Source of the DNA: Candidatus Latescibacterota bacterium | GTDB taxonomy: Bacteria; Latescibacterota; UBA2968; UBA8231 | Assembly: GCA_965217585.1 (NCBI GenBank) | Contig: OZ244561.1 | Location: 6,432,001 to 6,496,000, forward strand | Reading direction: 5' to 3' | Length of the DNA: 64,000 bases | Part shown: in pieces, positions 1 through 64,000 of the stretch | Layout: the number at the start of each line of letters is the position of its first letter | How positions within the stretch are numbered: position 1 is the stretch's first letter | The notes under the pieces: model-generated | The model's database searches: none | What the model saw: the letters and a program-made list of their open reading frames with translations, nothing else | Told to the model about the DNA's origin: nothing | Position numbers and translations under genes: made by a program

Positions 1-625
1 TCAGGGCAAATATCACCGGCACCGCCAACACAACCGCTGAGTCGGTACCCACGCTGGAGGTGACCAAATAGAAAAATTGCGCCATGAATACCATGTTGAA
101 CAAGACGGATAACCCGACGATGGCCCCCCATGCAACCGGCCCGCTCGCTTTCCGGCGGCACCAGCCCCAATACAGCAGCGGGCCGAGGAAGCAGAATAGC
201 AACAGCAAAAAGCCCCTGAGATGGGGCCATAAAATCCATGCGGCTGCGGCCCCCAATCCCAACGTGACCGCGGCAGAACTCAACTTGTCCACGGCCGTCA
301 GCAACGCGGCCTTGGTCCGGCTCCGCCCCAAGAAAACGCCGCGCCCCAGCTCACCTAAACGGCTGGGTGTCACCAGACCGAGGGCTGCGCCACCCAGCAA
401 CGAATAGAGCGCATCCCGCCCATTGACCTCGGGGATTTGGTTGCGCAACAACAACTGCCACTTAATCCACTGCACGCCGATGCCTACTAGGGCAATCGCC
501 CCGCAGATGAGCACTTTGTCCCTACCGACCTGCCCAGCGGTCGCAAGCAGTGCAGCCGGTTCGAGGTACCATGCGGCCCAGCCGAGCAGGGCCGTTGCCA
601 AGATGATTTTTGCCCAAATTAACAT
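1..625 (-). CDS. Lysylphosphatidylglycerol synthase TM / flippase-like membrane protein (partial, runs off left edge)
   Basis: Not in the ORF track. Read manually from ATG at 625, which overlaps the BMC stop: MLIWAKIILATALLGWAAWYLEP...QWIKWQLLL...GLVTPSRLGELGRG...AVDK. The TPxxxGExxR motif is typical of this family; open to the window edge. Confidence 0.75.
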   Translation of the reverse strand, partial: MLIWAKIILATALLGWAAWYLEPAALLATAGQVGRDKVLICGAIALVGIGVQWIKWQLLLRNQIPEVNGRDALYSLLGGAALGLVTPSRLGELGRGVFLGRSRTKAALLTAVDKLSSAAVTLGLGAAAAWILWPHLRGFLLLLFCFLGPLLYWGWCRRKASGPVAWGAIVGLSVLFNMVFMAQFFYLVTSSVGTDSAVVLAVPVIFAL

Positions 626-912
626 GCAGTCGCTGGGGGGCGGATTAGGGGCAACGCAGCTTCCGTGCTCTCATGCGGCCGGGGAATGATACTGAGCGCA
701 ACTATTTCACCCGCGCTCGCCGCGGCCACGGCACCAGCTTCAGTAGCTGCGCGCACAGCGGCCACGTCTCCGCGGACGACGACCGAGACCAGCCCGCCGC
801 CTACTTGCTGCCAGCCGACCCCCTCGACCTCAGCGGCTTTGACCATCGCGTCTACCGCTTCGACCATAGCTACCCAGCCGCGGGTTTCAATCATGCCCAG
901 GGCGCGTCCCAT
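619..912 (-). CDS. Bacterial microcompartment hexamer shell protein (BMC-H, EutM/PduA/CcmK-like)
   Basis: ALGMIETRG...EAVDAMVKAA...GGGLVSVVVRGDVAAVRAA...IPRPH, the classic BMC domain. Confidence 0.95.
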   Translation of the reverse strand: MGRALGMIETRGWVAMVEAVDAMVKAAEVEGVGWQQVGGGLVSVVVRGDVAAVRAATEAGAVAAASAGEIVALSIIPRPHESTEAALPLIRPPATAC

Positions 913-942
913 TGGTCTGTTTCACTCTTGTTTAGACGGCAG

Positions 943-971
943 AAGATAGGCGACCTAACACCTTCCGTCAA
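943..971 (-). promoter_or_regulatory. sigma70-like promoter for the BMC-H gene
   Basis: Minus strand TTGACG-N17-TATCTT, about 30 nt upstream of the ATG. Confidence 0.55.
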
Positions 972-1050
972 AGCACAAAAAAGCGTCCCCCAAGACGGTC
1001 TGGGCAACGCCACTGTGTTAAGCCTAGCGCTCCGCGCTTTCTTCTGAGCC

Positions 1051-2142
1051 TCAAGCCTTAAAAAGGAAGGTGATGACGTCCCCATCGGCTACGGCGTAAT
1101 CCCGGCCTTCACTCCGCAATTGCCCGGCCGCTTTCAGCGGTGCCCATCCCCCCATAGTAAGTAGCTGATCACAAGAGACTAGTTCGGCGCGGATAAATCC
1201 CTTTTCCATGTCCGTGTGGATCCGCCCGGCCGCTCGCGGTGCCTTTTCCCCACGCCGCAACTGCCAAGCCTGCAGCTTGCCGTTGGCGAGCGTGTAGAAG
1301 GTAATCAGATCCAGCAGCTTGTATCCGGCTTGGACTAAGCGCTCTATTCCCCCCTGCTCCAGCCCCAATTCCCTGATGAACTCCGCTCTCTCCTCCCGGC
1401 TCAGACCGGCCATCTCCGCTTCGAACTGTGCCGAGACGACCAGCACTTGATCCGCTCCATAGCGTTTGACTAGCCAATCCACCCATGGCCCTGGCGCACC
1501 GGCTTCCGCTTCCCCGACATTGGCCGCATAAAGCACCGGCCTTGCCGTCAGCAAGCGATACGGAGCGAGCGCGTCTTTTTCTTCCATAGTCAACCCCATC
1601 GCCGCCGTGCCCGTTCCACGCTGCAATCCCTCTAAGACCTTGACGCAGGCCGCTAACTCGTGTGTGCGCGTGCTCCGCGGCTCAGAGCGAACTACTTTAT
1701 CTAAATAGGGCACGGCCTTTTCCATGATCGCCAAATCCGCTAGCAGCAACTCCGTTTCAATGGTCTCAATATCGCGCAAGGGGTCTATCGCCCCATCTAC
1801 ATGGCTTATTTGCGCGTCGTCAAAGCAGCGCACCACATGGACTAGGGCATCGGCATCTCTGACGTGGGAGAGGAATTGATTGCCCAACCCGGCACCTTGG
1901 TTCGCGCCCCGCACCAGCCCAGCAATATCGACAAAGTGGATGCTCGTAGGCGTTGTGGATTCCGGCTGTGTAACCTCGCTCAGCCGCTCCAATCGCGGAT
2001 CTGGAACCTCGACGGTACCCACATTGGGTGCCACTGTGCAAAATGGGTAATTAGATACCTCGACTCCATCTCCTGTTAGCGCGTTGAAGAGCGTTGATTT
2101 GCCTACATTGGGCAAGCCGATTATGCCGATGGAGAGAGCCAT
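1051..2142 (-). CDS. ychF: Redox-regulated ATPase YchF
   Basis: GLPNVGKSTLFN, NYPFCT, DIAGLV, IHTDMEKGFIRAE, C-terminal TGS domain. Confidence 0.97.
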   Translation of the reverse strand: MALSIGIIGLPNVGKSTLFNALTGDGVEVSNYPFCTVAPNVGTVEVPDPRLERLSEVTQPESTTPTSIHFVDIAGLVRGANQGAGLGNQFLSHVRDADALVHVVRCFDDAQISHVDGAIDPLRDIETIETELLLADLAIMEKAVPYLDKVVRSEPRSTRTHELAACVKVLEGLQRGTGTAAMGLTMEEKDALAPYRLLTARPVLYAANVGEAEAGAPGPWVDWLVKRYGADQVLVVSAQFEAEMAGLSREERAEFIRELGLEQGGIERLVQAGYKLLDLITFYTLANGKLQAWQLRRGEKAPRAAGRIHTDMEKGFIRAELVSCDQLLTMGGWAPLKAAGQLRSEGRDYAVADGDVITFLFKA

Positions 2143-2159
2143 ATCTCATATCGCAAATA

Positions 2160-2200
2160 AATTAAGTCCCTGTAAGGCAAAAGCTCACAGGGACTTAATT
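2160..2200 (-). terminator. Intrinsic terminator hairpin downstream of the tRNA cluster
   Basis: 14-bp inverted repeat aattaagtccctgt...acagggacttaatt immediately 3' of tRNA-Pro. Confidence 0.7.
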
Positions 2201-2202
2201 CG

Positions 2203-2280
2203 TGGTCGGGGTGGCCGGATTTGAACCGGCGACCCCCTGCTCCCGAAGCAGGTGCGCTAGCCGGGCTGCGCTACACCCCG
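2203..2280 (-). tRNA. tRNA-Pro (anticodon CGG)
   Basis: Reverse complement CGGGGTGTAGCGCAGCCCGGCTAGCGCACCTGC-TTCGGGA-GCAGG...GGTTCAAATCC...CCCCGACCA. Confidence 0.95.
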
Positions 2281-2326
2281 ACATGGACAAGCAAAAGCTG
2301 CGATCTCTATACTACTATTATAAAAA

Positions 2327-2404
2327 TGGTCGGGGTGACTGGATTTGAACCAGCGACCTCTTCCACCCCAAGGAAGCGCGCTAGCCGGGCTGCGCCACAC
2401 CCCG
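2327..2404 (-). tRNA. tRNA-Pro (anticodon GGG)
   Basis: Reverse complement CGGGGTGTGGCGCAG...CTTCC-TTGGGGT-GGAAG...GGTTCAAATCC...CCCCGACCA. Confidence 0.95.
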
Positions 2405-2437
2405 ACTCAATTATCCGACCATACTCTGGCGACAAAA

Positions 2438-2514
2438 TGGTGAGCTAACCAGGATTCGAACCTGGGACCTCCGGTTCCGGAGACCGGCGCTCTATCCAGC
2501 TGAGCTATTAGCCC
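2438..2514 (-). tRNA. tRNA-Arg (anticodon CCG)
   Basis: Reverse complement GGGCTAATAGCTCAGCTGGATAGAGCG-CCGGT-CTCCGGA-ACCGG...GGTTCGAATCC...CTCACCA. Confidence 0.95.
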
Positions 2515-2520
2515 CTTAGC

Positions 2521-2616
2521 CTAGATATTCTTCTTCTTGTGTCGATTTTTGCGCAGTCTCTTCTTGCGCTTGTGCGTAGCGATCTTATGCCGCTTTCTCT
2601 TCCTGCCACAGGGCAT
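2521..2616 (-). CDS. Small basic ribosomal protein bS22 (AURKAIP1/COX24/DUF1713 type), 31 aa
   Basis: Manual translation MPCGRKRKRHKIATHKRKKRLRKNRHKKKNI*, with AGGAG RBS upstream. Too short for the ORF track. Confidence 0.85.
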   Translation of the reverse strand: MPCGRKRKRHKIATHKRKKRLRKNRHKKKNI

Positions 2617-2926
2617 CTTTTTTTTCTCCTGGACCTTTGTCCTCTACGTTTTCCCCATTGACGCGCACCCGCAATTCCTTTGAAGGCTTAAATGCCGGGG
2701 CCTTGCGACCGGCGATTTTCACTTCGTCACCCGTGCGTGGATTGCGACCTGTGCGCGGTGCCCGCTCGACGACTTTGAAGGTGCCAAAACCGCGAATTTC
2801 AATGTGATCTTCCCGTTCCAAAGCCTCGACTACGGATTCAATAAAGCCATCGACGACAGCCGCAGTATCCGTCTTGGTAAGCCCAGTTCCTTCGGCGATG
2901 AGACGCACGATATCAGCTTTCGTCAA
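2585..2926 (-). CDS. hup: HU/IHF family DNA-binding protein
   Basis: MTKADIV...IEIRGFGTF...RTGRNPRTG...PAFKPSKEL. Confidence 0.95.
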   Translation of the reverse strand: MTKADIVRLIAEGTGLTKTDTAAVVDGFIESVVEALEREDHIEIRGFGTFKVVERAPRTGRNPRTGDEVKIAGRKAPAFKPSKELRVRVNGENVEDKGPGEKKDALWQEEKAA

Positions 2927-3035
2927 GACCGTACTCTCTATTTGGGTGAATTGAAATCGCGTTAACTATCACGCCAGCAAACAGTTTTAAAGGATATGGC
3001 ACGGCTCATGCTCTGTCAAGGCAAGCAGCGCCTCC

Positions 3036-3809
3036 TCAGCCTGGGCCGCGGTTTTTGCCGAGTACGAAAACCTCTTCGAGTACAGAAAAATCCACGATCG
3101 ACTTGAGGATGACTCGTAAAAAGACTGGAGCCCGTTTCTCCTGATTCACCTCCACCACTGTGCCAATCGGTATGCCCTTGGGGTAGCGCCCGCCCAACCC
3201 CGACGACACGACCAGATCGCCCTCCCGCACCAAGTTGCTCGCTTCGACGAATCGCAACTGGAACCGGCCGTCGACCCACGACACAATGCCTTGGGCACGC
3301 GTCACTCGGATCAAAGCACTAACTCTCGTGCGCATCAACAACTGCACGACCGAGTCTGATGCACCGACTTGGGCAATGTGACCGACGAGCCCTTCGGGCG
3401 TCACCACGGGCATATCCTTATCTACGCCGAGGTCACGGCCAGCGTTGATAACGATCGTGTCGTAAATGTGGTCGGGGTCTCGGCCGATCACTTCGGCAGA
3501 AATAACGCGCGTGCCTTCATCTATAGGCCGAAAGGACAGGGCCTTGCGCAGGCGCACATTTTCCCATCCAGCCTCCTGTAGCTGCATGTTGTCGAGGGCT
3601 AGGGCTACGTTTTGGGTCAGGAGAAAACGGCTCTTTTCTTCGCTGCGGGCAGAGCGGATGACTTGCGAAAACAGTGCTTGACCTGATGCCAATAGACCGA
3701 CCTGGCACCGCTCGGCGATGTAGGTCTTATAGGATTGAGGTAAGCTCATCAAGATCAAGGCGCAGGCAACGGCCAGCCCAATGACGAAGAGCTCCCGGGT
3801 ATTGGCCAT
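3036..3809 (-). CDS. mreC: Rod shape-determining protein MreC
   Basis: N-terminal TM, coiled coil, ENVRLRKAL, INAG, GLVG, GDLVVSSGLGGRYPKGIPIG; follows mreB. Confidence 0.93.
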   Translation of the reverse strand: MANTRELFVIGLAVACALILMSLPQSYKTYIAERCQVGLLASGQALFSQVIRSARSEEKSRFLLTQNVALALDNMQLQEAGWENVRLRKALSFRPIDEGTRVISAEVIGRDPDHIYDTIVINAGRDLGVDKDMPVVTPEGLVGHIAQVGASDSVVQLLMRTRVSALIRVTRAQGIVSWVDGRFQLRFVEASNLVREGDLVVSSGLGGRYPKGIPIGTVVEVNQEKRAPVFLRVILKSIVDFSVLEEVFVLGKNRGPG

Positions 3810-3815
3810 AGTCGA

Positions 3816-4835
3816 TTAGAGCAGAACTTGGCGGTAGTTATCAAACTCTTCAAGAATGCGGGCATTGCCCCGCACCACGGCCGAAAGCGGGTCTTCACTA
3901 TCGACATAAGTAGGCAAATTCGTCGCCTCAAGCAGGTGCTCCTTCAGCCCTCGCAGCATGCTCCCACCGCCGCAGAGCACCATGCCTCTATCGAGGATAT
4001 CCGCCGCCAATTCGGGTGGCATCCTCTCCAACACTCTGCGCACGCTGGCGACGATTTGGGCTACGGAACCGGCTAGGGATTCTCGTATCTCAACTGAGTC
4101 CACTTGTAAGACTTTGGGTAGCCCGGCTACGGTATCGCGACCACGCACCGCGATACTCTCTTCTGTATCCAATTCCGTCGCCGACCCGATTTTCCACTTG
4201 ATGGTCTCGGCACCTTGGATGCCAATAAGCAGGTTGTGCTTTCTACGCATCCACTCGGTAATTGACTGGTCCATGGCCTCTCCAGCCACCCGCAGCGACT
4301 CGTGTTCGACTAGACCTGAAAGGGCGATTACGGCGACCTCCGTCGTCCCGCCGCCGACATCGATGACCATTGAGCCGACGGCTTGATCGACCGGCAATCC
4401 CATGCCGATGGCCGCGGCCATCGGCTCGCTGACCATATGGACTTCTCTGGCCCCCACGCGCTCGCAGGAGTTTCGCACGGCCCGCTTCTCTACTTCAGTG
4501 CTGCCTGCCGGGACCGCCACCACGATCTTGGGCCGCACGAAAAGTTTGTTCTTTTTAACTTTGCGGATAAAGCTGCGAATCATCTCTTCGGTAACTTCAA
4601 AATCGGCTATGACGCCGTCCTTCAGGGGGCGAATTATTTGAATGCCGGCGTTTTCACGCCCCATCATCTCCTTGGCCTCTGCACCGACGGCAATGACTTT
4701 TTGGGTGGCGACTTGGCGGGCCACAACCGAGGGCTCGTTGAGGACGATTCCCTTGCCTTTGACAAACACCAAGGTATTGGCGGTGCCCAAGTCTATGCCT
4801 ATTTCATGCGAAAAGAAACGCGATAAAACGCTCAT
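3816..4835 (-). CDS. mreB: Rod shape-determining protein MreB
   Basis: IGIDLGTANT, RPLKDGVIADF, EPMAAAIG, DVGGGTTE. Confidence 0.97.
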   Translation of the reverse strand: MSVLSRFFSHEIGIDLGTANTLVFVKGKGIVLNEPSVVARQVATQKVIAVGAEAKEMMGRENAGIQIIRPLKDGVIADFEVTEEMIRSFIRKVKKNKLFVRPKIVVAVPAGSTEVEKRAVRNSCERVGAREVHMVSEPMAAAIGMGLPVDQAVGSMVIDVGGGTTEVAVIALSGLVEHESLRVAGEAMDQSITEWMRRKHNLLIGIQGAETIKWKIGSATELDTEESIAVRGRDTVAGLPKVLQVDSVEIRESLAGSVAQIVASVRRVLERMPPELAADILDRGMVLCGGGSMLRGLKEHLLEATNLPTYVDSEDPLSAVVRGNARILEEFDNYRQVLL

Positions 4836-5036
4836 TCTGTATCTCCATCCAAAAAGTTAAATCTCGACTCTGTAGCCTTGGTTTGAGCACCCCGGCATTG
4901 AGAGCATCCGCTATTGCCTATCTATAATAAGTAAGGTGATTTGGATTTGCCAAATCACCCGCCCCCCTTATATTTTCTAGCGCTAGTTAATTCTGGACAC
5001 ACTGCACGCAAATTTCAGGGAGGCAGCGCATTCGCT

Positions 5037-5522
5037 ATGAACAAGGCCGCGCGGCATGTACTGCGGAGATTAGGCACTGATACTAGCTTGGACCACGAGC
5101 GCCAACAGCGCCTTTCACGCGAGGTCCAAGAAGAGCAGCAAAAACGCCGGGAACAAGGGGGCGATCAAGATACCAGCTTCGAGGCCATTCCCGAGGAAAT
5201 GCTGACTGAGTCGGAAAAGCGCCACGAGAAGTATCGCCGCCAACAGGCCATGGCCGGGCGGTTTACCCCCGCTGCCGAGCGCCTGCCCATTATGACGGCT
5301 GAAGAGCGGGCCGCCCACAACAAGGATCGTCCCAAGTGGCAGCAGACTTCGTTTGAGGGACCGATTGAAAAGCTAATCGAGAAATACCAAGACCTAGAGG
5401 AAGTACAACGCCACCTGACCTTGGGTCAATCCATGAAGTACGAGTTTACCAGCGACGGCCGCGTCCTCGACAAAGAAGGTAATCTGATCTTCGATGGAGA
5501 AAAGGTCGTCGGCAAACTCTAG
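5037..5522 (+). CDS. Hypothetical charged protein
   Basis: ATG at 5037 preceded by GGGAGG; no recognisable family. Confidence 0.65.
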   Translation: MNKAARHVLRRLGTDTSLDHERQQRLSREVQEEQQKRREQGGDQDTSFEAIPEEMLTESEKRHEKYRRQQAMAGRFTPAAERLPIMTAEERAAHNKDRPKWQQTSFEGPIEKLIEKYQDLEEVQRHLTLGQSMKYEFTSDGRVLDKEGNLIFDGEKVVGKL

Positions 5523-5579
5523 GTTGGCTGGCTTGCTCCCCTCTTAAGACGCACAAGTGGCTGCTCGCCACAATCCGAC

Positions 5580-6644
5580 TTGATGCCTCGTCTTTATCGA
5601 TTGCTCATCGGGCTTGGCCTGTTGAGCGTCTGTGGCTGCAATCTCAATTACTATTGGCATCTGGCCCGCGGCCAAAGTCGCGTGGTGTACAAGCGCATAC
5701 CCGTCCAAAACCTCCTCGCCCGACCCGACCTAGCCGAGCAAACTCGGACGCAACTAGAGCTGATCCAAACCATTCTTCGCTACGCCGAAAGCGTGGGTCT
5801 GAAAACAGACGACCATTACACGGCCTTCTACGATACGGGCGGCGACCCGATCAGTTGGAATGTCAGCGCTTGTCCGCCCGACCGCTTCTCGCCCTATACT
5901 TGGGATTTTCCGTTCGTCGGCGAGGTCCCCTATAAAGGTTTCTTTCGCCGCGATTTGGCCGACGAGCAGCGCGATGCCCTCGCCGCCGCAGGGTATGACG
6001 CAATCGTTCGCCCGGTCAGTGCCTACAGCACCTTGGGCATTTTCTCCGATCCAATCCTCAGCTCAATGCTCAACTACGCGCCCGACCAACTAGCCGATTT
6101 GATCCTCCACGAACTGACTCACGCCCTCGTCTATGCCCCAAGACAGACCGATTACAACGAGAGCTTGGCGACCTTCGTCGGCCGCCAAGGGTCCCTGCTC
6201 TTCTTGGCGCAGCACTTCGGCATCGATACCCCGCTCTTGCAACAGGCTGAGGCGCACCGAGCGGACGCGGCCCTCTTTCGGCACTTCATGGCCGAGACCG
6301 TCGCAGCACTCGACAGCCTCTACTCGCTGGGCCTGCCTCGCAGCGTTGTTCTGCGCGACCGACATATCGTTTTTGCTCAGCGCCAGCGCGATTTCACCCT
6401 CATCAGAACGCAGTTTACCCACAACCAGTACGATGGGTTCCTCCAATGGGAACTAAACAATGCGCGGCTCCTATCTTATCGTCGCTACAACTCCAATCTA
6501 GCGCTTTTCTTTGATGTTTATCGCACCCGCGGCGAGGACTTGGCCAGTGCCTTGGAGATTTTTGCGGCCTGCGCTGAAGACGGCAACCCTTGGCAGTGCC
6601 TGCGCGTTACAATAGAGCCTGAGGAGGAGAGGAACCCGTCATAG
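5580..6644 (+). CDS. Putative zinc aminopeptidase lipoprotein (DUF2265/Aminopep-like)
   Basis: Lipobox-like CGC, YYWHLARGQ, WNVSA, PYKGFF, AYSTLG, HELTH...NESLATFV. Confidence 0.85.
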   Translation: MMPRLYRLLIGLGLLSVCGCNLNYYWHLARGQSRVVYKRIPVQNLLARPDLAEQTRTQLELIQTILRYAESVGLKTDDHYTAFYDTGGDPISWNVSACPPDRFSPYTWDFPFVGEVPYKGFFRRDLADEQRDALAAAGYDAIVRPVSAYSTLGIFSDPILSSMLNYAPDQLADLILHELTHALVYAPRQTDYNESLATFVGRQGSLLFLAQHFGIDTPLLQQAEAHRADAALFRHFMAETVAALDSLYSLGLPRSVVLRDRHIVFAQRQRDFTLIRTQFTHNQYDGFLQWELNNARLLSYRRYNSNLALFFDVYRTRGEDLASALEIFAACAEDGNPWQCLRVTIEPEEERNPS

Positions 6645-6673
6645 CCTCCTCTTAGCCGATTTCTTGGGTCCGA

Positions 6674-7543
6674 ATGGTAGCTAAACACCTCTTGACAATG
6701 CTCTTGCTGGCGGCCCTCGCCTTTGGTCCGCTTGGGTGCGCCGCTAGGTTGCAGTCCGCGTTAGTGGGGTCGTTGATAGAAGACGTTAGTGCGGCCACAG
6801 CCCGTCACGACGATTTGGATTTGGTCGCCTCGGGCGTGCCTACTTTCCTACTCTTATTAGAAGGACTGCTGGTGGCCAATCCCCAAGACCCGCAATTGCT
6901 CTTAAGTGCTGCTGAGACCTATACTTCCTATGCTACTTTGGTCGAAGTCGACGATCCCCAACGAGCCAAGCACCTGTACCATCGGGCCAAGGTGTACGGT
7001 CTCAAAACCCTCTCTCTGCGCCTTAGTCAACCAGGCTTACTCCGAGCACCTTATGCTGAATTTATCCGCGTCACCGATGACCTAGAGGCCTCAGATCTGC
7101 CGGTCGTGTTCTGGGCCGCTTCGAGTTGGGGTGCTTGGATTAGTGCCAATATTGAATCCATGGCGGCACTGGCTGAATTGCCCAAAGTCATTAAACTCAT
7201 GCAGTGGATCGTGGCCCAAGACGAGACCTTTCAATACGGGAGTTCCCATGTCTTCTTGGGGTCCTATTACGCAGCCCTACCGCCGATGTTGGGCGGCAAC
7301 CCGGAAAAGGCCGCCGAGCACTTCGACCGAGCGGTGGCTATCAGCAAAGGACAGGTGCTCATGGTTTACGTAGCCAAGGCCAAATTCTATGCTCGGAACA
7401 CTTTTGACCGGGTGCTATACGAATCCCTGCTCAACCAAGCCCTAACCAGCCCAGCGGACGCCGTACCGGAGCTTACCTTGCAAAACATCGCCGCCCAAAA
7501 ACAGGCGCAGATCCTGCTAGATCAAGCCGATGACTTCTTTTAA
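6674..7543 (+). CDS. TRAP transporter TatT component (TPR lipoprotein)
   Basis: Lipoprotein signal; LEGLL..P, GGNPEKAAEHFDRA; directly upstream of dctP. Confidence 0.85.
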   Translation: MVAKHLLTMLLLAALAFGPLGCAARLQSALVGSLIEDVSAATARHDDLDLVASGVPTFLLLLEGLLVANPQDPQLLLSAAETYTSYATLVEVDDPQRAKHLYHRAKVYGLKTLSLRLSQPGLLRAPYAEFIRVTDDLEASDLPVVFWAASSWGAWISANIESMAALAELPKVIKLMQWIVAQDETFQYGSSHVFLGSYYAALPPMLGGNPEKAAEHFDRAVAISKGQVLMVYVAKAKFYARNTFDRVLYESLLNQALTSPADAVPELTLQNIAAQKQAQILLDQADDFF

Positions 7544-8534
7544 GGGACTTTTTGCGGTCGTCGCCGCTTTCATAGCCAGCTCTGTCGCGGCCCAACCCAA
7601 TCACCTCCTCAAAATTGCGACCCTCGCCCCGGAGGGCAGTGGCTGGGCCAAGGTCCTCCGCACCATTGACGCGGACGTGCGGCGAGAGACGGGCGGCAAT
7701 GTGGGATTCAAAATCTATCCTGGCGGCGTCCAAGGCGACGAGAAAGTCATCTTGCGCAAGATGCGCATCGGCCAGCTCCACGGCGGTAATTTTGGCGGCC
7801 TAGGCATCAGCCAGACCTTTCCCGATGTCCTCGCGCTGGAAATGCCCTTCCTCTTCGACAGCTATGCCGAAATAGATTACGTGCTCGAGAAAATGGATGC
7901 CTTTTACCGGCAAGGATACGAGGAACGAGGCTATGTCTTTCTCGGTTGGGTCGACATTGGCTTTGTCCACATCCTCTCGCAGCAACCCGTAGCTACCGTC
8001 GCGGACATGCGCACTCAAAAGGTATGGCAGCTACCCGATGAACCGATTACCTCCGTGCTTTTCCGTATAGCCGGCGTTACCTCAGTTCCCCTCAACATCC
8101 CGGATGTCCTCCTCGGGTTGCAGACCAACCTAATTGATGTAGTGTACGCCTCGCCGTCCGTGACCATCATTCTCCAATGGTTTACCCGCGCAAAATATGT
8201 CACCCAACTTCCCATCAACTACACCCTAGGCGCTCTCTTGCTCGACAAGCGAATTTTCGCCAAAATTCCCGCCGCCGATCGCGAGCGCATCCACCGCATA
8301 GCGCAGCAGCACCTAGCCGCCTTGGGACAGCGCAACCGCCGAGAAAACGACGAGGCCATGGCTGTGTTGCAGGCCAATGGCCTGTCGCTGGTCGAGGTTG
8401 GCCCTAATGATGTAGAGACCTTCAAGGGCCTCGTCGCCAGCGCCGAAGCCGAGCTCGTGGGCCAGGCCTTTTCTAGTGCAGCTCACGAACAAATAGCGCG
8501 ACACCTCCAGGAATTTCGCCAGGCTTCCCCTTGA
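7530..8534 (+). CDS. dctP: TRAP substrate-binding protein (DctP/TatP)
   Basis: KIATLAPEGSGW, YPGGVQGDE...RKMRIGQL. Confidence 0.92.
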   Translation: MTSFKGLFAVVAAFIASSVAAQPNHLLKIATLAPEGSGWAKVLRTIDADVRRETGGNVGFKIYPGGVQGDEKVILRKMRIGQLHGGNFGGLGISQTFPDVLALEMPFLFDSYAEIDYVLEKMDAFYRQGYEERGYVFLGWVDIGFVHILSQQPVATVADMRTQKVWQLPDEPITSVLFRIAGVTSVPLNIPDVLLGLQTNLIDVVYASPSVTIILQWFTRAKYVTQLPINYTLGALLLDKRIFAKIPAADRERIHRIAQQHLAALGQRNRRENDEAMAVLQANGLSLVEVGPNDVETFKGLVASAEAELVGQAFSSAAHEQIARHLQEFRQASP

Positions 8535-9007
8535 GCGGTCAGCACTTCCTCCACCGACTCGAGACCGGCTTCCTCGTCCTTTTGGTAACCTGCTTGCTGG
8601 TGCTGACCTGCGGGCAGATTCTCATGCGCAACCTGTTCTCCATCACCTTCTTGGGCACCGAAAGTCTCGTGCGGCACCTCGTGTTGTGGATTGGGCTAGC
8701 CGGCGCTTTGGTCGCCACCCGGCTCGACAAACACATCCGCATTGACGCTGCGTTGCGCCTGCTACCCGCCGGGGTGCGAGCTATTGTCTTGAGCTGTGCA
8801 GACTTTTTTGCCGCTGCCCTTTGCGCCTATTTAGCGTATATCGCCGGATGCTTCGTGCTCGACGAACGCGCATTCGGCACGATGGCTTTCTTGGCCGTCC
8901 CCGCTTGGATCGCCCAACTGTGCTTTCCCCTCGTCTTTGGCTTGATGGGGTTGCGCTTCCTCTTGCAGGGCGGGCGACGCCTCCGCGCCCCCGCAGATCG
9001 CTCGTGA
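8531..9007 (+). CDS. dctQ: TRAP small permease
   Basis: 4 TM helices; LVLWIGLAGA...HIRID. Confidence 0.9.
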   Translation: MSGQHFLHRLETGFLVLLVTCLLVLTCGQILMRNLFSITFLGTESLVRHLVLWIGLAGALVATRLDKHIRIDAALRLLPAGVRAIVLSCADFFAAALCAYLAYIAGCFVLDERAFGTMAFLAVPAWIAQLCFPLVFGLMGLRFLLQGGRRLRAPADRS

Positions 9008-10257
9008 GCAGCCTCCTAGCCACCCTAGCCGCCCTAGCCGGGGTCCCGCTCTTTGTGGTCATCAGCGCGATGGCCCTTTTGCACTTCTCCTTCGCCGAGA
9101 TCGATTTAACCGTCGTTTTCATCGAGATGTATCGGATAGCCGAAACACCGACCTTAACGGCTATTCCGCTCTTCGCTCTCACGGGTTTCATCCTCGCCGA
9201 AAGCGGCGCACCGACTCGTCTGGTGCGCTTCTCCCAAGCCTTGCTCGGCTGGCTGCCAGGGGGTCTGGCCATTATGGCCATTATCGTCTGCGCCCTCTTT
9301 ACTGCTTTGACCGGGGCTTCGGGAATGACGATTGTCGCGCTCGGCGGGCTGCTCTTGCCCGCTCTACGACAACAGCGCCTGCCCGATTCGTTTTCCCTCG
9401 GGCTGATTACCACCTCAGGCAGCTTAGGGTTGCTCTTTCCGCCGAGCCTGCCGCTAATCATCTACGGCATCGTATCCGAGACGCCGGTAGACCAGCTTTT
9501 TATCGCGGGCATCGCCCCCGGCTTGCTCTTGGTCGGTGCGCTGTCCTGCTACAGCTTGTTCCAAGGCCGGCGCTGTGCCGCGCCCGAGCGCTCCACCGGG
9601 TGGCGCGAATTGCCGCAAGCCTTTGTCGCTTGTAGTTGGGAGCTTCTTTTACCGGTGGTGATCTTCGGGGGGATCTACGGGGGGATAATCGCCGTCAGCG
9701 AGGCTGCGGCTTTGAGCGCCCTATACGCTCTGGTAGTGGTGGTGCTGATCCGTCGCGAGGTCTCCATCGGGCAACTGCCGAAGATCATCTGCGAAAGCAT
9801 GGTGCTAGTCGGCGGCATTTTCGTCGTCTTGGCCGCGGCCATGGCCTATACCAACTACCTCGTCGATGCGGAAGTCCCAACGCGCTTACTCGCCTATATA
9901 GAGACTCATATCAGCAGCCGCCTGCTGTTCTTGATTCTCCTCAATGTGTTTCTGCTAGCGGTTGGCTGTATGATCGACATGTTCTCTGCCCTCCTCATCG
10001 TCGTGCCTCTGATCCTGCCCATCGCCGCAGCATACGATGTGCACCCCATTCACCTCGGGATCATTTTTTTGACCAACTTGGAAATCGGCTACTCGACGCC
10101 GCCGGTTGGTCTCAACCTATTTATTGCCAGCATTCGCTTTGAACAGCCCGTACATCGGCTCTACCGAGTCTCTTTGCCTTTTCTGTTGATTCTGTTGGCT
10201 TGTTTAGTTGTGATTACCTACTGGGCTGATTTGAGTTTGTTTCTCGTTGAGTCTTAA
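9004..10257 (+). CDS. dctM: TRAP large permease
   Basis: AIPLF, SGSLGLLFPPSLP, TPPVGLNLF; probable GTG start at 9004 overlapping the dctQ stop. Confidence 0.93.
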   Translation: MSSLLATLAALAGVPLFVVISAMALLHFSFAEIDLTVVFIEMYRIAETPTLTAIPLFALTGFILAESGAPTRLVRFSQALLGWLPGGLAIMAIIVCALFTALTGASGMTIVALGGLLLPALRQQRLPDSFSLGLITTSGSLGLLFPPSLPLIIYGIVSETPVDQLFIAGIAPGLLLVGALSCYSLFQGRRCAAPERSTGWRELPQAFVACSWELLLPVVIFGGIYGGIIAVSEAAALSALYALVVVVLIRREVSIGQLPKIICESMVLVGGIFVVLAAAMAYTNYLVDAEVPTRLLAYIETHISSRLLFLILLNVFLLAVGCMIDMFSALLIVVPLILPIAAAYDVHPIHLGIIFLTNLEIGYSTPPVGLNLFIASIRFEQPVHRLYRVSLPFLLILLACLVVITYWADLSLFLVES

Positions 10258-10290
10258 GTTTTTTTGCTGGATATATTTACATATTAATTT

Positions 10291-11451
10291 TTATATGGCA
10301 TTTTCTATTTTGCGGATCACGCGTTGGCCCGCTTGCTCTAGATCCTCGGCTTCGAGATCGTACCCAAGCGCCTGCACAGCCACTGGGCCGACCTCGAACT
10401 GCTCGTCCATGTCGCTGCTGGGATAGAGCAAAAAGGCCCGACGTGCCCCTATCTGCACCGCATAGGCAACCACCTGTTGCACATCGCTTTCCACGGGGCC
10501 ATCGGCCTTGTACTTTGCATCAATTACCGCCAGCGGCTGCCCGGTTATCGCTGAAAACAGGGCCATATCCAAGCGGAAGGAAAGCCGCTCTGTTCCCTTG
10601 AGTCGCGTGTGATACTGGGCTTTGAGTTCGACCTTGTGGTTTAGCTTGTGGTCGATAAACGCCGTGCAAAACCGCTCGAATAAGGTTGGCATGTGCAGCA
10701 GGTACGCCGGGCCTTCTTCGGCTCCCAGCCCCCAAGCCGGGCTCCGCTGTTGGAGCAAGGGATAACACAGGGCATGCATGGGTCGGTAGTCCTCGTTTAG
10801 CCTGTGGTACGCTACGCCGAGGCAATCTGCGGGGCGAATGTGGCGGTAATTTAGCTCGCTCAGTGCCCACCAAGCTCGACCGACCATTTGCCGAATGCTT
10901 TCGCGGCGAAAGGCAAAGCGCCTCAGGCCGTACAGCACATTGGCCAAGATGCGGTTGTCGAGGATATCTGGCGTGTGCTCTGCAAACCGACAGTAGGGAT
11001 GGACGCCTATATAGCTGCGCTCGGGGTACATGCGCCCCCGCACCCACCGACTGGGACCTTCGCGAGTTTGGTAATCCCAAAACAACCCGCGCCGCACCCG
11101 TTGTAAGACCTTGCGCGCGAGTACCTCGGCCCAAAACTCGTAGATATCCCCCATGGCGGCCGGGGCTTTGTGCGCGCTGATTTTGGGCAACTGATAGGCG
11201 TATTCTAGCATGGGCATGAGCAGCGAGCAGCGTATTTTGGGATTGATTTCCAAGGCGGCATCTGTGCCCAATGGCACCACGCCGACATAGCCCCGCGACC
11301 TGAGCTGATAACACTGGCTATTAAGCGGGCTGGGGAAGCCGAACTCCAGCTCTTTTGGATATTGGGCGTGCAGGTGCAGAGCCTGTTCGACCGCAAGCTC
11401 GGCAGCCGGAATCGCGGCCACTTCCTCTTCGATCAACTCGTAGCGTCGCAC
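10291..11451 (-). CDS. mcrC: McrC family restriction nuclease subunit
   Basis: GYVGVV...INPK, LDM...IDAKYK (PD-(D/E)xK), DVQQVVAYA; probable GTG start at 11451 overlapping mcrB. Confidence 0.85.
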   Translation of the reverse strand: MRRYELIEEEVAAIPAAELAVEQALHLHAQYPKELEFGFPSPLNSQCYQLRSRGYVGVVPLGTDAALEINPKIRCSLLMPMLEYAYQLPKISAHKAPAAMGDIYEFWAEVLARKVLQRVRRGLFWDYQTREGPSRWVRGRMYPERSYIGVHPYCRFAEHTPDILDNRILANVLYGLRRFAFRRESIRQMVGRAWWALSELNYRHIRPADCLGVAYHRLNEDYRPMHALCYPLLQQRSPAWGLGAEEGPAYLLHMPTLFERFCTAFIDHKLNHKVELKAQYHTRLKGTERLSFRLDMALFSAITGQPLAVIDAKYKADGPVESDVQQVVAYAVQIGARRAFLLYPSSDMDEQFEVGPVAVQALGYDLEAEDLEQAGQRVIRKIENAI

Positions 11452-12893
11452 GCCCAATCCTGCAAACGCCCGGAGACCTTGGACCAGCGAAAGCGCGCCA
11501 TCTGGTCTGGGCGATCGAAAAACACTTCCTCCAGATACGGCTCGACCTCGCCTTGCCAAATATGCGCCAGCGCCGTCGCGAGATCAGCGACCATAAAAAA
11601 AGAAATGCCCAGCTCACAATCCTCGTCCCCAATGGATTGATTTACTTCTTTTAGTAGAGCGACCAATTTCTCCGGGGGTAAGCCCTTCTGCTCGAGATAA
11701 TTTGCCAAGAGCTGGTAGTTGGGGCGCAGGCGGACAAAGCTGAATCGCCGCCGCATGGCTTGGTCAACCAAGGCGATCGACCGGTCAGCCGTGTTCATCG
11801 TGCCGATGAGATAGACATTGGCGGGGATCGAAAACTCGGGGCCGCCACCGGCCAGCGCGATCGGGCGGTGGCGGTATTCCAACAGGTACATTAGCTCGCC
11901 GAAAACGCGCGCGAGATTTGCGCGATTGATTTCGTCGATGATCAGCACACAGGGCTTTCCCCCGGCATGGCGTGCCTTGGCGCAAAACCGCAGAAAGTGC
12001 CCAGCGGCCAATTCGTAGTGTAGTGCGCCCTCTACCACCTGTGGCCGAATCCCCTGGACGAAATCCTCATACGCGTACGAGGAGTGGAATTGGACGAGTT
12101 CGCTAAAACCGCCTCCATCCACCAGATAGCGCGCCAGGCGCTCGGCCAAGTACGTCTTACCGGTGCCGGGCGGTCCATATAGGATGAGCTGCTGCTTGCG
12201 CCGCAGTTGGGCAACCCAGCCCTTTAGCTGGTCGGAACTATAGCCGGTCTCCTCGGCGAGGGCTTGGTCGTCGTAGTTCTTCTCCACACGGGGGGAGACG
12301 GCACGGCCGCGGTCATGCCGCTCTACGGTCTCTTGTATCTGTTCCATGCGCCGCTCGAGTTCGCTTGCTAAAATGACCGGCTGCAATTGCTCGACCTCAA
12401 AGGGCCTAACGCGCAGGTGCAGGCCCGTTTGACGCAAGAATTTCGGTTGGACGGGGGTGCAGCGATACACCCTCAGCACCGTCAGCCAAATGTCCCGCTC
12501 AATCCCCGCCCGCCATGCTTCGACGGCTTGAGCCGTCCACGGCGTCAGTTCGGCCGCCAGCGCGCCGACCCAGGCGGCATTGGGCAGCTTGAAGTAGCCC
12601 ACGGGCACGGCCAGCGCATTCACCAGCCCTTTCTCTGCCCAGCGCTCGGCTTGCTGCGCGTTGCTAAAATCTTCCGGCGACCACCCGGTGCCCTCCGTGC
12701 CCTTGGCGTAATAACACGCGGCCGTGCTTTCCCATAACGGCATGGCTTTCAGCAGCCGCGTGCCGCGAATGATCACCATAGCTTCGCCCGCTGCCAGTGC
12801 GGCGACTTCGGGACCGGGGCGGCGCAAAAGCCGGTCGTACGGCCCGGTCAAAGGCTTGTCTAAGCGCAGACGAATGGACTTCAGTTGAGTCAT
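11433..12893 (-). CDS. mcrB: McrB family AAA+ GTPase with a DUF1802-like N-terminal domain
   Basis: GPPGTGKT, VQFHSSYAYEDFV, IIDEINRAN, MNTADRS, RRRF. Confidence 0.92.
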   Translation of the reverse strand: MTQLKSIRLRLDKPLTGPYDRLLRRPGPEVAALAAGEAMVIIRGTRLLKAMPLWESTAACYYAKGTEGTGWSPEDFSNAQQAERWAEKGLVNALAVPVGYFKLPNAAWVGALAAELTPWTAQAVEAWRAGIERDIWLTVLRVYRCTPVQPKFLRQTGLHLRVRPFEVEQLQPVILASELERRMEQIQETVERHDRGRAVSPRVEKNYDDQALAEETGYSSDQLKGWVAQLRRKQQLILYGPPGTGKTYLAERLARYLVDGGGFSELVQFHSSYAYEDFVQGIRPQVVEGALHYELAAGHFLRFCAKARHAGGKPCVLIIDEINRANLARVFGELMYLLEYRHRPIALAGGGPEFSIPANVYLIGTMNTADRSIALVDQAMRRRFSFVRLRPNYQLLANYLEQKGLPPEKLVALLKEVNQSIGDEDCELGISFFMVADLATALAHIWQGEVEPYLEEVFFDRPDQMARFRWSKVSGRLQDWACDATS

Positions 12894-13015
12894 TGCACGT
12901 ATCCTCTATGCACAATAATAGGCTTAGGCCGCTCTTTCCAAAATTCAGGCCTTTTTTATTTTCTCCTCCACCTCAAGCCCTACAAGGTCCCTTGCCCCGC
13001 CGACTCTCTCTGACC

Positions 13016-14404
13016 GTGTCCAAACTAGCGCCCAAACAATGGGTGGGCTTGCTATTGGGTATCGCGGCCCTCCTTTTGGGCTTTGCCGCCCCTTTGGCCG
13101 CGCTGCCTAGCCCAGTGCAAAACGCCCTTGGCATCGCCCTCTTTGCCCTGTTTTTTTGGACTACTGAACCCATACCTATCGCGCTGAGTTCGGCGGGGGT
13201 GCTCGTCCTGATCCCGGCCGTTGGCCTGCTGAGCTTCGAGCAGAGCCTAGCCCCTTTCGCCTCCAAGACGGTCTGGCTCGTCCTCGCCGGCATGGTCCTG
13301 AGCTTGGGGGTGGCCAAAACAGGCCTCGGAGACGCGCTGGCATCTTGGCTTCAGTCCCGTCTGTCGCAACGCCCCTTCTTCCTACTCTGCCAATTGCACC
13401 TGATCGGGCTGGTGGTGGCCTTCCTGATCCCGTCCGGGGTAATCCGCGTCCTGTTCTTGATGCCGATTGGCATCGCCCTCGTCGAGCACCTGCACGTTCG
13501 CCCATCGCCGCATCTCAAGGCCGCCGTCCTGCTCTCCCTGCTTTGCAGCACGTATTTTGGTGGTTGTGGGCTTTTGACCGGCTCCGTGCCCAATTTGGTC
13601 TTGGCTGGCCAATACGAAAAAACCCAAGGCGCACCCATATTTTGGGCCACTTGGCTGTATTGGATGTTTCCGATCATCGGCTTTTTGCGAACGTTGGTAT
13701 CGCTCGGTGTGATATGGATGCTGTTTGGCCGCCACCTCGACGGACATGTCATCCAGCAGGCCCCTCCCCCAAGCAGCACACCGCTGACCCGCGTCCAGCG
13801 GCGCGCCCTGTACATTCTCTTTGCGGGAGTGGGCTTGTGGGCCACGGACCTCTTGCACCACATCCAACCCGCCTATGTTGGCTTGGGCCTAGTGGTGTTG
13901 TTCGTCTGGCCGCGCTGGGGGCCGCTCCATTTTGGCGACTTGCTCAAGGTACGATTCGCGCTCCTAGCCTATATTGTCGCTCTGCTCACGTTGGGCCACG
14001 CCTTAGACGAGGTTGGATTTAACCACCTGTTCATCGCGGCTTTTGGCGAGCATCTGGCGTTGGCGGAATACGGCTGGCTGGGCAAGCACCTGTCGCTTTG
14101 TTTGGTCGCCCTGCCGCTCGATTTCCTGATGGACATCGCCGCGGTGGCCGGTGTGGCGACCATCCCCCTGATGGAGTTAGGTGCCCAGCACGGGATTGCG
14201 CCGCTGCCGGCGGCATTCAGCGTGGCTATGGCCACGACCTTGGCCTTCTTGCCCTACCAGTCGGCACCTTTCATGGTAGCCTATGGTTTTCGGCAGCTCT
14301 CCATGCAGCAGCTCGTCTTCGCTCAGGGCCTCATTTCCACGGCATCCTTGGTCTTGCTCTGTCCGCTCAATCTGCTCTATTGGCGGTGGCTAGGGCTAAT
14401 CTGA
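13016..14404 (+). CDS. SLC13/DASS family anion permease
   Basis: Multi-TM; FWTTEPIP, LTGSVPNL, FLPYQSAP; probable GTG start at 13016. Confidence 0.85.
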   Translation: MSKLAPKQWVGLLLGIAALLLGFAAPLAALPSPVQNALGIALFALFFWTTEPIPIALSSAGVLVLIPAVGLLSFEQSLAPFASKTVWLVLAGMVLSLGVAKTGLGDALASWLQSRLSQRPFFLLCQLHLIGLVVAFLIPSGVIRVLFLMPIGIALVEHLHVRPSPHLKAAVLLSLLCSTYFGGCGLLTGSVPNLVLAGQYEKTQGAPIFWATWLYWMFPIIGFLRTLVSLGVIWMLFGRHLDGHVIQQAPPPSSTPLTRVQRRALYILFAGVGLWATDLLHHIQPAYVGLGLVVLFVWPRWGPLHFGDLLKVRFALLAYIVALLTLGHALDEVGFNHLFIAAFGEHLALAEYGWLGKHLSLCLVALPLDFLMDIAAVAGVATIPLMELGAQHGIAPLPAAFSVAMATTLAFLPYQSAPFMVAYGFRQLSMQQLVFAQGLISTASLVLLCPLNLLYWRWLGLI

Positions 14405-14430
14405 AGCGCCATTGGCGTTTATGATTAGCA

Positions 14431-15879
14431 ATGCTTATGATAAATCGCGTCATGCCTACAGCCATTGCCAATGTCCTCGCCCAGCGCTACGCCAGCCAAG
14501 CAATCCAAGATCTGTGGTCTGAACGCGGTCGCATCGTCCTCGAGCGCGAACTGTGGATTGCCATCCTCAAAGCCCAGCGCGACCTAAAGCTCGATATGCC
14601 CGCCGCAGCCATAAGCGCCTACGAGCGCGTCAAGGATCAAGTTGACCTCGCATCCATCGCGCGCCGCGAAGCCGTTTTGCGGCACGATGTCAAGGCGCGC
14701 ATCGAAGAGTTTTGCAGCTTGGCCGGCTGCGAGCACATTCACAAGGGGATGACCAGCCGCGATCTGACCGACAATGTCGAGCAGTACCAGATTCTCCGCT
14801 CCTTGCAGCAAATGCAGATCAAGTACGTGGCCCTCCTCCTACGTCTAGGCCAGCGGGCGCTGCAATGGAAGGATCTCGCGGTCGCCGGCAGGACCCATTA
14901 CGCGGCCGCGCAACCCACGACGCTCGGCAAGCGCCTCGCCATGTTCGGCGAGGAAATGCTGGTCGCCTTTGACCGCCTCAACGAGCTAGTCCAACGCTAT
15001 CCCCTGCGGGGCCTAAAGGGCGCAGTCGGCACAGCCGTTGACCAACTGACTTTGCTCGCCGATGACGTCGACAAGCTCGGCCAACTCCAAAGCCGCGTGC
15101 GGCACCACCTCGGTTTCCAACGGGAACTGGGAGCCGTCGGCCAGATCTATCCCCGCAGCCTCGACTTTGAGGTGCTGAGCTGCCTCTACCAGCTGGGGGC
15201 TGGCATTGCCAATCTGGCCCGTGCGATCCGCCTGATGGCCGGCCACGATATGCTAACCGAGGGCTTTGCTGCTGGGCAGGTCGGCTCTTCGGCCATGCCG
15301 CACAAAATGAACAGCCGCAGCAGTGAGCGGGTCAATGGGTTGCAGGTCGTCCTCGGCGGCTATGTCCACATGCTGGGCGCGCTGGCTGGCGATCAGTGGT
15401 TTGAAGGGGACGTCTCCTGCTCGGTCGTGCGCCGCGTAGCCCTCCCCGATGGGTTCTTCGCCTTTGATGGCATGCTCGAAACCACGCTCCACATCCTCGA
15501 CGATATGGGGGTCTATGAAGCGGTAATTGCCCGCGATCTCGACCGCTATCTGCCCTTTCTCGCCACCACGACGCTGCTGATGGAAGCCATCCAACGCGGT
15601 GCTGGCCGCGAACAGGCCCACACCGCACTTAGAGAGCACGCCTTGGCCGCGGCTATCGATATGCGCGAACAAGGCCTAAGCACCAGCGAGTTGGCGCGTC
15701 GCTTGGGTGCAGATCCTCGATTTCCGCTCAGCGAAGAGGAAATCGCCGCCACGGTCTCCCACAGTCGTCGCCTCACGGGCGCGGCCACCCAGCAAGTCGA
15801 GCTTTTCGTAGGCCGGGTAGAGGAATTGGCCGCAGCCCACCCAGAAGCGCACGCAATCGAAAAGGGGCGACTGCTCTGA
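14431..15879 (+). CDS. purB: Adenylosuccinate lyase
   Basis: RHDVKA, HKGMTSRD, GRTH..AAQPTT, GSSAMPHKMN. Confidence 0.96.
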   Translation: MLMINRVMPTAIANVLAQRYASQAIQDLWSERGRIVLERELWIAILKAQRDLKLDMPAAAISAYERVKDQVDLASIARREAVLRHDVKARIEEFCSLAGCEHIHKGMTSRDLTDNVEQYQILRSLQQMQIKYVALLLRLGQRALQWKDLAVAGRTHYAAAQPTTLGKRLAMFGEEMLVAFDRLNELVQRYPLRGLKGAVGTAVDQLTLLADDVDKLGQLQSRVRHHLGFQRELGAVGQIYPRSLDFEVLSCLYQLGAGIANLARAIRLMAGHDMLTEGFAAGQVGSSAMPHKMNSRSSERVNGLQVVLGGYVHMLGALAGDQWFEGDVSCSVVRRVALPDGFFAFDGMLETTLHILDDMGVYEAVIARDLDRYLPFLATTTLLMEAIQRGAGREQAHTALREHALAAAIDMREQGLSTSELARRLGADPRFPLSEEEIAATVSHSRRLTGAATQQVELFVGRVEELAAAHPEAHAIEKGRLL

Positions 15880-15884
15880 CCTCC

Positions 15885-16619
15885 ATGCGATACCAGCGAG
15901 TCCTGCTCAAGCTGAGCGGGGAAGCCATCTCCGGCACGCACGACGTGGGCTTTGCTCCCGATTCCCTAGAGCACATTGCCGACGAAGTCCTCAACTTGCA
16001 CGCCTGTGGGGTCGAAATATCCATCGTCATTGGCGGCGGCAATATATTCCGTGGCACGCTCGCCAGTCAGTGGGGTATTGAACGGGCCGAAGCCGACAAC
16101 ATCGGCATGGTGGGGACGGTGATCAACAGCCTGATGCTGCGTGGGGTCCTCACCTCTAAATCCGATGTCGAAGTCCGGGTAATGAGCGCCATTCCCATCA
16201 ACACGGTAGCCGAGCCTTTTATTCGGCTGCGCGCGATTCACCACCTAGAGAAGCACTACATCGTCATCTTTGCCGCCGGCATTGGCAATCCGTACGTCAC
16301 TACGGACTACACGGCGGCTCAGCGCGCGATTGAGACGCGATCTCAAGCCCTGCTTTTTGCCAAGAATCAAGTCGGCGGCATCTTTACCTCCGACCCCCAC
16401 GCCGATCCCCAAGCGAGGTTGTACCGGCGGATGCACTACAACACGATCATCCAACAAAACCTCACCATCGCCGATCAATCCTCAGTCCTGTTGGCGCGTG
16501 ATCACAAGATGCCCATGCACTTTTTTGACTTCTCTGACAAGGGAACCATATTGCGTATCTGCCGCGGCCAAGACCCGGGTACCTTGGTGACGGATGTGGA
16601 TAAAAACATCGTAGAATAG
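15885..16619 (+). CDS. pyrH: UMP kinase (non-canonical paralog type)
   Basis: RVLLKLSGEA, GGGNIFRG, GNPYVTTD. Confidence 0.88.
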   Translation: MRYQRVLLKLSGEAISGTHDVGFAPDSLEHIADEVLNLHACGVEISIVIGGGNIFRGTLASQWGIERAEADNIGMVGTVINSLMLRGVLTSKSDVEVRVMSAIPINTVAEPFIRLRAIHHLEKHYIVIFAAGIGNPYVTTDYTAAQRAIETRSQALLFAKNQVGGIFTSDPHADPQARLYRRMHYNTIIQQNLTIADQSSVLLARDHKMPMHFFDFSDKGTILRICRGQDPGTLVTDVDKNIVE

Positions 16620-16621
16620 AC

Positions 16622-16655
16622 AAAAAGGCCGTCCCAAAGCAGGACGGCCTTTTTT
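16622..16655. terminator. Bidirectional intrinsic terminator
   Basis: aaaaaggccgtcc-caaagca-ggacggcctttttt between convergent genes. Confidence 0.85.
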
Positions 16656-16678
16656 CTTATACGGGGCTTTCTTTGCTG

Positions 16679-17605
16679 TTAGAATTCATAGGCAAAGGAA
16701 AACCGGTGCGCGCCATTGGTCTCGGTCAGATCCAAGCCGATGTCATAGGCATAGTCGAACATCAACTGGTTCCACTGATAGCCCAACCCCGCATTCAACC
16801 CCCCACCGGCGTCCTCAGACAACAAACGACGACCCCCCGCCCGCAACAACAACCCCTCCACTAACTGCGTCTCCCCCCCAACAACCAACCCCTGATCCGA
16901 TCCCTCCCCCGTCAAATCCCGACGCACGTATTGCACCGACACCAACGACTGACTGCTCAGACGATACCCCACCCCCACATGCACATCCATGGGCAACATA
17001 CCCGCATCCGCGTCTCCTTCAACCTCACCATACGCCACATTCGGCTGATTGATATTCTTCAACAACACCCCCACCTGCGCCCCTTGCACCGGACTCTGCC
17101 ACAGCAAACCCAAATCCACGCCTACGTTGCCTGCACTCTGGTTTGACAGCGGGTCGGGACGCCCATCATCGTCGGGAATTGCCCCCACACTCCAAAACAA
17201 ATACTTGGCCGACACCCCCACCTGAAGCCGACGCTGCACCTGATACGACAGCGACACAAACGCCCCGTTCTCGCTCATCAGCGACGAGCCAATCCGCTCA
17301 TAGCCCAAGCCCAAGCCCATCTTGTCGCCCAAAGGCTGCGCATAGGAAACCACGTGCTGACCCAGATCGTCGCCTTCGATGCCCGCATACAGCAGCGACA
17401 CGTTGGTGTAGGCCACCTGACGCTGCGCCACCTGACCTAACCCCGCCGGATTGGCAAACACCGCATCCGCGTTGTCGGCCACCGCCACAAAGCTGTTGCC
17501 CAACCCCTGGGCCCGTGCCCCCGAGCCGACATTCTGAATGTTGACGACCCCCTCGCTTGCAGTTGCCAGCAGGGCCGCACAGATAATGCCAATCGCAATT
17601 TTCAT
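16679..17605 (-). CDS. PorV/PorP-SprF-like outer membrane beta-barrel
   Basis: Signal peptide; GARAQGLGNSFVAVADNADAVFANPAGL; C-terminal HRFSFAYEF. Confidence 0.8.
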   Translation of the reverse strand: MKIAIGIICAALLATASEGVVNIQNVGSGARAQGLGNSFVAVADNADAVFANPAGLGQVAQRQVAYTNVSLLYAGIEGDDLGQHVVSYAQPLGDKMGLGLGYERIGSSLMSENGAFVSLSYQVQRRLQVGVSAKYLFWSVGAIPDDDGRPDPLSNQSAGNVGVDLGLLWQSPVQGAQVGVLLKNINQPNVAYGEVEGDADAGMLPMDVHVGVGYRLSSQSLVSVQYVRRDLTGEGSDQGLVVGGETQLVEGLLLRAGGRRLLSEDAGGGLNAGLGYQWNQLMFDYAYDIGLDLTETNGAHRFSFAYEF

Positions 17606-17786
17606 ACGCTTGCCTCCTCCACTTAGTGAGATGCGCTTGTATTGTATGTCATTTAGTATAAATATATAAACTATTAACCGTCAATCAAAAATAGCCCCGC
17701 TCGCGCGCTGCCACTTCCTTGACCAATCAAGGCCGTATGGTCGTTATTATTTTTTAAAATTTATCTCTAAACTCACGAGGTGAACT

Positions 17787-18407
17787 TTGACCGCTATCAA
17801 AGCGACCAATATCGTCCGACACGAGGGCCATGTCAGCCGCGAGAAACGCGAAAGCCTGTTGCACCAACAAGGGGTACTACTCTGGCTGACGGGCCTGCCG
17901 AGTTCGGGCAAAAGCACGATTGCTTATACTGTCGAACACGCCCTAGCCGCCCGCGGCCATTTGGCCTATGTGCTAGACGGCGACAACATCCGCTTCGGGC
18001 TCAATAAAAATTTAGGCTTTTCTGCTGACGATCGAGCGGAAAATATCCGTCGGATCGGCGAGGTAGGAAAGCTCTTTGTCGATGGGGGCTTCCTGACCCT
18101 CGCCAGCTTTGTCAGTCCCTATCGATCCGACCGCGATGGAGTGCGGGCTCTTATGGCTGAGGGCGATTTCGTCGAAATTTTCATCAGCACCCCGGTTGAA
18201 GTATGCGCCGAGCGCGATCCCAAGGGCCTCTACAAAAAAGCACTAGCCGGTGAAATACCTAATTTTACCGGTGTTTCAGACCCTTATGAGGATCCAGAAA
18301 ACCCCGAACTGGTCATCGAAACCGACACATCAACCCCCTCTGAGGCGGCCGCGCAGATCATCGGTCTACTAGAGCAGATGGGCAAAATTCGACCCACACA
18401 GGCTTGA
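17787..18407 (+). CDS. cysC: Adenylyl-sulfate kinase
   Basis: WLTGLPSSGKST, LDGDNIR, RDPKGLY, FTGVSDPYE. Confidence 0.96.
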   Translation: MTAIKATNIVRHEGHVSREKRESLLHQQGVLLWLTGLPSSGKSTIAYTVEHALAARGHLAYVLDGDNIRFGLNKNLGFSADDRAENIRRIGEVGKLFVDGGFLTLASFVSPYRSDRDGVRALMAEGDFVEIFISTPVEVCAERDPKGLYKKALAGEIPNFTGVSDPYEDPENPELVIETDTSTPSEAAAQIIGLLEQMGKIRPTQA

Positions 18408-18483
18408 ACAAACCTACCCAGCCTCTTCCTTCCGTCATACACTAGGGGATCGCCAGATCCCCTGTTTTGCGTTTGCAAGCGCG

Positions 18484-19497
18484 ATGCACAAGATACTAAA
18501 ACAAGCCCTCCAGTATGGGCTAAGCCTAGGCTTGATGGGGCTTTTTATCTATTGGGCCTTTGAGGGAATAAACCGAGGGGAACTCTGGGCTGCCATGACT
18601 GGCATTTCGCCAGCTTGGGCCGCTATCATGTGCGTCGTAACGCTGGGGACCTTGGTATTGCGAGCTTGGCGCTGGCAAGTCCTCATGCGGCCCTTTGCGC
18701 CGCAAGTGAGCAACCTCAATGCGTCGCTCGCCTTGGCTATATGCTATGCGGCCAATGTGGTGGTGCCGCGTTCGGGCGAGGTTATGCGGTGCGTCAGCCT
18801 CAAGTGGACCGCTGGGGCGAGCATCAGCGCTTTGATGGCTACGATAGTGGTGGAGCGCATTCTCGATCTGTTCTGGCTCATCGTCTTGTTCTGGCTCATC
18901 GTCTATGTAGATATTGCCCTGCCCGTGCTTTGGATGCCGGTCGGTGCAGATCGAGACACCATCGGTCTGTTGGCCCTAGCCGGCTGCTTGGTCGCGCTGA
19001 GTGCCTTGGTCTTGGTATCGGTTTATCGAGAAAAAATTTTAGCTGGAATGCGCTCGCTGCTCGCGCGGCTCGGTTGGGGACGCGGCGAGCGAGCTCTCAA
19101 AATCCTCGAGACCTTCATCGGCGGGCTTTCCGCCCTGCGGCAACAGCCGACGGCGTACTTCGAAATCCTCGTCAGCTCGATCCTGCTCAACGCGGCCTAC
19201 GTGTTCATTATCTACGCGGCTTTTATCGGCATGGATTTAGACCAAACATACGACCTCGACGCAGCAGCGGCGCTGGTAATCATGGCCATATCGTCCATAG
19301 GAGTGATCATTCCGACGCCCGGGGCGATCGGCTCGTATCACCTCTTCTTCAGCGAGGCCCTGCACCGCCTCTACACCGTACCCCTCCCCACCGCTTTGGC
19401 CTGCGCCACCTTGACCCATGCTTTGGCGAACCTGACCTACGTCCTCCTCGGCGGCCCGACGCTGCTGTGGCAGTGGCATCGGAGCCGGCAGAGGTAG
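18484..19497 (+). CDS. Lysylphosphatidylglycerol synthase TM / flippase-like protein
   Basis: RAWRW, NVVVPRSGEVMR, ERILD, PTPGAIG. Confidence 0.85.
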   Translation: MHKILKQALQYGLSLGLMGLFIYWAFEGINRGELWAAMTGISPAWAAIMCVVTLGTLVLRAWRWQVLMRPFAPQVSNLNASLALAICYAANVVVPRSGEVMRCVSLKWTAGASISALMATIVVERILDLFWLIVLFWLIVYVDIALPVLWMPVGADRDTIGLLALAGCLVALSALVLVSVYREKILAGMRSLLARLGWGRGERALKILETFIGGLSALRQQPTAYFEILVSSILLNAAYVFIIYAAFIGMDLDQTYDLDAAAALVIMAISSIGVIIPTPGAIGSYHLFFSEALHRLYTVPLPTALACATLTHALANLTYVLLGGPTLLWQWHRSRQR

Positions 19498-19498
19498 T

Positions 19499-20341
19499 TC
19501 AGAAGATCCAAACGATTAGGATCGATCCACCCACGTAGCCGAAGGCCTCTATCAGCCCGGCCCCCACATTCGGCTGCTCCTCGATCTGTTCGGCACCCAA
19601 GCGCACACCGGGCGCCAAGAGCACATCGGTCAACTTGTGGATGGCGTAGAGCGCGACAAAACCAAAGACCACGTCCATGCCAAAAATTTTGAGGCTTTCG
19701 ATCCACCCTGTGTAGTCGCCAGCCACGGCGATGCTGACGATATTGCCCATGCCCACCAGCACACCGCCGAACGCCAAGCCGACCGCGGCATTGTCGCGCT
19801 CTAGTTCGCGGTGCACCGAATGTGGGGTAATCCACTCGTAGAGCAGTCCGGCCACCACCAACACCACTTGCGCCAAGAGCCAGAAAGCCACGCCGCTCCA
19901 CAGCGGCCCCTCGCCCTGCACGATAGCCAGGACAATCAGGCCATTGGCAATGTGCATCCCCGCCTCGACAAAGGCCGTCCCCACATTCTGATCCTCGACG
20001 ACCTCCTTGCGGTTGTCAAAGTGGGGTAGGAGCACCCGTTCGCAGAGCACGCCGGCGACGAGCATCAAGACAATCGCCAAGAGGCCGTACTGGGCAATGC
20101 CAATTAGGTCGGCTTGCCAGCCGAGCGAAGGGCCACTCAATGCCCCCCCCAGCGCCAGACAAATCCCAAAGCAATAACCGCCCACCGCAACGGCCATCGC
20201 GTGGTTGTTGCGGCCGTAGAGTTCGTCCTTGAGATTGACCCGGCGAAAAACCCGGGCATAGACCTGCTTGGCGACAAAGAGCAGGACGAAAGCCTCTAAG
20301 AGATAGACTAAGGTCTGGGCCATCTGCACTATATTGTCCAC
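19499..20341 (-). CDS. DUF350 (YjfL-like) membrane protein with tandem domains
   Basis: Repeated L..E+...N.AVG motifs; GTG start at 20341 with a GGGGG RBS. Confidence 0.85.
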   Translation of the reverse strand: MDNIVQMAQTLVYLLEAFVLLFVAKQVYARVFRRVNLKDELYGRNNHAMAVAVGGYCFGICLALGGALSGPSLGWQADLIGIAQYGLLAIVLMLVAGVLCERVLLPHFDNRKEVVEDQNVGTAFVEAGMHIANGLIVLAIVQGEGPLWSGVAFWLLAQVVLVVAGLLYEWITPHSVHRELERDNAAVGLAFGGVLVGMGNIVSIAVAGDYTGWIESLKIFGMDVVFGFVALYAIHKLTDVLLAPGVRLGAEQIEEQPNVGAGLIEAFGYVGGSILIVWIF

Positions 20342-20351
20342 TGCGTTCCCC

Positions 20352-21062
20352 CTATTTTCCGAAGCGCGAGGCGCCGCGTCCCCACCCGGACGTGGTGCGC
20401 CCCATGCGGTTTTTGGCCTGATTACTAAAGGCCTGACGGCGGCTTTGCTGACGCTGGTAGAATTGCGGTCGCGTCTTTTGGGTTTGCGAGCCGCGCGACC
20501 CAAAAGTGGGACGCCCGCCTTGCACCGGCCCGTAGTGCGGGCGACCCCGTTCTCGATTGCGGCGGTAGTCCTCCCAATCGCCGCGCCCGACCCGCCAGCC
20601 CCCCCCCATTAAGTCGCGCATCAGCGCGTACTGGCCGTAGAATTGCCAGAAGCCACCGCCTCCCCAAAATCCGTACTGGGAATTGCCGACGTATTGGTAG
20701 CCGGGTGGGTGCGCTTGATTGGTGCCCGTGCGACGGCCGTCTAGCGACTTGGAGGCCACGACCATGCCGACGTAGTTCTCATAGCGGTAGAAGGTCTTTT
20801 CGCCGACTTCCATCCAATCGGTGCGGCGCTCCTGATAGACCATGGTATCGCGCCCGGCGACGCGCTGTCCCGCAGCGGTCAACACCTGAAAGCGGAGGGC
20901 GTAATCGGGGAAAAACGAGTGATCTTCGATGCGGGTATCATCGACGATCAGAGAGTATTCGGGATAGCGATCAAGGTCGCGCACCAGCTCCTTCACCGGG
21001 TCTTTGGAACCCCCACAGGCCGCGAGTGCGAATAGGGATAGTGAGGCCATAAGCCGAAACAT
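20352..21062 (-). CDS. Conserved hypothetical lipoprotein with Gly/Arg-rich tail (PspA-operon associated)
   Basis: Lipobox LAACG; PPGYQYVGN..YG.W...FWQFYGQYALM. Confidence 0.75.
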   Translation of the reverse strand: MFRLMASLSLFALAACGGSKDPVKELVRDLDRYPEYSLIVDDTRIEDHSFFPDYALRFQVLTAAGQRVAGRDTMVYQERRTDWMEVGEKTFYRYENYVGMVVASKSLDGRRTGTNQAHPPGYQYVGNSQYGFWGGGGFWQFYGQYALMRDLMGGGWRVGRGDWEDYRRNRERGRPHYGPVQGGRPTFGSRGSQTQKTRPQFYQRQQSRRQAFSNQAKNRMGRTTSGWGRGASRFGK

Positions 21063-21063
21063 T

Positions 21064-21612
21064 TTAGGCTCCCTCCTCCACCGGCAGGATGTCGGTGAAT
21101 TGGTATTCCTCTACCTCCAAGCCCGCGTACGCGGCAAATTCGCGCTCGCCCCATTGGCTGATGAAAAGCACCTTGCCTTCTGCTGCTTCGAACGACCAAT
21201 TGACAAATTCGCGCTCCGCATCGGTGCCGTCTTTGCGGTACAGGCCCGCTTCGCTCGTGCTCCCCGCGTATTCATCGCCCGCAAACTGCACGACTTCAGG
21301 CGGGTCGCCGTCGGCGATAATCGCCGCCGCAATATCACCGTCGATCTCGTCGATGCCAATAGCCCGCGTCAAGGTCCAATAGGCTTGGCCATCCTCGACC
21401 GCGCGCTCGAGAAAATTCACCTCTTCATCGGCTCGCAACTCCCACTCCTCGGTCGCATAGCCGTCGTAATCATGGGTCCCATAGCCCGTGACTTGCCAGG
21501 TTTTGAGGTCGTAATCGACCAGAAAGCCCACCTTCATGGTACTGAGCGAGTACTCTTGATAGGTCGGTTCTTCCTCGTCTCGGCGGCCACCGAACCACTT
21601 TTTAAACCCCAT
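21064..21612 (-). CDS. DUF4178 domain protein
   Basis: DYDLKTWQV, EWEL, LFISQWGE; typical neighbourhood. Confidence 0.75.
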   Translation of the reverse strand: MGFKKWFGGRRDEEEPTYQEYSLSTMKVGFLVDYDLKTWQVTGYGTHDYDGYATEEWELRADEEVNFLERAVEDGQAYWTLTRAIGIDEIDGDIAAAIIADGDPPEVVQFAGDEYAGSTSEAGLYRKDGTDAEREFVNWSFEAAEGKVLFISQWGEREFAAYAGLEVEEYQFTDILPVEEGA

Positions 21613-21624
21613 TTCGTCTTCCTT

Positions 21625-23145
21625 TCAAAACTGAGTACCCCAACCCCGTCGATAATAACGCGCCAGCACCGGCCTATCAAGTCGGTTGGCCTGCACGGGC
21701 AAGCGGGCCATATCGCCGTCGAAGACCGCGAGGGCACCCCAGACTTGTTGGTCAATATAGCGCGTGGGGACCGCGAAGGCGACGGCCGTCGGATCCAGCC
21801 CAGCGGATCCAGCCAAGTGGAACCCCCACTCCCCAAACGAGGGCACGTGCAAGTGATAGGAGTGGACGGCAAAGCCCGCTTCCTCCAGGGCGGCGGCAAT
21901 GCTCCAGTACGCCTCGCGGACGTGGTACGGGCTGGAAGCCTGGGTCGCCAAGACGCCTTGTGGGCTGAGCAACTTGCGGCACAGCCGATAGGCTTCGACC
22001 GAATAGAGCTTGGCCAAGCTCTCCTCACGGGGGTCGGGTAGGTCGATTAGTATCGCGCCATACGGCACGTGCTCGCGCTGCAAAAAGACAAAGCCATCTT
22101 CGTTGACCACGCTCACTTGGCGACGGTTCAAGGCGTTGTCGTTGAGTCGGGTCAGGTAGATGTTGCGCTGGGCCAACTGGGTCACTGCTGGGTCAAGATC
22201 GACTAAATCGACGTGCTCGACCTCTGCGTATTTGAGCACTTCCCGCGCCGTCAGGCCGTCCCCTCCTCCGATGATGAGCACCCTTTCTCGGGAGGGAGCC
22301 AGCGCCATAGCTGGATGGACTAGCGCCTCGTGGTAACGGTGCTCGTCAATGGAGGCGAATTGCAAATGCCCGTTGAGATAGAGCCGCAGGTATTCGTCGC
22401 GCTGGGTCAGGACGATTTGCTGGTAGGCCGATTGTTCGCTGTGGACGATGCGGTCTTCGTAGAGATCGCTTTCCCACCGCGCCCGCAGTTCCTCCCCCTG
22501 CCAAGCCAACGCCCCTAGCGCCGCAATAACCGCAAGCGCTTGCGCCCCTAGCGAGCGGAAAGCACGCTGCTCTAACAACGTCCCCTTAAACGCAAGCACC
22601 ACGCCGAGACCAAGAACCGCGTTGACCAAGCCGGCGACCAACGCCGTATGCAGGCTGCCGAGGAAGGGCAACAGGATGTACGGGAAGAGCAACGAGGCCA
22701 GTAAGGCCCCCAGATAATCGAGGGACAAAACATTAGATAACGCCGCGCGTAGCGTACCGTGACCGCGCAAAAGCCGAGTGATCAGCGGCACTTCCAAGCC
22801 GATCAACACGCCAATCGCCATGCTCAAAGCCAACATGCCGACCCTAAAGTGGTCGGTGTATCCGTAGAGCACGTAGAGCAGGCCCACCGAAATCCCACCC
22901 AAAAGCCCCAGCCAAATCTCTAGCTGGGCCAGCCGCGTCAACAGCAAGTGGTCGGCGACAAAGCGCGAAAGCCAAGAGCCAAGCCCCATCGCGGCGAGGA
23001 AAAAGCCGATCGTCAGGGAAAACTGCTCGACGCTATTGCCGAGGAAGTAGGACGACACGCTGCCGATGAGTAGCTGATAGACGATGGCACAGACTGCGGC
23101 CGAGAAAATGGCCACCAGCAACAGCAGCGGACCCAGCCTAGGCAT
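21625..23145 (-). CDS. speE: Membrane-fused polyamine aminopropyltransferase (spermidine synthase-like)
   Basis: 7-TM N-terminus; YHEALVHP, VLIIGGGDG, DLPDP; start MPRLG at 23145. Confidence 0.9.
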   Translation of the reverse strand: MPRLGPLLLLVAIFSAAVCAIVYQLLIGSVSSYFLGNSVEQFSLTIGFFLAAMGLGSWLSRFVADHLLLTRLAQLEIWLGLLGGISVGLLYVLYGYTDHFRVGMLALSMAIGVLIGLEVPLITRLLRGHGTLRAALSNVLSLDYLGALLASLLFPYILLPFLGSLHTALVAGLVNAVLGLGVVLAFKGTLLEQRAFRSLGAQALAVIAALGALAWQGEELRARWESDLYEDRIVHSEQSAYQQIVLTQRDEYLRLYLNGHLQFASIDEHRYHEALVHPAMALAPSRERVLIIGGGDGLTAREVLKYAEVEHVDLVDLDPAVTQLAQRNIYLTRLNDNALNRRQVSVVNEDGFVFLQREHVPYGAILIDLPDPREESLAKLYSVEAYRLCRKLLSPQGVLATQASSPYHVREAYWSIAAALEEAGFAVHSYHLHVPSFGEWGFHLAGSAGLDPTAVAFAVPTRYIDQQVWGALAVFDGDMARLPVQANRLDRPVLARYYRRGWGTQF

Positions 23146-24799
23146 CCTCAAGCCCTCCCAGTGAGGAGGAATACGCCACGCCGAGGCAGTCCATGGCCTG
23201 CTCCGCCGCCAGAATGCCGGAAAATATAGCTTCTCCGCACAGGGGCAGCCCAGTCGCATCGCACGAAGCAAAAAATATCCGCTCCATTGGCTGCTGCCGA
23301 CAATCGGCCGTCGGCCCCCACAGCGACCCAGGACTGGGCCGCATCATCCCGTGCCCCCAGCGATACAGATCGATGCGCTCTACGAGATCGTCTAGCTCTG
23401 GGTGGACGCGGCGCAGATCGGCCATGATCTGTGCGGTCCAGAATGAATGATCCTGCGCGAGCAAGGAGCGTCGGGCGTGCTCAAGTTCGTTGACAAAAGG
23501 CCAATAGTACAGCAACACGCGGCCTCCCTCTCCCTGCTGGTGGTCGGCGACCACGTAGCCCAACGACGGACTGTCGTACAAGACATTGTCCCAAGTCGTC
23601 TGCTGGGCAGCGAGCGGCTCTTTGAGAAAAATCGCCGCCACCAACCAAGGGCTATACTCTATGGCCGCCATAGCCTTAGCTTGTGCATCCGGCAGGCCCG
23701 CGATCGCGTAGGGAGCCGTGTGGAGCTTGCCGGCGTACACCACCGCCCGGGCGGTCAGTTGCCGTTTCTCCCCGGTGGCCAAATCGATGTATCCCAACCG
23801 CACCTGCGACCGCTCTTCGGCTAGACGAGCCACTAGAGCTTGTCGCTTTATCTCGTTCTTCCCCAACCTATTAGCGAGTTCCGCAACTAGGTGCCCATTG
23901 CCCTCGGGCCACGTCAGCGTGTGGGCTGGATACGCCTCCTCGATCCGGTAGTCGTAGAACCTACAGGCATAGTAGTGAATCCCGGCCCAAGCCGAGACTT
24001 GGGCTGCCGTGCTGCCGTAGTCGTCGCGGCAGGCGTAATCGACCAGCCAGCGGAGCCGCTCGTCGTGCCATCCCTCTTCGCGGAGGTACTGGGCCATACT
24101 GATCTGGTCCAAACGCCGCACCCGGACATCGGCCGTGCTGTAGCGCAAAGGCATGGCAAAGGCCCGGCGACCATCCCGGCCGCGATGCAAGGCCCAGCCG
24201 AGCATCGCGTCTTCAAAGCGCAATAACGCTTCGCGCTCCCGGCCCGATGCGTCGGCAAACGGGTCCAGCCCGGCGACCCAGCGACCCCGGTAGAAGAGCC
24301 GCTCGTGTGGCCAGCGCAGCATGGCCCCAGCGGCGACCATCGGCTTATTCGCTGCGTCGTAGCCGTCAATGACGCCGATATCTTGCAGTATTTCGTGGAT
24401 GCAGTCGGCTTCGGCAGGAGGGATGTTGATGTAGTGAGCACCCCAGGGAAATACCTGGTCGCCCCATTGGCCACTGCGACTGGTGCCCCCTAGCTGGTCT
24501 TCGAGGTCGAGGAGGACGATTCGCTCCACCCCCGACCGACGCAACTTCCACGCCGCAGCCAAGCCGGATATCCCACCGCCGACAATGGCGATATCACATG
24601 CGTGCTCAGCCGCGGCAAAGTCTGCCCAAGAATGCACATCGCGCAGCAGGTGCCCACGCGGCGGTCCCTCGTTGACGATCCGCCCGGGGATCGACCGCGG
24701 CGGGGCGGATGAGCAACCGCTCCAGGCGGCCCAGCCACCAGCGGCGGCGAGCGCGCCGAAAAATTGCCTGCGGCTAAGGGCCTTCATCCCATCAGCCAC
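23138..24799 (-). CDS. FAD-dependent amine oxidase family protein with Tat/lipoprotein signal
   Basis: SRRQF...GC signal; IVGGGISGLAAA, LGGTS, WGAHY, RWGHGM. Confidence 0.88.
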   Translation of the reverse strand: MADGMKALSRRQFFGALAAAGGWAAWSGCSSAPPRSIPGRIVNEGPPRGHLLRDVHSWADFAAAEHACDIAIVGGGISGLAAAWKLRRSGVERIVLLDLEDQLGGTSRSGQWGDQVFPWGAHYINIPPAEADCIHEILQDIGVIDGYDAANKPMVAAGAMLRWPHERLFYRGRWVAGLDPFADASGREREALLRFEDAMLGWALHRGRDGRRAFAMPLRYSTADVRVRRLDQISMAQYLREEGWHDERLRWLVDYACRDDYGSTAAQVSAWAGIHYYACRFYDYRIEEAYPAHTLTWPEGNGHLVAELANRLGKNEIKRQALVARLAEERSQVRLGYIDLATGEKRQLTARAVVYAGKLHTAPYAIAGLPDAQAKAMAAIEYSPWLVAAIFLKEPLAAQQTTWDNVLYDSPSLGYVVADHQQGEGGRVLLYYWPFVNELEHARRSLLAQDHSFWTAQIMADLRRVHPELDDLVERIDLYRWGHGMMRPSPGSLWGPTADCRQQPMERIFFASCDATGLPLCGEAIFSGILAAEQAMDCLGVAYSSSLGGLEDA

Positions 24800-24811
24800 G
24801 GGCGGCAGCCC

Positions 24812-25522
24812 TTATTTTGCCACCTTCATTCTGGCCTTGAGCTGGGCCAGCGAATCATCGACCTTGACTCCCTTGCTGTCGGCGAGGGCCTTGTCAATCT
24901 CGTCGTCAACGGCCGTCGCAGCGTCTCCCATATCGCCATAGGCTTCGGCGAGGGCTTCCTGCTCTTCGGCCTTTTCCTTCATCCGTTCGAGCAGGGCCGT
25001 GGTGCCCTTTGAGTCGATGTTAGCCAAGTGCTGGTTGATCTTGCGGGTGGCGTTGGCGGTTTTGGTGCGCGCCTTGAGGGTTACCAGATCGTTTTCGTAC
25101 GAGGCGATTTTCGACTTCAGGTCGTTGACATTGCTCTGTAGCTTGCTGGCCATCGCCTGTTGGGCTTGGGCCTGTTGGGAAGTTTCTGCGTGCCGACTCT
25201 GGGCCTCCTCGACTCGGGCCAGGGATTCGCGCGCCAGGCGATCGGCTTCGGCTTCCTCCATCTGGCCGGACTCGGCCTTTTGCAACAGCAGCATGGCCTT
25301 GCGCTCGTAATCTTCGGCGCGCCGCCGGTGGTCTTCGGACTCGCGGCTGAGCCTGATGGAGATCGCCTTGACCTCGGCGAGTGCCTTGAGGCTCTCCTGC
25401 AAGTCATTTTTTAAGTCGCGGACCGCTTGCTCACTCATCTTGATTGGATCTTCGAGCTTATCCACTAAGGAGTGGGCCTCGGCCTGCCCAGTTTTAAACA
25501 AGCGTTGAAATATACCTGCCAT
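24812..25522 (-). CDS. pspA: PspA/IM30 family protein
   Basis: GIFQRL...LEDPIKM.EQ; long coiled coil; ERMKEK..EQEA.AEA. Confidence 0.93.
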   Translation of the reverse strand: MAGIFQRLFKTGQAEAHSLVDKLEDPIKMSEQAVRDLKNDLQESLKALAEVKAISIRLSRESEDHRRRAEDYERKAMLLLQKAESGQMEEAEADRLARESLARVEEAQSRHAETSQQAQAQQAMASKLQSNVNDLKSKIASYENDLVTLKARTKTANATRKINQHLANIDSKGTTALLERMKEKAEEQEALAEAYGDMGDAATAVDDEIDKALADSKGVKVDDSLAQLKARMKVAK

Positions 25523-25525
25523 GTC

Positions 25526-25927
25526 TTATCCTCCCTCTTTGACGGCAAATCCCAGTAATTCCTCCCCATGCTCGACTAAGCCGAGACCGAGGGAGTTGAT
25601 CGTGCTTTCCAGTTCGTTTAAGTCCAAATTCTCCAGCGCCAGTGTATTGCGATAGAGCAGCGAATCGCCTCCCTCGTTGAGGACAAAGGCACCAAAAACC
25701 AAGTCTCGATTCATCTGCAAAATCCGCTTATACGTCTCGGCGGCTCCAGCAGCGACCTTGATGATAAGCTGCTCGATCACCAGCACCGTATCCTCGCAAT
25801 CAACGACTAGGTTTTGCACCCCTCGCTCCTCGTCGTTGACAATGATGATTTCCTCTTCGGGAATCTCTTCGGCGATGGCAAAGCCAAGCTCGAGGACGTA
25901 CTCCTTTACTGTGGCAAAATCAGCCAT
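25526..25927 (-). CDS. YbjN/CesT-like chaperone-fold protein
   Basis: LQMNRDLVFGAFVL...LENLDLNEL; directly upstream of pspA. Confidence 0.8.
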   Translation of the reverse strand: MADFATVKEYVLELGFAIAEEIPEEEIIIVNDEERGVQNLVVDCEDTVLVIEQLIIKVAAGAAETYKRILQMNRDLVFGAFVLNEGGDSLLYRNTLALENLDLNELESTINSLGLGLVEHGEELLGFAVKEGG

Positions 25928-25953
25928 AAGCTTCCTCCAATGCTAGTTTATAA

Positions 25954-26277
25954 TTAATGGGTCGTCAGGGACTTCTCCAGCTCTTTATAGGCGTGCGTCA
26001 ACTGGGCGCACAGCGCGTTGGCAACCTCGCGCTTGGCCGGCTCCTGTGCGTGGCGGTCGGGGTGGTACTGCTTCATCAACCGCTTCCACGCCGCCTTCAC
26101 CTCCTCCAGACTCGCCCCATAGGGGAGCTCCAGATTGGCGTAATACCCAGCGAGGACCGGGTCTTCGGCAGGTGCGGGGGCCGTCGCCGGGGGCCGCCAG
26201 TGCCCGTAGGCATCGCTCGGCCGACTGGCCGCAGTATGCGCCCGCACGACGCGGAATATGCGCGCAAACAAGTCCAT
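25954..26277 (-). CDS. J-domain (DnaJ-like) protein
   Basis: YYANLEL...VKAAWKRLMKQYHPD...AYKEL. Confidence 0.9.
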   Translation of the reverse strand: MDLFARIFRVVRAHTAASRPSDAYGHWRPPATAPAPAEDPVLAGYYANLELPYGASLEEVKAAWKRLMKQYHPDRHAQEPAKREVANALCAQLTHAYKELEKSLTTH

Positions 26278-26319
26278 AAATGGCGAAAATACAAGGGCTA
26301 GTGGACCTTGTCCACCCCC

Positions 26320-29300
26320 TCAATAGGCGAGGGAAGAGACGGCCTTTTTAATCATCGCTAGGGCGGCGCTGAACATGCCGATCAGTGACATGCCAACCCC
26401 GAAACCCACGCTCAGAACCATGGCGTAGCGTCGCCATTCTTGCTTGCCGTACTGCTTCCAAAAATAATGCCTAGCCAGCAGGGCACCGATGATTTGCGGA
26501 ATGAGAAAATGCGGAATGCCGTTGACGCTTTGGACGTATCCCCAGACCAGAAAAATCGGCATTCCCAGAAAGGCCAAAGTGAAATACGCCGTCAGACCGA
26601 ATCCCGCGCCGCCGAGGATGATGGGCCACTTCTTGCCGTCGAGGGGATGGTGCGTATCCTCGTCTATCAGACCGTCGCCGTCGTCGTCAACGTTGTTGAG
26701 CAATTCCTCGTCGAGGCCCTCGATATCCCCCGCCCGATAGGCCAGCCCCGGTTGGACAGGCGGCGCGGCGGCCACCCATCCCTCGTGTCGGTCCCCATCC
26801 CGCTCCCATTCGACCAGCACCGCTGCCGCCGTCTCTTCCACAACCGCGGCAAAGGCGGCAACCACCTCCTCGCTGCGCCACGTATCTTGGTCAATGCCTC
26901 GACCATTGACCGTCATAAGGTGGTCGCCGGCTTGCAATCCCAAGCGGTGCCCCAGCCCCTCCCCAGCCACGATGGCGACGCGCACTGCGTCGTATTCGGT
27001 CCACCCCTCGACAAATGAAGTGTCCGCCGCAAACTCAAGTCCCAGTTCTTCTTGTGGCCGGCGCACCACAACTCGACGCATGGTTTTCTCATCCCGTTCC
27101 CAAGCGACAAACACGGAGTCCGCGCCCTGGGTAAAATACCGGTCGATCCGCCCGGTATCCCATTGGGGCACGCGGAGTTCGACGCCGTTTACTGCGAGCA
27201 GGCGGTCGCCTTCCGCCAGCCCGAGCTGGCCACCTACCCCCTCCGACTCCACGCCAGCGACGATGGCCGCGATATTGAGATCGCCGTCGTCGTCCTTGCG
27301 GTCGCCTGTAAAGCGCATATCCCGCCACAGGACCTCAAAGAGCAGGGGTCGGTCCGAGGAGCGCTGCAAAAACTCGCCGTCAAAGCTAGACAGGCGATCC
27401 ACTTCAAAATAGAAGTCAACCGAATCGCCCGGAGCCAGATCAACCGAGATCCGGAAGTTGGGGTTCGGCGTGGCAAGGGCCATGCCGTTGGGAGGCCAAA
27501 GTAGCTGGGGGCCAGCCGACGGCTCAGCGGCGGTCTGCTCGGCGGCTTCCGGGGGTGGCGGAGCGCCCTCGCCGCCGAAGTTGGTGTAGAAGTACCCAGT
27601 CTGCGACCAAGGGCCATAGGTTCGCTTTACCGGATCGGGCACGCCTAAATCTCTGGTGGTGCTCGCCCGCCAGTACCACCAGCGGCCGTCCTGCAAATTG
27701 CTCGGGCTCCACACGGCTTGGCCACCGGGCACAACATCCCCTTCCAACTCCTCCCCAGCGCGCCACATTTTGCTGTACATCGTGCTGGATAAGTAGAGCG
27801 CTTGGTCAAAGGCCCGCAGCGGCCACATTAGCTGCGCGTACGGGTAGCTCTCCGAGGGGATGGGGGCCAAGCGCCAGAGGAAAGTCCAGTACATCAGACT
27901 CACCGCGAAGACGATGGGCAACATAAAGAGCTCGGCCTTGAGCAGGCTGGTAAACTTCATCCCGGTCAGCTCGACGACCCTAAACCCCTCGGCGTGCCCG
28001 CCGAAGTTGCGGGCTGGAAAGGGTACGAACCAGATTTCGACCCCGCGAAAGCCAGTCATAAAGCGGATGGCCTCATCGACATAGGGGATCGCAATCTCCT
28101 TGCCGACTAAGCCATCGAGCCGGGCGCTGACAAAGGACAGAATCGGCGCATAGACAAAGGCGATGAGCACGAAAACTACCAGCAGGCCGGTGCTGACCAA
28201 GGTGGGAAACAGGGTCTTGGCCAAGACGATCGGATAGATCGCCGCCACGCAAAACAGCGCGGCACAGACCCACATATTGAAATCGCCGCGGCCGAGGTGC
28301 TTTAAGCAGTATCCCTTCACTTCGGCCGGGTGGTTGCAGTCCGAGTGCTTGCACACCGTGGGCTGGCCGGCCCCTTGGAGCTGGAGCTTCTCCCGCAGCT
28401 CGGCCTGCTTCTGGCGGCCGGTGCTAAAGAGTTGGTAGAAGCTGACGATGGTGACGGCGATGGTGATGCCAATGGAAAAGGCGCGCCAAAAATCGATCCC
28501 GGTGGCGATCTGGGTGCGGATGGTGTCCATGCCGACTTCCCAGCGCGGTAGATAGCCCAATTCGTAGAGAAAGGGGCTGACGGCCGTGTGCAACACCACT
28601 CCGGAAAAGGAGCCAACCACCGACCAGAAGGGCATGAGCAACCCAGAGAATATCGGCCCCAAGTGCACGGCGATCCCCAGCGGCGTGGCAGGGAGGATGT
28701 TGCCGAGATAGGGCGTCAGATCCCAGAAGGGAATCGGCAAGATCTCCACTTTGGACCCCCAGAGCTGGGTGACCACCGGCACCCCTACGTAGATGGCCCC
28801 GAATGACGCACCGATGGCCGCGCCGATGCTGAACACCGGCCACTTCCACGTCTCCTGCTCAGCCCCGGAATCCTCGGCCAGCGCCATGGCGGCCAGCGCC
28901 GACATCGGCGCGGTCGGAAAGGGCAATTGCTCGCGGTCGGAGGTGAGCCGAAAGAGCATGTAGCCGGAAGTAAACCAAGCGATGCGGCCCATGATCGTCC
29001 CGATCACCAACAGTAGGATCGGGGCCAGCCAGTCGCGATGGATAAAGGTCCGCTCGGCAATAGCCTCTGAATCGGGCGGGGGTGCCCACCACCACGGCAA
29101 AATGCGTGAGATTCCGAATTGCTCGGCTTCGGCCGAGCGCACGAAATACTGACGCCAGAGCAAGTCGAGGAACGCGCCTTCCTCGCGGGCAACCAAGGCC
29201 GAAGCCACGTACACCAGCAGGTAGATTTCCTGGCGCTTGAGCGAGGTAAACGAGCGCTTGGAAACCTCTAAAAAGAGAATCACCGTCACCCATTGCGCTG

Positions 29301-29511
29301 CCGCACCCACGCCGCCACCCGTATATAGCCCGAGAAACATCTCGCCCGGGGTCATAATCAGGGAGATAAAGAGCACGCCGATAATGGTGCGGATCGTAAA
29401 GCCATCCTCAAAGCGGTCGGGGGCTTCGAGCAAGGCTCGGTACTCTTCGACCTCCGCCCACTGGCGCTGCCTTTTTTCTTCTTGACGCCTTTTCTTTTTG
29501 TCGTCGTTCAT
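26320..29511 (-). CDS. OPT-superfamily peptide transporter-like protein with CCCH finger and Ig/PDZ-PDZ insertion
   Basis: FEDGFTIR, EQLPFP, many TMs; two GL..GD.L..VNG PDZ motifs; DDDGDGLIDED. Confidence 0.8.
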   Translation of the reverse strand: MNDDKKKRRQEEKRQRQWAEVEEYRALLEAPDRFEDGFTIRTIIGVLFISLIMTPGEMFLGLYTGGGVGAAAQWVTVILFLEVSKRSFTSLKRQEIYLLVYVASALVAREEGAFLDLLWRQYFVRSAEAEQFGISRILPWWWAPPPDSEAIAERTFIHRDWLAPILLLVIGTIMGRIAWFTSGYMLFRLTSDREQLPFPTAPMSALAAMALAEDSGAEQETWKWPVFSIGAAIGASFGAIYVGVPVVTQLWGSKVEILPIPFWDLTPYLGNILPATPLGIAVHLGPIFSGLLMPFWSVVGSFSGVVLHTAVSPFLYELGYLPRWEVGMDTIRTQIATGIDFWRAFSIGITIAVTIVSFYQLFSTGRQKQAELREKLQLQGAGQPTVCKHSDCNHPAEVKGYCLKHLGRGDFNMWVCAALFCVAAIYPIVLAKTLFPTLVSTGLLVVFVLIAFVYAPILSFVSARLDGLVGKEIAIPYVDEAIRFMTGFRGVEIWFVPFPARNFGGHAEGFRVVELTGMKFTSLLKAELFMLPIVFAVSLMYWTFLWRLAPIPSESYPYAQLMWPLRAFDQALYLSSTMYSKMWRAGEELEGDVVPGGQAVWSPSNLQDGRWWYWRASTTRDLGVPDPVKRTYGPWSQTGYFYTNFGGEGAPPPPEAAEQTAAEPSAGPQLLWPPNGMALATPNPNFRISVDLAPGDSVDFYFEVDRLSSFDGEFLQRSSDRPLLFEVLWRDMRFTGDRKDDDGDLNIAAIVAGVESEGVGGQLGLAEGDRLLAVNGVELRVPQWDTGRIDRYFTQGADSVFVAWERDEKTMRRVVVRRPQEELGLEFAADTSFVEGWTEYDAVRVAIVAGEGLGHRLGLQAGDHLMTVNGRGIDQDTWRSEEVVAAFAAVVEETAAAVLVEWERDGDRHEGWVAAAPPVQPGLAYRAGDIEGLDEELLNNVDDDGDGLIDEDTHHPLDGKKWPIILGGAGFGLTAYFTLAFLGMPIFLVWGYVQSVNGIPHFLIPQIIGALLARHYFWKQYGKQEWRRYAMVLSVGFGVGMSLIGMFSAALAMIKKAVSSLAY

Positions 29512-32500
29512 CAGCTGTGCTCAGTTTCTGCGGGTGCAGCCAACATCTTCTCTGCGACCCCGAGGTGGTGGGCCCTGGACTCCGCGGCCAGCGTGTGCCA
29601 GAGCAGGAACTCTTTCCGCAACCCATTGATAAAGCGGTGGTTGACCCGCTGCCAGAAGGTGTCCTGACCACTGATCCGCTGAATGTAAATCTCCACAGTA
29701 TAGACGGATTTGACCTGGGCGGGCAAAAATTCGAGCTGCATGAACTGGCTCACTCCCATGTCGAACGGCGCCAGCCAGAGCAGGAGCTGCACTGCGTACT
29801 CCGGCCCGCGCTCGCCGTCTTCTTGGACTAATTGGACCTTTTCGGCGTAGAAGTCGCCGATGGACTCTTCGCTATAGGCGCTGAAGTAACCAGCCAAGAA
29901 TCCGCACAGACCCCGCACTTCCCCCTTGCTGACCATAAAGGGGAACTCCATTTCCCAGCGGTCTCCGCTAGGGGCCGGCGGTACCCAGCGACGGACCGTA
30001 TCGGGCACGGCCGTGCGGGCCGCCACCCTAGCCGGATATATAGTCGAAAGCAAGACCACGGCCATCACGATCAGCGACGAGACAATCGCCGCCATAGACG
30101 AGTAATTGAGGCTCAGTCCCTGCAGCAAGTCCAACGCAATGAGTGCTTTGCCCAAACTCTGGCCGAGAATATAGCCCAAGGTAACGCCAATGATCGCATA
30201 GACACATGCCTCGGCCACAAAGAGCAAGGCGATATGCAGCGGTGCCAACCCCACCGATGAGTAAATGCCGATCTCGCGGAAGCGCTCATAGACGGCCCCC
30301 ATCATCGCGTTGAGCACAATCAGCGCAGCGATAAACATCGGTATCACCAAGGCCCCCAAGCCCTCGACATTGGTCAACCCAATTGAGGTATAGGAAAACA
30401 CCTTGGTGGCGGCTTCGCCCGGCTCTTTTAGGCCGGCAAAGAGCGTAATGGCCAGGCGCAGGAGAAAATCCTCGATCAACTCCTGCCCGAGCCCTCCATC
30501 CTCCAGCCGCACCGCCACCGAGCGCAACATGCCCCCCGACTCCCGCAACGTCCCATAGGGCAAGACCAGCACGTTTTCGGATTCTAGGTGGATGAAGGGA
30601 CGAATATCGAGCGCCGACTCATCTAGGGCGATGCTCATATTGTCCTGGGTTACCGGCCCCAGTGCTTGGGCACTCGACATCTGGAAATCCGCCGGCGTCA
30701 GCGACTCGTCGTCGAGGTCGCGGATCGCCTCAAAGAGGTCGGGGTCGAACACGCCCCGCACCACCAAGTCCCGGCCGAATACCCGCACCCTCGCCGTGCC
30801 CAGTTCCGCCGGCCCTATGCCCAGCGCCTCGGCCATGCCCGCGGCCATCAGGCAGGACGCCTCGTCCTCGCGCGTGAAGAAGCTGCCTGCCACCAGCGCT
30901 TGGTCAATGCCGGTGACGCGCACTTCCTCCGGCATCAGCCCCAGCATTCCAGTCGCCCGCACCACCGAAGTATCGCCGAAGACCTCGATGTACTTTTTCT
31001 GCTCGTCGTCAAAGGCGACATACCAGTTCCGCGGCACGACCACTCCTTCGGTGGCGAAGTGGGAACGGGCATAGTCGAGCGTCGGGCGATTTAGCACGTT
31101 CCAATTGCGGTCGCGGATCAGCACCCCTTCGTAGGTCCCCTCGTGGTCCATCGCAAAGGCCATATAGCGGATCTGGGTATTGAACGAGGTGAAGGAGAGC
31201 ACCGTAAAGGTGAGCAGGACCAAGGTCAGCAAGGTCAGCCCGGTGCGCAGCTTGCGCCGACGCATATTGGAAATGCCGAGCATAAAGGCCGCGTAGCTAG
31301 CACTGGCGCGGCTGATATCGGTCTCGTGGACGTGGGCTTCCCTCGCCTGATACGCCTTCATATAGCTATTGAAGCGAGTGCTAATCATCGCCATGACAAA
31401 GGCCGCCATCGCCATGATTGCAAAGGCCAGCAAAATCACCAGCGGATGGGCGATGGCAAAGGCCGGGTGAACCTGGGAAATGGCGATCCAGATCAAAAGC
31501 AACAATCCCCCAAACCCCGCTAGCTGCCTGCGAATATCGGCTGCCGCAAACAGCAACCGCTCCCCCAGAAAGGCCGTTGGGATGACTAAGGCGAGAAAAA
31601 ACACCATGCCGCTGATGACGTCGTTGAGCGTCTGTAGCACTTCTGGGTACGCGCGGGCCGTCACTCCCAGCGCGGCCCGGACGTGCTCGACATAGCGCTC
31701 CCAATCCCTGGCCTCTTCGGCCTGTCGCGCCTGTTCGATCAGCCCCTTGCCGCGTTGGTGCAACCGGGCTAGGCGCTGGTTTTCAATGGCGTTCTCGCGC
31801 AAGGTGTGCAGCCGCGCCTCGTTGAGCTGCCACATGTCCTCGACGGCCAGCATTCCCGTGCGGACCAGCGAGTCCCGCCTTAGCGAGTAGCCCCGCCCGC
31901 GCGCCTGCGCCACGCTTTCTGTGCCTTCGCTGTTGAGTAGGAGCAGGCGGTTGTCGACGATCATCTTGATGCCCTCGTCCTCGTCGGCATCCTGTGGCCC
32001 AAAGACCACGCCAACGGCCTCGCCCTCGTCAAACCCCCGCGCCAACCCGAACTGCCGCGGCTGCACCCCGTTCTGATCGACGATCTTGATCCCCTTGAAT
32101 GACCGGAGATAGCGCGGGTCGATCATGCTGTAAAAGGGCCGCGAGATACTGGGAAAGACGACGATGATCTTTTCGTTGGTATTCCAGCGAATTTGGCTGT
32201 CGATCATCCACCCATTCACGATCCCGCCGCTGAACTTTGTCGCCCTTTCCGAAAGATCGGGCGCAAATGCAATCCCTCCGGTGCTCGGATCGACTTGGTA
32301 GGCCGCCACCGGATAGGCTCCAGTCCGCAAGCCGTCGATATCGGCGACGCCTTGGTCATCCGTGAGGTGGTACTGCGCCCCGCGCACCCCCTTGTGGGAT
32401 TTGTACCAGGGATCGATTACGACAACCGCGTCGGCGATCGGACGGTCCGGCACTTGGCTGCGGCGCGGGAACGTGCGCACCTTGACCCGCAGGGAGCGCA

Positions 32501-33911
32501 ATTTGTCCTTGAGTACGGGATCAAAGTCTTCGAGATCGGCAAACAGGGCCTCGTCGTTTACTGCCCGCGCCAGCATGGCGTTGAGCAGGCGGCTTTGGCG
32601 GGACAAATTTTCGATATTCATCCGCTCAGGCGTATCGAGCGGGGTATCGACGATATAGCGAGCATCGTTGACAGTAACAAACGACAGCGAGACGATCCCA
32701 GCGGTCAGCGCATGCTCCCCACTGACCGAGACCCCGCCCGGCACGAAGGTCGACCAGTCCATGCCGCGAATCGGGCTGATCCCATTGGCCAGCGGCCGCT
32801 CCTGCTCCAGGCCCAACCGAGCGGCTTCCTCCTCGGCATAGGCCGTAAAACGCCGCCCAAAGGGCACGAAAAATCGCTTGAGATCATAGCTAAAGGTATT
32901 GTTCCAGATTCCCAGCCCAGCGGACTGGCTCGTCAGATCAATGCAGATGAAGAGCTTGGGCTTGAGTGGTTCTTCCATCCGCTCGGCGTAGTGGGGATGG
33001 CGGCGGGCGTGGCGCTCGAGGAAGTGGACAATCCCCTGCTGAGCTTGGAAATGCGCGCCTGTGGCCACCAGCACGACCGGCCGGCGCGGGGGATGGCGCA
33101 CTAGATGCTCGGCCAGCGCCAGCAACGCGGCGATACCGCTGGTCGTTTCGGCCGCCGGGGCCAAGGCTGGCACCACCGACATGCCGTCGTAGTAGCTTTC
33201 GATGATAATGGTCTCGTCGGCCAGGTCTGGATCGGTGCCGGGGAGCCGGCCCCAGATATTCCAAGCCGTCTCGCGCTGCCAGTCCATCCGCCCCTTGAGC
33301 ACTACGGAAGTCGGTTGCTGGAGCAGCCGCTCTTTTAGCCGCAGCCCGGCCGCTCTTGCGATCCAGAAGCGCGGGATGTCCAGCGGCGCGGTGGAGTACT
33401 TGGCCGTGGCTTGATTGCGCGTAGTCTCCTCTGGGGCGATAAAGACGATGGCGCGCGCGCCCAGCGAAGCGGCCTGCAACCAGCGGCTCCAGCTATTGAA
33501 CTCCATCAGCACCACCCGGCCGTCGAGTTCGAGCCCCGCGTACTCCTCCCACTCGCCGTCCCCGCCGTAGATCATCTCGCCCGCGTACTCGGGCAGGGTC
33601 GAGGTGCGGACTAAGTTCGGCCACAGGCTGTAGAGGCCATAGCGCTCCCCACTCTCTGTGAGGAGTAACTCGCCCCCGTGGTCGATAGGCACGGTGACCT
33701 CAAAGGATTCGCGCGCGACCTGTGCAAACCCAATCTCGCGCAGGCGTTGCTCGACGTAATCCGCGGCCGCGGCCGCTCCGGGATAGCCGCTCACCCTAGA
33801 GCCGAGCGAGGACAGGTAAGCGACGGTTGCGCGCACCCCGTCCTCGCGCGCCCAACCGCAGTTTGCGGTCAGCACGAGGGCGCAGACGATGTAGTAAGCC
33901 GAGTGCTTCAT
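29511..33911 (-). CDS. Large PA / pseudo-M28 peptidase domain fused to an FtsX-like permease
   Basis: Signal peptide; SRVSGYPG...AADY; N-RRRKLRT; VYERFREIGIYSSVGL (FtsX); ATG at 33911 overlapping the upstream TGA. Confidence 0.82.
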   Translation of the reverse strand: MKHSAYYIVCALVLTANCGWAREDGVRATVAYLSSLGSRVSGYPGAAAAADYVEQRLREIGFAQVARESFEVTVPIDHGGELLLTESGERYGLYSLWPNLVRTSTLPEYAGEMIYGGDGEWEEYAGLELDGRVVLMEFNSWSRWLQAASLGARAIVFIAPEETTRNQATAKYSTAPLDIPRFWIARAAGLRLKERLLQQPTSVVLKGRMDWQRETAWNIWGRLPGTDPDLADETIIIESYYDGMSVVPALAPAAETTSGIAALLALAEHLVRHPPRRPVVLVATGAHFQAQQGIVHFLERHARRHPHYAERMEEPLKPKLFICIDLTSQSAGLGIWNNTFSYDLKRFFVPFGRRFTAYAEEEAARLGLEQERPLANGISPIRGMDWSTFVPGGVSVSGEHALTAGIVSLSFVTVNDARYIVDTPLDTPERMNIENLSRQSRLLNAMLARAVNDEALFADLEDFDPVLKDKLRSLRVKVRTFPRRSQVPDRPIADAVVVIDPWYKSHKGVRGAQYHLTDDQGVADIDGLRTGAYPVAAYQVDPSTGGIAFAPDLSERATKFSGGIVNGWMIDSQIRWNTNEKIIVVFPSISRPFYSMIDPRYLRSFKGIKIVDQNGVQPRQFGLARGFDEGEAVGVVFGPQDADEDEGIKMIVDNRLLLLNSEGTESVAQARGRGYSLRRDSLVRTGMLAVEDMWQLNEARLHTLRENAIENQRLARLHQRGKGLIEQARQAEEARDWERYVEHVRAALGVTARAYPEVLQTLNDVISGMVFFLALVIPTAFLGERLLFAAADIRRQLAGFGGLLLLIWIAISQVHPAFAIAHPLVILLAFAIMAMAAFVMAMISTRFNSYMKAYQAREAHVHETDISRASASYAAFMLGISNMRRRKLRTGLTLLTLVLLTFTVLSFTSFNTQIRYMAFAMDHEGTYEGVLIRDRNWNVLNRPTLDYARSHFATEGVVVPRNWYVAFDDEQKKYIEVFGDTSVVRATGMLGLMPEEVRVTGIDQALVAGSFFTREDEASCLMAAGMAEALGIGPAELGTARVRVFGRDLVVRGVFDPDLFEAIRDLDDESLTPADFQMSSAQALGPVTQDNMSIALDESALDIRPFIHLESENVLVLPYGTLRESGGMLRSVAVRLEDGGLGQELIEDFLLRLAITLFAGLKEPGEAATKVFSYTSIGLTNVEGLGALVIPMFIAALIVLNAMMGAVYERFREIGIYSSVGLAPLHIALLFVAEACVYAIIGVTLGYILGQSLGKALIALDLLQGLSLNYSSMAAIVSSLIVMAVVLLSTIYPARVAARTAVPDTVRRWVPPAPSGDRWEMEFPFMVSKGEVRGLCGFLAGYFSAYSEESIGDFYAEKVQLVQEDGERGPEYAVQLLLWLAPFDMGVSQFMQLEFLPAQVKSVYTVEIYIQRISGQDTFWQRVNHRFINGLRKEFLLWHTLAAESRAHHLGVAEKMLAAPAETEHS

Positions 33912-36064
33912 GCCCAAAAAATAGAGTTCCCCACTTTTCCCGTGAAGTAATCTATGACCAACCAAAGTCCATTACACGAAACCTGCCCGCAGATCAGCCC
34001 TAGAAAAAACATCTGACTGCGGCGGTACAAGGCCACCCCGCCGAAGCGCATGATCATCTTCTTGATAAACCAAGCCAAGAACACGCTAAACCACACGTGG
34101 TTGAGCATGCCGTTGGCCCCAATGGGAAAGCCGATGGGATGCACGGGCCACCAAGGCAGGCGCTGCCGCGCCCACATCATCGCCACCATCACCAGCCCGC
34201 CACCGGACAAAAACCCCAGCCCCGGCCAGTACGCGCCCGCCGGCTCCATGTTGCGGAGCGCGTTGTTGTAGGCGGTTTCAGGTGCGCCTTTGAAAAACCA
34301 ACCGTTGAGGTTTACCCCGCCGTGCTGATAGGCCATGTGGAAAATCATCCAAAACGAACCGAGGGCCCCGATGAACAGCGAGAGAATAATAGCCCAAAAC
34401 ACCAGCCGCCGCAGCCTCGGCTCCATCTCCTCGATCAGCTTGAGGGCGTTGGTGCAGGTTGCCATGACGAACACCCGTATATCCGCGCCCCACATATAGG
34501 CCAACGACAAGTTCCACACCCCAGTCCGGCTCACCAGATCGGTCCCCAACCCTAGGATCACCAAGTCGGGTGCCGTCATCGGGGCGCGCACGGCCGCTAG
34601 GCCGGCTTCGGCGACGATCCGCGTAATCCCCAGAAAGACGAGCAGGGCCAAGACGACAAAAACAAACGCCACCCACAGCGGCGTCCCCATGATCCACAGC
34701 CACCACGACATGACCAAGACCCCGCCCACAGCGCCGAAAAAAGACCAGCGATAGGACATGATCTCATCCCCATCCTCCACCTCTGGTGCCCATCCGAGGG
34801 CCTTTTTACACACATTGCGAAAGTGTTCCCTCCCCACCCACAGGCCAACCCCGACCATGGCCAGCAAGGCACCGACCCCTTGGTAGGCCATCAGAGAAAC
34901 GTCGGCTACACCGAAGACGACCTTCTGCTCGGACGTCACGCCGGCCAGCGCGAAAAGCTCCTTTTCAAACTTGGCCAAGAGGTGAAAGAACCAAATACCA
35001 GCGGCGATATTGGCATTGATGAAGTACGAAAAGCCGACCATGGCAAAGCTGACGGTCAGTTGCAAGGTCTGCTTGCCCACCAAGGAGATCGACGAAGTCA
35101 GGGAGAAGACCGGAAAAGCCGCGTCGTAGCGGTGCAGTGCCTTCAAGCTGCCAAAAAAAATCGGTAAAATAAAACCGGCCCACATCGCCGGCTGGCGAAA
35201 AAAGGTATTGATCTTAAGCCCGCGTTCCTCTCCGCGCACCATCGCCAGCCCTACCTGAGTAATGGGATAGGGCAGCCGCTCGCGTTCCATCCACTGCCGG
35301 CGAACGATAACCGCGACCGACACCATGGTAACGTACAGTGCCAAGAGAAAGATCGCCCACCAGCACAGAGGCTCGACCCACGCCGCGTAGGGAATCGTCT
35401 CCTCAGGTACCAGCCCTTCGTAAAAGGTCTTGCTGTCGTGCCCGTCGTTGACGAGTACCTGACGCGCGGAAAAATGGGGGAAAAGCTCTTCCTGCCACTT
35501 GTTTTCCGGCGAGGCAAAGTAAAACACCGCCGTGATCATCGGCAGAATTTGTTCGCTCAGGCCCATGGTGCAAAGAGCCGAGACGATCAGCAGCATGACG
35601 TACACGAGAATCAGCTCGGCCCGATTGAGTACCAAATTCCGCCCGGAAAAGACCAACCCCATATTGAGCAGGGACGAGGCGAGGATGAAGGTGGCAAAGA
35701 AAAAACCGGGGGCAAAGGGATCGAGGGGAGCCACCCACCCATAGTAGAAGCTGTAAAGCGCACAGGAGATCAAGGCCCAAACCACTGCGCCCGGCGGGCT
35801 AGCGGCGACCTTGAACAGCACATTGAGCAGCCCGATGAGCACTAGAAACAAAAAAATGGCCCCCGGTGTACTGAAGTCCAAGGCCATGTAGGAGCCGCGT
35901 ATGATCATGTTGCCGTACGGAGCGCCGACAGCTAGGAAAAAGCTGAGAAATGCCCCCACCCAAAACGCACGCATGGTTAGCTGCTGGGTACCGGGCGGCG
36001 CAAGAAGGGCTTGGTCGCGCCCGGCGAGGTGGTTCAGGTAGTGAATCGGCAAGTGTCTTAGCAA
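33908..36064 (-). CDS. DUF6785/DUF6784-like polytopic membrane protein (OPT-like)
   Basis: RRQWMERERLPYP, RIVAEAG, WWPVHPIG, FFLGLI.G. Confidence 0.8.
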   Translation of the reverse strand: MLRHLPIHYLNHLAGRDQALLAPPGTQQLTMRAFWVGAFLSFFLAVGAPYGNMIIRGSYMALDFSTPGAIFLFLVLIGLLNVLFKVAASPPGAVVWALISCALYSFYYGWVAPLDPFAPGFFFATFILASSLLNMGLVFSGRNLVLNRAELILVYVMLLIVSALCTMGLSEQILPMITAVFYFASPENKWQEELFPHFSARQVLVNDGHDSKTFYEGLVPEETIPYAAWVEPLCWWAIFLLALYVTMVSVAVIVRRQWMERERLPYPITQVGLAMVRGEERGLKINTFFRQPAMWAGFILPIFFGSLKALHRYDAAFPVFSLTSSISLVGKQTLQLTVSFAMVGFSYFINANIAAGIWFFHLLAKFEKELFALAGVTSEQKVVFGVADVSLMAYQGVGALLAMVGVGLWVGREHFRNVCKKALGWAPEVEDGDEIMSYRWSFFGAVGGVLVMSWWLWIMGTPLWVAFVFVVLALLVFLGITRIVAEAGLAAVRAPMTAPDLVILGLGTDLVSRTGVWNLSLAYMWGADIRVFVMATCTNALKLIEEMEPRLRRLVFWAIILSLFIGALGSFWMIFHMAYQHGGVNLNGWFFKGAPETAYNNALRNMEPAGAYWPGLGFLSGGGLVMVAMMWARQRLPWWPVHPIGFPIGANGMLNHVWFSVFLAWFIKKMIMRFGGVALYRRSQMFFLGLICGQVSCNGLWLVIDYFTGKVGNSIFWA

Positions 36065-36167
36065 GTGGAGCCCCCGCTGTATCGTGCTAGCTTGTTATAA
36101 TAAGCTGCTTAACCGATTGGGACAACGCGAGTTGACGGCATTGGTATTGGGGGGTTTTTTCCTAGGT

Positions 36168-37295
36168 ATGGAATTCGACTTCCTCCAGCTCGCCCGTCCG
36201 CTCATCCGCGCCCCCACAGCCCCTTTCCACGAGCATTTTGCCTTCGGCATCGCGCGCTCATTCGCAGCCGCGCGGCCTCTAATCCAAATGCTCCACGACC
36301 GCTGTGGTAACAGCTTGCTGCTCTACGACGGCGGAGGCCAACAGGAGGAAGACGAATTTATCGTCTTGACCGCTCATCTCGACCACCCCGGCTTAGTGTG
36401 GAGAACCTCACAGAGGCCAGGCCGAGCGCTGTTCGAAATCCTCGGCGGCGTTGAGCTAGAGCAGGCTCTAGCGACGGGCGTGCGCATATTCAACCTGAAT
36501 CGCCCGGCTACCCAGCGCGGCACCTCCGGGACCATCGTCCGAACGGTGGAAGACGAAGGAGCGCGCTATCCCCTAGTTGAAGTGGCCGCAGCACGCGATA
36601 GCTTCCAAGGCCCGGGGACCTTTGCGATGTGGGATTTGCCGGCTTTTAGGGTGCGGGGTCGGCGCTTGAGCGGGCGGGCGATCGACGATTTGGCCGGTGC
36701 GGCCGTGGCTTTGTGCGTCTTGGATTCCTTGGTGCGCCAGCAAGCCTCGGCCCGCGTCGGCGTCTTGCTCACGCGTGCTGAAGAGGTAGGTTTCGTCGGC
36801 ATGCTCGCCGCGCTAGAGGCCAAGTTCTTGCCTCGACGCGCACTCTACATCAACATCGAGTGCTCTAGCGTGGCGGCTGGAGCGGTGCTGGGCGCGGGGC
36901 CGATCTTGCGAGTCGGCGATCGGCTCTGGGTGTTCGACCCGGACATCAGCAGCGGGATGGCTGCACTGGCTGACGAATTGGCCTCCCAACAGCCCTCTTT
37001 CCACTACCAACGCAAGCTGATGGATAGCGGTGCTTGCGAAGCCACCCCGCTGATGCAGGCCGATTATCGCACGGGCGCGGTTGCGCTGCCCCTCGGCAAC
37101 TATCACAACTCGGGCCCGGGCGCGCAATTGGCCCCCGAGTACATCGACCTCGACGACGCCAACAGCCTGGTGCGCCTCCTCGTCCACGTGGCCCAACGCG
37201 GCATTGGCACAGGGCTGGCGCATTCGGCCGCTGCGCTCGACTCGATGCTCGCCGGCCGCCTAGCGCAATACCGCGACCGCCTACTCCCCCTGTAG
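36168..37295 (+). CDS. M20/M28/M42 family metallopeptidase
   Basis: AHLDHPG, RAIDDLAG, RAEEVGFVG, IECS, GNYHN; metal ligands intact. Confidence 0.85.
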   Translation: MEFDFLQLARPLIRAPTAPFHEHFAFGIARSFAAARPLIQMLHDRCGNSLLLYDGGGQQEEDEFIVLTAHLDHPGLVWRTSQRPGRALFEILGGVELEQALATGVRIFNLNRPATQRGTSGTIVRTVEDEGARYPLVEVAAARDSFQGPGTFAMWDLPAFRVRGRRLSGRAIDDLAGAAVALCVLDSLVRQQASARVGVLLTRAEEVGFVGMLAALEAKFLPRRALYINIECSSVAAGAVLGAGPILRVGDRLWVFDPDISSGMAALADELASQQPSFHYQRKLMDSGACEATPLMQADYRTGAVALPLGNYHNSGPGAQLAPEYIDLDDANSLVRLLVHVAQRGIGTGLAHSAAALDSMLAGRLAQYRDRLLPL

Positions 37296-37317
37296 CAGCA
37301 GACACTCCGCCGCCTTC

Positions 37318-40300
37318 CTACTGACGTGAAGCGATAGAAGCAAGTCGCCAGAGCAGGACCGTGCCATCCCATGACCCGGATGCCAGCGTGGAGCCGTCCG
37401 GAGAAAATGACACGGAAGATATCCAAGCCGCATGTCCTTGCAGAGTGGCTAGTTGACTTTCACTCCATACATCCCAAAGGATCACATCGTTGACCCAGCC
37501 CCCTGACGCCAGCATGGAGCCGTCCGGAGAAAATGACATGAATTCAACCCTCTCCGTATGCCCTTGCAAGGTGGCCAACTGACTGCGACTCGACACATCC
37601 CAAAGGATCACGTTGCCGTCCCGTCCCCCGGATGCCAGCATGGAGCCGTCCGGAGAAAATGACACGGATTCGACCACAGACCTATGTCCTTGTAGGATGG
37701 CCAACTGACTACGACTCGATACGTCCCAAAGGACCACGTTGCCGTCCACTTTCCCCAACGCCAGTATAGAGTCGTCCGGAGAAAATGACACGGACCAGAC
37801 TCTATCTGTAGACCTTTGCAGGGTGGCTAGTTGACTACCACTCGATACATCCCAAAGGATCACATCGTCGTCCCGTCCCCCGGACACCAGCAGCGAGCCA
37901 TCCGGAGAAAATGACACCGGCCCTCTCCCTTGCAGGATGGCCAGTTGCCTGCGACTCGATACGTCCCGAAGAACTACGCCGCCCCCCCTTCCGGCTAACG
38001 CCAACACAGAGCCATCCGGAGAAAATGACACCAGACTGCCCCCGTTCAGGGTAGCCAGTTGCCTGCGACTCGATACGTCCCAAAGAACTACGTCAACCCC
38101 CCCTCCGGCTGCCAACACAGAGCCATCCGGAGAAAATGATACAGATTCGACCCTCTCCGTATGCCCTTGCAGAGTGGCTAGTTGAATGAGACTCGATACA
38201 TCCCAAAGGATCACATCGTCGTCCCGTCCCCCGGACACCAGCAGCGAGCCATCCGGAGAAAATGACACCGGCCCTCTCCCGTTCAGGGTAGCCAGCTGAC
38301 TGCGACTCGATACGTCCCAAAGAACTACGTCGGATCCCCCTCCGGACACCAGCACGGAGCCGTCCGGAGAAAACGATATGGATTCGATCCGCCATCTATG
38401 CCCTTGCAGAGTGGCTAGCTGACTTTCACTCCATACATCCCAAAGGATCACCGTGCCGTCCTCTGCCCCGGACGCCAGCACGGAGCCGTCCGGAGAAAAT
38501 GATATGGAAGAAACCATCTCTGTATGCCCTTGCAGAGTGGCTAGTTGACTATCGCTCCATACATCCCAAAGGATCACCGTGCCGTCCTCTGCCCCGGACG
38601 CCAGCACGGAGCCGTCCGGAGAAAACGATATGGAAGAAACCCAAACCGCATGTCCTTGCAGGGTGGCTAGTTGACTACCACTCGATACATCCCAAAGGAT
38701 TGCCTTATCCCATGACCCGGACGCCAGCACGGAGCCGTCCGGAGAAAACGATACGGAAGAAACCCCAACCGCATGTCCTTGCAGAGTGGCTAGTTGACTA
38801 CCACTCGATACATCCCAAAGGATTACCGTGCCGTCCTCTGCCCCGGACGCCAACATGGAGCCGTCCGGAGAAAACGATACGGAAGAAACCCCAACCGCAT
38901 GTCCGGAGAGAAGCGCCAGTTCACGGTAGGTCGCCACATCGTACAGCCAGATACCAATGCTGCTAGCCACCGCTAGCACCTGCCCATTGGGCGAGAACGC
39001 CACAGCCTCAACCCTTCCTTTTCCCAAGCGGGCGAGGGCCCCCTCCGGCAAATGCCTCGTTGTATAATCGGCGACATCCAAGCCATCTGTAGAAGAAATC
39101 TCGCCGCCTTCCTCCCGAAGCTCCATCGCGTAAATTTTGCCGTCGCGCCCAGAATCAAAAACGATGTGGCGGCCATCGGGCGACCAAGAGGGAGAAAAGT
39201 CCCATGCCGTGTGGTGGGTCAAGCGGGTCGGGTTGCTGCCATCAGAACCCATCACGTAAATCTCCCCATTGCCGTCGCGCTCGGATACAAAGGCGATGCG
39301 GCGGCCATCGGGCGACCAAGAGGGAGAAAAGTCCCATGCCGAATGGTCGGTCAAGCGGGTCGGATTGCTGCCATCAGAACCCATCACGTAAATATCGAAG
39401 TTATCGTCGCGCTCGGATACAAAGGCGATGCGGCGGCCATCGGGCGACCAAGAGGGAGAAAAGTCACCGGCCGGGTCGTCGGTCAAGCGGGTCGGGTTGC
39501 TACCATCGGAACCCATCACGTAAATCTCCCCATTGCCGTCGCGCTCGGATATGAAGGCGATGTGGCGGCCATCGGGCGACCAAGAGGGAGAAAAGTCGTC
39601 GGCCGGGTCGTCGGTCAAGCGGGTCGGGTTGCTGCCATCGGAACCCATCACGTAAATCTCCCCATTGCCGTCGCGCTCGGAATAAAAAACGATGTAGCGG
39701 CCATCGGGCGACCAAGAGGGAGAAAAGTCGTCGGCCGGGTCGTCGGTCAAGCGGGTCGGGTTGCTGCCATCGGAACCCATCACGTAAATATCGAAGTTAT
39801 CGTCGCGGCGGGACATGAAGGCGATGTGGCGACCATCGGGCGACCAAGAGGGAGAAAAGTCCCATGCCGAATGGTCGGTCAATCGGCGTAGGGCCCCGGC
39901 TACCAAGTTTCCGCCACCAACCGCCTGCCCAATCCCCATCGGCAGCGACGGATCGGACGGATTGGCACTATAGGCCGCAATCAGCAGCACGTCGGCGGTC
40001 GTAAGCTGGCCGTCGGCATTGACATCGCCGAGACTGATATCGCCGTTATTCGGCGGCGTTATAGACGGATCAATAATGTACAATGCCACCGCCAGCGCGT
40101 CGGCCAGATCAACTTGGCCGTCGGCATTGACATCGCCCAAAATGCCGCCGGTCAGCACCTTCGCCCGCAGCGCACTAGCCAGCGTTTCCACCACAATGTC
40201 TACCGGTGCCATCCCTACGCGAAAATCCGCATCCACGTAGGTCGCCAGTCCCGCACCCACAACGGCGAGACCATACTTCCGGTCCGCTGCTTCGGTTGAG

Positions 40301-40848
40301 AACGTCGCCGCTGGAGCCGCGCCGGCCACCACCCCGGCCTGTCCATCAATGAGCACCATCCGCCGCGTATGCCGCTCCCCACCCGCTGTCAGCCGGTACA
40401 TATACACCCCGGCGGCCACCGCCTGCCCGGCCGCATTTGTCGCGTCCCAAACCGCCGCGTGAAAACCCGCCGGCCGCTCCTCATCCACCAGCGTCGCAAC
40501 CCGCTGCCCCAGTACATTGAACACCTCCAGCCGCACCTGCGCGGCAGTCGGCAATTGATACGGAATAATCGTCGAAGGATTGAACGGATTCGGATAATTC
40601 TGCCCCAGCGCAAACCCCTGCGGCCGCGCAGGGCCACCCAACGGCGCCAGCGCGAAATAGCCCGCCGCATCGGTCGTCGCCCGCGCCACCGGCCCGCGCT
40701 GCAAATCCGTCAGATCGAACAACAGCACCTGCGCCGCTGCCGCCGCTTGGCCTGCAGAAAGACGCACCCGTCCCTCCACCAATGGCTCGGCGACAGCAGG
40801 GGCCGACAACGCCAGCCCGACCAAAACGGCGACTGATGTCTGCATCAT
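37318..40848 (-). CDS. Secreted multidomain protein: T9SS-CTD/FlgD-Ig, dockerin, 6 PD40 repeats, 14 WD40 repeats
   Basis: QNYPNPFNPST; two GDVNADG dockerin halves; SPSWSPDG x6; SFSPDG...LWDV x14. Confidence 0.9.
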   Translation of the reverse strand: MMQTSVAVLVGLALSAPAVAEPLVEGRVRLSAGQAAAAAQVLLFDLTDLQRGPVARATTDAAGYFALAPLGGPARPQGFALGQNYPNPFNPSTIIPYQLPTAAQVRLEVFNVLGQRVATLVDEERPAGFHAAVWDATNAAGQAVAAGVYMYRLTAGGERHTRRMVLIDGQAGVVAGAAPAATFSTEAADRKYGLAVVGAGLATYVDADFRVGMAPVDIVVETLASALRAKVLTGGILGDVNADGQVDLADALAVALYIIDPSITPPNNGDISLGDVNADGQLTTADVLLIAAYSANPSDPSLPMGIGQAVGGGNLVAGALRRLTDHSAWDFSPSWSPDGRHIAFMSRRDDNFDIYVMGSDGSNPTRLTDDPADDFSPSWSPDGRYIVFYSERDGNGEIYVMGSDGSNPTRLTDDPADDFSPSWSPDGRHIAFISERDGNGEIYVMGSDGSNPTRLTDDPAGDFSPSWSPDGRRIAFVSERDDNFDIYVMGSDGSNPTRLTDHSAWDFSPSWSPDGRRIAFVSERDGNGEIYVMGSDGSNPTRLTHHTAWDFSPSWSPDGRHIVFDSGRDGKIYAMELREEGGEISSTDGLDVADYTTRHLPEGALARLGKGRVEAVAFSPNGQVLAVASSIGIWLYDVATYRELALLSGHAVGVSSVSFSPDGSMLASGAEDGTVILWDVSSGSQLATLQGHAVGVSSVSFSPDGSVLASGSWDKAILWDVSSGSQLATLQGHAVWVSSISFSPDGSVLASGAEDGTVILWDVWSDSQLATLQGHTEMVSSISFSPDGSVLASGAEDGTVILWDVWSESQLATLQGHRWRIESISFSPDGSVLVSGGGSDVVLWDVSSRSQLATLNGRGPVSFSPDGSLLVSGGRDDDVILWDVSSLIQLATLQGHTERVESVSFSPDGSVLAAGGGVDVVLWDVSSRRQLATLNGGSLVSFSPDGSVLALAGRGGGVVLRDVSSRRQLAILQGRGPVSFSPDGSLLVSGGRDDDVILWDVSSGSQLATLQRSTDRVWSVSFSPDDSILALGKVDGNVVLWDVSSRSQLAILQGHRSVVESVSFSPDGSMLASGGRDGNVILWDVSSRSQLATLQGHTERVEFMSFSPDGSMLASGGWVNDVILWDVWSESQLATLQGHAAWISSVSFSPDGSTLASGSWDGTVLLWRLASIASRQ
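37345..39015 (-). repeat. WD40-coding tandem repeats (about 114-126 bp units)
   Basis: Recurrent tccggagaaaa and catcccaaaggat motifs, near-identical at the DNA level. Confidence 0.9.
39120..39890 (-). repeat. PD40-coding tandem repeats (132 bp x about 6)
   Basis: Recurrent ccatcgggcgaccaagagggagaaaagtc every 132 bp. Confidence 0.92.
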
Positions 40849-40864
40849 CTAAGCAACGCGATCA

Positions 40865-41641
40865 CTAGATGATGGTCCATCCCCCATCTACCACGAGCGT
40901 GTGACCGGTGATCATCGACGCGGCATCCGACGCCAAAAAGATCACCGGTGCCGACATTTCCTCCGGCTCGGCCAAGGCACCACGCAGCAAATTTTTGGTC
41001 TTCACCGCATCGGCGAAGGCCTGGCTTTCCCGCATCGCGGTTTCGGCCAGCGGCGAGCGAGTCACGGTCGGCGCGACTGCGTTGACCCGTATCTGGTACT
41101 CGGCCCATTCCGCGGCCATAGTTCGCGTCAGGTTGTTGACGCCTGCTTTGGCACCCGAGTACGGGCCACGCTCCGGCGCGCCGACCACGCCAGCTTGGGA
41201 CGAGATATTGACGATATTGCCCCCCTTCCCTTGGGCGATCATCTGCCGCGCGGCGACCTGGCTACAGAAAAACACATTCTTCAGATTGGCATCGACGATC
41301 AAATCGTAGAGTTCCTCGTCGTAGTCGAGGATTTTGCCGACCTTGTTGTAGCCGGCATTGTTGACCAGCACGTCAATCCGCCCGAAGTGGGCTACGACCG
41401 CGGCCATAAAATGCTCAATGGAGCTTACGTCCGTCACGTCGAGCCGGTGGTAAAAGCACGTCCCTCCCGCAGCCTCAATCTCTGCGGCCAGCGTTTCCAA
41501 CTCGGCCGTAGTGCGGCTGCCAACGGCAACGCGCGCGCCCGATTGGGCGCATTCTAAAGCAATCGTCCGGCCAATCCCCCGGCCGGCCCCCGTGACAATG
41601 ACGATTTTGCCCTCTAGACCAAAACGCCCTAGCGGTGGCAT
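40865..41641 (-). CDS. SDR family oxidoreductase
   Basis: TGAGRGIG, NNAG, YSGAK. Confidence 0.95.
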   Translation of the reverse strand: MPPLGRFGLEGKIVIVTGAGRGIGRTIALECAQSGARVAVGSRTTAELETLAAEIEAAGGTCFYHRLDVTDVSSIEHFMAAVVAHFGRIDVLVNNAGYNKVGKILDYDEELYDLIVDANLKNVFFCSQVAARQMIAQGKGGNIVNISSQAGVVGAPERGPYSGAKAGVNNLTRTMAAEWAEYQIRVNAVAPTVTRSPLAETAMRESQAFADAVKTKNLLRGALAEPEEMSAPVIFLASDAASMITGHTLVVDGGWTII

Positions 41642-41680
41642 TCTTTCTCCTTTAGAATTTGGGATTCCTCGTATAAACCG

Positions 41681-41706
41681 AGGGCAACCACAAGGGTTGC
41701 CCCTAC
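41681..41706 (-). repeat. GTAG-type REP element
   Basis: Minus strand GTAG-GGGCAACC-CTTGT-GGTTGCCC: GTAG tetramer followed by a palindrome. Confidence 0.7.
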
Positions 41707-41709
41707 TAT

Positions 41710-42891
41710 TTAATAACTGGCGTCGTCGGCCCGTTGTAGCGCGCCAGCCGGAAAGACCGATACTTTCGCGCTAGCCCCATGGTATTTTTCCAATTCGCTC
41801 AATACGGCCTCCCAAGTTTTGCAAAAAATAACCCCCTCGCCAAAGAGCGAGGCTGCATCCCACTTGTTGACCCCAGGCGAAAATAGAATGGTGCGCCGGG
41901 CGGGCGGCCCGGCCTTTCCCCGCAGCGCGGTACCCGGGCCCAACACCGAGTGCCAACCCAGCCCCTCCGGGCTAGCCGAGCACATGACGGTAGTCGCGTT
42001 TTCGTTGAAGGGGTTTTTCTTGGTGCCGCCCAACGGCGTCATGGCCAACCCAGCTTGGCACAGTTCCGTATCCTTGGGGAAGGCACTGAACACCCCAATG
42101 TCGAAGGCGTCGGGCACTTGGGTTGCGTACTGCTCGCGCCCCAATTCGCAGCCCCGCTCAAAGGCCGCGTCCGTGTCCCCAGCGACTAAGGCCGAGATCT
42201 CCAAGTTCTCGTTGAGCAGCGGGTTGACGATATAAGTGACCCCAGCCATCTTCGCGACCTCGGACAGGTGTTGGCGAAAATTTTCGTGTACGTGGCGGTG
42301 ATTGAGCATGATCGTCTGTTGCCCACAAGCACCGGGGATGAGCAATTTGGCCCCGCCGCCGAACATCCCCCCGCGCGGCGTGATCATCCCCAAGGCGATG
42401 CGGACCTCGCAAGAGGTCATATCACGGTTGACCCAAATCGGTACCCCCCGGCTGGAGTAGCCGAGAAATTCCAAGTTCTCGTAGGCATTGTGGTTGAGCA
42501 CCTGCATGGTATCGACGATGTCCAACCCGACCTTCTTGACCAAGTCGTCGCGGGTCATCGGGCGGTGGGCCGCCAGCGCGCAGATGATCTTTACGGCATC
42601 GGCCCCAATCCCGGCCGCAGCCAGTTCCTCGAGGACATAGGGCAAGAGCCGAAAAGCCGGCGTCGGGCGCGAGAGGTCGTCAACCAAGATGGCCGCCGAA
42701 GACCGGCCGCGGGCGAACTCGCGCAACGGCGGAGCGCCGATGGCCTCTTGCAGTGCCCGGCGAATCCCGGCGTCGCCGATGTCCGGCCCGCCACGCATGT
42801 GGTGCACCGCCACTTCCCAGTGATCGGGAAACTCCATCTTGAACGGAGCCTTGCCGTACCAAACGGCCCAAGGAACGAGTATTTCCTGCAT
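41710..42891 (-). CDS. LarA/DUF2088 nickel-pincer racemase/epimerase homolog
   Basis: DDLSRPTP, AAHRPMT, GGGAKLLIPG, TIMLNH. Confidence 0.85.
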   Translation of the reverse strand: MQEILVPWAVWYGKAPFKMEFPDHWEVAVHHMRGGPDIGDAGIRRALQEAIGAPPLREFARGRSSAAILVDDLSRPTPAFRLLPYVLEELAAAGIGADAVKIICALAAHRPMTRDDLVKKVGLDIVDTMQVLNHNAYENLEFLGYSSRGVPIWVNRDMTSCEVRIALGMITPRGGMFGGGAKLLIPGACGQQTIMLNHRHVHENFRQHLSEVAKMAGVTYIVNPLLNENLEISALVAGDTDAAFERGCELGREQYATQVPDAFDIGVFSAFPKDTELCQAGLAMTPLGGTKKNPFNENATTVMCSASPEGLGWHSVLGPGTALRGKAGPPARRTILFSPGVNKWDAASLFGEGVIFCKTWEAVLSELEKYHGASAKVSVFPAGALQRADDASY

Positions 42892-42901
42892 GATTTTCCT
42901 C

Positions 42902-43666
42902 CTAGTCCAAGCCCATAGCCCGCAGGTTGCGCAGGCTCAGACCCAAGCTGTCAAAAGGGTCGCCCGGGCAGGTGTCTTGCTCGATCAAGTACCATTCGAT
43001 CTGTGCTCTTTTACAGACCGCGAGAATAGGTTCCCATTCCAAGTTCCCCTCCCCTACTTCGGCGAAGCATTGCTTAGAGCCATCCATGCTCAAGTCTTTG
43101 AGATGGACGATGTGCATGCGGTCGCGGAACTTGTCCAACCACGAGACTGGGTTGCCACCGCCGTGTTGGATCCAATAGGTGTCTATTTCAAAGGAAAAGA
43201 CGGCTGGGTCGCTCTCCTCGCGGAGAATGTCCAGTCCTGTGCGCCCCTCGAAGCGCTCCAGTTCAAAGCTGTGGTTGTGGTAGCTAAAGGTCAGGCCCGC
43301 GTCAATGAGCGGACGCGCCGCCTCCGAAGCATCTGCTGCAAAGAGGGCAAAGCCCTCGCGGTGCCGGTATTCCTGGGGCAAGCCGCCAATGGCCACGTGG
43401 CGGCACCCCCACATCTGATGCTCCTCGACGACGGCTTGCGGCTCATCGCAGATGCGCTGGTAGCTGGTGTGCGTGGCAGCGATCTGTATTCCCTCGGCCT
43501 TGCTTATCCCGGCTAGTTCGGCCGGCGGGATCGCCCCTAGGGCCGAGGCTTGCACGGCCTCGTAGCCGAGTGCTCGCACCTTGGCGAAGGTCTGGCGAAT
43601 GTCATCCGGGGTTTTGGTATAATCGCGCACTGTAAACAACTGGGCGCCAATCGCTGAAGTAGGCAT
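42902..43666 (-). CDS. Sugar phosphate isomerase/epimerase (AP endonuclease 2 TIM barrel)
   Basis: QLFTVRD, YHNHSFE, EIDTYW, HLKD, EQD. Confidence 0.92.
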   Translation of the reverse strand: MPTSAIGAQLFTVRDYTKTPDDIRQTFAKVRALGYEAVQASALGAIPPAELAGISKAEGIQIAATHTSYQRICDEPQAVVEEHQMWGCRHVAIGGLPQEYRHREGFALFAADASEAARPLIDAGLTFSYHNHSFELERFEGRTGLDILREESDPAVFSFEIDTYWIQHGGGNPVSWLDKFRDRMHIVHLKDLSMDGSKQCFAEVGEGNLEWEPILAVCKRAQIEWYLIEQDTCPGDPFDSLGLSLRNLRAMGLD

Positions 43667-43693
43667 TTCGTCTCCTGTGTCTTGTGAACTCCG

Positions 43694-43747
43694 CGCAATA
43701 TAGCCGCCGTCCTTCCTAGCGTCAATTCAGCGGCAGCTAAAGTCTAT
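43694..43747 (-). promoter_or_regulatory. Direct repeat copy 1 containing a sigma70 promoter
   Basis: TTGACG-N17-TATATT on the minus strand; 49/54 identical to 47176-47229. Confidence 0.75.
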
Positions 43748-43820
43748 TAGTCGTTTGCCAGCAGATGCAGAGACCAACCGCTGGCGTACGATCCCACTCG
43801 CATCGGCTCCGCCCTCGCGC

Positions 43821-44705
43821 TCATTCAAGCACCAGTTCAAAGGTCTGCGAACTATACCCAGCGAAAATCCCGTACCCGTTTTCCACGTTGCTGTACACGC
43901 TTACCGGCTCGGCAAACGGATTGCTCTGAGTGGATTCATGGAGCCTAGCGCTCTTGAGATACTCGTAGTACGTCTCGCTCACGTGTAAAACTTGGATGTA
44001 AAAACTCGTCTGCTCGGGTGCATTGTAGTTGCTGGACAGTTCGATCTCATGGGTTTGACCATCGAACAGGGTGTCTTTGAAAAAGGGTGCGGTCCCGGAG
44101 AAACCTTCGTTAAACGGTTCATCAGCGGCGTTGTCCGCAATGATGGATGGGTCTTGTGTTGAGAACGATCCTTCGTACCTCTCAGAACGAAAAAAAGCGA
44201 ACGCGCGGATCTGGTAGTAGTTCGTCTCGCCGGGTGGATCCTGAATTTCGAGTTTGATCGATAAATCGCCTTTGATCGCGGATTCAGAGCGGGTGGATGT
44301 ATTGGTGAGATGCGACGCAATTGCTGTCGGCACGGGTCTGGGAATCGCGTCGGTGGCCTGGATCGTTGCAAAGCCGGGGGCCGATACCCGCAAAGAGTAG
44401 GATTCCCCCGCTTGCAGGGTGTTTTTTTCGAGCGCATACACCCTGTCCCTCCAGAGAAACTCCAGCCGGTCGATAACCCGGTCTCCCGCCAGCAGCTCCA
44501 CCGTGGCATCGGCGACCGGCCCACGTTCCGGCAGGGACTCCAGAATCCCAGCGGAGCGGCCGACAAAGGCGGCCCAAGTGCTGTCGGGAGTAAAGAAGGC
44601 TTGGAGCACGAGGCGGGGGGTATGCTCGGGCAGGTCCGGCTCGATGATCTGTTCGCAAGCGGATAATGCGCAGAGGATCGACATACAGCCAAGTGCGCTT
44701 TTCAT
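43821..44705 (-). CDS. DUF4249 family lipoprotein
   Basis: Lipobox LSACE; DPPGETNYY; SNVENGYGIFAG; follows a TonB receptor. Confidence 0.88.
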   Translation of the reverse strand: MKSALGCMSILCALSACEQIIEPDLPEHTPRLVLQAFFTPDSTWAAFVGRSAGILESLPERGPVADATVELLAGDRVIDRLEFLWRDRVYALEKNTLQAGESYSLRVSAPGFATIQATDAIPRPVPTAIASHLTNTSTRSESAIKGDLSIKLEIQDPPGETNYYQIRAFAFFRSERYEGSFSTQDPSIIADNAADEPFNEGFSGTAPFFKDTLFDGQTHEIELSSNYNAPEQTSFYIQVLHVSETYYEYLKSARLHESTQSNPFAEPVSVYSNVENGYGIFAGYSSQTFELVLE

Positions 44706-44707
44706 GG

Positions 44708-47107
44708 TCAAAATTTGAACCGGTAGTTGAGCCAAGGAAGAAGCGGGAAAAGACTCACCTGTTTGGCGCGGCGCTTTATGTCGGTGGTATTGGGGTCGTA
44801 GTCGTCATCGAAGTAGATGAAGTAAGGATTCTTGCGATTGTACGCATTGTACACCCCGAGGCCGAAGCCGTGTTTGTCACCAAAGTTAAAACCGAGATCG
44901 AGGCGGTGGAAGGCGGACATGCGGTAGCTGTTGCGGTCTCCGTAGATCTGGGTTTCATAAGGCGGGATATCGGGTATCCAAATTTCGCGCCCCCCTACGG
45001 AATGTCCGCGGTAGCCGTGGTAGCGGGCGACGGGAAGGGTGGCGGCATTGCCGGTTCCGTACACCCACGTGAGAGAGAAACTGGTGGATGGCGTCAGTTG
45101 ATATGAGAGGACCAAAGCGAGGTCGTGCCGGCGGTCGTAGCGATAGGGGAAGGTGCGCCCCTGATTCAGCCGGTCGAACCGCCGCTTGGTCCAGGAAAGG
45201 GTATAGCCGATCCAGCCGGTGGTGCGCCCGCGCTTTTTCTGCACGAACAGCTCGGTGCCGTACGACCACCCCCGCCCTATTTCCACTTTATCTTGCCAGT
45301 CTTCGTTTTCGCCAAAGCCGACTAGAAAGCTCGCGCCTTCCCGATACTCGATCAGGTTAGTCATGGTTTTGTAGTACCCCTCCAGACTAAATTCGTACTG
45401 GTCTTTGAACTGACGCGCCAGCCCCACGCCGAACTGCCGCGACCATTGGGGGCGCACCCGCTCGGTAGCCGGCAGCCACAGGTCGGTCGGCAAGCCGACG
45501 GTGCTGTTGGAGAGCAGGTGAATGTACTGGCGCATCAGGGCATAAGAGGCTTTCACCGCCCAGTCTGATGGCAGCAGGTAGCGCGTTGAAACCCGGGGCT
45601 GCAAGGAGGTGTAGAACTCGTCGTTGACGAGGAAGCCAGAGGTGTGCAGTCCCACGTTGGCCTTCAGGCGGTCAGTGAGACGGACATCGTCTTCTCCGTA
45701 CAGGCTGTACTCCAGCGCATCAGTGATCTGGGCGGCAAGGGTGGTATCCTCGGGGGCACCGTCGGCCGGATTGACCTTGATCTGCGCCGCTCCGGGGCTG
45801 TAGGTGTGCAAGGTGCTGCTGCCGCCAAAGCGGATGTAGTGGGCGGGGTTGGGGATGTAGTCGAAGTCCAGCTTTAAGCCCCAGTCCCGGATTCCCGACC
45901 GATAGCGCAGCCGCAAGGTATCGGTCTCCCGTTCTCCGTCTAGGGTGGTAGTGGAGCGGTGGTCAACAGCGGTGGAGAGTTGGTAGCGACTGTAGATCGC
46001 GGTCAGATTGCCGAAGAGCTGGTTGCTGAACAGGTAGTTCCAGCGCAGAGTGGAGGTTATATTGCCCCAGCCGAAATTCGCCGCGATGGCATCTTTCTCG
46101 CGGTAGTTGTCCCCCGTGTCCTCCTCCTCTATGTCACTCCAGAAGCGGTCATCGCCCCCGTACACGTTTAGGAAAACCCGGCTGTTAGGCGAGAAGATAT
46201 GGTTGAGTTTGGCATTGAGATCGTAGAAGTGGTAGCCGCCTTTGTTGTTGCTGGGGAGAAAGGGGCGAATCAGCAGGTCGATGTAGGTGCGCCGGGCCGA
46301 GACAATGAACGAGGTCCGGTCTTTGCGCAGCGGCCCTTGCAAGGTTAGCTGGGAAGCGATCAAGCCGACCGAGCCTTCGCCTTCAAAGGTCTTCATATTG
46401 CCGTCTTTCATATCGACTTCCAGCACCGACGAGAGGCGGCCGCCGTAGCGCGCTGGGAATCCGGCTTTGGTCAGTTGCACGTTCTTGATGGCGTTGGCAT
46501 TGAAGACCGAGAAGAAGCCGAACAGATGCGAGGCGTTGTAAACCGGGGCACCGTCGAGCAGGAGCAAGTTCTGATCGGGGCTGCCACCGCGCACGTACAG
46601 GCCACTCATGCCCTCGGCCCCGGACTGGACTCCGGGCAAAAGTTGCAGGGTCTTGAGTACATCGACTTCGCCCATGAGGACGGGCGCATTTTTGATTTGC
46701 TGGATCGGCACCTGCACCACGCTCATCTGGCTCTGTTCTTGGATGGGATCGAGCCGCTCGGCCTCCACTTGCACGGCACCCATTTCTAGGGGAGTGGGCT
46801 GGAGGGCGATGGTTAGCTGAAGGTCTTGGTCGAGCCGAGTTGCGAGGGTGTCGCTTTGATAGCCGATGTGGAAGACGACCACCTTCAGCGGCCCCGCCGG
46901 CAGGGTCAGGCTGAAAAAGCCGTAGCGGTTGGTCGTGGCACCCTTTTGCAGAGTAGGCTCGTACAAAACGGCCCCGATCAGCTTCTCGCCGCTGGCGGCA
47001 TCTTCGACATAGCCGCTGAGCGTATGCACTGGATCGGTTTGCGCCCAGACGCCATCGGCGAGGCTGAGGAAGACTAGCAGGAAGTATTGGCGAACTCTGT
47101 ATAACAT
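44708..47107 (-). CDS. TonB-dependent receptor (carboxypeptidase-regulatory-like N-terminus)
   Basis: GATTNRYGFFSL, LQLLPGV, VRGGSPDQN, C-terminal YRFKF. Confidence 0.95.
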   Translation of the reverse strand: MLYRVRQYFLLVFLSLADGVWAQTDPVHTLSGYVEDAASGEKLIGAVLYEPTLQKGATTNRYGFFSLTLPAGPLKVVVFHIGYQSDTLATRLDQDLQLTIALQPTPLEMGAVQVEAERLDPIQEQSQMSVVQVPIQQIKNAPVLMGEVDVLKTLQLLPGVQSGAEGMSGLYVRGGSPDQNLLLLDGAPVYNASHLFGFFSVFNANAIKNVQLTKAGFPARYGGRLSSVLEVDMKDGNMKTFEGEGSVGLIASQLTLQGPLRKDRTSFIVSARRTYIDLLIRPFLPSNNKGGYHFYDLNAKLNHIFSPNSRVFLNVYGGDDRFWSDIEEEDTGDNYREKDAIAANFGWGNITSTLRWNYLFSNQLFGNLTAIYSRYQLSTAVDHRSTTTLDGERETDTLRLRYRSGIRDWGLKLDFDYIPNPAHYIRFGGSSTLHTYSPGAAQIKVNPADGAPEDTTLAAQITDALEYSLYGEDDVRLTDRLKANVGLHTSGFLVNDEFYTSLQPRVSTRYLLPSDWAVKASYALMRQYIHLLSNSTVGLPTDLWLPATERVRPQWSRQFGVGLARQFKDQYEFSLEGYYKTMTNLIEYREGASFLVGFGENEDWQDKVEIGRGWSYGTELFVQKKRGRTTGWIGYTLSWTKRRFDRLNQGRTFPYRYDRRHDLALVLSYQLTPSTSFSLTWVYGTGNAATLPVARYHGYRGHSVGGREIWIPDIPPYETQIYGDRNSYRMSAFHRLDLGFNFGDKHGFGLGVYNAYNRKNPYFIYFDDDYDPNTTDIKRRAKQVSLFPLLPWLNYRFKF

Positions 47108-47175
47108 AGGGTTTAGAATAGCTCAGTCGCTCAGTCTTTTAACCCCTAAGCCAGCCAATCGCGTCACTGCCCCCA

Positions 47176-47229
47176 CGCAATATAGCCGCCGTCCCTGCTA
47201 GCATCAATTCAGCAGTAGCTAAAGTCTAT
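47176..47229 (-). promoter_or_regulatory. Direct repeat copy 2 containing a sigma70 promoter
   Basis: TTGATG-N17-TATATT upstream of the TonB receptor. Confidence 0.7.
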
Positions 47230-47241
47230 AGTTAGCTTGTC

Positions 47242-47460
47242 GTGACTACTCCCACCCTACAGACGTTGGGCTTCTTGCCGGTATTCTGGCTGAGATTGTA
47301 GTACAAGGACAATGATGTATTCGTTGCGCCAGCGTTTTTCGGCGTCGATGTCCACACACTGGGAGCAATCTTGCGAGGTATAGGCCAGGTTGACGGCGAC
47401 CAGGATCCTACCAGCTTCTTCTGCTTTGTAGGACAGGCTCTGCCGGAACTGCGACCAAGA
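47242..47460 (-). mobile_element. tnpB: IS200/IS605 family remnant: frameshifted tnpB 3' fragment plus right end
   Basis: SWSQFRQSLSYKAEEAGRILVAVNLAYTSQDCSQC, a 2-nt shift, then GHRRRKTLAQRIHHCPC; ends GAAGCCCAACGTCTGTAGGGTGGGAGTAGTCAC. Confidence 0.85.
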
Positions 47461-47471
47461 GGATTGACAAA

Positions 47472-48668
47472 GTGTCGAAGCGGAAACAGGAGGTGGTAGT
47501 AAACTTATTTTTGTCGGTGTACGCGCCGGCCCTGATCCTGTCGGTCTGCCGGGGCCTACTATTGCCCGTCCTGCCTTTGTTCGCCCGCTCTTTCGAGGTA
47601 TCGTACAGTCTGGTGGGCGTGATCCTGGCCGCGGACGGAATCGGCACTTTGCTGGGCGATGTGCCCGCGGGAGTGGTGGTGCGGCGGGTGGGCGAAAAGC
47701 GCGCCATGCTATTGGGGGTGGGGTGCGTCATGGCGGGGATTTTCGGCCTGCTGCTGGCCGCTGATCTGTGGCAAGTGAGTGCCTGCCGCCTAGTGTCGGG
47801 GATCGGTACGGCCCTGTGGAATATTTCGCGCCATACGTACCTGGCCGGGGCCATTCGGCCGGCACTCCGGGGACGGGCCATTGCCGTGTTCGGGGGCATA
47901 GGACGCATCGGCTATTTTGCCGGACCGCTGCTCGGCGGCCTGGTGGCCGGGGCGTACGGCTTTCGGGCTGCCTTCCTGTTATACGGGGGGTTGGCGACGG
48001 TGGCTTTGCTGACGGTCTCGCTCTGGGTGGAGGACCGCGGGATCTCCCCGGGAGAAAACCACCGATCCAGAGGACGGGTCGGCGATGTTGTGCGCGGCCA
48101 CTATCGCATCCTGCTCACTGCCGGCTCGGCCCAATTGTGCGCCCAAATGGTGCGCACGGCCCGCATGGTCATCGCGCCGCTCTACGCTGCCGATGTCCTC
48201 GGTCTAGGGATCGAGGAGGTGGGGGTGATCATATCTATTGCCGCGGCCGTGGACATGCTCATGTTCTATCCGGCGGGCATGATCATGGACCACTGGGGGC
48301 GCAAGTACGCCTCGGTGCCCAGTTTTTTCGTCCAGAGCACGGGCATGGCCGCCATTCCCCTAGCGCAGGATTTTTCGGGCCTGCTCCTGGCCCTGGTGGT
48401 AGTGGGCCTGGGCAACGGCATAGGGTCGGGGACCATGATGACTCTGGGCGCGGACCTGGCCCCGGACGACGGGCGGGGGGTGTTTTTGGGGCTGTGGCGC
48501 TTTGTCGGCGATCTGGGCGGGGCGGGCAGCCCCCTGGCCATGGGCTATATCGCCGATTGGGTCGGCCTGACCGAAACTCCATTGGCAGCCGCGGGCATTG
48601 GCCTAGTCGCGGCCCTCACTTTGTGGCTGGGGGTGCCCGAGACCCTGAAAAGGGAAGACCATCTGTGA
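47472..48668 (+). CDS. MFS transporter
   Basis: About 12 TMs; RVGEKR, RGRA, DHWGRK. Confidence 0.92.
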   Translation: MSKRKQEVVVNLFLSVYAPALILSVCRGLLLPVLPLFARSFEVSYSLVGVILAADGIGTLLGDVPAGVVVRRVGEKRAMLLGVGCVMAGIFGLLLAADLWQVSACRLVSGIGTALWNISRHTYLAGAIRPALRGRAIAVFGGIGRIGYFAGPLLGGLVAGAYGFRAAFLLYGGLATVALLTVSLWVEDRGISPGENHRSRGRVGDVVRGHYRILLTAGSAQLCAQMVRTARMVIAPLYAADVLGLGIEEVGVIISIAAAVDMLMFYPAGMIMDHWGRKYASVPSFFVQSTGMAAIPLAQDFSGLLLALVVVGLGNGIGSGTMMTLGADLAPDDGRGVFLGLWRFVGDLGGAGSPLAMGYIADWVGLTETPLAAAGIGLVAALTLWLGVPETLKREDHL

Positions 48669-48709
48669 GCTGCACGTGTTCGCTGCTCGTTTTCGAGGAG
48701 CAGGATGGC

Positions 48710-49753
48710 TCAGCGCAGCACTGGGTCCGTCCAGCCCCAGGCATTGTCGCGCACTGTGACGCGCTCCTCACAGCCGATGGCGCCGCGCTCGGTTCGGTGG
48801 TAGAACCAGTTGTGCTCGATCACGGCCTGGTCCTCAGGCGTGCCACGGATGACCACAGCGCGCCGACCGGGAACGCGGAAGGTGTTGTGGTGCACGTGCA
48901 TCCAGCCGCCCGCCACATTCGTGCCGTCCTTGCGGTCGCGGCCGCCGTGCATGTCGAAGCAGTGGCTCAGGCTGCGTCCCATCTCGACGTTGTTGCGCGC
49001 CTCGTACCCCGAGCCTCTGCGCCCGGAGCCGGCAATGGAGTGGCGGTTGGCGTCGAACAGGTTGCCCTCGATCAGCGTTTCGGCCTCGTCGAGGCAGACG
49101 CCGTACCCGAGCCCCTGGTACTGGTTGTGATGGATGAAGCAGTGCTGCACGAGGTGCCCGTTGCCGTCCACTAGGTGCACGGCACCGAGGCTCCAGCCGG
49201 CCAGCTCGCAGTTGTCGACGCGCAGCCGCGGGTGTCTCGCCTCGATGCCGGCGGACGTGGGAAATCGGTAGTAGTAGCGGTGTCCGCCGTGGCCTTCGCG
49301 GAAGGAACGGGAGTGGTGCTCCAAGCACTGGCGGGGGTTCGGTCCCTGCAGGCGGATGCCGGTGAGACGCGCGTCCGGGCCCGTGACCCGGATGAGAGGG
49401 TTCGTGGCGAAGGTGTCGGAGCGGATCAACCCGCCGGTCGCCCCCTTGACGCCGCGATCACTGGCCAGGGTCACACCGCCGGGCAGCTCGAGGACCAGCT
49501 CCTCGACGTAGACCCGTTCCGTGCACTCGATGACGGCGTCGCCGGCGACGTACACAGTGTCGCCGGCGCGGGCTCCGGCTAGGGCCTCGATCAACTCGTC
49601 GAGGTGGCACACCGGCGAGCCGGAGAGCTTGACGATCTCGGCGTAGCCGGAGCCACCCCCAAGGGGGTAGCCTCGGGCCGCACCAGCGCCACAGGCGCGA
49701 TGGCCACGGCCGACCCGCGTCGGGCCTCGAAGGGTGGAACGGGCGTTGAACAC
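48710..49753 (-). CDS. Right-handed parallel beta-helix protein
   Basis: VDNCELAGW, HCFIHHNQYQGLGYGV, EGNLFDANRHSIA, FDMHGG; AGGAGG RBS. Confidence 0.8.
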   Translation of the reverse strand: MFNARSTLRGPTRVGRGHRACGAGAARGYPLGGGSGYAEIVKLSGSPVCHLDELIEALAGARAGDTVYVAGDAVIECTERVYVEELVLELPGGVTLASDRGVKGATGGLIRSDTFATNPLIRVTGPDARLTGIRLQGPNPRQCLEHHSRSFREGHGGHRYYYRFPTSAGIEARHPRLRVDNCELAGWSLGAVHLVDGNGHLVQHCFIHHNQYQGLGYGVCLDEAETLIEGNLFDANRHSIAGSGRRGSGYEARNNVEMGRSLSHCFDMHGGRDRKDGTNVAGGWMHVHHNTFRVPGRRAVVIRGTPEDQAVIEHNWFYHRTERGAIGCEERVTVRDNAWGWTDPVLR

Positions 49754-49972
49754 GGGTACCTCCTTGAATCGGATGGCAGGGGCTTGTAGTCGGCTATTCG
49801 TTGGTTCCGGCGCTGGAATTGTTCGTACGCGTCCTGGGCTTGGAAGACGAGTTCCATGCGCTGGCGCAAACTGTTAGCGCTTTCCCCGGGCTGTTGGGCA
49901 AAGTCGTTGGCCGTGCCGTTGACGGTGATGTTGGCCGTTGAAGTACATGGGAATCCTCCTCGGTGGGCGGGT

Positions 49973-50330
49973 CTAGGAATTGGCGCTGCGGCAGGCCCCG
50001 CAGTCGGCTCCGGGCAGCCAATAGGCCGCAGGAGGCGGGCCAAAGTAGCGCTGGTACAGGGCCAGGGTCTGGTCGAATTGGCTGTTGTTTTCGTCCTCCA
50101 TGCCCCCGGGTTGGTGGTGGATCATGCGGCCAAAGTGCCGGCGGCAGAAGGCACCGTAGATGCGGGTGCAGAGGATGAATTCGTGCCAGGGCCGCGTGAT
50201 CCAGGGCGTCGGGGGAGAGAGCTGGGGGCATGGGGAACACCTGTGCTGAAAGGGGTGGCACCAAGATGAAGGGCCCGCCCCTCTTGGGCGCTTTTGAGCG
50301 CAGCGAAGACCATGGTCATGGATTGCACAG
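49973..50330 (-). pseudogene. Frameshifted glycine-rich-domain-containing (GRDP-like) protein remnant
   Basis: LDHA in one frame joins WHEFILCTRIYGAFCRRHFGRMIHHQP...TLALYQRYFG..P..W in another; 5' boundary approximate. Confidence 0.6.
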
Positions 50331-50373
50331 GTGGTCCTCAGCATTGCACTCGGGAGCGGGCCAGGGAGTGTCG

Positions 50374-51669
50374 TCATTGCCCATCGGTGAAGTAAGCTTT
50401 GGTGCCCTTGGCTTGGACGGCGTCGCCGATCCGGTTCAAGGCGTGGACATACGCCGCAGTGCGCGGCGAGATATTCTGCTCTTGGGCAATGGCCCAAATG
50501 CGCTCGGTCTCCTCGACCATCATCTCCTTGAGCCGCTGGTTGACTTCCTCTAAGGTCCAATACAGACCCTGGCGATTCTGTACCCATTCGAAATAGCTCA
50601 CGGTCACGCCGCCGGCGTTAACCAAGATGTCGGGGAATACGACCACGTCCCGCTGGCGCAGGATCTCGTCGGCACCCGGCGTGGTGGGGCCGTTGGCCAG
50701 TTCGTACACCGCCTTGGCCTTAATCTCGCCAGCATTGGCCTCCGTGATCTGATTTTCCAAGGCCGCCGGGGCTAGGATATCGACGTCGAGGGCGAGCAAT
50801 TCCTCGTTGGTGATGGTCTCGTGCTCGACGATGTTGCATACCGTATCCTCGCAGTACACCGCCTTGAGGGTGCGGGTCGAATCCTTGAATTGGCGCACGC
50901 TGGGAATGTCGAGTCCTTCACGCCGATAAATCCCTCCCTTGGAGTCGCTTACGGCCACGACCTTGTAACCAGCATTGAAGAGCAGTTCGGCGATGATGGC
51001 TCCGGCATTGCCAAAGCCTTGCACGGCCACGGTCGTGGTGGCAGGCGAGCCGCTTAAGCCGAGCTTGGGCCAAGTCGCCTCGATGGTGAAAAAGGCTCCC
51101 ATCGCGGTCGCCGTATCGCGCCCTAGACTGCCTCCCATGGTCAACGGCTTGCCGGTGATGACCGCAGGCGTGATCTGCCGCTTGATAATGCTGTACTCAT
51201 CCACCATCCAGCCCATGATCATCTGATTGGTATAGACATCCGGCGCTGGAATGTCGATGTCTGGGCCAATGAAGTCGGCCACGGCGTCGATATAGCCCCG
51301 GCTGAGTCGTTCTAGTTCAAAATAGGACAGTTCCTTGGGATTGACCGTGATGCCGCCTTTGCCGCCGCCGAAGGGCAAATTGGCCACCGCGCATTTGAAG
51401 GTCATCCAAAAGGCCAGGGATTGGACCTCGTCGCTGGACACGTCTTGGTGGTAGCGAATACCGCCTTTGGTGGGGCCTCGGGTGTCGTCGTAGCGCACCC
51501 GGTAGCCCGGAAAAATGCGCAACTCGCCATTGTCCATGCGCACTGGGATGGAAACTTTCAAACTCGACTTGGGCAACTTGAGCCGCTCGATGGCATCCTC
51601 GGAAATGGACGCGTACTCGAGGGCTTCGTCGAGCCGTTGGCTGGCGTCGCTAAACAAAGACTGAGACAT
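50374..51669 (-). CDS. gdhA: Glutamate dehydrogenase (Glu/Leu/Phe/Val family)
   Basis: GPTKGGIR, PFGGGKGG, DIPAPDV, VQGFGNAG, NAGGVTVSYFEW. Confidence 0.95.
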   Translation of the reverse strand: MSQSLFSDASQRLDEALEYASISEDAIERLKLPKSSLKVSIPVRMDNGELRIFPGYRVRYDDTRGPTKGGIRYHQDVSSDEVQSLAFWMTFKCAVANLPFGGGKGGITVNPKELSYFELERLSRGYIDAVADFIGPDIDIPAPDVYTNQMIMGWMVDEYSIIKRQITPAVITGKPLTMGGSLGRDTATAMGAFFTIEATWPKLGLSGSPATTTVAVQGFGNAGAIIAELLFNAGYKVVAVSDSKGGIYRREGLDIPSVRQFKDSTRTLKAVYCEDTVCNIVEHETITNEELLALDVDILAPAALENQITEANAGEIKAKAVYELANGPTTPGADEILRQRDVVVFPDILVNAGGVTVSYFEWVQNRQGLYWTLEEVNQRLKEMMVEETERIWAIAQEQNISPRTAAYVHALNRIGDAVQAKGTKAYFTDGQ

Positions 51670-51756
51670 GGAGTATTCTCCTTTAATTAGGTAGGATCAA
51701 CGCATTTGCAAAGTAGATAGGCTGGACGAGCCGTGCAATTGGGAATCCGTCCAAGC

Positions 51757-52983
51757 CTATCTCTTACCTAGAAACCCCCGCACCAAAACCGCCGTTCCCA
51801 CAGTCCCCAACCCCGCCAGCAGCGCCATGACGCCCACGGCTCCTTGTGCTCCCCAAGCCTCGGCCAACGCCCCGCTCTGCAGGCGGCCAAAGGGGCCGAC
51901 GCCAATGGCCACGACCAAGGTGCTCATCGCACGGCTCCGCATCTCGTCCGAGGATTCGACCAAGATGATGCTGCTCTGCATAATGCTAAAGCCCGCCTGC
52001 CCCAACCCAGAGCAAAACAGCATCAGCAAGGCTAGACCAAAGGTCCCGCTCAAGGCAAAGGCGGAGATTCCCATGCACGAAAGCAACGAGCCAGCGACAA
52101 AGAGCCATTCGTTGCTCAGCTTGCTGCGGCTCAGCTGGACCGCGGCCAAGCCCACAATCGCCCCGCTCCCACTAGCCGCGCCCAACCACCCCATGGCCTC
52201 CGGGCCGCGGCCGAATACGTCGCGCGCGAAAACCGGCAGCAAATTCATGTAGGGAAAAGCCCAGACGTTCATAAAAATCGTGATGAGAAAGACGCCGAAT
52301 ATCGGAGCAGAGGCCCGCATACTGGCCCACCCCTGTCGCCCGGCCCACCCCGCCGCCCACGCACCCGCACTAGGCGCTTTGGAGTCTGTCTTGAGGCCCG
52401 CCAACAAAAACAGCGCCAGGGTACCCAGCCCGACCAACACCAGCAGGGCACCCAAGCTGCCATAGGCCGCTGTGACATAGCCCGCCGCTAAGGGGCCAGC
52501 AATGCGCGTAAACCCCTGGATGACGTTCTCCAGCACCATGGCATCGACCGTGCGGGCCTTGCCAACTAGATCGGGCACCATGCTGCGCCGGGTCGGCCAA
52601 TCCAACGCCCAAGAGGCCCCCAATGCCAGCGACACCACCGACAAATGCCACAGCTCGAGCCGCCCCCAAAAGAGCAAGAGCGCCAAAAGCCCCGTCCCCA
52701 GCACATTGACCAACTGCAGGGTCCAAACGATGTAGCGCCGCTTAAAGCGATCGGTAATCACCGCGCCGAACAAACCCATAATCAGCAGGGGGATGGCTCG
52801 GTAGAAGCCGATGACCTGGACCCACCACGGGGAGTTAGTCAGCTCCAGGGCCAACCACCCCAGCGCCAGCATCTCCATCCACATGGCCTGCCACCAAAGG
52901 CCGTTGGCCAACCACAGGCGCACGAAATCGCCATTGGCCAAGGGTTCGAGGACGCTTCCTCTGACGGATCTCACGCTGTGCAT
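51757..52983 (-). CDS. MFS transporter (MFS_3-like)
   Basis: FVRLW, DRFKRR, RRSMVPDLV, MRSRAMS. Confidence 0.9.
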   Translation of the reverse strand: MHSVRSVRGSVLEPLANGDFVRLWLANGLWWQAMWMEMLALGWLALELTNSPWWVQVIGFYRAIPLLIMGLFGAVITDRFKRRYIVWTLQLVNVLGTGLLALLLFWGRLELWHLSVVSLALGASWALDWPTRRSMVPDLVGKARTVDAMVLENVIQGFTRIAGPLAAGYVTAAYGSLGALLVLVGLGTLALFLLAGLKTDSKAPSAGAWAAGWAGRQGWASMRASAPIFGVFLITIFMNVWAFPYMNLLPVFARDVFGRGPEAMGWLGAASGSGAIVGLAAVQLSRSKLSNEWLFVAGSLLSCMGISAFALSGTFGLALLMLFCSGLGQAGFSIMQSSIILVESSDEMRSRAMSTLVVAIGVGPFGRLQSGALAEAWGAQGAVGVMALLAGLGTVGTAVLVRGFLGKR

Positions 52984-53056
52984 CGCTCTCTTGCTGGAGG
53001 CATTAGGTGCCCTATATTACTCGCGCCAACCAGCCCTAAGCCATGGGAGATTCAAC

Positions 53057-53512
53057 ATGTCTGTGGAGGAAAAACTAAGAGACCTAAACCTACAACTGCC
53101 CCCTCCGCCTCAACCAGCCGGCAGCTATACCCGCGCCGTGCAAAGCGGCCCTTTGATCTTCGTCTCAGGTCAGTTGCCCCTACTAGACGGTCGGATTCAA
53201 TACGCGGGAACCGTGGGCGAGGATTTGGATGTCGAAGCGGGATATGCCGCCGCCAAGTTGTGCGCCCTCAACGCCCTGAGCGTGCTCAAAGCCGAAACCG
53301 GCGACCTCGACGCGGTCTCCATTGTCCGCTTGGGAGGATATGTAGCTGCGGCACCCGGTTTTTCGGCCCACGCCAACGTGGTCAATGGCGCTTCCGATCT
53401 GCTGGCCGCAGTCCTCGGAGATAAGGGGATACACGCGCGCTTGGCCGTCGGCGTCGCCAGCTTGCCGCTGGGAGCAGCCGTCGAGTTGGAAGTCATCGCC
53501 GCCGTGGGCTAG
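53057..53512 (+). CDS. RidA/YjgF family protein
   Basis: FVSGQLP, NGASDL, HARLAVGVASLP; ATG at 53057. Confidence 0.92.
   Translation: MSVEEKLRDLNLQLPPPPQPAGSYTRAVQSGPLIFVSGQLPLLDGRIQYAGTVGEDLDVEAGYAAAKLCALNALSVLKAETGDLDAVSIVRLGGYVAAAPGFSAHANVVNGASDLLAAVLGDKGIHARLAVGVASLPLGAAVELEVIAAVG

Positions 53513-64000: not shown

Follow-up and report, generated by a model that had tools for sequence, protein, structure and literature searches.

What a large FtsX/MacB-type permease does between two OPT-like membrane proteins, and what drives it when no ABC ATPase is encoded beside it, is the question raised by a locus of a Candidatus Latescibacterota genome, analysed here in a 64-kb window (the whole stretch of DNA, 64,000 nt). 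Three minus-strand genes, C (33908..35974), B (29511..33911) and A (26320..29511), each overlap the neighbouring gene. The C stop and B start share ATGA at 33908-33911 and the B stop and A start share TGATG at 29509-29513; we re-read both overlaps, in agreement with the translational coupling proposed in the first-pass annotation. C is a 688-aa DUF6785 + DUF6784 membrane protein read from ATG 35974 (the ORF stays open as far as TTG 36064), B is a 1466-aa multidomain permease starting at ATG 33911 (MKHSAYY..., hydrophobic N-terminus), and A is a 1063-aa polytopic membrane protein. Pfam detected DnaJ-domain (25954-26277), YbjN/CesT-like (25526-25927) and PspA/IM30 (24812-25522) proteins downstream of A on the minus strand, a block (24812..26277) kept solely beside close orthologs according to synteny (L027-L030).

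The C-B-A layout is not due to chance, since it recurs in paralogous and orthologous loci. B was found in 155/168 genomes of the phylum labelled Latescibacterota, and the own genome has seven paralogs of B, five of A and 78 of C, every A paralog being located in a B locus. Two sets were surveyed, 20 loci chosen by B match and, separately, 80 public loci. A, C or a fusion accompanies B at 73 of the 80 public loci, showing that C-B-A is a real, conserved co-occurring module. B-C gene fusions, with the C protein directly after the B tail, occur at 11/80 public loci and once in the own genome (2118 aa), and FtsX and DUF6785 share one protein in 18 of 120 listed database proteins; the gene fusions argue for the physical association of B and C. 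The literature search found no published description of a C-B-A system, as expected by the first-pass annotation; the module is a conserved, unstudied membrane machine.

The extracytoplasmic region of B (residues ~40-335; 32907..33794, minus strand) was searched against the PDB with a profile of the 7 own-genome B paralogs. It matched 2ek8, an M28 aminopeptidase with a PA insert (E 9e-16, query 40-322), YwaD (3e-13), AAP (6e-7), Nicalin (1e-5) and Nicastrin (0.8), while the Pfam PA and M28 models gave no match to B itself. In the AAP alignment, with metal ligands numbered as we take them to be (H97, E151, E152), H97 corresponds to B Y240 (His in 2/7 paralogs), the DxxSG Asp to the invariant E255, E151 to the invariant H287, and E152 to F288, indicating a peptidase-like M28 + PA domain whose metal ligands are degenerate. 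Nicastrin, Nicalin and the transferrin receptor likewise combine an M28 fold, lost metal ligands and a role as membrane-complex subunits, but they are eukaryotic single-pass proteins, and B matches the bacterial PA-containing aminopeptidases 2ek8 and YwaD more strongly than Nicalin or Nicastrin.

Three extra TM helices detected by hydropathy (residues ~756-859; 31335..31646, minus strand; 12-43, 49-70 and 79-115 in AF2 model numbering) join the ectodomain to a MacB/LolC-type module (residues ~887-1301; 30009..31253, minus strand), assigned by Pfam FtsX (C-terminal region, E 9e-12) and Foldseek. The module order is TM1, a periplasmic Porter/Sabre-like domain, TM2, the coupling helix VYERFREIG, TM3 and TM4. 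The AF2 model has 46 Foldseek matches at E<=1e-3, led by MacB, LolC/E, HrtB, YtrF and YbbP, with MacB 5gko as the best structural match (E 7e-12) and the MacB periplasmic domain 3ftj at TMt 0.59 and rmsd 3.7. The TM2-TM3 coupling motif ERxREIG is kept, E465, R466 and I470 being invariant among 20 sequences. The proposed fusion of an M28/PA-like region to an FtsX/MacB permease was thus confirmed. B ends in a conserved cytoplasmic alpha/beta tail (residues ~1302-1466; 29514..30008, minus strand; strands and helices at 574-717 in AF2 model numbering) with a WLAPFDxG motif (W635, L636, A637, P638, D640 and G642 invariant, alignment numbering), in which neither a P-loop nor a Pfam or NCBIfam match was found.

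C has Pfam matches to DUF6785 (E 1e-102) and DUF6784 (E 7.5e-29), and none to PF03169. Its AF2 model (pLDDT 80.5, pTM 0.83) gave two Foldseek matches in the PDB at E<=1e-3, both to barley Yellow Stripe 1 (7wsr_A/7wst_A, E 6e-6, TM 0.51/0.57), so that C is predicted to have the OPT fold, in line with the first-pass annotation. A shares with C the motif noticed earlier, REQLPFP (A residues 193-199) and RERLPYP, presumably OPT-type, which falls within the 202 columns aligned by hhalign between the two families (probability 91.6%, E 8e-7). Profile search of A against the PDB gave no match, and Pfam OPT matched the A C-terminus in one of five paralogs at 18.4 bits (E 9e-4), under the 25.8 cut-off; A appears to be a distant relative of C and the OPT superfamily, the link to OPT being thin. 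A also carries an acidic insertion (residues ~575-960; 26632..27789, minus strand) with two PDZ domains (residues ~750-890; 26842-27264, minus strand), PDZ_6 at 32.5 bits (cut-off 27) and PDZ at 28 bits (cut-off 23.2). According to the alignment, the insertion is missing from three of the four other paralogs and the fourth has a shorter insert lacking the PDZ region. The loop is acidic (D+E 69 vs K+R 35) and is therefore probably periplasmic.

The block lacks an ABC ATPase, as was first noted: none of the 85 PF00005 matches of the genome is inside the 64-kb window, and the closest lies 103.6 kb away from B. All seven own B genes are 18-104 kb from any PF00005 match, while nearly all other own-genome FtsX genes are 0.4-5 kb from one or in a two-ATPase array; the duplicated-FtsX gene 783640 is likewise far from any. 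Within about 8-10 kb of B, no ATPase was found in 7 own and 11 family f1 loci, nor in 74/80 public loci. In relatives, the order NBD-C-B-A on one strand was detected in 6/20 surveyed loci, all six belonging to family f3, which has 8 loci, and an ATPase gene is present in the B cluster at 6/80 public loci. By following the ATPase, we found NBD-C-B-A in one f4 genome as well, and C-TPR-B-A-293aa-PqqD-shortFtsX-NBD on an f11 contig; B-A-PqqD-shortFtsX-NBD is tightly packed in L141, L144, L149 and L150 and looser in L137. These cluster ATPases are of the LolD/FtsE class.

The gene for the C-B-A ATPase is probably at another site in the genome; as there is none near B, any trans partner is an assignment and not an observation. 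The own genome has one sole FtsX-class NBD lacking an FtsX neighbour (5231577-5232326; Walker A/B, signature and H-loop intact), and a short FtsX + ATPase pair at 4649594-4651089. In the NBD tree the orphan NBD groups in one clade (99/96) with the NBDs linked to C-B-A and those linked to the short FtsX, the orphan sitting on a long branch within a trichotomy; the tree thus places it with the cis-encoded NBDs at the level of the clade and not as their ortholog. Clear orthologs (82-98% identity) were detected in family f1 alone. The 13 genomes of family f10 have neither B nor DUF6785 (0/13 each), and their best match to the orphan NBD is E 4e-61 or weaker, compared with ~1e-76 to 1e-89 for most of the other families; f10 is one clade, and its absence pattern counts as one event. 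When B(745-1466) and the orphan NBD were modelled as a complex, ipSAE was 0.40 (0.42/0.40/0.39; best of 3 controls 0.00), with partner pLDDT at least 75 and at least 59% of contacts common to runs. The benchmark mark is reached by 116/157 solved complexes and 2/215 mismatches, with 18 of the 157 solved complexes and both mismatches scoring 0.60 or under. The prediction weakly suggests docking, and since LolCDE and MacB are already solved, the pass may reflect likeness to them.

The explanation that we prefer, giving it an even chance, is that C-B-A is the membrane-embedded core of a type VII ABC system (the MacB/LolCDE/FtsEX class) made of several subunits, with a trans-encoded ATPase, OPT-fold partners and a function in peptide handling. 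B would be the mechanotransmitting permease, with one FtsX-type four-helix module, a MacB-like periplasmic domain and a nicastrin/transferrin-receptor-like M28-PA pseudo-peptidase as putative receptor, and A and C would be OPT-fold polytopic proteins in complex with it. A LolD/FtsE-class ATPase, the orphan gene and/or that of the short FtsX pair, would dock on the B coupling helix, and a single unlinked ATPase would serve all seven B paralogs. Driven by ATP, the machine would most likely capture periplasmic peptides or the ends of proteins and pass them on, by way of the OPT-fold subunits, across the inner membrane. The substrate is probably peptides, as the OPT fold, the M28-like domain, the A PDZ pair, PqqD-family proteins (28/80 loci) and M42 peptidases (11/80) share this theme. 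Against this explanation, the conserved 165-residue B tail sits where the NBD would dock; to our knowledge MacB-type systems do not move substrates across the inner membrane, so the hand-over to OPT-fold subunits would have no precedent.

Among known systems, MacB resembles B in the four-helix FtsX fold, the Porter/Sabre-like domain between TM1 and TM2, the TM2-TM3 coupling motif and the MacB/LolD-class ATPase in clusters of B relatives. It differs in that B of this genome has no fused or adjacent NBD and no MacA-type adaptor among the scanned neighbours, adds ~750 extracytoplasmic residues, three helices and the tail, has OPT-fold partner genes, at times fused, and scores 32 bits against the NCBIfam MacB cut-off of 966. 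LolCDE has two FtsX-type permeases and the LolD ATPase, and distant B relatives are encoded with a short FtsX (214-233 aa) and a LolD-like ATPase, suggesting a heterodimer of B and short FtsX in those relatives; yet no periplasmic domain is present in the short FtsX, the LolC score of B is 24 bits (cut-off 473), and no tie of B to lipoproteins was found. FtsEX with EnvC, PcsB or RipC couples an FtsX module to a hydrolase-like periplasmic element and spends ATP hydrolysis on work outside the membrane, but the B hydrolase-like domain is in the same polypeptide, with degenerate metal ligands, and has no cell-division gene context. The duplicated orphan permeases ADOP (TIGR03434), which we understand to be large FtsX-type paralog families with no adjacent ATPase, resemble B on that point, whereas the FtsX module of B is single and its score of 17.5 bits is far from the 622-bit cut-off. 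The OPT/Yellow-Stripe-like family gave the sole PDB fold match of the C model and the sub-threshold match of A, but C falls in DUF6785/DUF6784 and A under the Pfam cut-off. Characterised OPTs are proton symporters that work alone, neither beside nor fused to an ABC-type permease.

The first-pass annotation had favoured a system independent of an ATPase, in which B is an NBD-free receptor-permease whose ectodomain captures or senses the substrate and A and C are proton-driven importers, paired in its proposal as a putative OPT heterodimer. The remoteness of PF00005 from all seven own B genes and its absence at 74/80 public loci agree with this, the private tail of B could stand in for an NBD, OPT proteins are textbook proton symporters, and large orphan FtsX permease families exist (ADOP, matched weakly by B). 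We nevertheless consider it unlikely, given the LolD-class ATPase genes inside the clusters of several lineages (the 6/20 and 6/80 loci and the two found by following the ATPase), the invariant NBD-coupling motif of B, the orphan NBD of matching clade in the own genome and the lack of close members of that clade in the B-less f10. An outward-acting or housekeeping envelope machine, in which a MacB/Lol/FtsEX-like extractor or regulator has A and C as scaffolds and not importers, is quite unlikely in our view; it could clear the membrane or the periplasm of peptides or proteins, serve envelope quality control or gate the hydrolase-like domain with ATP. As far as is known, the characterised type VII ABC systems all work on the periplasmic side or at the outer leaflet, or else control hydrolases, and Nicalin and, more faintly, Nicastrin, both resembled by the M28-like domain, serve membrane-protein complexes as subunits without catalytic activity. 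PspA, YbjN-like and DnaJ-domain genes follow A in orthologous loci, and SurA-like PPIases recur by C paralogs (5/20 sampled) and beside an A paralog. Psp-type neighbours are, however, limited to 9-10/80 public loci, neither an HlyD/MacA-type adaptor nor an outer-membrane factor was found among the neighbours scanned, the OPT fold is one of transporters, and 78 C paralogs suit nutrient uptake better than a single housekeeping task.

It seems very improbable that the system exports or processes a peptide of ribosomal origin. RiPP-like clusters typically encode leader-peptide chaperones of the PqqD family and exporters of the MacB class; the PqqD-family protein, also present beside the own 4.27-Mb B paralog, has lasso/GeoRSP/PQQ peptide chaperones as its best NCBIfam matches, and the cluster NBDs score well against darobactin and bacteriocin exporter ATPase models, all below cut-off. 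But in the clusters scanned neither a gene for a precursor peptide nor one for a radical-SAM enzyme, a cyclase or a leader protease was seen, no PqqD gene is present at the locus in the window, and the numbers of paralogs, seven for B and 78 for C, are not what one would expect of a biosynthetic cluster.

Gene D (36168..37295, plus strand) is transcribed divergently and encodes, as proposed, a metallopeptidase, of the M42 aminopeptidase family (Pfam E 1e-17; PDB TET1 E 1.5e-7). The intact ligands claimed for it were partly recovered: H, D, EE and the last H are kept, but the Asp in the 1vho and 2cf4 alignments, which we take to be the fourth M42 metal ligand, pairs with the Asn of YINIE in the former and with a gap in the latter. 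The view of the peptidase as a system part was not borne out, since an M42 gene is beside B at 3/20 and 11/80 surveyed loci, all with close orthologs of the present B, and is missing at one same-genus B locus; D is a lineage-specific neighbour outside the C-B-A core.

We found that C, B and A, the three overlapping minus-strand membrane-protein genes of the window, form a unit. C (33908-35974, with its reading frame open to 36064) carries DUF6785 and DUF6784, B (29511-33911) encodes a 1466-aa protein with an M28/PA-like region and a MacB/LolC-type permease, and in A (26320-29511) two PDZ domains are the only families above threshold. D (36168-37295), encoding a peptidase of the M42 family by Pfam, is divergent from C. 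The C stop and B start overlap in ATGA and the B stop and A start in TGATG, confirming the coupled gene overlaps of the first-pass annotation. The window is carried by a single contig of 7.32 Mb, at positions 6432001-6496000. The promoter scan detected 9 promoter-like sites (4.3 expected), which are consensus-level matches and were not used to define the operon; the terminator scan, also at consensus level, detected no intergenic terminator.

Contigs from six metatranscriptome runs, belonging to three studies, contain the window stretch or near relatives of it; two of these six carry the label sponge metagenome. Window positions 28000-36000 had near-identical or ~95%-like sequence in runs of 8 studies, including sponge-labelled metatranscriptomes. 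Four runs had contigs spanning both junctions (A/B: records 3, 12, 17 and 28; B/C: records 6, 13 and 21); being run contigs and not reads, they prove no transcript, strand or level, DNA carry-over is possible and gaps in the cover are meaningless.

Downstream of A, after a gap of 42 bp, the minus strand (24812-26277) encodes a DnaJ-domain protein of 107 aa, a YbjN/CesT-like protein of 133 aa and PspA/IM30 of 236 aa; beyond these lie genes for an amine oxidase and a membrane-bound spermine-synthase-like protein. Synteny of the set is kept in the orthologous surveyed loci L027-L030 and L081-L089. A 1176-aa protein with PD40 and at least 12 WD40 repeats (37318-40848, minus strand) adjoins D and is absent at the equivalent position in the same-genus loci L027-L029.

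In the own genome, phmmer detected seven paralogs of B, five of A and 78 of C. All five A genes are in B loci, each of the seven B genes has C beside or near it, and one of the seven B/C loci is a 2118-aa B-C fusion. Of 168 genomes of the phylum, 155 have B and 154 have DUF6785; the 13 genomes of family f10 have neither, and this joint absence counts as one event because kin are not independent. A first survey of 20 loci from 18 other genomes, picked by B match, detected A adjacent to B in 15 and C in 16. For the second survey, 185,579 species genomes were scanned with a pattern, which yielded at least 578 confirmed relatives of at least 597 matched stretches. Among the best 80 of these (at least 578) relatives, A follows B in 54 loci, C is a gene of its own in 32, and B-C fusions occur in 11, none of the 11 with A. 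Co-occurrence, which the first-pass annotation proposed to check, is seen at 73 of the same best 80, where B has at least one partner (A, C or fusion); the surveyed loci are mutually related and the counts overstate independence. Genes outside the window were called by simple ORF scripts, with family HMMs built on the own-genome paralogs. Among the labels that submitters gave to loci of the second survey, taken as submitted, are Latescibacterota, Gemmatimonadota/-etes, Omnitrophota, Ratteibacteria and Nitrospirota. In the protein database, 1212 proteins at E<=1e-3 were detected among 7993 candidates scored; those with a name are called 'FtsX-like permease', 'M28 family peptidase', 'ABC transporter permease' or hypothetical, and FtsX and DUF6785 are combined in 18 of the 120 proteins listed. 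No further partner recurs at the seven own B loci, the sole exception being a trio of a 330-aa protein, PqqD and a 206-aa protein at the 4.27-Mb paralog. In loci L031, L095 and L099 the C frame is open backwards for ~4 kb through B in another frame; the resulting ORFs of 2084-2208 aa are not fusions.

Protein B consists of a hydrophobic N-terminus, an M28 and PA-like domain, ~400 unmatched residues, three TM helices, a MacB/LolC-type module and a conserved cytoplasmic tail of 165 residues. Pfam M28 has no match in B itself; relatives carry precomputed PF04389, and the B paralog profile matched the PA-carrying M28 aminopeptidases 2ek8 (E 9e-16) and YwaD (3e-13), the M28 aminopeptidase AAP (6e-7) and Nicalin (1e-5) in the PDB, the matches to 2ek8 and AAP establishing the M28 similarity. 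In the alignment to AAP, B has not kept the co-catalytic M28 metal ligands or the general base (H, D, E-E, D, H): H97 is replaced by Y240 (His in 2 of the 7 paralogs), the bridging Asp by the invariant E255, E151 by the invariant H287 and E152 by F288, and the last His ligand is not conserved among the B paralogs. The B ectodomain is likely a pseudo-peptidase, judging from this alignment.

The permease part is detected by Pfam FtsX (45.6 bits, cut-off 25.5). The AF2 model of B residues 745-1466 (pLDDT 76.5, pTM 0.45) gave 46 Foldseek matches at E<=1e-3, including MacB, LolC/E, HrtB, YtrF, YbbP and isolated MacB periplasmic domains. B is thus modelled with the type VII ABC permease fold, a four-helix FtsX whose periplasmic domain sits between TM1 and TM2, and the earlier description of the middle protein as an M28/PA-like region joined to an FtsX/MacB-type permease is supported by both the profile and Foldseek matches. 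In the TM2-TM3 coupling helix of B, VYERFREIGIYSSVGLAP, the residues E465, R466, I470, G477, A479 and P480 are invariant in 20 sequences. The TM2-TM3 coupling motif is the NBD (ABC ATP-binding subunit) contact in MacB and LolCDE structures.

Protein C exceeds the Pfam cut-offs for DUF6785 (PF20581; 344.5 bits, cut-off 25, E 1e-102) and DUF6784 (PF20580; 100.3 bits, cut-off 26.4, E 7.5e-29); it has no Pfam match to OPT (PF03169), and the single-sequence PDB search detected nothing. At E<=1e-3 the AF2 model of C, built on 14 own-genome paralogs (pLDDT 80.5, pTM 0.83), matched just two PDB chains, each of them barley Yellow Stripe 1 of the OPT family (7wsr_A: E 6e-6, probability 1.00, TM 0.51/0.57); the next match was at E 4e-3 with TM 0.12. 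The model places C in the OPT superfamily at the fold level.

For A, the OPT family PF03169 was detected in the C-terminal part of 1 of 5 paralogs below threshold (18.4 bits, cut-off 25.8). Aligning the A-family profile to the C-family profile with hhalign gave a probability of 91.6% over 202 columns, suggesting an indirect link of A to the OPT superfamily via C. The E(R/Q)LP(F/Y)P motif, attributed previously to both outer proteins, is present in A and C and lies inside this aligned stretch. The claim that both are OPT-like stands for C by the fold match to 7wsr_A; A is reached only via hhalign to C, with PF03169 below the cut-off. The single-sequence PDB search with A gave weak PDZ matches only, and the A-family profile gave nothing. 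The PDZ pair (PDZ_6 32.5 bits, cut-off 27; PDZ 28 bits, cut-off 23.2; residues ~750-890) sits in a ~390-residue acidic insertion, which is absent from 3 of the 4 other A paralogs and shorter, without the PDZ region, in the fourth. The ESM Atlas gave one lead for A, 'Peptide transporter family protein', at 0.78, under the 0.9 line and not used as evidence. Hydropathy TM counts for A and C are too crude for topology.

None of the 85 own-genome matches to PF00005 is in the window, so the block lacks an ABC ATPase, as reported previously. All seven own B genes are 18-104 kb from the nearest PF00005 match, whereas almost all other own-genome FtsX genes have one at 0.4-5 kb or belong to a tandem array holding two, the exception being the duplicated-FtsX gene 783640, which is far from any. 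An operon without an ATPase is not the same as an ATPase-free FtsX protein, and relatives of the block do have cis NBDs. In 6 of the 20 loci of the first survey, a gene for a 262-aa LolD/FtsE-class ATPase precedes C-B-A by ~0.7 kb in the same orientation; these are 6 of the 8 loci of family f3, and none of the 11 loci of f1, the window's own family, has a cis ATPase. By following the ATPase, we detected the order NBD-C-B-A also in one f4 genome and C-TPR-B-A-293aa-PqqD-shortFtsX-NBD on an f11 contig. The second survey detected an ATPase in 6 of the best 80 of at least 578 loci: tight B-A-PqqD(115-122 aa)-short FtsX(214 aa)-NBD(243-245 aa) operons in L141, L144, L149 and L150, the same genes with looser spacing in L137, and an NBD upstream of B in L148.

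Two candidate partners were detected in the own genome. The orphan NBD (5231577-5232326), an FtsX-class ATPase without an FtsX neighbour, is located between uvrB and a PIN-domain gene and has all motifs intact; the second candidate is a 'short FtsX' and NBD pair (4649594-4651089), whose short FtsX is the closest non-B relative of the FtsX domain of B in this genome. In the ML tree a single clade (99/96) contains the C-B-A-linked NBDs (100/98), the short-FtsX-linked NBDs (96/96) and the orphan. The order of this three-way split is not resolved and the orphan is on a long branch, so the orphan was not accepted as an ortholog of the cis NBDs. The best matches to the orphan NBD in the B-less f10 are at E 4e-61 or worse, against about 1e-76 to 1e-89 in most B-containing families, a few incomplete genomes excepted. 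The complex prediction for B(745-1466) with the orphan NBD was a weak pass, with a score of 0.40 against 0.00 for the best control (partner pLDDT >=75; runs sharing >=59% of contacts). Among solved complexes, 116 of 157 reach this mark, as do 2 of 215 mismatches; at <=0.60 it is reached by just 18 of these 157 and by the two mismatches. Similar complexes have been solved, and the predicted docking may come from likeness to them. Taken together, the cis NBDs of relatives, the own-genome candidates, the tree, the f10 matches and the complex prediction make a trans-encoded ATPase common to the seven B paralogs more likely than an ATPase-free machine, with the two candidates as putative identities of the ATPase serving B; the ATPase-free reading of the first-pass annotation is weakened by the cis NBDs of relatives and by the own-genome NBD of the matching clade.

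In the tandem FtsX array (positions 2848000-2896000 of contig C1 of the own genome), ~20 duplicated-FtsX permease genes (~790-846 aa) are accompanied by only two ABC ATPases (2851215 and 2872775). A GAF-GGDEF diguanylate cyclase is directly 3' of the ATPase in L141 (15910-17124) and at the equivalent positions in L144 and L149, from unclassified MAGs.

Several features point to peptides: the OPT fold of C, the aminopeptidase-like receptor domain of B and, in the window's ortholog group, the PDZ pair of A. A PqqD-family peptide chaperone is present in 28 of the best 80 of at least 578 loci, and the 330-aa and 206-aa proteins of the trio in 23 and 20 of the same 80. The own genome's only PqqD match is within this trio, directly behind the paralogous C-B-A at 4.27 Mb. 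D matches Pfam M42 at 64.4 bits (cut-off 23.2), and an M42 aminopeptidase is beside 11 of these best 80 loci, all 11 within the 20 most like the window's B; phmmer detected no second D in the own genome. D was previously described as a metallopeptidase with intact ligands; this is true for H, D, EE and the final H, and at the position of the fourth ligand the alignments have Asn or a gap.

We favour ATP-driven capture in the periplasm, with peptides as the putative substrate, followed by passage, putatively inward, via the OPT-fold subunits, because the OPT fold, the aminopeptidase-like domain, PDZ, PqqD and M42 suggest peptides. An outward-acting or quality-control role is also conceivable; the Nicalin-like domain of B would fit quality control, as would the PspA, YbjN and DnaJ-domain genes, which follow A in 9-10 of the best 80 of at least 578 loci. 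Capture and passage remains the favoured reading. As far as is known, type VII ABC systems perform their work exclusively outside the inner membrane, and OPT transporters act by themselves, driven by the proton gradient. If true, a pairing of the two that is conserved and sometimes fused would be a new way of building a transporter. We consider it possible, though rather doubtful, that C-B-A represents a new transporter class in which a type VII ABC mechanotransducer is coupled physically, in some lineages by fusion, to OPT-fold channels. Cytoplasmic ATP hydrolysis would then drive the periplasmic pseudo-peptidase receptor to capture peptides or protein termini and deliver them into a secondary-transporter-like pore, and the 78 stand-alone DUF6785 genes of the own genome would be the main nutrient-uptake repertoire of Latescibacterota.

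No characterised system with the C-B-A layout was found in the literature searched (listings and passages), in agreement with the first-pass annotation. The full-text search, at the same level, gave no paper on DUF6785/DUF6784 and none joining three of PqqD, FtsX, M28 and OPT, and for Latescibacteria with OPT and FtsX nothing relevant was among the matches listed. The available part of the 2015 Latescibacteria genome paper mentions oligopeptide ABC transporters and contains 0 occurrences of OPT, FtsX or MacB. The parts of C-B-A are known folds; their combination, the B-C fusions and the extent to which DUF6785 has expanded (78 matches in the 7.3-Mb own genome) appear undescribed. If true, the proposed pairing would provide a first functional handle on DUF6785/DUF6784, of which genomes of an uncultured phylum carry dozens of copies, and on a bacterial nicastrin-like pseudo-peptidase.

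First-look DUF6785 candidate counts in related genomes range from 1-3 up to 68. Polysaccharide uptake was considered for the 78 C paralogs and dropped: 20 sampled neighbourhoods had one sulfatase and no glycoside-hydrolase Pfam match. Near ~9 of the 20 sampled copies we detected paired secreted proteins of 620-1150 aa with C-terminal FlgD_ig/CHU_C (type IX secretion-like), often carrying F5/8 type C. Other recurrent neighbours were SurA-like PPIases (5), FG-GAP/ASPIC (4), TPR (4) and PhyH dioxygenases (3).

An apparent resemblance between the 0.14-Mb locus and the window (413-, 1142- and 258-aa neighbours) was rejected as coincidental, the genes being CreD-like, helicase and HamA. At L009:15621-19812 (G000:C1:145621-149812 of the own genome), a HamA-family protein of 258 aa adjoins a 1142-aa DEAD/Helicase_C/HIRAN protein beside the B-C fusion, and the two look like a Hachiman-type defence pair. 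AAA_15/AAA_21 (OLD/AbiEii-like) ATPase genes adjoin one B paralog (L012:14118-15449) and one C paralog (L047:10039-11412), and PemK/MazF, PIN, HEPN/nucleotidyltransferase and Fic genes are scattered among the B/C paralog loci.
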